Below, one piece after another: positions 1 through 32,000 of a DNA stretch of 32,000 nucleotides. The stretch covers positions 1,645,701 to 1,677,700 of the forward strand of contig NZ_CP160328.2 of assembly GCF_040741455.2 (NCBI RefSeq), written 5' to 3'. The position numbers and the translations under genes are program-made. Under the pieces are notes generated by a model. That model saw only the letters and a list, made by a program, of their open reading frames with translations. It was not told the origin of the DNA and made no database searches. Every line of letters starts with the position of its first letter. Position 1 is the first letter of the stretch. The stretch is from Snodgrassella alvi (GTDB taxonomy: Bacteria; Pseudomonadota; Gammaproteobacteria; Burkholderiales; Neisseriaceae).

Positions 1-1113
1 GAAGCAGCACAGCCCTTGTTGCTCGCACTGGCCAATATGCCGGCTCAACTTGATTCATACGATAATGGCATTGAAAGTCTGCGTGAACTGCTCATACGCG
101 AAGTGCACATTTATCAAACTTTATGTGATCGGGCAAATTTGAGGCGTGAACACGTACTGGCGGTACGTTATTGTGTTTGCACAGCTCTGGATGAGGCTGC
201 CAATAAAACATCATGGGGAGGTGGAGGAGCATGGGCTAGAAAAAGCCTGCTCATTGTTTTTCATAACGAAAGCTATGGTGGTGAAAAAATATTTCTATTA
301 ATTGGCCGTCTTTCTCCAAATCCAATTGAATACGGAGACGTATTAGAAGTCATCTACCGAATTTTAAGTTTGGGGTTTGAAGGGCGGTATAGTGTTCGTC
401 CGGATGGGCGTAAACAGCTTGATTTGATTCGTCAGCAATTGCTATCCATCATCAGCAGTGGCCGAGATCCGGTTGCCCGTGATTTGTCTCCACACTGGTA
501 TGCAGATGCATCTGGTAAGTTTCGTCGACTGCGTTCGTTGCCTGTATGGATCAGTACTGTGTTTTTTTGCTGTCTGTTATTGGCCATTTTTGTCTGGTTT
601 AAATTTCAGATTGTGGATACTGATACAAGATTACAACAACGAATTGCTGCTATAGGTAAAGCGGTGCCACCACCAGCAACGACTGGTGTATTGCGGCTGA
701 AAGCTTTACTTAAAGATGAAATTGAACGTGGTGTAGTCAGCGTTAATGAAAATGCTCAGCAAAGTCAGGTAACATTTCTTGGTGATTTCATGTTTGTGCC
801 GGGCAAGAAAACAGTAAATCCCAAAATAATGCCAGTACTGGATAAAGTAGCCAGCGAAATAAACAAAGTATCAGGTACTGTAACTGTAACTGGACATACT
901 GACAATCAACCTATTCATACTGCTGAATTTCCTTCTAATCAGGTTTTATCTGAAAAAAGAGCAGCAGAAGTGGCCGCTTTGTTAGTAAACAAAGGGATAG
1001 CGGAATCACGATTGAAAATTGTCGGTTTGGGTGATAGTGCACCAGTAGAGGATAACAATACAGCAGAAGGCCGTGCAAAAAATCGTCGTGTAGATATTTT
1101 GGTAACTGAGTGA
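1..1113 (+). CDS. tssL: T6SS membrane protein TssL (DotU/IcmH family) with C-terminal OmpA-like peptidoglycan-binding domain; 5' end probably off-window
   Basis: The frame is open from position 1 (no stop upstream of the TTG at 16), so this is treated as 5'-partial. DotU-type motifs are present (RYCVCTALDEAANKTSWGG, LEVIYRILSLGFEGRY). There is one TM helix (VWISTVFFCCLLLAIFVWF). The C-terminus has the OmpA_C signature (GHTDNQPI..NQVLSEKRAAEVAALL..GRAKNRRVDILV). Confidence 0.85.
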   Translation, partial: EAAQPLLLALANMPAQLDSYDNGIESLRELLIREVHIYQTLCDRANLRREHVLAVRYCVCTALDEAANKTSWGGGGAWARKSLLIVFHNESYGGEKIFLLIGRLSPNPIEYGDVLEVIYRILSLGFEGRYSVRPDGRKQLDLIRQQLLSIISSGRDPVARDLSPHWYADASGKFRRLRSLPVWISTVFFCCLLLAIFVWFKFQIVDTDTRLQQRIAAIGKAVPPPATTGVLRLKALLKDEIERGVVSVNENAQQSQVTFLGDFMFVPGKKTVNPKIMPVLDKVASEINKVSGTVTVTGHTDNQPIHTAEFPSNQVLSEKRAAEVAALLVNKGIAESRLKIVGLGDSAPVEDNNTAEGRAKNRRVDILVTE

Positions 1114-1153
1114 ACCAAATTTTGTATTAATTACATTCGCCGTTAAAAAAGGT

Positions 1154-1675
1154 ATGAAAATGCGGTTACTGAATAATATTGTCAAGCTTTCTTTAAGTAT
1201 TTGGTTAGGCTTATTTAGTGTTATATCTTTTGCATCTGTTTTGGATAATGATGAACCAATTATCGTTGAACAAATCAGGCAGCAGTTGGCTGAACCAGTA
1301 AATGCAGCAAGAATTTCGGATGCTCAGGTAAAAGATATTATTCGTCATAATCTTGATAGCAGGCTTGGAACATCACTGCATAATGTCTATGGCATTAATT
1401 TACAAAGCATTTCATCAGATAATGCACCTGCACCTATACAATTGGGATTTTTAGAACTCAGCTATTCAGACGAAACAGCCGCTGCACAAGCTATAAAATC
1501 ACTGGGCAAAACCCGTTTTTTTAAGCACAGCAAAATTCTGGTTCCATTTTCTGAAGTCAGGATAGGAAGTAAATTGCAGATTTTATTTACTGAAAACGCC
1601 GGAAGCCGTCGCGCACAAGCAATTATTGATAAATTTTCGAAGTATGAAGATAAGAACTCGGAAACTTCAGGTTAA
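1154..1675 (+). CDS. hypothetical secreted/periplasmic protein (signal peptide, no lipobox), unassigned T6SS-associated gene
   Basis: 173-aa ORF preceded by an A/G-rich RBS (aaaaaagg). The N-terminus is hydrophobic and signal-like (KLSLSIWLGLFSVISFASV) and contains no Cys. I recognise no family motif. It lies between tssL and tssM. Confidence 0.6.
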   Translation: MKMRLLNNIVKLSLSIWLGLFSVISFASVLDNDEPIIVEQIRQQLAEPVNAARISDAQVKDIIRHNLDSRLGTSLHNVYGINLQSISSDNAPAPIQLGFLELSYSDETAAAQAIKSLGKTRFFKHSKILVPFSEVRIGSKLQILFTENAGSRRAQAIIDKFSKYEDKNSETSG

Positions 1676-1807
1676 AAAATAGTATTAATTTAAAAAGGTT
1701 GTAGGGCATAAACCCATAGGTGGTATCAACTATATTTGTGCAGAGGTCATATACCTCAGTAAAAATTTATTATCAACCCACCTAGATAGATAGCTAAAGC
1801 AAATAAC

Positions 1808-4800
1808 ATGCAAAAAATTTTAGATTTTCTTTTTTCCCGCCGCATGCTGGTAATTATCGGTATTATTTTATTAGCACTGATAGTCTGGTTTGTAGGACCT
1901 TTGCTGACGTTTGGTGGATTGCATCCTTTTGCATCTATATCTACGCGCATTGTCACCATTCTGATTCTGTTCGCATTTCTGTTTCTATGGTTTAAGAACT
2001 GGTCGTTATCGGCTATCTGGGTTGCAGCTTTATGTGTACTGATATGGAAAGCAGCACCTCTGCTTGCATATGGTCAGACCAAACCATTTGCACCAGCATG
2101 GACTCGAGCCATGTTGATTGGCATCGTTTTGTTTTGTTATGCGCTGTATGGTTTGTACCGACTATGGTTGGCTTTACGTGTAGATGAGCAGTTATTGCAA
2201 AAAATCCTGCGTCCGCGTGGCGATAAACCTGTTGTTTCTGAAGCTCGTGAAGATCAGCGTGCGGTTACCAATATTGTCTCACGTGCCGTTGAGCAGCTTA
2301 AGCAATTGCGTATTGGTAAGCCGGGACTTGGTATACGCCGTATTTTTGAAGGTAAACGCTATTTATATGAGCTGCCGTGGTACATGATTATTGGTGCGCC
2401 CGGTGATGGTAAAACAACAGCTTTAATGAATGCTGGCCTGCAATTTCCACTGGCAGAGCAAATGGGACAATCAGCGGAAGCCTTTGCTGTGCCCGGCAAA
2501 GGCGGCACAGTACATTGTGACTGGTGGTTTACCAATGAAGCCGTGTTAATTGATACTGCTGGACGTTATGTTCGCCATGATGATGGCGGTTCTGCTGATA
2601 CTACTTCCCGCAATGCTGAGGAATGGCGTGGTTTTCTCGGTCTTCTGCGCAAATATCGTCCGCGCGCACCAATTAATGGTGTACTTTTAACAGTCAATGT
2701 AGCTGATCTGGCCGGTAAATCTGAAGCTGAGCGTATCACTGCTGCGGCAGCATTAAGAGCGCGTCTGGGAGAGCTCCGAACCGAATTAGGTATTCAGTTT
2801 CCGGTATATTTGGTGGTAACCAAAATGGATCTTCTGCCTGGTTTCACCGATTACTTTAACTCCCTAACTACTGAGGGGCGTGCACAAATATGGGGTTTCA
2901 CTTTACCGTATGATCAGAAACAGCAAAAAAATAATTATGATAAGCTGCGTTCAAATTGTGAAAGTGAGCTAAAGCTACTAACGCAAAGACTAGATCAGGG
3001 TGTAGATAATCGTTTACAGGAAGAATACGATGTACAGCGCAGATGTAATCTTTATGCTCTGCCACAGGAATTTGCTGCGCTTGCTGAACCATTACTAGAT
3101 ATTATAGAACGCGTATTTCTTGATTCTAAATTTGATGCAACCCAATTGCACAATACGCTCAGAGGTGTGTATTTTACTAGTGCAGCTCAAGCGCCAGCTC
3201 AAGCTACAGCTGATCGCCTATCCCTAATGCAACGTTTATGGCGGGCTATCAAGCGTGACCCAGCATATACTGAAAAAAACAGTCTTTATGCAAATACAGT
3301 ACCGCCTACAGGCAATCGCAGCTATTTTCTACATGATTTGCTGACCAAACTTATTTTTCAAGAGCCAAACCTAGTTCAACCCAATCTACAATGGGAAATG
3401 CGTTATCGCGTAATGCGATTTACCGGTCATTTATTGGTACTGATTATATTCCTTTGGCTAGTACAGGGTATGTATACCAGTTATGGTAAAAATAGTAATT
3501 ATCTTGCAGCAGTTAATGTTAAAGCAGCTGCGCTTGCTGAAAAAGTGCGCGTTTATTCACGTAAACCTACTACAACAGCTGTACCAGATATTCTGAATTC
3601 AGCCCGTGAGCTGGCTGCATACCCCGGACTAGATCCGGATAAACCACCAACCAGTTTCCGATATGGTTTGTATAGCGTACCGCATGTAATCAGTAGTGCC
3701 GCCTCCACTTATGACCAGCTACTGGATCAGCTGCTACTGCCACCTGTGGTTCGTGGTGTTGAAAGTACCCTTTCCAATGCTATTGCACAGAAAGATACCA
3801 AAGCAACCTATGATGCCTTACGTGTCTATCTGCTACTTAATCTGGATGCAGATCATCAGGATAAGTTTAACGCTGCTGAAATTCAGGCATGGATATTGAA
3901 AGACTGGCAACAAAACGATACCGCTGCAGCTTTTGGTGGAAGTGCCAGTATTTATGAGCATCTGGGTGCACTTTTTGATGGTAGCCGTGTCATACATTCT
4001 CCATTTGCCAAAAATGATGCCTTGATTCGTAGTGCAAGGGAGTTGTTGGAAGGTAGTACCAGTACCGAGCGAATCTACGACCGAGCCAAAGTTGCCATGA
4101 GTGATGAGGCACCAGAAGACTTTACGATTGTACGTGCAGTAGGCGCTGATGCCGGTATGGTCTTTGTTCGTGCCAGTGGCGAACCGCTTGATCGCGGTAT
4201 TCCGGGTCTTTTTACTGTACAGGGTTATAGAGATTTATTTGATAAACGCATCTCTGAATTTGTTGCTGCCGCTTATGCAGATGACGAATGGGTTATGGGC
4301 AGGGAGACTGCTGCTTCTCAAAAAAAAACTGCTGAACGTGCCCAGCAGCTGGTTCAGAAGGTTAACGGAGATGATGACCCTTTAATCAAAGAGGTGCGGC
4401 GGCTTTATTTAACAGAATACACTTCGCGCTGGCAGGCTTTTCTTGAAGATATTCACAGCGTGAATAGTACCGGTGCTGACAATAGTCCCAGTCTGGCTTT
4501 TGACTTACAGACATTGCGTACATTTGCTGCTCCCGATTCGCCACTGATGCGGCTTTCCAAAGCAGTTGTAGAACAAACAACGCTGGTACCACCTATGGAC
4601 AAAAATACCAGCCAAAAAATTCTGGCTGAACGAGCCGAACAAAGATTATCAGGCAATACCCGTGAAGCCGTACAGACAGCCAAATTGTTGAAAAACGTAC
4701 GTCCTGAAGAGCAGTTAGAAAAAACACTAGTCGATAATCGATTTGCTGCATTACGCGAAGTTGTCACCGGCGCTGCCGATATGCAAAACAGTAATGCAGG

Positions 4801-5737
4801 CAGCAGGCCGCAGAAATTAGACAACGTACTGAGTCTGCTCAATGAATATTACAATCAATTAATGATAGCAGATAATGCTTTAGCTGCTAACACTTTACCT
4901 CCCAAAATTGATGCTGCAGAAAAATTACGGCTTGAAGCAGTCAAAATGCCAGCACCTTTACAAAATATCTTGCTCGATCTAACCAATCAAGGGGCCCGTA
5001 AACTGAATCTGGCATCAGGAGAGGTACTTAGCCGGCAAATGGAGGCCATGATAGGCGGAAATTGTCGCAATGTAATTGATGGCCGTTATCCCTTTGCGGC
5101 CAGTAATCAGGAAGTAAGTGCGGACGATTTTAACCGTATATTTGCCAGTGGCGGACTGCTTGACGATTTTTTCAATAAACAGCTCGCATCACAAGTAGAC
5201 ATAACATCTAATCCATGGCGTTACAAACAATCTGAAGGAAGCAACACACCTTTACCGGGACCAAGTTTGGCACCGTTCCAGCAGGCAAAACGCATTCGGG
5301 AAGCATTTTTTCAGGAGCAGGGAGCTCGGAAAATGTCTTGGAGTATGGATATTAAAGTTGTTGAACTGGATCCCACAATTACAGACTTGATTATAGATAT
5401 TGACGGACAATCACAACGTTATATGCATGGACCGGTGCGTCCACTACACATTACCTGGCCAGGTCCGAGAAACGGTTCCATGGCTGAAATAACGGCCAAT
5501 CCGCGCATACGTCAGGATAGTTCAACAATTATTACCAGCGGGCCATGGGCGCTTTTCCGGCTGCTGAACAAAGGCCGAATCATCAGCAGTATGAGTGACA
5601 GCCGCCATTTGGTTGAGTTTAAATTTGATGGTCGCCGTGTAGTGCTCGAAATATCTTCCAGTGTAGATTTTAACCTACAAAGTGCAAACAACCCATTACG
5701 TGGATTTACCTGCCCAGTAGGAGGTAGTACGCCATGA
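1808..5737 (+). CDS. tssM: T6SS inner-membrane protein TssM (IcmF family)
   Basis: 1309 aa. Three N-terminal TM helices are followed by a Walker A motif (GAPGDGKTT) and then a long C-terminal periplasmic region. Size and architecture are typical of TssM/IcmF. Its stop overlaps the next start (ATGA at 5734-5737). Confidence 0.93.
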   Translation: MQKILDFLFSRRMLVIIGIILLALIVWFVGPLLTFGGLHPFASISTRIVTILILFAFLFLWFKNWSLSAIWVAALCVLIWKAAPLLAYGQTKPFAPAWTRAMLIGIVLFCYALYGLYRLWLALRVDEQLLQKILRPRGDKPVVSEAREDQRAVTNIVSRAVEQLKQLRIGKPGLGIRRIFEGKRYLYELPWYMIIGAPGDGKTTALMNAGLQFPLAEQMGQSAEAFAVPGKGGTVHCDWWFTNEAVLIDTAGRYVRHDDGGSADTTSRNAEEWRGFLGLLRKYRPRAPINGVLLTVNVADLAGKSEAERITAAAALRARLGELRTELGIQFPVYLVVTKMDLLPGFTDYFNSLTTEGRAQIWGFTLPYDQKQQKNNYDKLRSNCESELKLLTQRLDQGVDNRLQEEYDVQRRCNLYALPQEFAALAEPLLDIIERVFLDSKFDATQLHNTLRGVYFTSAAQAPAQATADRLSLMQRLWRAIKRDPAYTEKNSLYANTVPPTGNRSYFLHDLLTKLIFQEPNLVQPNLQWEMRYRVMRFTGHLLVLIIFLWLVQGMYTSYGKNSNYLAAVNVKAAALAEKVRVYSRKPTTTAVPDILNSARELAAYPGLDPDKPPTSFRYGLYSVPHVISSAASTYDQLLDQLLLPPVVRGVESTLSNAIAQKDTKATYDALRVYLLLNLDADHQDKFNAAEIQAWILKDWQQNDTAAAFGGSASIYEHLGALFDGSRVIHSPFAKNDALIRSARELLEGSTSTERIYDRAKVAMSDEAPEDFTIVRAVGADAGMVFVRASGEPLDRGIPGLFTVQGYRDLFDKRISEFVAAAYADDEWVMGRETAASQKKTAERAQQLVQKVNGDDDPLIKEVRRLYLTEYTSRWQAFLEDIHSVNSTGADNSPSLAFDLQTLRTFAAPDSPLMRLSKAVVEQTTLVPPMDKNTSQKILAERAEQRLSGNTREAVQTAKLLKNVRPEEQLEKTLVDNRFAALREVVTGAADMQNSNAGSRPQKLDNVLSLLNEYYNQLMIADNALAANTLPPKIDAAEKLRLEAVKMPAPLQNILLDLTNQGARKLNLASGEVLSRQMEAMIGGNCRNVIDGRYPFAASNQEVSADDFNRIFASGGLLDDFFNKQLASQVDITSNPWRYKQSEGSNTPLPGPSLAPFQQAKRIREAFFQEQGARKMSWSMDIKVVELDPTITDLIIDIDGQSQRYMHGPVRPLHITWPGPRNGSMAEITANPRIRQDSSTIITSGPWALFRLLNKGRIISSMSDSRHLVEFKFDGRRVVLEISSSVDFNLQSANNPLRGFTCPVGGSTP

Positions 5738-6471
5738 TTGGTATACCGCGCATCTCGTCACCTGCTATTTGGGGAAAATTACCCGACAGGGGCGATTATG
5801 TTCGCTATAGAGCACAAGGACAGGAAATTGATGAATGGCGGATATGGTTAAATAAGCAGGAATGGCTGCAGCCTCAAAAAGATAATATTAAGGATAAACA
5901 TGATTGGCTGTACCTGACGCCCGATTTTGGGCAGGAAAGTCCCGTACTGCATGCTTTACCATGGAGTTTTGTATTAGCACCCGGAATATTGCCATTTTCA
6001 GGACGATCCTGGGTAATCGGGGTGATGAGTCCTTCTGCAGACAGCATTGGTCGTTCTTATCCTTTGGTGATTTATCAGACAGTCAATCAGTCATGGCTGC
6101 AACGATATCTGAACACACCATTGGGCTGGCTATATTGGCTGGCACAGTTAGTAGCAGGATATGTGAAACCAACCCAAAAAAATACAAAAGATCTTGCTAG
6201 TCAATTAGATAAATTGTGGGAAATTCATAGTCCAAAATGGGGTGGCTGGTTTGCCAGAGCACAAGTAGGAAATCAGACGGCCTGTCGCGAACTGACAGGT
6301 AAGATAAAAGAGGAAGATACCGAATTTTGCGGTGTACATTATTTGCCTTGGGCTAATTGGCCGCACGTGGTTTGGGAGTCATTGTCCGCAGAAGGGTGGT
6401 TCTGGCAGCAAGATGGAAGGGGCGGATTTCTAGATGCAAGAAGCCTAGGCAATAGTGTTTGGAAGGAATAA
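5734..6471 (+). CDS. tagF: T6SS-associated protein TagF (DUF2094/ImpM-like)
   Basis: The N-terminal motif WGKLPDRGDYV matches the GKLPxRGDF/YV signature of TagF. The gene is about 245 aa and directly coupled to tssM, as in many T6SS clusters. Confidence 0.8.
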   Translation: MIGIPRISSPAIWGKLPDRGDYVRYRAQGQEIDEWRIWLNKQEWLQPQKDNIKDKHDWLYLTPDFGQESPVLHALPWSFVLAPGILPFSGRSWVIGVMSPSADSIGRSYPLVIYQTVNQSWLQRYLNTPLGWLYWLAQLVAGYVKPTQKNTKDLASQLDKLWEIHSPKWGGWFARAQVGNQTACRELTGKIKEEDTEFCGVHYLPWANWPHVVWESLSAEGWFWQQDGRGGFLDARSLGNSVWKE

Positions 6472-6473
6472 AA

Positions 6474-7037
6474 ATGCCAACTAAAAAAGGGGCGTCCCGG
6501 TTATTGACAACAGGAGAAATATCTATGGTGACATCGTTATTTAAAACGGCAATCACGACAAGCGCTGTCAGAATTCATAACGATAAATATTTACGATTTC
6601 AGGACGAAAATACAGCTATGACACCCAATGGAGAATTATATTGGCCACAAACACATTTTAGAGAGGATTATTCAATTGAAACAGTTGATTATATTCACTG
6701 GTTTATGCATGAAATGACACATGTTTGGCAATATCAAATGGGAATGTCAGTTAAAATTCGCGGTTTGTTTAGTTTTGCGATAGAGTACAATTATGATTTA
6801 GAAAAAGGAAATTTATTGTCTGGATATAGAATGGAACAACAGGCATGCATTTTGTCTGATTATTATATTTTGGATCGATTTGGGTTTGATTCTTGGTATG
6901 ACCGAACAAGACAAAAGCATAAAGGTGACCGTTTTAAAAATAAACAATATGGAAAAGATTTTTGGATGAAAATATATAGCAACACGCTGTCACTATTTCT
7001 AAAAAATCCGAAAGATCAAAAGGCGTTATTCGAGTGA
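6474..7037 (+). CDS. signal-less HExxH zinc-metallopeptidase-like protein (DUF4157-like / 'Vgr-related protein'-type); candidate T6SS cargo effector
   Basis: I prefer the ATG at 6474, which has GGAAGGA 6 nt upstream, over the TTG at 6459. The protein contains HEMTHVWQYQ (HExxH). The upstream pattern (..VRIHNDKY..TAMTPNGELYW..) and the downstream EQQA motif resemble the DUF4157-type fold as I remember it. There is no signal peptide or TM segment. Its stop overlaps the next gene's GTG (GTGA at 7034-7037). Confidence 0.6.
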   Translation: MPTKKGASRLLTTGEISMVTSLFKTAITTSAVRIHNDKYLRFQDENTAMTPNGELYWPQTHFREDYSIETVDYIHWFMHEMTHVWQYQMGMSVKIRGLFSFAIEYNYDLEKGNLLSGYRMEQQACILSDYYILDRFGFDSWYDRTRQKHKGDRFKNKQYGKDFWMKIYSNTLSLFLKNPKDQKALFE

Positions 7038-7498
7038 AAAGCAAATTGAAAAACTGGATATTGGTAGTGAGCATATTACCTTTAGTCACAGGATTTAGTT
7101 GTCATCGAAAAATGATGTATACGCCTGATATTACTCTAAAAAAAGATGGTCAGCCATGTATCAGTATACCCTTGCACGAAGTTAATTTTTTAAATAAAAA
7201 CAAGCAGTTTGATTTAATAACAGCAGACGTATTTCAAGTAGGTGTTGGCACGCTTTGGGAAAAAAAATATTATGACTCATCAAAACTTTATAAAATTCAA
7301 GCAGGTAAGTGCATAGGTTTTGAATACCATTTTCAAAAAAATATCGTTTATTCTATTGGTTTTATATCTGCAGCCAGTGGAAGCAAGGAGTTTGAAAATG
7401 GCGACCAAAAAATATGGGCTAGAGATTTGCGAATTACAACTAATACTGATGGCTCGGCAAAACTTTTATTAGATCTTGAAGCTAGAGAAAATAATTAA
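7034..7498 (+). CDS. exported small protein (signal peptide, atypical lipobox VTGFSC), candidate periplasmic immunity protein, paralog A
   Basis: The GTG start is coupled to the upstream HExxH gene. The N-terminus is hydrophobic (WILVVSILPLVTGFSC). Two Cys residues are conserved with the paralog (GQPCISIP and GKCIGFEYHF). About half of aligned residues are identical to the 7686-8168 product. Confidence 0.65.
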   Translation: MKSKLKNWILVVSILPLVTGFSCHRKMMYTPDITLKKDGQPCISIPLHEVNFLNKNKQFDLITADVFQVGVGTLWEKKYYDSSKLYKIQAGKCIGFEYHFQKNIVYSIGFISAASGSKEFENGDQKIWARDLRITTNTDGSAKLLLDLEARENN

Positions 7499-7685
7499 AT
7501 AAAAATAATCTACAAATAGTATGTTTTGAATTTTTGCTTTTCTTGTAAAAAAATTATATAAATCAAATATCTAATAGAAAATTTATCTGCAATTGAAGAG
7601 TTTTACAGATAGTTTTATTTTATCTGCATCTTTAATTTAGTCTAGCTCCTTTGGAATATCCAATAGATAGAAAAGTGTTATTCAA

Positions 7686-8168
7686 ATGAAACTAAGATTG
7701 AATAAGTACCTGTTGGTTAGTTTCATATTATTGTACATAACTGGGTGTTATTTTCATCGCCCGATGGTTTCTAAACCCGATATTGTTTTAAAAAATAATG
7801 GACAGCCATGCATTAGTATACCGGCACTACTGATAAATTTTGATCGTAAAAAACAGTTTGACATAATAACAACAGAGGTATTTCAAGAAGGTGTCGGGCA
7901 ATTATGGATGAAAGATTATTTTGATCCGCTAAATTTTGGTTTACCAAAAAAATATTATGTTGTGAGTGGAGAGTGTATACGCTTTGACTATCATTTCCAG
8001 AATAATATTGTCTATTCAATCAATTTTGAATCAAATATTAGAGGAAACGATGAATCAAAGAATATGACGCAAAAAACATGGGCAAGAGAATTTCGTATAT
8101 TCAAAGATAATCATGGTAATGTGGAATTATGGTTAGATTCTAGTGCCAGAAAAAACAAATATAATTAA
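7686..8168 (+). CDS. lipoprotein (canonical lipobox ITGC), candidate periplasmic immunity protein, paralog B
   Basis: The signal peptide ends in the lipobox LLYITGC. It shares GQPCISIP, EVFQ.GVG.LW, GECIRFDYHFQNNIVYSI and WAR..RI blocks with the 7034-7498 product. Confidence 0.7.
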   Translation: MKLRLNKYLLVSFILLYITGCYFHRPMVSKPDIVLKNNGQPCISIPALLINFDRKKQFDIITTEVFQEGVGQLWMKDYFDPLNFGLPKKYYVVSGECIRFDYHFQNNIVYSINFESNIRGNDESKNMTQKTWAREFRIFKDNHGNVELWLDSSARKNKYN

Positions 8169-9323
8169 AAGAAAATAAATACATTAATCATGATTTTTAA
8201 ATTTGCAATTATTATGTTCTGCAAAAAGCGCTTTTGAGAACCAAAAAAGGTCGAGTAATTTTATTAAAATGACAATAGTTTAGAAAATTGTATTATATCT
8301 AATATTTATCGGTTGGTTACAGCGGGACATGTAATCGTTTGCTCTCAGGGCACTATGAAGAAATAATTATAATTAATTCAAAATATTACGCATTACATTA
8401 ATAACCATTATACTCAAAATAAAAATTTGTTTTGTAATGAATCGGATAATTTTCCTATAAAGTGAAAATATGATGTATTAAAACTGTCGCCCAAAAAATA
8501 AGTCTGGAGAATACCTCATATACTGGCATTCAAAGATATATGATTGATAGCTATTGCCACTAGTAAAAAATACAGAATTTTGAATTTGTCATTATGATTA
8601 GATATTAATAATTATGTCAAAATACTATTATTATGTTTGCTGTAAATTGAAAACTAAATTAAATCATAGATGCCTGTGCTTATCATTTTCTAAATCAACC
8701 AGATTTGCAGATAGTTAAGTTGTTGTAAAAGATTAATTTAGAAATCTATAAATTCGCTTTATTTCAAAAATAATGTCTTATATTGTGTAAATATTATATA
8801 TAATAAAGTTTTATTTGGTTAAAAGGTGTTTCAAAGATTTATGCTAAATTAATGCTGAATGATTAAACATTTTTTGCATCTTTTTTTCTTCAATAAAGGT
8901 TTTATTGTTGGGAGATTAAAGTGCGGTGTGAATATTGAATAGAGTAGTACAAACTTATTTGCAATATGAAATAGCCAAAATTATAGCCTAATGTTAATTG
9001 TATTCAGGCGGGTTAATCAGTCAATATTTAGAGAGATGGAGATAGTACATAAGTAAAGGTAGACACTTTCAGATAAAAATATTGTGGTCTTCCATGCACC
9101 GGTTTGTTTTGCTATTTAAGATACGTCAGTAATGGCACTTGCTGGAAGAAATAATCTGGTTCAGAAAGTCATTTTCTAAATAATTATTTAATTTAAACCT
9201 TTAGAATGGGTTTGCATATCACGTTGGAAAAAAGGCCGTCCGCTGAATAAGCAATCAATACTGAAACATGCGCCTATATTGCATGTAATTAAATCTATGG
9301 CGCAATAATGATGGGGAAAAACC

Positions 9324-11630
9324 ATGAGTATAAAACCAGAGTCAGATGAACAGCTTCTGCCGGTGAATTCACTTACCCGTACACCTGGGTTTGTAAGCAA
9401 CCAAACAGTATCTCCAGATATTGGAGAGCTGGTGCAAAATGGTGTTGAACAGGTGGCGGACAAATTGGCAGAAAAAGCTAATTCGACTATCGCTCAAACT
9501 AAAAAAGCCATAGATACAGCTACAGACGCAATGGAGGCTATAGGGAGCATAGGGACAGCATCTCCACTGATGAAAGCAGCACAGGCAGCAGTAGCAGGTA
9601 GTTCGGTACCAGTTAGTGCACAGGATATTGTGGATGCTGTAACTGGTGGAAGCAGTGGCGGTACACGGACAGTGAATGTCAGTGGTGCTGCCGTCCCTGC
9701 TGGTATGCTTACTTTTGCCAGTATGAACGGACAAGAAACTTTAAGTGAGTTATTTAGCTACACCATTCAACTTAAGACTCCTGATAAGCTAAATATTGGC
9801 TACTTCGCGCCTAGTTCTAATTTGCCATTAAAATCAATGGTAGGCAAGGATCTGACTGTTGATATAGAGCTTGAAAACGGTAGTAAACGCTATATCAGCG
9901 GGTTGGTTACGGCTGCTCGCGTTGTGGGGCATCAGGGACGGGGTGTGGTTTATGAGCTGCGTCTTGAGCCATGGCTAGAGCTGGCTACCCGTACCAGTGA
10001 TTACAAGATATTTCAGAATAAAAGTGTAGTAGAAATTATCGATGAAGTTTTAAGTGAATATCCATTTGAGATGGAAAAACGACTTACTGAAACTTATCCG
10101 AAGCGCAATTTTCAGGTTCAGTATGGTGAAACCGATTATGATTTCCTGCAACGTTTGATGCAAGAATTCGGTATATATTATTTCTTTGAACATAGTGCTG
10201 GTAGTCATAAACTGGTGTTAGTCGATGCTATTGGTTCTCATCAACCTTGTCCCGGAGCTGCATCTGTAAGTTTTCATCAGCAGGGTTTAAAGCTGGATGA
10301 AGAGTTTATCCATACTATTGCAGCGAAAGAATCCCTACGTACCGGTAAATGGGTATTAGATGATTTCGATTTTCAGAAACCAAAAGCCAAACTTACAAGT
10401 ACAGTAGCTAAACCACGTGAGACTGGGCATCCTGATTATGAGCATTATGAATGGCCTGGTGATTATTTTGAAAAAGATGAAGGCGAATTCCTGACTAAAG
10501 TACGTATGGAAGCGCAGAAATCTTTAGGCAGCCGAGTATATGGCAGTGGCAATATACGTACCCTAGTGACAGGCTGTACTTTCAATTTAGAAAACTGCCC
10601 TACAGTTGAAGCAAATCAAGAATATCTGGTTGTTGAAAGTGCGCTTGTGATTGAGGATATGGGGGAATACAGTGGTCAGGGACAACATTTCGGATACAAC
10701 ACAAGTTTTGAACTATTACCAACCAGTGAAGTTTTCCGTCCGCAGCGTACTATAAAAAAACCACATACCCATGGCCCGCAAAGTGCCATTGTGACAGGTC
10801 CGGCAGGAGAGGAAATCTGGACAGACAAATATGGCCGAGTGAAAGTGCAATTTCTCTGGGATCGTTACGGCCAGTGGGATGAAAACAGCTCGTGTTGGGT
10901 ACGTGTTACACAGCCGTGGGCAGGTAAGGGATTCGGTGGTATGCAGATACCGCGAATAGGCCAGGAAGTCATTGTTGATTTTAAAAATGGTGATCCGGAT
11001 TTACCAATTATCACTGGCCGAGTGTACAACGCTGATACCATGCCAGCATGGGGTTTACCTGACAACAAAACTCAAAGCGGAATGTTCAGCCATTCGATCG
11101 GAGGCGGGCCTGATAATGCCAATGCTTTGCGATTTGAAGATAAACCGGGGCAAGAGGAGCTCTGGCTGCATGCTGAAAAAGACCAACGTATCGAAGTCAA
11201 TAATGATGAAAGCCATTCTGTTGGAAATAATCGTACAAAATCAATTGGCAATGATGAGGTCATTAGTGTAGGCAACGACCGTACAACTTTGATCAGTAAT
11301 GATTGTCTTCGTGCTGTTAAAGCCAATGACACGGTTTTGATTGGAGAAAATAAATCGACTAGTGTCAGTAATGATTTTGTAATTGCTGCAGGGACAACCA
11401 TACGCTTGTCATGCGGAAAAACTGTACTGGAGCTCCATGCCGATGGGCAATTTAATATTACCTGTGAAAATTTCAATATCACGGCAGCACAAAGTGGCCA
11501 GATTAATACACTTGGTAACCTACTGGATTTGAATATGGACGGGGGAAGTGCTGCGGCTCAACCTGGTTCTGATGGAGATAAAGGCAATATTGATAGTGCA
11601 GTAAATCAGATATTTTCACCACCAGCATAA
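9324..11630 (+). CDS. vgrG: T6SS spike protein VgrG, with an unusually long N-terminal extension and no C-terminal effector domain
   Basis: 768 aa. A gp27-like region begins near aa 128 ([23 protein letters not shown]). A gp5 OB-fold block is present ([79 protein letters not shown]). Beta-helix repeats follow ([22 protein letters not shown]..). GGGGA lies 7 nt upstream of the ATG. Confidence 0.93.
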
Positions 11631-11656
11631 AATAAAAAAACATAAAGGGCAACTTA

Positions 11657-12085
11657 ATGCAATACCAAACAAATGATACCGAATTTCAGATTCCAGACCC
11701 TGACATTAAAGATGTTTCATTAAATATAATAAAATTCAAAAACTTAGGTACATCATTAGTTTTGAGTCGCAGCGAACTTGGAGAAGAGGAAACGCTTGAA
11801 TCCAGCCTGGATGACCAGTTAAAACGACTTGAAAGCTCTGTAAAAGGATTGAAATTTCATCAGAAAAACAAAATCAGTTTCGGAAAAAATCAGAATATTG
11901 AGGCATTTGAGTTAAGTAACCAGTTTATTAAGGGTGCAGAAAAAGTTTACCAATATCAGCTGGTGTGTCTTATTCCCGGTACTCGAACCATGTTTGCGAT
12001 GAGTTATGTAAAAAATACCAATTTGGGCGAAGCGGAATTAGCCCATTGGGAATTAATTAAACAAAATTTTGAATTTAAAAAATAA
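11657..12085 (+). CDS. DUF1795 (DcrB/Eag-family) effector chaperone
   Basis: 142 aa, located between vgrG and a prePAAR/TMD effector. The sequence pattern (NDTEFQIPDP..DVSLNIIKF..GTSLVLSRSEL..ETLES..DDQLKRLE) fits my recollection of the DUF1795 family. Confidence 0.7.
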   Translation: MQYQTNDTEFQIPDPDIKDVSLNIIKFKNLGTSLVLSRSELGEEETLESSLDDQLKRLESSVKGLKFHQKNKISFGKNQNIEAFELSNQFIKGAEKVYQYQLVCLIPGTRTMFAMSYVKNTNLGEAELAHWELIKQNFEFKK

Positions 12086-12106
12086 TGATTTGAGAGAGGA
12101 GCAACC

Positions 12107-15100
12107 ATGGGACAGGCATATTGGGCTGCCCGAAAGGGAGATAAACTTCTGCATACCTCATTACTGGCAGATATAGTAGGCGCAGCCGTGGAGTTGGCTT
12201 GTTATACTGCCATCACAATAGCAGCTAGTGTTGCAGTTTTTGGGACATTTGCAACTGCTGGGCTTGCTGGCTTTGCTCTAGGTGTTATGCTTGGTGTCGT
12301 AATGGAAGTATCTGGAGGTAACAATAAAATTTCAGAGTTAGCAGATTGGGTTAGCGGTTTATTTCCACCATCTGAAGATGGAGAAATCGAAACCGGATCA
12401 CCCAATACCCAGATTAATAACCGATTAGCTGCTCGGGCTGCTGGTACCATTGACCAAGACCAAGAACTTGTGGGTGACAATGCTGAACCAAAACAACCTA
12501 AAAGTTTTGTAGACGTTGCGGCTGACTTCTTGGGTGGATTATGGGATATCGTCCAAGAAATGGTTAGGCCAACTGTAGCTTCACCAGATCCAAGGGCGGC
12601 TCCTGCAAAAGAAGATGGAATTCGTTGCTTTAAACACCCATCTTCATTTGCTGATATAAATAAAAAACTCAACCAACCACCTAGCGAAACAGATAAGCTC
12701 TGCCCAGGTTTGGCAGCTTTTGATCCCATGATGGGTGATACCAAAGCCACTATTAGCTTTACCGAATATCTGGCCGAAGGTTCCAGTAAAGTCTACATCA
12801 ACAGCCAGCCGGCCGTACGCAGTAACGACCGCAGTACCTGCGAAGCCAAAGTCACAGAGAATTGTGAAAATGGTGAGAAAGTATCTAAGAACGTACGCAT
12901 CGGTGGTGAGCCCATCGTCGTGCGTGAAATCAAAAGCGGCAAACATCCCGTTGCCCAGCTTATTGGTGTGATTTCTGCCTTAAGACATGCCCGCAAAATC
13001 TTTTCCTGTATATCCTGTTTTGTTCTACGCTTGGCTGGTGATGCAAGTATCAGTATTGTTACTACCAAAATAGTACAAGCGATAACCCGCGGCCACCCCG
13101 TCCACCTCCCCACCGGTGCCAAACTCCTCTTCGACACCGAAGAGCTCGACTTCACCCTCCCCGCCCATCTGCCCCTCCAATGGCAACGCTTCTACAGCAG
13201 CGTCGACACCCGTACCCACAACATGTTCGGCGCCGGATGGAGCGTCAGCTTCGAAGTCGAAATCGAAATCTCCCCCCAGCCCGATGGCTCCTGTGCCGCC
13301 GTCTATATCAACGAACAAGGCCGCCGCCTCGAAATCGACCCCTTACAACCCGGCGAAGGCATGCGCGGCATCAACGAAAACCTCACCATCCGCCGTGGCC
13401 AGCACAACCGCTGGGTCATCGAAGACGACGACGGCCTTTACCGCCTCTTCGAGCCCGACCCCAACCAACCCCACCGCCTCTACCTCACCGCACTTCAAGA
13501 TCGCAACGACAACCGCCTCCTTCTTTACCGCGACAGCCACAGCCGCATCATCGAAATCACCGACAACGACCGCAGCACCCGCCTCTCCCTGCACTATCAG
13601 CATCCCCAGCACCCACAACGCGTCACCACCATCAAACAGCAACTGGCCAATGGCCACAGCCGGGTACTGGCACAATACCAGTACACCGCACAGGGCGACC
13701 TCCAACACGTCATCGATGCCGAACAGCGGCACACCCGCACCTTTGCCTACGACACCGGCCGACGCCTCATCTACCACCGCCTGCCCACCGGCCTGCACTG
13801 CCACTACCAGTGGGATTACTTTGCCGATGCCGCCGAAACCGCCTGGCGCGTCACCCATCACTGGACCGAAGCAGATGGCCAGCGACAAGAAGACTATCAC
13901 TTTCACTACGATATTGAGCAACGCCTCACCACCGTCAAAGACAGCCTGGGACGCATCAGCCAGCATTACTGGAACGAAGTCTACCAAATCACCCGCTACA
14001 TCGACCCCCTTGGTCACACCACCGCATTTGAATGGAACGACAACCAACAACTCATCAGCGTCACCGACGCCCAAGGTGGACAATGGCGCTACAGCTATGA
14101 CGAACAAGGACGCGAAACCGCCGAAACCGACCCACTGGGACGCACCACCCAGACCCAGTGGTTACCCCACTGGGCCTTACCCACCATCAGCGTCGACCCC
14201 GACGGCAGCACCTGGCGCTACTACTATGATGAACGCGGCAACCTGCTGACCGTCATCGACCCCTTAAAACAACGCACCCGCTACCAATACGACCAGCACG
14301 GCCAAATAACCAGAATCACCGATGCCAGAGGTGGGCACAAATACCTGCGCTGGAACCCGAACGGCCAGCTTATCCAACATACCGACTGCTCCGGCTCCCT
14401 GACCCAGCTTGGCTACGACCGCCATGGCAACCTGACCGACATCACCAACGCCATCGGCAACAGCAGCCGCTACCAGTACAACGCCGCCGGCGACCTTATC
14501 AGCGCCACCTTGCCCGATGGCCGCCAAGAACACTTCAGCGTCAATGCAGCAGGACAATTACTGACCTATACCGACCCCGCCGGCCACACCACCCATTACC
14601 ATCGGGACCCGCGCGGACTGGTGCACCGACGCACCGATAGCGCCGGACGCAGCATCCGCTTTCACTATGATACCTATAGCCGGCTGACTACATTAACCAA
14701 CGAAAACGGCGAGCATTACCAATTCACCTACGACGCCGGCGACCGCCTAACCGAACAGACCGATCTGGGCGGACGTAAACAAAAGCTGACTTACGATCAG
14801 CTGGATAACGTCAGTGCCGTTCACTTTGCTGCCGGCAGCCCCGCCGAAATCACCCACCGCTTCACACGCGATGCCATCGGCCGACTGATTGGCAAACACA
14901 CCCCCGATGGCAACACCGCCTACCAGTACGACCCCGCCGACAACCTCATCAAAGTCGGCTACAAAAAAGCCGGCTTACCGACCGAGGCCGAAGCAGACAT
15001 CATCACCTTTCGCTACGACATCATCGGCAACCTGCTGAGCGAAACCACCGCACAAGGCACCCTCAGCCATCAGTACGACCAACTGGGCAACCGCATCGCC

Positions 15101-16636
15101 ACCACCTTGCCCGATGGCCGTACCCTCAACAACCTCTATTACGGTTCCGGCCATCTGCACCAAATCAACCTCGACGGCACCACCATCACCGACATCGAAC
15201 GCGACCGCCTACATCGCGAAGTCCTGCGTAGCCAGGGACAACTGAACACCGAATTCAGATACGACCGCAACAGCCGCCTGCAACACAAACAGACCCGGCG
15301 TGGCCACAACACCATCCTGCCCGACATCCTTACCGACCGCCGCTACCAGTACGACAACCTCGACCGGCTGGTGAGTAAAAAACATACCCGGCAAGGACAG
15401 ACCGATTACCACTATGACCGCACCGGCCGTATCGAAAGCTGCCGCAACCAGGCCTACTGGGAAACCCTGCAATACGATGCCGCTGCCAACCTGCTGGATA
15501 AAAGACGCAACGAAGACAGCAGTACCGACAACCAGAACCTGATACGCTTTAACCAGCTACTCCACTTTCGTGGCCTGCAATACACCTACGACGCACACGG
15601 CCGTACCCACAGCAAACAGACCGCCAGCGGTACTCAGTATTACCACTACGATGCCGAACACCGCCTGACCGAAGTGCGTATCGAAAAATTAAACTGTACC
15701 GAACGTTACGGCTATGTCTACGATGCCTTAGGCCGACGTATCGAAAAACACCAGATAGACCGGGCGGGCAAAGCCTGCAACCGTACCCGTTTCCTGTGGG
15801 ACGGGCTGAGAATGATTCAGGAAACCCGTACTGACAGAAGCAAAAGCGTCTATATCTACACTGATGAAAGCGGCTATGAACCCTTAGCCAGAGTAGAGAC
15901 CACCACCGGTACGGAACAGAAAGTGCTGTACTACCACACCGATGTCAACGGTGCCCCGGAAGAACTTACTGATGAAGACGGTCACATTGTATGGGCATGC
16001 AGTTATCAGCTGTGGGGCAAACCGATACAGGAAATCGAACACAGCCAGATACAACAGAACCTGAGGTATCAGGGGCAGTATTTAGACAGAGAAACGGGCT
16101 TACATTACAATACTTTCAGGTACTATGACCCGGATATAGGCAGATTCACGCAGCCGGACCCGATTGGGTTGCTGGGTGGGTTTAATTTGTATCAGTATGC
16201 GCCTAATGGGTTGATGTGGATTGATCCGTGGGGTTGGATTTGTAAGGTAAAAGTTGACCGAGGATCGCATGGTCAGCCTCTTTCAGCAAAAGCAACAGTA
16301 TCTAAAGCTGATATAGGTACAGGGACAGCAACAAATCCTTCTTCAAGAGCTTGGGCTAGAAGATTAGGTAATGCGGATGATGACGCAGGACATATCTTAG
16401 CTAAAATATTAGGAGGTTCAGGTGGCATAGATAATGTTTTTCCTCAACTAAAAGGTGTGAATCGTGGTAGATATCGAGCTTTTGAAAAAAGAGTTAGGCA
16501 ACATATCAAAGAAAATGGAACAGTAGATTTAGAATGGGAATTTAAATATAAAGGAGGTGGTACAAGGCCTACTGGTATTGTCTATAAAGTAATTCAAAAT
16601 GGTGAGTTGCAATTTAAACATGTTTTTGCTAATTGA
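12107..16636 (+). CDS. rhs: prePAAR-TMD-PAAR-Rhs polymorphic toxin with a C-terminal EssD/YeeF-type (Endonuclease_NS_2-like) nuclease domain
   Basis: 1509 aa. The prePAAR motif AARKGDKLLH (AARxxDxxxH) is followed by TM helices (aa about 20-70) and a PAAR-like region (VYINSQPAVRSNDRSTCEAKV). Many YD repeats are present (YxYDxxGNL/RL). The core ends in PDPIGLLGGFNLYQYAPNGLMWIDPWGW (16223-16237 encodes DPWGW). The 132-aa tip (16238-16633) carries DDAGHILAKILGGSGGIDNVFPQLKGVNRG..FE..V, resembling EssD-like DNases. Confidence 0.95.
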   Translation: MGQAYWAARKGDKLLHTSLLADIVGAAVELACYTAITIAASVAVFGTFATAGLAGFALGVMLGVVMEVSGGNNKISELADWVSGLFPPSEDGEIETGSPNTQINNRLAARAAGTIDQDQELVGDNAEPKQPKSFVDVAADFLGGLWDIVQEMVRPTVASPDPRAAPAKEDGIRCFKHPSSFADINKKLNQPPSETDKLCPGLAAFDPMMGDTKATISFTEYLAEGSSKVYINSQPAVRSNDRSTCEAKVTENCENGEKVSKNVRIGGEPIVVREIKSGKHPVAQLIGVISALRHARKIFSCISCFVLRLAGDASISIVTTKIVQAITRGHPVHLPTGAKLLFDTEELDFTLPAHLPLQWQRFYSSVDTRTHNMFGAGWSVSFEVEIEISPQPDGSCAAVYINEQGRRLEIDPLQPGEGMRGINENLTIRRGQHNRWVIEDDDGLYRLFEPDPNQPHRLYLTALQDRNDNRLLLYRDSHSRIIEITDNDRSTRLSLHYQHPQHPQRVTTIKQQLANGHSRVLAQYQYTAQGDLQHVIDAEQRHTRTFAYDTGRRLIYHRLPTGLHCHYQWDYFADAAETAWRVTHHWTEADGQRQEDYHFHYDIEQRLTTVKDSLGRISQHYWNEVYQITRYIDPLGHTTAFEWNDNQQLISVTDAQGGQWRYSYDEQGRETAETDPLGRTTQTQWLPHWALPTISVDPDGSTWRYYYDERGNLLTVIDPLKQRTRYQYDQHGQITRITDARGGHKYLRWNPNGQLIQHTDCSGSLTQLGYDRHGNLTDITNAIGNSSRYQYNAAGDLISATLPDGRQEHFSVNAAGQLLTYTDPAGHTTHYHRDPRGLVHRRTDSAGRSIRFHYDTYSRLTTLTNENGEHYQFTYDAGDRLTEQTDLGGRKQKLTYDQLDNVSAVHFAAGSPAEITHRFTRDAIGRLIGKHTPDGNTAYQYDPADNLIKVGYKKAGLPTEAEADIITFRYDIIGNLLSETTAQGTLSHQYDQLGNRIATTLPDGRTLNNLYYGSGHLHQINLDGTTITDIERDRLHREVLRSQGQLNTEFRYDRNSRLQHKQTRRGHNTILPDILTDRRYQYDNLDRLVSKKHTRQGQTDYHYDRTGRIESCRNQAYWETLQYDAAANLLDKRRNEDSSTDNQNLIRFNQLLHFRGLQYTYDAHGRTHSKQTASGTQYYHYDAEHRLTEVRIEKLNCTERYGYVYDALGRRIEKHQIDRAGKACNRTRFLWDGLRMIQETRTDRSKSVYIYTDESGYEPLARVETTTGTEQKVLYYHTDVNGAPEELTDEDGHIVWACSYQLWGKPIQEIEHSQIQQNLRYQGQYLDRETGLHYNTFRYYDPDIGRFTQPDPIGLLGGFNLYQYAPNGLMWIDPWGWICKVKVDRGSHGQPLSAKATVSKADIGTGTATNPSSRAWARRLGNADDDAGHILAKILGGSGGIDNVFPQLKGVNRGRYRAFEKRVRQHIKENGTVDLEWEFKYKGGGTRPTGIVYKVIQNGELQFKHVFAN

Positions 16637-16645
16637 GAGGGTTTA

Positions 16646-17071
16646 ATGAAAAATAATATAGAGGAAGCAGTATCAATATTAAAAAATTTTATTTTAGCTA
16701 TGAACAAATGGGAAGGTTATTGTGAACCTCTTACTGAGTTAATAGAAAACGGTGAAGATGAAGAACCTTTACAAAATAAAATGAGATCTGAATTAAATGA
16801 TATATTTAATCAATATTGTACTGATAAAAAAAGAAAATACGGTAGACAGGTTTCATTAGATTGTGGATATCCTCCAGAATACTCACCTGATGAAGAAATT
16901 TTAAAAATTGAAGAATTAAGTAAAAATAAATTACTTATACTTACAAAACAGCATACGGAGTTTAAAAATCAATTTCGTTATACATTAGTTTATAAAAATA
17001 AAGAATGGCGAATTGATAAAAAAGAAGTATTTGATAAATTTGATAATAAATGGGAAAAATATGCTCTTTAA
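16646..17071 (+). CDS. cognate Rhs immunity protein (possibly NTF2-fold immunity family)
   Basis: 141-aa AT-rich ORF starting 9 nt after the rhs stop, with the RBS GAGAGGG. This is the canonical immunity position. The pattern (FILAMNKWE..YCT.KKRKYGR..EW.IDKK) is reminiscent of Imm-NTF2-type proteins. Confidence 0.65.
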   Translation: MKNNIEEAVSILKNFILAMNKWEGYCEPLTELIENGEDEEPLQNKMRSELNDIFNQYCTDKKRKYGRQVSLDCGYPPEYSPDEEILKIEELSKNKLLILTKQHTEFKNQFRYTLVYKNKEWRIDKKEVFDKFDNKWEKYAL

Positions 17072-17114
17072 TTTTTCTTAAAATATTATTATTAATCCAA
17101 CCAACCATTTTTAT

Positions 17115-17229
17115 TAAACTAAAGAATTCAAATGAAAAAATAACGTTTAATCCGTTGAAAATGTTTACGCTGCCGACTTTACAGCAGGCAGCATAACCGA
17201 AATTACTCACCATTTCTGACGTTATGCTG
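17115..17229 (+). pseudogene. AT-decayed remnant of the rhs core (homologous to about 14760-14881 of the main gene)
   Basis: An ungapped by-eye alignment of 17156-17232 with 14805-14881 gives roughly two-thirds identity. Example: gactttacagcaggcagcataaccgaaattactcacc versus tcactttgctgccggcagccccgccgaaatcacccacc. Similarity is weaker further upstream. Confidence 0.6.
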
Positions 17230-17490
17230 TCAGTACGACCAACTGGGCAACCGCATCGCCACCACCTTGCCCGATGGTCGTACCCTCAACAACCTCTATT
17301 ACGGTTCCGGCCATCTGCACCAAATCAACCTGGACGGCACCACCATCACCGACATCGAACGCGACCGCCTACATCGCGAAGTCCTGCGTAGTCAGGGACA
17401 ACTGAACACCGAATTCAGATACGACCGCAACAGCCGCCTGCAACACAAACAGACCCGGCGTGGCCACAACACCATCCTGCCCGACATCCT
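17230..17490 (+). repeat. near-identical direct repeat of rhs core segment 15070-15330
   Basis: 261 nt with 3 mismatches seen by eye (17278, 17332, 17392). The boundaries are abrupt on both sides. The 85-aa ORF 17267-17524 is just this fragment read in the Rhs frame. Confidence 0.95.
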
Positions 17491-17514
17491 CATTTCAGCG
17501 ATGGTTTTAAAAAT

Positions 17515-18105
17515 ATGCTTCTAGATGAAGCTGGTCATATTGTATGGGCGTGCAGCTATCAGCTGTGGGGCAAACCGATACAGGAAATCGAACACAGCCA
17601 GATACAACAGAACTTAAGGTATCAGGGACAGTATTTAGACAGAGAAACGGGCTTACATTACAATACTTTCAGGTACTATGACCCGGATATAGGCAGATTC
17701 ACGCAGCCGGACCCGATTGGGTTGCTGGGTGGGTTTAATTTGTATCAGTATGCGTCTAATGGATTGATGTGGGTTGATCCTTGGGGGTTGAAATGTGGAT
17801 CAACTAGAAAATCATACGAACAAGCAAAAAATAAAGCTTTAGCATGGTTAGAAAAAAAAGGTTTTAAAGCGGAAAAAGTTAATATAGGAAAATTTGGCTC
17901 AACAAAAGGAAGGCCTGTAGGAATGATGACTGCAGATGGAAAGACGGGATTTAGAGTAGAGTACGATGGAAGAAATGGAGCTCATATAAATGTGTTTAGC
18001 GGAAAAGATAAAGGTGAGCATTTCTTATTTAATGCTACTGAATCCACAGTAACCAAACTTCAAAATCTATTTAATCATCCCTCTAAACCACGGAGAAATT
18101 TATGA
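17515..18105 (+). CDS. orphan Rhs C-terminal module: core 3' end plus a distinct toxin domain of unknown family, with its own ATG
   Basis: 196-aa ORF. Positions 17524-17790 match 15971-16237 (about 14 mismatches in 267 nt by eye) and encode ..PDPIGLLGGFNLYQYASNGLMWVDPWGL. A new 104-aa tip follows (KCGSTRKSYEQAKNK..GFRVEYDGRNGAHINVFSGKDKGEHFLF..). It is out of frame with the upstream core fragment. Confidence 0.7.
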   Translation: MLLDEAGHIVWACSYQLWGKPIQEIEHSQIQQNLRYQGQYLDRETGLHYNTFRYYDPDIGRFTQPDPIGLLGGFNLYQYASNGLMWVDPWGLKCGSTRKSYEQAKNKALAWLEKKGFKAEKVNIGKFGSTKGRPVGMMTADGKTGFRVEYDGRNGAHINVFSGKDKGEHFLFNATESTVTKLQNLFNHPSKPRRNL

Positions 18106-18551
18106 CATTTGATGATGAAATCAAAATAAAAATCTCTCAATTATCTGACCCACCAAAACTAATAGATAATTGGGAAGATATTGCAGATAAATTATCTGAT
18201 TCTTTTAATTGGAAAGGATCAAAGATTGACTGGAAAAAAACTATTAACTATAAAAGTAGTCAACTTTTTGGAAACTATTCTAATTGGGTATTGGTAATAA
18301 AAAAATTCATATATGATAATGAGATATGTGCTGAAATAAAAAAAAGTAAAGTAATTTATTATATAAATGATTCGTCTTTAAATTTTGCAGTGCAATTAAC
18401 TTATAAACAATTTGATAATTTTCTTGCGTTTGCTGTTGAAAATATTCCTCAACATCATTATTTTTTTGATTCATCAAATAAGTGGTGTCTAGTTATAAGT
18501 TCAGAAGGGTATGTTGATTTTGGACTATCCCAGAAAAATTTACAAACATAA
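18102..18551 (+). CDS. immunity protein candidate for the orphan toxin
   Basis: 149-aa AT-rich ORF whose ATG overlaps the orphan toxin's stop (ATGA at 18102-18105). No signal peptide and no recognisable family. Confidence 0.6.
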   Translation: MTFDDEIKIKISQLSDPPKLIDNWEDIADKLSDSFNWKGSKIDWKKTINYKSSQLFGNYSNWVLVIKKFIYDNEICAEIKKSKVIYYINDSSLNFAVQLTYKQFDNFLAFAVENIPQHHYFFDSSNKWCLVISSEGYVDFGLSQKNLQT

Positions 18552-18576
18552 AAAATAAAGTTGATACAATTTTGTC

Positions 18577-18749
18577 TTTGATACTGCAGCTGACCTACTC
18601 GACAAAAGACGCAACCAAGACTGCCGCACCGAAAACCAAAACTTCGTACGCTTTATCTAAATAATCCACGTCGGCAAGAATACTTAGCTGTGGCGGATGA
18701 ACATTTAAAAAATAATACCAAATCCAAAGCAGGTGGAAAGAAATGTTAA
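18577..18749 (+). pseudogene. decayed rhs core remnant (homologous to about 15473-15590) running into a short open tail that ends over the next gene's start
   Basis: Example alignment: tttgatactgcagctgacctactcgacaaaagacgcaaccaagac versus tacgatgccgctgccaacctgctggataaaagacgcaacgaagac. The homologous frame contains stops. A different frame stays open for about 30 codons (..EYLAVADEHLKNNTKSKAGGKKC) and stops at 18747-18749, overlapping the ATG at 18743. Confidence 0.6.
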
Positions 18750-19252
18750 CAAAAAAACAACGTAGTCAAGAAAATACAGTATTCGGCGTCTATATAAAAG
18801 AGGGATTGTATTCATTAGCGCAATCCAGAAAAAACCATTGGATGGAGTTTTTTAATATATTTGGTGATAAAGATGAATGGGATGGGGTAGACCTGAATAA
18901 GGTTAATATTTTGTTTACCTATTCAGTAGCTGCACACAGACTTAAAGAGTTATTAGTTTCTATACAAGATGAACATGTACGAAAAAATGTACGCCCACAG
19001 GAGTCCAAAATTATCACTTATACAGGTCCATTAGCTGAAAAAATAGGTCTGGTGGAAATGGATGACAGATATGATACCGTAGATAATAAAGTTTTGATTC
19101 CTCAGTTAACCGTAAAAGACCACTTAGAAATTATTCATACAAAAGAGTATGCAGGAATGCATGGAGATTCTAAAGAAATTCAAAATCGCCTACTAAAATT
19201 CTATGAAAATGGCATTAATTGGAATGAATCTCAAAGGTTTTTTTTCCCCTGA
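18743..19252 (+). CDS. orphan immunity-like protein (no intact toxin upstream)
   Basis: 169-aa ORF with the RBS AGGTGGA. It lies in the rhs orphan array immediately after a truncated rhs remnant, with an ATGTTAA start/stop overlap. No recognisable family. Confidence 0.5.
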   Translation: MLTKKQRSQENTVFGVYIKEGLYSLAQSRKNHWMEFFNIFGDKDEWDGVDLNKVNILFTYSVAAHRLKELLVSIQDEHVRKNVRPQESKIITYTGPLAEKIGLVEMDDRYDTVDNKVLIPQLTVKDHLEIIHTKEYAGMHGDSKEIQNRLLKFYENGINWNESQRFFFP

Positions 19253-19454
19253 TGTAACATCGCCAGCACCTACCCAAAAACCTTTAACCAAAGAAGATTA
19301 TTTGCACTAGTATAAAAACTTGAATGCAAAAACTTTATTAAGGTTTGGATGGAACAAGTTATAACTATAGTCTACTAAATAGGAAAAGAACGAGGTTGCC
19401 AAGATAAATTTTGAAGAGCTAATCTGCTTTTAATTTATCACCTTTCCCAAATTA

Positions 19455-19922
19455 CCATTACATTGACCGTAGCCGAAGCCAACACATCATTTCAGCTACA
19501 GTTCTAAGAATATGCTTCTAAGCGAAACCAACGCATAAGGCACACGCAGCCATCACTACAATTAACTAAGTAAACAAATTACCACCATACGCCCGCAGCC
19601 TTCAATATACCTACGACGCACACGGACGTACCCACAGCAGACAGATCGCCAGTGGTACCCAGAGTATTGCCACTACGATGCCGAACACTGCCTAATCGAA
19701 GTTCGTATCGAAAACAGAATCATTCTGTACGATATGGATAGGTATAACATGTTTTAGCCCGACGAAAATAGCCAATAGATACGGTAGTTAAAATTCAAAA
19801 TCTCACCTTTTTTATGGGATGAATTAAAAATTATTCAGGAAGCGGTGTCGGGTGAACGGCACTGCGTATACGTCTATACTGATGCAGAAGGTTACGCACT
19901 ACCGGCTGGCATTAATAGAAAC
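19455..19922 (+). pseudogene. heavily AT-decayed rhs core remnant (pieces homologous to about 14960-15115 and about 15570-15900), truncated before the DPxGL end
   Basis: Example 1: cagccatcactacaattaactaagtaaacaaattaccaccatacgcccg versus cagccatcagtacgaccaactgggcaaccgcatcgccaccaccttgcccg. Example 2: caatatacctacgacgcacacggacgtacccacagcagacagatcgccag versus caatacacctacgacgcacacggccgtacccacagcaaacagaccgccag. There are multiple stops in every frame. Confidence 0.75.
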
Positions 19923-20318
19923 TCAAACATTAACATAATATATATTTCATTGTTATTTTCAAATTAAGAAAGCTGTTATTAATCAAAAAAAATATTTAAA
20001 TTAAATTGCATATATTGCTAAGTATAAATATTAATAATTGTTATAGTATTCGATTTTTACATCTAATGCATAATTTTAGTTATTATTTTTGCATATTTTT
20101 ATAAATAACGCTTTAATTTTTTATTTTAAATTAGTTTAAATAACAATTTAATTTGCATTAATTGATTATTTTTGATATTATTCTTTCGCGGTTGAGATGG
20201 GTGTGAATCTTCCCGAAGAGGATGATAATACTAAAGAATTTATTTTATAAATATCTTTATCTCATCGTTAATTATTAAATCATAATAATTTAACAGAAAA
20301 TAAAGTGAGGAAAATTAA

Positions 20319-21218
20319 ATGATAAATATAACTAAACCTTGTAAAGTCGTTAAAACAAAATATCCCATTGTACTTGTACATGGTTTGTTTGGCTTCGATC
20401 GGATTATGGGTTATCCCTATTTCTTTAATATTGCTGAATCTTTAAGAAAACTGGGTTGTGAAGTTTATACTGCTGCTGTTTCTGCAACCAATACTACCGA
20501 AACCCGTGGTGAACAGTTGCTGACAGAAGTGAAGCAGATACTGGCAAAAACCTGTGCTAAAAAGGTTAATCTGATTGGACATAGCCAGGGTGCGCCTACC
20601 AGCCGTTATGTGGCTGCTCTTCATCCGGAGCTGGTGGCATCTGTAACTTCTGTAAATGGTGTGAATTTTGGTTCCGAAATTGCAGATTTGATGCTGGATA
20701 TTCTTGCTGGGAAGATTGTAGGTGAAACTGCTGATCTGATTGTTGAATCATTCATGAAATTTATCAGTTTATTCAGTACCAAACCTTTGCTGCCACAGGA
20801 TTTTGAAGGTTCACTGAAAAGTTTGTCTACTGCAGGTACAAATGAGTTCAATAAAAAGTATCCACAAGGTCTTCCAAAAACTTGGGGTGGACAGGGTAAA
20901 GAACTGGAAACCAATGGTGTTTACTATTACTCTTGGAGTGGTATTATCAAATCAAATGTGGTCAATGAAGGTGTAAATACTCTGGATCCATCACATGCTA
21001 TTTTGGTTGCCTTAAGTGCTTTATTTACTAAAGAACGCAACCAGAATGATGGTTTGGTTGGCCGTTATTGTACTCATTTGGGTAAAGTTATCCGTTCTGA
21101 CTATCAGATGGATCACTTAGATGCAATCAATCAAATTGCAGGTGCTCATCCGACTACACCAGATCCAGTCAGCATTTATTTGGATCATGCTGCACGTTTG
21201 AAATCTAAAGGTCTGTAA
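20319..21218 (+). CDS. triacylglycerol lipase, bacterial family I type (alpha/beta hydrolase), no signal peptide
   Basis: 299 aa with the [22 protein letters not shown] is the oxyanion-loop region. GHSQGA is the nucleophile elbow. MDHLDAINQ is the catalytic-His block typical of Pseudomonas/Proteus-type lipases. The protein starts directly at the mature-domain equivalent. Confidence 0.85.
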
Positions 21219-21320
21219 TTTAGATTCAATATACTGAGAATAATAACTATAAGTATATTTTGGATTGATAAACTGTCTTGAACAAGTGAAGTAGTATCAA
21301 AGCTTACTTGTCTGCAAGGA

Positions 21321-21354
21321 CTGAATCCTGTGAATAACAGGATTCAGTTTTTTT
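21321..21354 (+). terminator. rho-independent terminator downstream of the lipase gene
   Basis: A perfect 10-bp stem ctgaatcctg / caggattcag with loop tgaataa, followed by a 7-T run. Confidence 0.75.
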
Positions 21355-21615
21355 ATATGTGTATTTTCTGAAAAGAATGCGCAATCAGGCTGAATAAAAG
21401 TGGAGTTATTCTGTAACTAAGGTATTTGGTTTGTTGGTTCCAATATATGGCATTCAAATTTCTTCACTATATATTAAATAAATATTAGAAATTATGAGAG
21501 ATGGATGTGATGTATACAGGTTAACATTAACTAAAATGTAAATGTCAAAATATATTAACCCTATATGTATATTATGTGTTAATATTATACTTATGTTTAT
21601 AAAGGTTAATTTATT

Positions 21616-24093
21616 ATGAAATCTATTCATCCGCCATCGAAACTTAAAGCTTTAATGCTGGGAGTGCTAAGTTCTTTATCAGTTTATAGTATGGCTGCAG
21701 TAACGATATGCCCTGCTATAGATGGCTGCGAGTTTAATCCTTCTGAAAATAATAGTAATAAAATAGTTATTGCTGCGGGTCAATACCGGAATGGCATACC
21801 TACTGTAGAGGAATTTAAAAAATTATTTAATGAAGATGATGTTCCTGGGGATACATATCTTCGAAATTTGACTGTGCTTAATATTGGCTATATACCAGAA
21901 TCAACTACTTTAGGACAGCAGGTGGAATTTTCGCCAAACACTGAAATTATCATTGATTCATCGTTTTTGAATAATGCTGAATATGGACCATTTAGACAGG
22001 ATATTGAATATACAGGGGTTCGTTTCAATTCAGAAAAAGGTACTACAAAATTTGTGATACCGAAGGGCGTTCATTTTAGTTTGCAGGGTCAGCCAAAAGA
22101 ATTAGAGTTTGGTATTACTGGCGTGAGTCTAGATGGCGGTTATTTAAATTCAAATGCGGATTTTTCTATTACTGCGCCAAATTCTAATGCTTATGATATT
22201 GGATGGGGTACAGCAGACATTTCTAATTCTGTAATTAATCTTGGCAAAAATAGTGATTTTTCCACAGCAATTTATTTAGGTGGTGAATATGATAATAAAG
22301 AAGCGGTAACTAATATAAATAATTTAGAAATAGATGGGGCTGGTTATGGAAATGGTGGTATTGCATTGGCAGGAATTGGTAATAAGAATATTAGAGCCAA
22401 TGTTACTAATACGAAAATAAATCTTACCAATCCCTTCAGCGAAGCTTTCTTTTTCAATAATGGGGGAATCATTGATGTTGCAAATAGTAAAGTACAGGCT
22501 GGAATAGGTATAGCCTTACAATCTACTCAGGATTACGCTTCTGAAAATATATTCAATATAAAAAATAGTAGCCTGACTGGCCAAAATGCACTACTTGGTG
22601 TCAATGACCACCGATATTATCCCGCAGATGCGACGGAGGATGATGCTATAGGTGATGCTGATGTGGCTGCGCTTCAGCCCTTTACCTTAACTGCAGATAA
22701 TTCAACGTTAGCAGGACGAGTTTATATCGATCAAGATCCATCTCTGGCACCTAAGATTACATTTAATCTAAATAATGGTACATCATGGCTGATTGACGGT
22801 AATAGTGTACTGGATGAACTGAATATTCATGATTCGTCTGTTTCTTTCAGCAACGATGGGAAATTCAAAACACTAAAGATTAATGGCGATTTAACTGGTA
22901 ATAATAGCCAGTTTAATATGAATACCAGTCTGGCTGATGGCAAATCAGATAAAATAGAAATTCACGGTCAGGTACATGGCCAGCATAGAATCAGTGTGTC
23001 TGATAGTCGCAAACGCCCCAAAACACCGAATGGACAAGTGACGCTGGTGGAGTCTGAGGGTGGTGATGGTTCCTTTTCTATGGTGCAGCCCTATGTTGAT
23101 GCGGGTAAGTATCGTTATTTCTTCCATCAGAATGGCAATAATTGGATTCTGAGTAATGATAATGGTGCTGCTTCATCTGGTGGTAGCCATTATGGACCGC
23201 AGTATGAAATCAGTGATTTTGCTAATTCATTGATCAGTATGCGCCAGGCAGCGAACCAGTATATTTATCAGATGCAAGAACCGTTAAATACACGTTTTAT
23301 GCGCCGTAAAGATCAGTCTGTTGCTAATAATCTGTGGCTGGACAGTAATTATGCCAATAACCATTTCGATAGTGTGGGTACTAATGATGGATTGGCTACT
23401 TCAGGCTTTAAACAAAAATCTTATAGTCTGCAATTAGGTTATGATCATCTGCTGCCGCTGGGAAATGAAAACAATCAGATATATCTAGGGGGTTTGGTAG
23501 GACAAGGCCATTCCAGTGTGGATTTTTATGGCAACTATAAAAATGGTAACCTGAAAGCGCTGACAGCAGGAATTTATGCTGGCTGGAACCATACCAGCGG
23601 CTGGTTTGCTGATGCTGCCTATCGTTACAGCCATTTGAAAGCCAGTGCCAGCAAGATGGATAACACAACATGGCATAGTAATAGTTTAAGTGCAGATCTT
23701 GGTAAAGATTTTTCCTTGGCAGATAAGTGGGTAGTTACGCCTAAAGCTGGTATGACATTCGGACGTTTGTCTGGAGATGCATACAACAGTAGTACCACTT
23801 TTTACCGTAGCCAGCTTGGGGCGGCAGTTAGAACTTCAGTAGCTCTGAATAAAATAACGCTCCATCCATATGCAGGTGCTTACTGGTTGCATGATAAGAA
23901 CAGTTTGGGACATGCTTTTGTAGATGACAGTAATATGCGTATTGCCGGCGCAGGTAATAGTGGTTTGTATGAAGCTGGTCTGGGTATGGACTTTAATGCG
24001 AGTAATCATGCAGATTTAAAACTGGATTACGCCAATGGTCAGCATACAGAGCAGAAATTTGGTATCAATCTGAATTATCGTTATTCGTGGTAA
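21616..24093 (+). CDS. classical (type Va) autotransporter: signal peptide, beta-helical passenger, C-terminal beta-barrel
   Basis: 825 aa. N-terminal signal (KALMLGVLSSLSVYSMAAV). The passenger is Gly/Asn-rich and repetitive. An autotransporter-type junction is present (KFKTLKINGDLTGNNSQFNMNTSLADGKSDKIEIHG). The barrel has alternating aromatic strands and ends in NLNYRYSW. Confidence 0.88.
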   Translation: MKSIHPPSKLKALMLGVLSSLSVYSMAAVTICPAIDGCEFNPSENNSNKIVIAAGQYRNGIPTVEEFKKLFNEDDVPGDTYLRNLTVLNIGYIPESTTLGQQVEFSPNTEIIIDSSFLNNAEYGPFRQDIEYTGVRFNSEKGTTKFVIPKGVHFSLQGQPKELEFGITGVSLDGGYLNSNADFSITAPNSNAYDIGWGTADISNSVINLGKNSDFSTAIYLGGEYDNKEAVTNINNLEIDGAGYGNGGIALAGIGNKNIRANVTNTKINLTNPFSEAFFFNNGGIIDVANSKVQAGIGIALQSTQDYASENIFNIKNSSLTGQNALLGVNDHRYYPADATEDDAIGDADVAALQPFTLTADNSTLAGRVYIDQDPSLAPKITFNLNNGTSWLIDGNSVLDELNIHDSSVSFSNDGKFKTLKINGDLTGNNSQFNMNTSLADGKSDKIEIHGQVHGQHRISVSDSRKRPKTPNGQVTLVESEGGDGSFSMVQPYVDAGKYRYFFHQNGNNWILSNDNGAASSGGSHYGPQYEISDFANSLISMRQAANQYIYQMQEPLNTRFMRRKDQSVANNLWLDSNYANNHFDSVGTNDGLATSGFKQKSYSLQLGYDHLLPLGNENNQIYLGGLVGQGHSSVDFYGNYKNGNLKALTAGIYAGWNHTSGWFADAAYRYSHLKASASKMDNTTWHSNSLSADLGKDFSLADKWVVTPKAGMTFGRLSGDAYNSSTTFYRSQLGAAVRTSVALNKITLHPYAGAYWLHDKNSLGHAFVDDSNMRIAGAGNSGLYEAGLGMDFNASNHADLKLDYANGQHTEQKFGINLNYRYSW

Positions 24094-24110
24094 GCCATTA
24101 TATTTTTGTT

Positions 24111-24138
24111 AATGCGCCGGTTTTCCGGCGCATTTTTT
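24111..24138. terminator. bidirectional rho-independent terminator between the convergent autotransporter and pgl genes
   Basis: Stem aatgcgccgg / ccggcgcatt with loop tttt, followed by a T-run on the + strand. It abuts the pgl stop codon. Confidence 0.8.
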
Positions 24139-24835
24139 ATTGAGCCAGATATATTTGTAAAGGTAGCTTCTGCTGGTGTAGAACTGCACGTATGGGCATA
24201 TCGTTAATATTTTTGCCGGCAAGTGCTTGTTCTAATACCTGCTGCTGTTTTTTCCCGTTTAATTGCAGATATAAATGGCGGCTGTTTAGGATAACCGGTA
24301 AGGTCAGTGAAATACGATCATGAGGGGCGGTAAGAGGTTTCATATCGATTACCAGTCTGTCAGATTGCATGTCTATTCCTTTATACAGATTTTCTGCGTG
24401 CGGAAACAATGATGCAGTATGACCGTCATCGCCCATTCCCAAAACCAATGCATCAATAGGTAAGGGTAGTGATTGCTGAAGACGTGTCTGAATTTCATCC
24501 ACGCCATCATAGGGATTTTCAGCAATAGTTTTGAGGCTAATGAAATGCGCGTCTTTTGCTTTATTTTGTAATAAATGGGTATGAATTAGACGCTCATTAC
24601 TGTCTTCGTGATGTTTGTCTACCCAACGTTCATCAACAAGGGTTATGTAAACTTGATTCCACGCTATCTGTGCCTGACTGAGAATCTGAAAGAGTTCAAC
24701 AGGTGTCGGGCCTCCGGATACTGCCAGTGAGGCTTTACTGCGCAGATTAATTGCATTTTGCAGGTTCGCAGTAATGGCTGTGGCCAATGCTGTATTCATT
24801 GCAGTAGGGGTGTCAAAAAGATGTAACTGATACAT
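24137..24835 (-). CDS. pgl: 6-phosphogluconolactonase
   Basis: 232 aa. Contains the SGGPTP and LGMGDDGHTASLFP signature blocks of the Pgl/NagB superfamily. RBS GGAGG. Confidence 0.88.
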   Translation of the reverse strand: MYQLHLFDTPTAMNTALATAITANLQNAINLRSKASLAVSGGPTPVELFQILSQAQIAWNQVYITLVDERWVDKHHEDSNERLIHTHLLQNKAKDAHFISLKTIAENPYDGVDEIQTRLQQSLPLPIDALVLGMGDDGHTASLFPHAENLYKGIDMQSDRLVIDMKPLTAPHDRISLTLPVILNSRHLYLQLNGKKQQQVLEQALAGKNINDMPIRAVLHQQKLPLQIYLAQ

Positions 24836-25348
24836 GCTTGCCTCCGATAATAATGGATATGCATTCGGTTTTATTACAAATTTCTTTTTCTTTTATCAAA
24901 TAAATATTATTTACTTTCAATTGGTTAATAAGTTGTGTTTGCGGATAATTATTGTTAAAGGGCAATATTGTTTGTGATAAACAACGGTATGGATATTTAT
25001 TAAAATATCTGATTTTGTAGTGAGTTGAGATTGATTACGGCAACTGTCGGATTATCAAGATATTGTCATAAATATTTTTAAGACTAATAAAAATTTTAAT
25101 GTGAATGGGGTTAAGGCTACGGAAAGCTTAGGCTGATGGTGTTAAGTTATCGCTGTTACCGAAAGTTTTTTTGTAATTAATTTGTTTGATTGTTAGTTCG
25201 GAGGGGGTTTTACGTGTCAAACTCGCTGTTTTGTCTTAGAATAGGCGGTTAATTTTTATTTGTTATTGCCTGAATTTTATAACTTGTTTGATGTTTCAGG
25301 TAGGGCAGTAGTTTATTAAGAATTACTGCGTATGGTATGAGGATGCAT

Positions 25349-26872
25349 ATGAGCGAACAGCAGAATGCGCCGGCGGCGGCCGCGCATGAAGAACAACTGG
25401 ATGAAAACCAGATTATGGCCCATCGCCGTGAGAAGCTGGCGGCAATTCGTGCTGAGGGGATTGCTTTTCCGAATGATTTCAAACGTGATGCTTTTGCTGG
25501 TGATTTACACCAGCAATTTGAGCAGTTTGATAAGGATGAGCTGGCGAACAAAGCTATTCCGGTAAAGGTAGCTGGGCGAATTATGCTGAAACGTCATATG
25601 GGTAAGGCTAGTTTTGCCACAATTCAGGATATGACTGGGCGTATTCAGCTGTATATTAATAATCAGGGTGTTGGTGAAGAACTGCACGATGCGTTTAAGC
25701 ACTGGGATTTGGGTGATATTGTCGGTGCTGAAGGTGAGCTGATGAAAACCAATCATGGCGAACTGACTGTTCGAGTTTCTGGCCTACGCTTACTGACTAA
25801 ATCATTGCGCCCATTGCCTGATAAATTCCATGGACTGGCTGATCAAGAGCAGAAATATCGGCAGCGTTATGTGGATCTGATTACGAATGAACAGACGCGG
25901 GATACGTTTGTTAAACGCAGCCGGATTATTCAGGCTGTGCGGAATGTAATGGTAAGTGAGCGTTATTTGGAAGTGGAAACGCCGATGATGCATCCGATTC
26001 CGGGTGGAGCTACGGCGAAGCCGTTTGTAACGCACCACAATGCCCTAGATATGGATCTGTTTTTGCGGGTAGCTCCTGAGTTGTATTTGAAACGGCTGGT
26101 TGTAGGTGGTCTGGAGAGGGTGTTTGAAATCAACCGCAATTTCCGCAATGAAGGTATGAGTACGCGCCATAATCCTGAATTTACCATGATGGAATTTTAT
26201 GAAGCATATGGTGATTATCAGCGCATGATGGATATGACGGAAAAGGTCATTCGTGCTGCTGCTATTGAGGCTACTGGTAGCGCTGTTGTAAGTTATAACG
26301 GAAAGAATGTGGATTTAAGCCAGCCGTTTGCACGAATGACTATTGTTGAAGCAATTAAACATTTCAATCCGCAATATCTAGATGCGCAACTGGCTGATGC
26401 TGAATGGCTAAAAACTGAAATCAAAAAGCTGGGTGGAGCCTTACCGGTTTCTCAGGCTGTAGGCAGTTTACAGCTGGCCTTGTTTGAGGAGTGTGCTGAA
26501 GCGCAGCTATGGCAGCCGACATTTATTGTAGATTATCCGGTAGAAGTGTCACCGCTGGCACGCGCGTCTGATACCAAACCAGGTTTGACCGAACGTTTTG
26601 AGCTGTTTGTGGTTGGACGTGAATTGGCAAATGGATATTCAGAATTAAATGACCCAGAAGATCAGGCAGCACGTTTCCGTGAGCAGGTAGCACAGTTGGA
26701 TGCTGGAGACGATGAGGCCATGCATTTTGATGCAGATTATATTCGTGCGATGGAATATGGTTTGCCTCCTACGGGTGGTTGTGGCATTGGCATGGATCGT
26801 TTGATTATGCTTTTGACTGATGCGCAGACAATCAGGGATGTAATCCTGTTTCCGCAAATGCGCTTGGCGTAA
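25349..26872 (+). CDS. lysS: lysine--tRNA ligase (class II)
   Basis: I prefer the start at ATG 25349 (MSEQQ..), which has GAGGA 5 nt upstream, over 25337. An OB-fold anticodon-binding region is followed by class II motifs ([27 protein letters not shown]). Confidence 0.95.
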
Positions 26873-26886
26873 ATAATCTGGAAGAA

Positions 26887-26927
26887 AAAAGCCGCCGGCT
26901 GAATGCTGTGCGGCTTTTGTTTTTTTT
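26887..26927. terminator. bidirectional rho-independent terminator between lysS and fxsA
   Basis: Stem aaaagccgc / gcggctttt (26887-26895 / 26910-26918), flanked by an A-run on the left and a long T-run on the right. Confidence 0.7.
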
Positions 26928-26932
26928 ACAGG

Positions 26933-27388
26933 TTATTCATGGGGCAGTTGCTGATTGTTGTGTGGGTGCTTTACATTGCCTGTTTCAACGGTGAATTCTC
27001 CTTCAATAATGTCACCACGCTCTGGTTGAGACTGGCCGGTAAAAGGATTGTTGTTTGTGCTGTTTAATGGCTTACCACTGATGGGTAAGAGCAATAATAT
27101 AGCGATAATGTCTGATACGAAGCCTGGGCTGATAAGCATGATGGCAGCGAGCACATAACGCAGCGGCCATAGTAACTGGTAAAGTGAAACATTGCTGCCG
27201 GTACGGATGGTTGCTATGGCAAGAAATAGTCCAGATACACCGATATTGCGCAGCATAAAAATGCCGCATGCTATCGATAGAATGATAATCAGCAAAGTCC
27301 AGCCTGCACCAATCAGATTGCTGACCAGAATAATGGAAATTACTTCCAATGCTGCCAGTATCAGTATAGCCCAGCTCAAATATCGCAT
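26933..27388 (-). CDS. fxsA: FxsA-family inner-membrane protein
   Basis: 151 aa with multiple TM helices. The N-terminus (LEVISIILVSNLIGAGWTLLIIILSIACGIFMLR) is typical of FxsA/UPF0716. Confidence 0.75.
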   Translation of the reverse strand: MRYLSWAILILAALEVISIILVSNLIGAGWTLLIIILSIACGIFMLRNIGVSGLFLAIATIRTGSNVSLYQLLWPLRYVLAAIMLISPGFVSDIIAILLLLPISGKPLNSTNNNPFTGQSQPERGDIIEGEFTVETGNVKHPHNNQQLPHE

Positions 27389-27594
27389 GTAAGTTTCCCT
27401 TAATTAAGCAATAACAGTTTTTACAGATGGTTGCGGGTTGGAGGAATTCAATATGGACATCTTAAAACTGTTTGTTTATTGTTGGCATGCAGACCCTTGC
27501 TGGACGATGTGAGGGCAAAGCTATGTTAATATCAACCTCAAATTAGCTTTAACCGTTATGCTATACGGATGTATGTTGCGGCTGGGATGGAGTA

Positions 27595-28332
27595 ATGAAG
27601 CAGATAGAAATAGGGTCTGTAATGATTAGAAGGTTTGGTTTATATCTGATTTATTGTCTAGCGATAGCGCTGAGTGGTTGCAAAAGTAGTGGTTCGGTAA
27701 ATGCCCCAGTGATGAGTGCCAGCGCTCAAAATGGTTATTATCGTGTACAGCGTGGCGATACCTTATACAGAATTGGGTTACGCTTTAATCAGAATGTTAA
27801 TACGCTGGTGCGTTGGAATAATTTGGCAAATGCAAATGCAATTGAGGTAGGGCAGCTGATACGTGTGCGTAAACCGGTAGGGGGTTCGCGTAAGAACTCA
27901 GTAAAAAAACAGTCGTCAGGAAATGTGGTGCGTCAGCCAGCACCAGTTGCTGTTAGTAATGCCGCTCCTGATATCAGCCTGCAATGGCCGGTGCGCGGGA
28001 GGGTGATTAGTATGTTTAACGGTCAGACGCAAAAGGGGATTGATATTGCTGGTAACCGTGGAACACCGGTTAAGGCTGCGGCTGCAGGTACTGTACAGTA
28101 TGCTGGTGATGAGCTGCGTGGGTATGGCAGGCTGATACTGATTAAACACAGCAATACTACCATGACGGCTTATGCATATAATGACTCTCTGAATGTCCGT
28201 AATGGACAAAGAGTGCAGGCAGGTCAGACCATTGCCACGATGGGTGACAGTGGAACGAGCGGTGTAAAACTGCATTTTGAAATACGGGTAAACAGTCAGG
28301 CTGTGAATCCTATGCGATATTTACCGGAATAA
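27595..28332 (+). CDS. LysM-domain M23 peptidase lipoprotein (NlpD-like)
   Basis: Lipobox IALSGC. LysM motif (YRVQRGDTLYRIGLRFNQNVNTLVRWNNL). M23 blocks (KGIDIAG..GTPVKAAAAGTVQYAG, GRLILIKH, GVKLHFEIR). An alternative start at 27622 is possible. Confidence 0.85.
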   Translation: MKQIEIGSVMIRRFGLYLIYCLAIALSGCKSSGSVNAPVMSASAQNGYYRVQRGDTLYRIGLRFNQNVNTLVRWNNLANANAIEVGQLIRVRKPVGGSRKNSVKKQSSGNVVRQPAPVAVSNAAPDISLQWPVRGRVISMFNGQTQKGIDIAGNRGTPVKAAAAGTVQYAGDELRGYGRLILIKHSNTTMTAYAYNDSLNVRNGQRVQAGQTIATMGDSGTSGVKLHFEIRVNSQAVNPMRYLPE

Positions 28333-28441
28333 ATCAATACGGCTAGCTGGTGTGCTTGCGCAGAAGTGTTTTTATAGGCCTAAGCACGAAGTTGATCAAA
28401 TGGATTTTAATCTATAATAGGGCAAAGATTAAGGAAGCATT

Positions 28442-29227
28442 ATGAAAGAACATCGTGCCCGTAAGCGGTTCGGACAGAATTTTCTGCAAGATAAAAGTAT
28501 TATTCAGGATATTGTGCGTGCAGTACGGCCTCAGCCGGCAGATACAGTTGTTGAGATCGGTCCCGGACTGGCCGCTATTACAGAACCATTGGCTATAGCG
28601 GTGGATAAACTGCATGTAATTGAGATTGACCGAGATATTGTAGCGCGTTTACGTACATTGCCTTTTGCTTCGAAGCTGGAAATCCATGAGGGTGATGTAC
28701 TGCAGTTTGATTTTGCGAGTGTGCCTGGGCGAAAAAAAATAGTAGGCAATTTACCTTATAATATTTCAACACCGTTGTTATTTCGCTTTGGTGAGTATGT
28801 TGATGAGATTGTAGACATGCATTTTATGCTGCAAAAGGAAGTAGTCGAGCGCATGGTGGCGGAGGCCGGTAGTAATGATTACGGGCGTTTAAGTGTGATG
28901 TTGCAGTATTTTTTTGAAATGGAAAATTTACTGGATGTGCCCCCTCAGGCATTTAACCCTGCTCCAAAAGTTGATTCAGCGGTAGTGAGAATGATTCCAC
29001 AGCGCGGACGTATCGGAATTGCGCAGGATTTTCAGCATTTTTCGGCTTTGGTCAAACAGGCTTTCCAGCAACGACGTAAGACCATTCATAATAATCTGAA
29101 GGAGTGGGTGGATGATGCCAGATTAATAGATGTAGGCATTGATCCAGGTTGGCGACCAGAGCGGATTAAACCCGAGCTTTATGTGGCTTTGAGTAATATT
29201 TTGTTGGACAATGGCGCGTGTATTTGA
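28442..29227 (+). CDS. rsmA: 16S rRNA (adenine1518/1519-N6)-dimethyltransferase
   Basis: 261 aa. Contains [11 protein letters not shown], the SAM-binding [12 protein letters not shown] motif and [19 protein letters not shown]. Confidence 0.93.
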
Positions 29228-29264
29228 ATAACTGATACCGTCTGTTCCATGATGTGGGGAATAC

Positions 29265-29993
29265 ATGATTGAATTTAAAAACGTCCATAAGTGGTTTAAG
29301 GACTTACATGTTATTAATGGTGTGAATCTTAATGTCAGCCAGGGTGAAGTAGTGGTGGTTTGCGGTCCGTCTGGAAGCGGAAAATCCACCTTGATCCGTA
29401 CTGTGAATCAGTTAGAAAAAATCCAGCAAGGTGAAATCTGGGTTGATGGAATTAACGTGGCTGACCCTAAGGCTGATTTAAACCGAGTACGTACAGAAGT
29501 TGGATTCGTATTCCAACATTTCAATCTATATCCACATCTGACGGTACTAGAAAATATTATTTTGTCACCGATGAAGGTGAAAAAACAAAGCCGTGCTCAG
29601 GCTGAAGCGAAAGCTCAAGAGTTATTGGCTAAGGTGGGTCTGGCACATAAGTGTGAAGCTTATCCGCAGCAGTTATCCGGCGGACAGCAGCAGCGCGTAG
29701 CGATTGCACGCGGTCTGGCTATGGAGCCAAGGGTGATGTTATTTGATGAACCTACCTCTGCTCTTGATCCAGAAATGATTGGTGAAGTACTTAAAGTAAT
29801 GAAAGATTTGGCACTTAGTGGTATGACCATGATGGTAGTCACCCATGAGATGGGTTTTGCCCGTGAAGTGGCCGACAGAGTGGTATTTATTGATCATGGT
29901 GAAATTGTTGAGGAGGCTGCTCCTGAAGAGTTTTTCCTACATCCGCAGCATGAGCGTGCGCAACAATTTTTGAATCAGTTGTTAACGCATTAG
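29265..29993 (+). CDS. polar amino-acid ABC transporter ATP-binding protein (GlnQ/HisP-like)
   Basis: Walker [10 protein letters not shown], signature [19 protein letters not shown], Walker [12 protein letters not shown] and an H-loop VVTHEM. Confidence 0.9.
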
Positions 29994-30058
29994 CATAATT
30001 TATTTTCTGGCTGCTTGTTGATGGTTTTTAGCTGCTAAAAAGTTGAGAATGCAAAATT

Positions 30059-30101
30059 ATGATGCCCCTTTTCATAAAGATGATAAGGGGCATCATTTTT
30101 T
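30059..30101 (+). terminator. rho-independent terminator after the ABC ATPase gene
   Basis: A 12-bp stem atgatgcccctt / aaggggcatcat followed by a T-run. Confidence 0.75.
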
Positions 30102-30179
30102 GAAACTGTAAAGTTGAAATATTAAGAGTTTTTGAAGGGAAAAGTAGTTTATGTTTTTAATTTCTGCTTTGGTTTAGGA

Positions 30180-31013
30180 TTAATATCCTAAACGCTGACA
30201 GATTGTTGAGACTAAACCAGCCTGATTTAAAGTATAGAAATGTAAACTAGGTGCACCCTGCTGTAGTAAATGGTCGCACATTTCGGTAACCACATCCAAA
30301 CCAAGGGCTTTAATTGATGCGGTATCGTCGGCGTAGGATTGCAGTTTTAACCGTAGCCAGCGAGGAATTTCGGCACCACAGGTTTCAGAAAAACGGGCTA
30401 GTTTTGAGAAGCTGGCAATCGGCATGATGCCGGGAATAATTGGAATATTGACCCCACGGCTTTGAACTTCATCTACGAACCAAAAATAACTGTCTGCATT
30501 AAAGAAATATTGGGTGATGGCCGAATCGGCACCAGCTTGACATTTTTTTACGAAATGATTGATATCGTCTTCGGCACTGCGCGATTGTGGATGAAATTCT
30601 GGATAGGCTGCTATTTCTATGTGAAACCAGTCGCCAAATTCTTGCCGGATAAGTCCTACCAATTCATTTGCATATCGTAGCCCCTGATGTCCAAATCCGA
30701 CTCCGGATGGAACATCGCCACGCAAAGCCACAATATGGCGGATACCCATATCTTTATAGGTCTGAAGCAGACTGGTCATTTCTTCGCGACTGGCTCCGAT
30801 ACAGGCAAGATGCGGAGCTGCAGCCACGCCATCGTTCATGATATCGGTAATGGTCTGAAGTGTACCGGCACGAGTGGTGCCACCAGCTCCATAAGTGCAT
30901 GAAAAATATTCAGGTTGATATTGGCTGAGTTGTTTGCGGGTAATACTCAGTTTCCGCCGCCCCTCTTCGGTACGCGGCGGAAAAAATTCAAAACTCAGCG
31001 GTGTAAAACTCAT
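30180..31013 (-). CDS. metF: 5,10-methylenetetrahydrofolate reductase
   Basis: 277 aa. Contains FEFFPPRT, CTYGAGG and VALRGD blocks typical of MetF. RBS GGAGAGG. Confidence 0.92.
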   Translation of the reverse strand: MSFTPLSFEFFPPRTEEGRRKLSITRKQLSQYQPEYFSCTYGAGGTTRAGTLQTITDIMNDGVAAAPHLACIGASREEMTSLLQTYKDMGIRHIVALRGDVPSGVGFGHQGLRYANELVGLIRQEFGDWFHIEIAAYPEFHPQSRSAEDDINHFVKKCQAGADSAITQYFFNADSYFWFVDEVQSRGVNIPIIPGIMPIASFSKLARFSETCGAEIPRWLRLKLQSYADDTASIKALGLDVVTEMCDHLLQQGAPSLHFYTLNQAGLVSTICQRLGY

Positions 31014-31121
31014 GATTGAACAGCCTCTCCAGTTGTTATAGGTAGATATCTAACCATAACGTTTCAGGCAAGGCCAATCAATGCTTTATGTACATATTTT
31101 CTTTGAAAAATTCGATGCTTA

Positions 31122-31140
31122 TTATGAATATAATTCATAA
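31122..31140. promoter_or_regulatory. perfect 8-3-8 palindrome containing TGAA-N5-TTCA (MetR/LysR-type box candidate) upstream of metF
   Basis: The sequence ttatgaat-ata-attcataa lies about 110-125 bp upstream of the metF start. TGAAnnnnnTTCA is the MetR recognition pattern in enterobacteria. Confidence 0.35.
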
Positions 31141-31179
31141 TCTATTGGTAATGGTTATATAAGTGGTTACTCAACCGTT

Positions 31180-32000
31180 TTATTTTTCTGTTTGGCGCCG
31201 TGAAAACTGAATACCGAGCTGTTTCAATTTGCGATACAGGTGCGTACGCTCTAATCCGACTTTCTGAGCAACTTTGCTCATGTTATGTCCTTCCTGAGCA
31301 ATATGGTATTCGAAGTAACGTCGTTCCAGATCTTCGCGCAATTCACGCAGTGGCATATCGAAATTAAAGCCCGTCATGTTTTCCTGCGGGTGATTATGCT
31401 TAAATTGGTTCAGTATGGTACTGATGGCATTTACATCGATTTCATTATTTTCTGCGGTCATCATCAGACTTTTGACGACACTGCGCAGTTGTTCTAAATT
31501 GCCCGGCCAGTCGTACTGGCGTAATTCATTCAGAGCTGCTGTGGTGAATTTTACCGGTGGAATTTTCTGGCTTTCCGCCAGCTCGTTGGTAATTTGTTCA
31601 ACTAGAAATACCATATCATCCAACTGTTGGCGTAAAGGTGGAATTGGCACTATTAAAGATGAAAGGGTATTGAGCAGTTTGTTGTCCTGTAACGGATCGG
31701 TAATCATTTCTTTGATGGGGCGGCTACACACGCATACGATTCGGGCATTGTAGCGATCAGCTTTTGTCAGGATAAAGCCGATACTTTGCTGAGTGCTTTT
31801 GCCGTACTGGGCAATATCGCCCAGATAAAGAATGCCACCGGTGGCTTTTTGTAATAATTCTATCGGGGCGTCAACAATTTGTTCTACTTTGGATGGTTCT
31901 ACCCAAGGCGTGGCATTTTTATGAAAAGAGCGGGCAACAAGCTCAAATGGAGAACCCAACTCACCAGTCAGTAACACTGGGGTGCTGAATTTTGCGATGC
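31180..32000 (-). CDS. sigma-54-activator-like (AAA+ / Fis-HTH) transcriptional regulator with degenerate ATPase motifs; N-terminus off-window
   Basis: The frame stays open to the window edge (..IAKFSTPVLLTGELGSPFE..). It has the enhancer-binding-protein (EBP) layout with YDWPGNLEQL and a C-terminal Fis-type HTH (MSKVAQKVGLERTHLYRKLKQLGI). Walker A is GELGSPFE, Walker B is GGILYLGDI, and there is no GAFTGA. Confidence 0.75.
   Translation of the reverse strand, partial: IAKFSTPVLLTGELGSPFELVARSFHKNATPWVEPSKVEQIVDAPIELLQKATGGILYLGDIAQYGKSTQQSIGFILTKADRYNARIVCVCSRPIKEMITDPLQDNKLLNTLSSLIVPIPPLRQQLDDMVFLVEQITNELAESQKIPPVKFTTAALNELRQYDWPGNLEQLRSVVKSLMMTAENNEIDVNAISTILNQFKHNHPQENMTGFNFDMPLRELREDLERRYFEYHIAQEGHNMSKVAQKVGLERTHLYRKLKQLGIQFSRRQTEK

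Follow-up and report, generated by a model that had tools for sequence, protein, structure and literature searches.

What is encoded between tagF and vgrG in a T6SS locus of the bee symbiont Snodgrassella alvi, and what are the two lipoprotein genes found there for? The earlier note on this DNA had taken the three genes for an uncharacterised module consisting of a T6SS metallopeptidase effector and its periplasmic immunity proteins. Here we analysed the window, a stretch of 32,000 nucleotides, and compared the three genes with their relatives in other genomes and with experimentally characterised proteins. The module is real and largely ordinary. It cannot be called uncharacterised, as its family is already known as VgrG2b C-ter/PA0261 (Tpe/Tpi), described in 2017-2019, and the same architecture has been validated in S. 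arizonae. General T6SS biology gains little from it because the family, the periplasmic site of action and lipoprotein immunity have all been published. What looks new is a non-Rhs effector of S. alvi that goes unmentioned in the Snodgrassella T6SS papers searched, and a second lipoprotein gene that is likely an orphan immunity gene.

A stand-alone metallopeptidase after tagF

The locus begins with tssL (DotU plus OmpA; 16-1113), followed by a gene for a 173-aa secreted protein (1154-1675) for which Pfam and PDB searches gave no match, tssM (1808-5737), tagF (5734..6471, plus strand; Pfam TagF_N 1.2e-17, TIGR03373) and the effector ORF, tagF being the final core gene ahead of the module. Beyond the module, an AT-rich spacer of 1.15 kb (8169..9323; 27.5% GC) separates the immunity array from the vgrG of the same T6SS locus (9324..11630, plus strand; 768 aa), a possible carrier, downstream of which lie a DcrB/DUF1795 chaperone gene and then a PAAR-Rhs toxin gene. 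Its position between tagF and vgrG is what links the effector gene genetically to the T6SS. GC content is 31-34% in the module as against 44-45% for tssM and tagF. Rfam returned no match in the whole window, and a promoter and terminator scan of 5600-9500, the spacer included, gave sites that did not exceed shuffle expectation.

The effector gene (6474..7037, plus strand) starts at the ATG at 6474, with GGAAGGA ahead of it, and its product has 187 aa and a mass of 22.4 kDa. The earlier description of an HEMTH protein encoded after tagF and lacking an export signal proved correct: over its first 40 residues the hydrophobicity (Kyte-Doolittle, 11-residue window) peaks at 1.1, compared with 2.6-2.7 in the two lipoproteins. 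Identification of the protein came through a sequence search of the PDB and not through Pfam or NCBIfam, which gave only sub-threshold matches to eCIS_core and DUF6782. In the phmmer search, residues 7-137 matched the C-terminal domain of P. aeruginosa VgrG2b (PDB 6H56) with an E-value of 3.8e-22. A structure search led to the same metallopeptidase fold. The AF2 model of the effector has a pLDDT of 91.9 and a pTM of 0.90, and its sole significant Foldseek match in the PDB was 6h56_A/B (E 2.9e-11, TM 0.64-0.67, a predicted model being set against a crystal structure), the runner-up having an E-value above 1. The structural alignment with 6H56 has 36% identity.

The HEMTH motif (residues 79-83; 6708..6722, plus strand), which contains H79, E80 and H83, is invariant in a 30-sequence alignment and aligns to H935, E936 and H939 of VgrG2b. 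Equally invariant in the 30 homologs is E121 (codon 6834..6836, plus strand), lying in an MEQQ segment that aligns to IEQQ of VgrG2b, in which E983 is the third zinc ligand; the zinc-site residues are thus conserved in four out of four cases. We predict that H79, H83 and E121 are the zinc ligands and that E80 is the catalytic base. By these alignments and the predicted fold, the effector is a tpe-like cargo protein, the stand-alone form of the VgrG2b C-terminal zinc metallopeptidase, a thermolysin-like gluzincin of the MA(E) type.

The earlier note had also pointed to a resemblance to DUF4157 and 'Vgr-related' proteins. This was a useful lead: DUF4157 is a frequent annotation of the family according to Wood et al. 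(PMC6899460), and 'Rhs element Vgr protein' is among its database names. The match to eCIS_core/DUF4157 (PF13699) stays below the Pfam cut-off (E 0.045, 14.4 bits vs 22). Just 2 of 42 longer relatives have DUF4157 at E<=0.001, and the resemblance is confined to the HExxH core. That the effector carries no PAAR, MIX or Rhs delivery domain was borne out by Pfam, and in the AF2 model and the Foldseek alignment no part of its sequence extends beyond the peptidase fold. With regard to loading, neither an adaptor gene nor a delivery domain of the effector points to a route, and no Hcp fusion was found among the 42 longer family members; the size of the effector is compatible with Hcp-lumen cargo.

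The coupled lipoprotein and the proposed site of action

The gene that follows, which we call gene B (7034..7498, plus strand), encodes a predicted Tpi-type DUF7480 lipoprotein of 154 aa (DUF7480 E-value 3e-20). As had been noted, the two genes overlap in a GTGA at 7034-7037, made up of the GTG of gene B (7034-7036) and the TGA stop of the effector (7035-7037), and related S. alvi loci have an identical 4-nt effector/immunity overlap. Gene B might instead start from a TTG at 7046, which is used by another strain in which the GTG is mutated. Further downstream lies gene C (7686..8168, plus strand), encoding a predicted 160-aa DUF7480 lipoprotein (6.4e-24), and the products of B and C are, as expected from the earlier reading, paralogs (50% identical) that share a conserved Cys pair. 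Against DUF7480 (PF24295), B scores 72.7 bits and C 84.5, both well above the Pfam cut-off of 27. Their scores against NCBIfam NF045617, 'putative T6SS immunity periplasmic lipoprotein', are 29.4 and 39.2 bits, below the cut-off of 43; close Snodgrassella relatives bear this name in NCBI and UniRef.

Both N-termini consist of a K/R-rich n-region and a hydrophobic core (h-region) followed by a Cys, at position 23 in B and 21 in C. The candidate lipobox of C is the classical ITG|C, while that of B, GFS|C, is atypical and fits only a looser PROSITE lipobox pattern. The further Cys pair (C42/C93 in B, C42/C97 in C) is invariant in 26 homologs from Snodgrassella and Enterobacterales. An AF2 model of B (pLDDT 81.8) is an all-beta sandwich for which Foldseek found nothing significant in the PDB; the best match (E 5.7e-3, TM below 0.3) reflects no more than a general beta-sandwich resemblance. 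Pairing of the effector with a DUF7480 lipoprotein also occurs in S. alvi, Serratia and Enterobacteriaceae loci. Translationally coupled as it is, gene B appears to be the cognate immunity gene of the 187-aa effector.

The periplasmic reading draws its support from homology to experimentally characterised proteins. The VgrG2b C-terminal domain is toxic in the periplasm only and requires E936, and its toxicity is cancelled by PA0261, a DsbA-dependent protein of the periplasm (PMC6899460). Our module resembles this pair in its homologous catalytic domain with an HExxH plus Glu zinc site, and in an immunity gene placed directly downstream that encodes a periplasmic protein with conserved cysteines. 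However, in VgrG2b the domain forms the C-terminus of a VgrG with DUF2345 and TTR, whereas here it is a free 187-aa protein. The immunity protein here is predicted to be a lipoprotein of the DUF7480 subtype, whereas the ORFs after VgrG-fused homologs of Pseudomonas and Paraburkholderia miss Pfam DUF7480 and are joined to it by an iterated profile alone. Competition assays, together with PelB-directed toxicity and its rescue, validated a second pair, SARI_02727 (189 aa) and SARI_02726 (a 154-aa DUF7480 lipoprotein) from SPI-20 of S. arizonae (Salmonella enterica subsp. arizonae), for which an ipTM of 0.87 was published (PMC12992299, 2026). Compared by its published description, it has the same layout, a stand-alone metallopeptidase of ~189 aa and then a 154-aa DUF7480 Sec/SPII lipoprotein within a T6SS cluster. 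It belongs to the Enterobacteriaceae, whereas the module described here belongs to the Neisseriaceae and has in addition a putative orphan immunity gene; the nearest enterobacterial relatives of the effector are 40-55% identical to it, mostly over about 75% of its length. For the A. baylyi pair Tpe1-Tpi1 (ACIAD0053/ACIAD0054; Ringel et al. 2017, as cited in PMC6899460), toxicity that is periplasmic and dependent on the catalytic triad is reported. As described there, Tpe1 too is a stand-alone cargo metallopeptidase of this family with an adjacent immunity gene, but a transmembrane helix tethers Tpi1 to the inner membrane, whereas a lipoprotein is predicted here.

By analogy with these pairs, the effector, lacking an export signal, would be synthesised in the cytoplasm and would leave on the T6SS spear, and in the periplasm of a neighbouring Gram-negative cell the peptidase would disturb envelope and division functions. 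Homologs of the effector cause midcell blebbing and lysis. Lipoproteins or peptidoglycan-remodelling proteins are the suspected targets, lipoprotein linkers being the foremost candidates, and it still holds, as the earlier note had stated, that no substrate has been assigned to the family in a T6SS context. The product of gene B, a DUF7480 lipoprotein predicted to contain a disulfide and to face the periplasm, would neutralise the toxin by binding it. We give a probability of roughly 85% to the reading that this is a Tpe/Tpi-type effector-immunity module of S. alvi T6SS-1, that is, a periplasm-acting metallopeptidase toxin with coupled lipoprotein immunity, for which we infer secretion, toxicity, binding and cross-protection.

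The effector could also be aimed mainly at the bee host, in a cross-kingdom action such as that proposed for VgrG2b and gamma-tubulin. Entry into epithelial cells is reportedly promoted by VgrG2b, and S. alvi T6SS mutants alter the bee gut transcriptome according to a 2024 paper. Such a target is barely credible, however, for a toxin whose dedicated periplasmic immunity and orphan arrays point to bacteria and whose 187 residues make up a peptidase fold without an extension; according to a 2025 review, moreover, the VgrG2b toxin acts on a compartment unique to bacteria.

T6SS linkage and immunity pairing in the wider family

If the T6SS surroundings of the module were due to chance, the pair might be a housekeeping or self-acting envelope enzyme and its inhibitor, engaged in cell-wall or lipoprotein turnover. 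The distribution of the wider family gives this alternative some substance. Many stand-alone homologs have housekeeping genes as neighbours and lack a T6SS gene within 10 kb, and homologs were recorded by Wood et al. in taxa that rarely have a T6SS, such as the Sphingomonadaceae (PMC6899460). Some Massilia copies are followed by a gene for a MepA-like M74 peptidase, a murein endopeptidase neighbour, instead of a Tpi-type gene, and PG_binding_1 or LysM domains occur in a small number of relatives.

A survey of T6SS co-occurrence among homologs, proposed in the earlier note, gave a divided result, with fusions to PAAR and VgrG on the one hand and, on the other, a T6SS gene or fusion within 10 kb in only about a quarter of 80 sampled loci. 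The latter figure was obtained with limited probes, namely tblastn of the window's TssL, TssM, TagF, VgrG, DcrB and Rhs together with a PAAR profile; since TssB, TssC and Hcp, which the window lacks, were not in the set, absence of a T6SS at homolog loci is weakly supported. The tblastn probes by themselves revealed T6SS genes in a handful of the 80 loci. The 80 loci included 11 PAAR-fused genes, and in 5 of them a PAAR gene was adjacent. Seven of ten sampled long homologs were PAAR fusions and one was a VgrG fusion, and among 143 top cluster representatives 20 were PAAR-fused and 9 VgrG-fused.

Immunity genes in these loci were sought with an iterated profile over stop-to-stop fragments; simple next-ORF calls are spurious in high-GC genomes. 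The profile reached ORFs directly downstream of VgrG- and PAAR-fused genes in Pseudomonas, Paraburkholderia and Janthinobacterium, and 54 of its 58 matches in these loci came right after the effector and in the same orientation. The downstream ORFs of Pseudomonas and Burkholderiales homologs gave no match to Pfam DUF7480, so that for these taxa the link to Tpi is based on the iterated profile and its positional enrichment. In 37-39 of the 80 loci the profile detected no recognisable Tpi-type gene downstream. Because of these Tpi-less loci, the M74 neighbours and a T6SS link in only about one locus in four, part of the wider family may not be T6SS effectors.

For the module in the window, however, a housekeeping role is very unlikely. 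The protein is signal-less but its inhibitor is periplasmic, and such an enzyme would therefore reach the periplasm by injection only. Fusions to PAAR and VgrG are frequent in the family, and experiments have established three homologs as T6SS toxins. Allele polymorphism, orphan arrays and cassette remnants, which are considered below, are hallmarks of antagonism loci. We accordingly keep to the reading of a T6SS toxin with coupled immunity.

The second lipoprotein gene and a proposed cassette exchange

Both lipoproteins had been regarded earlier as partners of the effector. This stands for B, the coupled cognate, but not for C, whose closest ties are to another allele of the module. In S. alvi CP166869, where the effector allele is a different one, the immunity gene coupled to it, I1, shares 87% identity with gene C. 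At this site CP166869 has an array of three immunity genes, and the last of them is 96-97% identical to C. Immediately upstream of C we found a vestige of ~45 nt (7645..7689, plus strand) that aligns to intact effector 3' ends and keeps the ATGA stop/start junction; it translates as LEYPIDRKVLFK up to the stop, compared with LKDPKDRKALFG up to the stop in the effector of S. alvi loci L082/L083, which is of the CP166869 type and in L082 spans 7438-8004. In CP166869, for its part, the second immunity gene is preceded by the remains of the 3' end of a window-type effector.

Nucleotide identity to S. alvi L083 is at least 93% (about 97%) up to about position 6600 and then ~60% through the remaining effector and the next immunity gene, which delimits a conserved 5' effector segment ending at an apparent recombination breakpoint (6474..6600, plus strand). 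The spacer at 8169..9323 is again 85-100% conserved with L083 per 60-nt bin. The effector alleles are 61% identical overall, while their first 37 residues differ at one position, and Snodgrassella effectors fall into at least 10 clusters at 52-97% identity. In related strains, the 3' end of tagF appears to be the upstream homology arm.

Given the identity matrix, the CP166869 array, the remnants, the drop in identity, the number of effector clusters and the GC content of the module, the most plausible reading of gene C is that of an orphan immunity gene left by a displaced cassette and not that of an equivalent partner of B. It would formerly have been coupled to a different effector allele, which would have been lost in a cassette exchange by recombination between conserved flanks, with the 3' end of tagF and the initial ~125 nt of the effector gene on the upstream side and the immunity/vgrG region on the downstream side. 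Today it would probably defend its owner against competing S. alvi strains armed with the other allele.

Alternatively, B and C could both be needed against the effector of the window, as a two-component system or as redundant duplicates, in which case C would be no orphan. In keeping with this, they are same-strand paralogs at 50% identity with no predicted terminator between them. Yet translational coupling is restricted to B, C resembles the coupled immunity gene of the other allele and has the decayed effector 3' end with its ATGA upstream, and effectors of other strains are accompanied by 1, 3 or 4 immunity genes. Furthermore, one immunity gene suffices in S. arizonae and P. aeruginosa (PMC12992299, PMC6899460). 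We therefore consider a joint role of B and C unlikely and continue to treat C as a probable orphan.

Orphan immunity genes and cassette displacement are also features of the auxiliary clusters of Vibrio cholerae and of the acquired defence islands of Bacteroidales. In bee symbionts, C-terminal displacement has been described for Rhs toxins (PMC8125069). As in such orphan-array systems, a new cassette would here have ousted the old effector at conserved flanks, and of the former cassette the immunity gene and a stub of the effector's 3' end would remain. The displaced unit would differ in being a small cargo metallopeptidase, and the upstream arm in consisting of the 3' end of a core gene, tagF, and the first ~125 nt of the effector gene; in the literature searched, cassette displacement via such an arm is not described for the Tpe family. 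By extension, the tagF-tpe junction may serve as a dedicated exchange site for small cargo toxins, with this segment as the homology arm, each exchange stranding immunity genes into arrays of 2-4 that decide, together with Rhs repertoires, which S. alvi strains can share a bee gut. We regard this proposal as tentative, with the odds slightly against it.

Published work on S. alvi antagonism is almost entirely about Rhs toxins, these genes being listed there as hypothetical, and the Snodgrassella T6SS literature that we searched never mentions a non-Rhs effector at 6474-7037. If the exchange-site proposal is true, S. alvi T6SS-1 would have its first assigned non-Rhs effector, and its exchange would be the first 'C-terminal displacement' to be described in the Tpe family. 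With such a polymorphic second class of toxins and its orphan immunity genes, the compatibility of S. alvi strains would have a concrete and testable determinant. The many natural alleles of the 187-aa enzyme, along with immunity proteins that match them or do not, may assist in mapping the toxin-immunity interface, and the small stand-alone enzyme may be handier than the VgrG2b fusion for finding the substrate of the family.

One further S. alvi locus, L081, contains an extra ORF of 200 aa that was considered as an L,D-transpeptidase-like effector from an HDG...GCIE motif; Pfam and PDB searches gave no match for it, and this assignment was dropped as unsupported. The same locus has a duplicated 85-aa fragment of the tagF 3' end ahead of a second effector-immunity module.

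Identity of the effector and its lipoproteins

The ORF map and domain scans agreed with the gene layout that the earlier note had read at 6474-8168. They place tssL (DotU plus OmpA; 16-1113), a secreted 173-aa protein of unknown family (1154-1675), tssM (1808-5737) and tagF (5734-6471) ahead of the 187-aa HEMTH protein (6474-7037), here called the effector. It is followed by lipoproteins B (154 aa; 7034-7498) and C (160 aa; 7686-8168), an AT-rich spacer of 1.15 kb (8169-9323), vgrG (9324-11630), a DcrB/DUF1795 chaperone gene (11657-12085), a PAAR-Rhs nuclease toxin gene (12107-16636) and an Imm-NTF2 immunity gene (16646-17071). A GGAAGGA sequence lies seven bases ahead of the effector ATG, and the claimed stop/start overlap is present, the GTG of gene B (7034-7036) overlapping the effector TGA (7035-7037). 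The GC content of the module is 31-34%, compared with 44-45% in tssM and tagF.

All Pfam scores of the effector were below threshold (eCIS_core/DUF4157, E 0.045). A PDB sequence search gave a single strong match, 6H56, the effector domain of P. aeruginosa VgrG2b (E 3.8e-22), aligned over effector residues 7-137. The earlier note had asked for a Foldseek comparison of an AlphaFold model; using an AlphaFold2 model built from 30 homologs (pLDDT 91.9, pTM 0.90), 6H56 was again the only significant match in the PDB (E 2.9e-11, TM 0.64-0.67, 36% identity). Residues H79, E80, H83 and E121 show no variation in the alignment and line up with VgrG2b H935, E936, H939 and the third zinc ligand, E983. Because of these two matches and the conserved, aligned active-site residues, the effector is, as judged from sequence and predicted fold, a gluzincin of the VgrG2b C-ter family. 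Its N-terminus has no hydrophobic stretch, as expected from the claimed absence of an export signal, whereas both B and C have one, with a Cys at position 23 (B) or 21 (C).

The two lipoproteins are 50% identical, and the two further cysteines to which the earlier note had drawn attention are invariant among 26 homologs. Both score well above the DUF7480 cut-off of 27 (72.7 bits for B, 84.5 for C). With NCBIfam NF045617, 'putative T6SS immunity periplasmic lipoprotein', they fall slightly under the cut-off of 43 (29.4 and 39.2); close Snodgrassella relatives bear this name. B is predicted to fold as an all-beta sandwich (AF2, pLDDT 81.8), and no solved structure resembles it significantly.

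VgrG2b C-ter binds zinc, is toxic only upon periplasmic targeting and requires E936 (Wood et al. 2019, PMC6899460). Under its action cells bleb at midcell and lyse, with no detectable peptidoglycan hydrolase activity, and in vitro it reduces the amounts of the lipoproteins MltC, LolB and RcsF in the membrane (PMC6899460). PA0261, the product of the downstream gene, neutralises it; this protein is periplasmic, its cysteines are partially conserved and its levels are DsbA-dependent (PMC6899460). Some copies of the domain are joined to VgrG, some to PAAR, and others exist as free 'cargo'; immunity proteins of the family in Enterobacteriaceae are outer-membrane lipoproteins (PMC6899460). Wood et al. 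united the family with Tpe1-Tpi1 of A. baylyi (Ringel et al. 2017, in PMC6899460). The literature on it includes a 2025 review (PMC12133291). The free form was validated in S. arizonae SPI-20 for SARI_02727 (189 aa) and SARI_02726, a 154-aa DUF7480 Sec/SPII lipoprotein, by competition assays and PelB-directed toxicity and rescue, with an AlphaFold3 complex at ipTM 0.87 (2026, PMC12992299). The effector-immunity module is real, and the Tpe/Tpi family, already known, gains a new member. The functional reading of the earlier note stood, but its term 'uncharacterised' did not, the family having been described in PMC6899460 and its free form validated in PMC12992299.

The terms 'metallopeptidase' and 'VgrG2b' are absent from the bee-symbiont T6SS papers PMC5727410, PMC8125069 and PMC11536156 and from a 2026 bioRxiv preprint; S. 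alvi T6SS-1 was described there as having 'five hypothetical genes', and toxicity was ascribed to Rhs proteins (2017, PMC5727410). Assignment of the module in S. alvi thus appears to be new within the searchable literature, although the family itself was already known. The additions are modest, namely the first non-Rhs effector candidate of S. alvi T6SS-1 and a proposed history of cassette exchange and orphan immunity.

Spread of the family and its T6SS linkage

When 1.84 billion cluster representatives were searched with a profile, 4889 proteins passed E<=1e-3 and 2366 passed E<=1e-10; in species-representative genomes, over 500 loci with homologs were located. Among the 143 top representatives, 73 are proteins of up to 250 aa without PAAR or VgrG, 20 are PAAR fusions, 9 are VgrG fusions and 41 have another N-terminal extension. 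A Pfam scan of 42 longer members, essentially this last class, found PG_binding_1 in 4, LysM in 1 and an Hcp domain in none. The PG_binding_1 and LysM members fit action at or near peptidoglycan, despite the lack of peptidoglycan hydrolase activity in Wood et al. (PMC6899460).

With limited probes, a T6SS gene within 10 kb or a PAAR/VgrG fusion was seen at only about a quarter of the 80 best genome loci. Serratia and Enterobacteriaceae copies form two-gene effector-DUF7480 islands amid housekeeping genes, and a recognisable Tpi gene is absent at 37-39 of the 80 loci, mostly in Massilia and Caballeronia. The earlier note had held that homologs overwhelmingly outside T6SS loci would count against its reading. 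In the sense intended, the T6SS link stands, since PAAR and VgrG fusions tie the domain physically to the spike, cargo effectors normally include such orphan effector islands and T6SS dependence has been shown by experiment for three members. Some of the wider family may still serve a different purpose, a point made by Wood et al. too (PMC6899460). In two Massilia loci (L008, 10531-11205, and L013) the gene after a stand-alone homolog is not of the Tpi type but encodes a signal-peptide Peptidase_M74 protein (MepA-like murein endopeptidase), which hints at a non-T6SS or cell-wall-linked branch.

Pfam DUF7480 misses the ORFs 3' of VgrG- and PAAR-fused homologs in Pseudomonas, Paraburkholderia and Massilia. 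An iterated profile seeded by Snodgrassella immunity proteins converges and detects such ORFs; of its 58 matches in the genome loci, 54 sit immediately 3' of the effector gene and in the same orientation, which argues for true homology and against profile drift. In Janthinobacterium sp. ZB1P44 (L060, 10392-13684), a homolog of ∼404 aa has six immunity-like ORFs in tandem behind it, a much longer array than those of Snodgrassella. One PAAR-fused homolog with a periplasmic-type immunity gene lies on a contig labelled Bacillus subtilis SK7B5 (L050), a Gram-positive attribution that probably reflects assembly contamination.

Probable cassette exchange and a candidate orphan immunity gene

The DNA of the window is about 95% identical to that of S. 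alvi CP166869 (loci L082 and L083), and on this sequence evidence we assign the locus to S. alvi T6SS-1. Related strains diverge exactly at the effector-immunity site. Nucleotide identity to L083 is 93-100% over tagF and on into the effector gene for its first ∼125 nt, then about 60%. In L082-L084 one effector is followed by three DUF7480 genes; in the CP166869-type strain (L082/L083) the first, I1, is coupled to it. The window effector is 61% identical to the CP166869-type effector; lipoprotein C is 87% identical to I1 and 96-97% to the last gene product, I3, and B is 77% identical to the second, I2 (I1 and I2 values being equal in L082 and L083). Upstream of I2, L083 carries a stub encoding '...YSNMLSLFLKNPKDQKALF', the 3' end of a window-type effector. 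Likewise, a stretch of ∼45 nt upstream of gene C aligns to effector 3' ends, ATGA stop/start junction included, and this vestige translates as LEYPIDRKVLFK* where the intact gene has LKDPKDRKALFG*.

The identity drop, the stub and the vestige support cassette exchange, and the simplest reading of the mosaic structure established here is that exchange occurred repeatedly with retention of old immunity genes, gene C being an orphan immunity gene that probably protects against the CP166869-type allele. The diversity of the Snodgrassella effectors (at least 10 clusters, 52-97% identity) and the low GC of the module fit horizontally exchanged cassettes. Locus L081 has two complete effector-immunity modules, with a duplicated 85-aa tagF 3' fragment (12534-12791) ahead of the second and a 67-aa 5' fragment of another immunity gene after each immunity gene (11063-11266 and 13838-14041); these fragments are scars of repeated recombination. 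S. communis (L085) has four immunity genes and one effector, distant from any T6SS cluster.

Loading and neighbouring genes

Homology, a conserved active site, the predicted fold and gene coupling are established for the module by the present analysis; by analogy with its homologs, the effector would be exported on the T6SS spear and act as a peptidase in the prey periplasm, disturbing division and envelope integrity, and the lipoprotein would neutralise it by binding. The effector has no PAAR or MIX domain, as had been claimed, and no adaptor gene alongside; the neighbouring DcrB/DUF1795 chaperone gene goes with the Rhs toxin. At 22.4 kDa its size would fit Hcp. Its conserved N-terminal ∼38 residues fall within the span aligned to the solved peptidase domain of 6H56 and more likely mark a recombination arm than a delivery tag.

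The spacer at 8169-9323 (27.5% GC) is kept in length and sequence in another strain (85-100% per 60-nt bin); it has no match in Rfam, and promoter-like sites show no excess. A regulatory or silencing role is possible. The vgrG ORF begins with an Ala/Ser/Thr-rich extension of ∼125 aa (9324-9750) ahead of the usual gp27-like start, with no Pfam match, and is called at the same 768-aa length in other S. alvi strains. The 173-aa signal-peptide protein between tssL and tssM is kept in S. alvi and has no match in Pfam or the PDB. Only in L081 is its gene directly preceded, with a 17-nt overlap, by a signal-less 200-aa ORF (4095-4697; motif ...LIHDGLDNSTEIFATIGCIEIM...); the two might form a second pair of cargo effector and immunity protein, of which the window lacks the effector. 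The full-length Rhs-nuclease/Imm-NTF2 pair is followed by an orphaned Rhs C-terminus (end of the RHS core plus Ntox47; 17515-18551) that has a 149-aa gene of its own downstream; this arrangement is a classic Rhs displacement array. Just past this array (20319-24093), a lipase-like alpha/beta hydrolase of 299 aa (GHSQG) that lacks a signal peptide, conceivably a T6SS effector of the Tle type, adjoins an 825-aa autotransporter.
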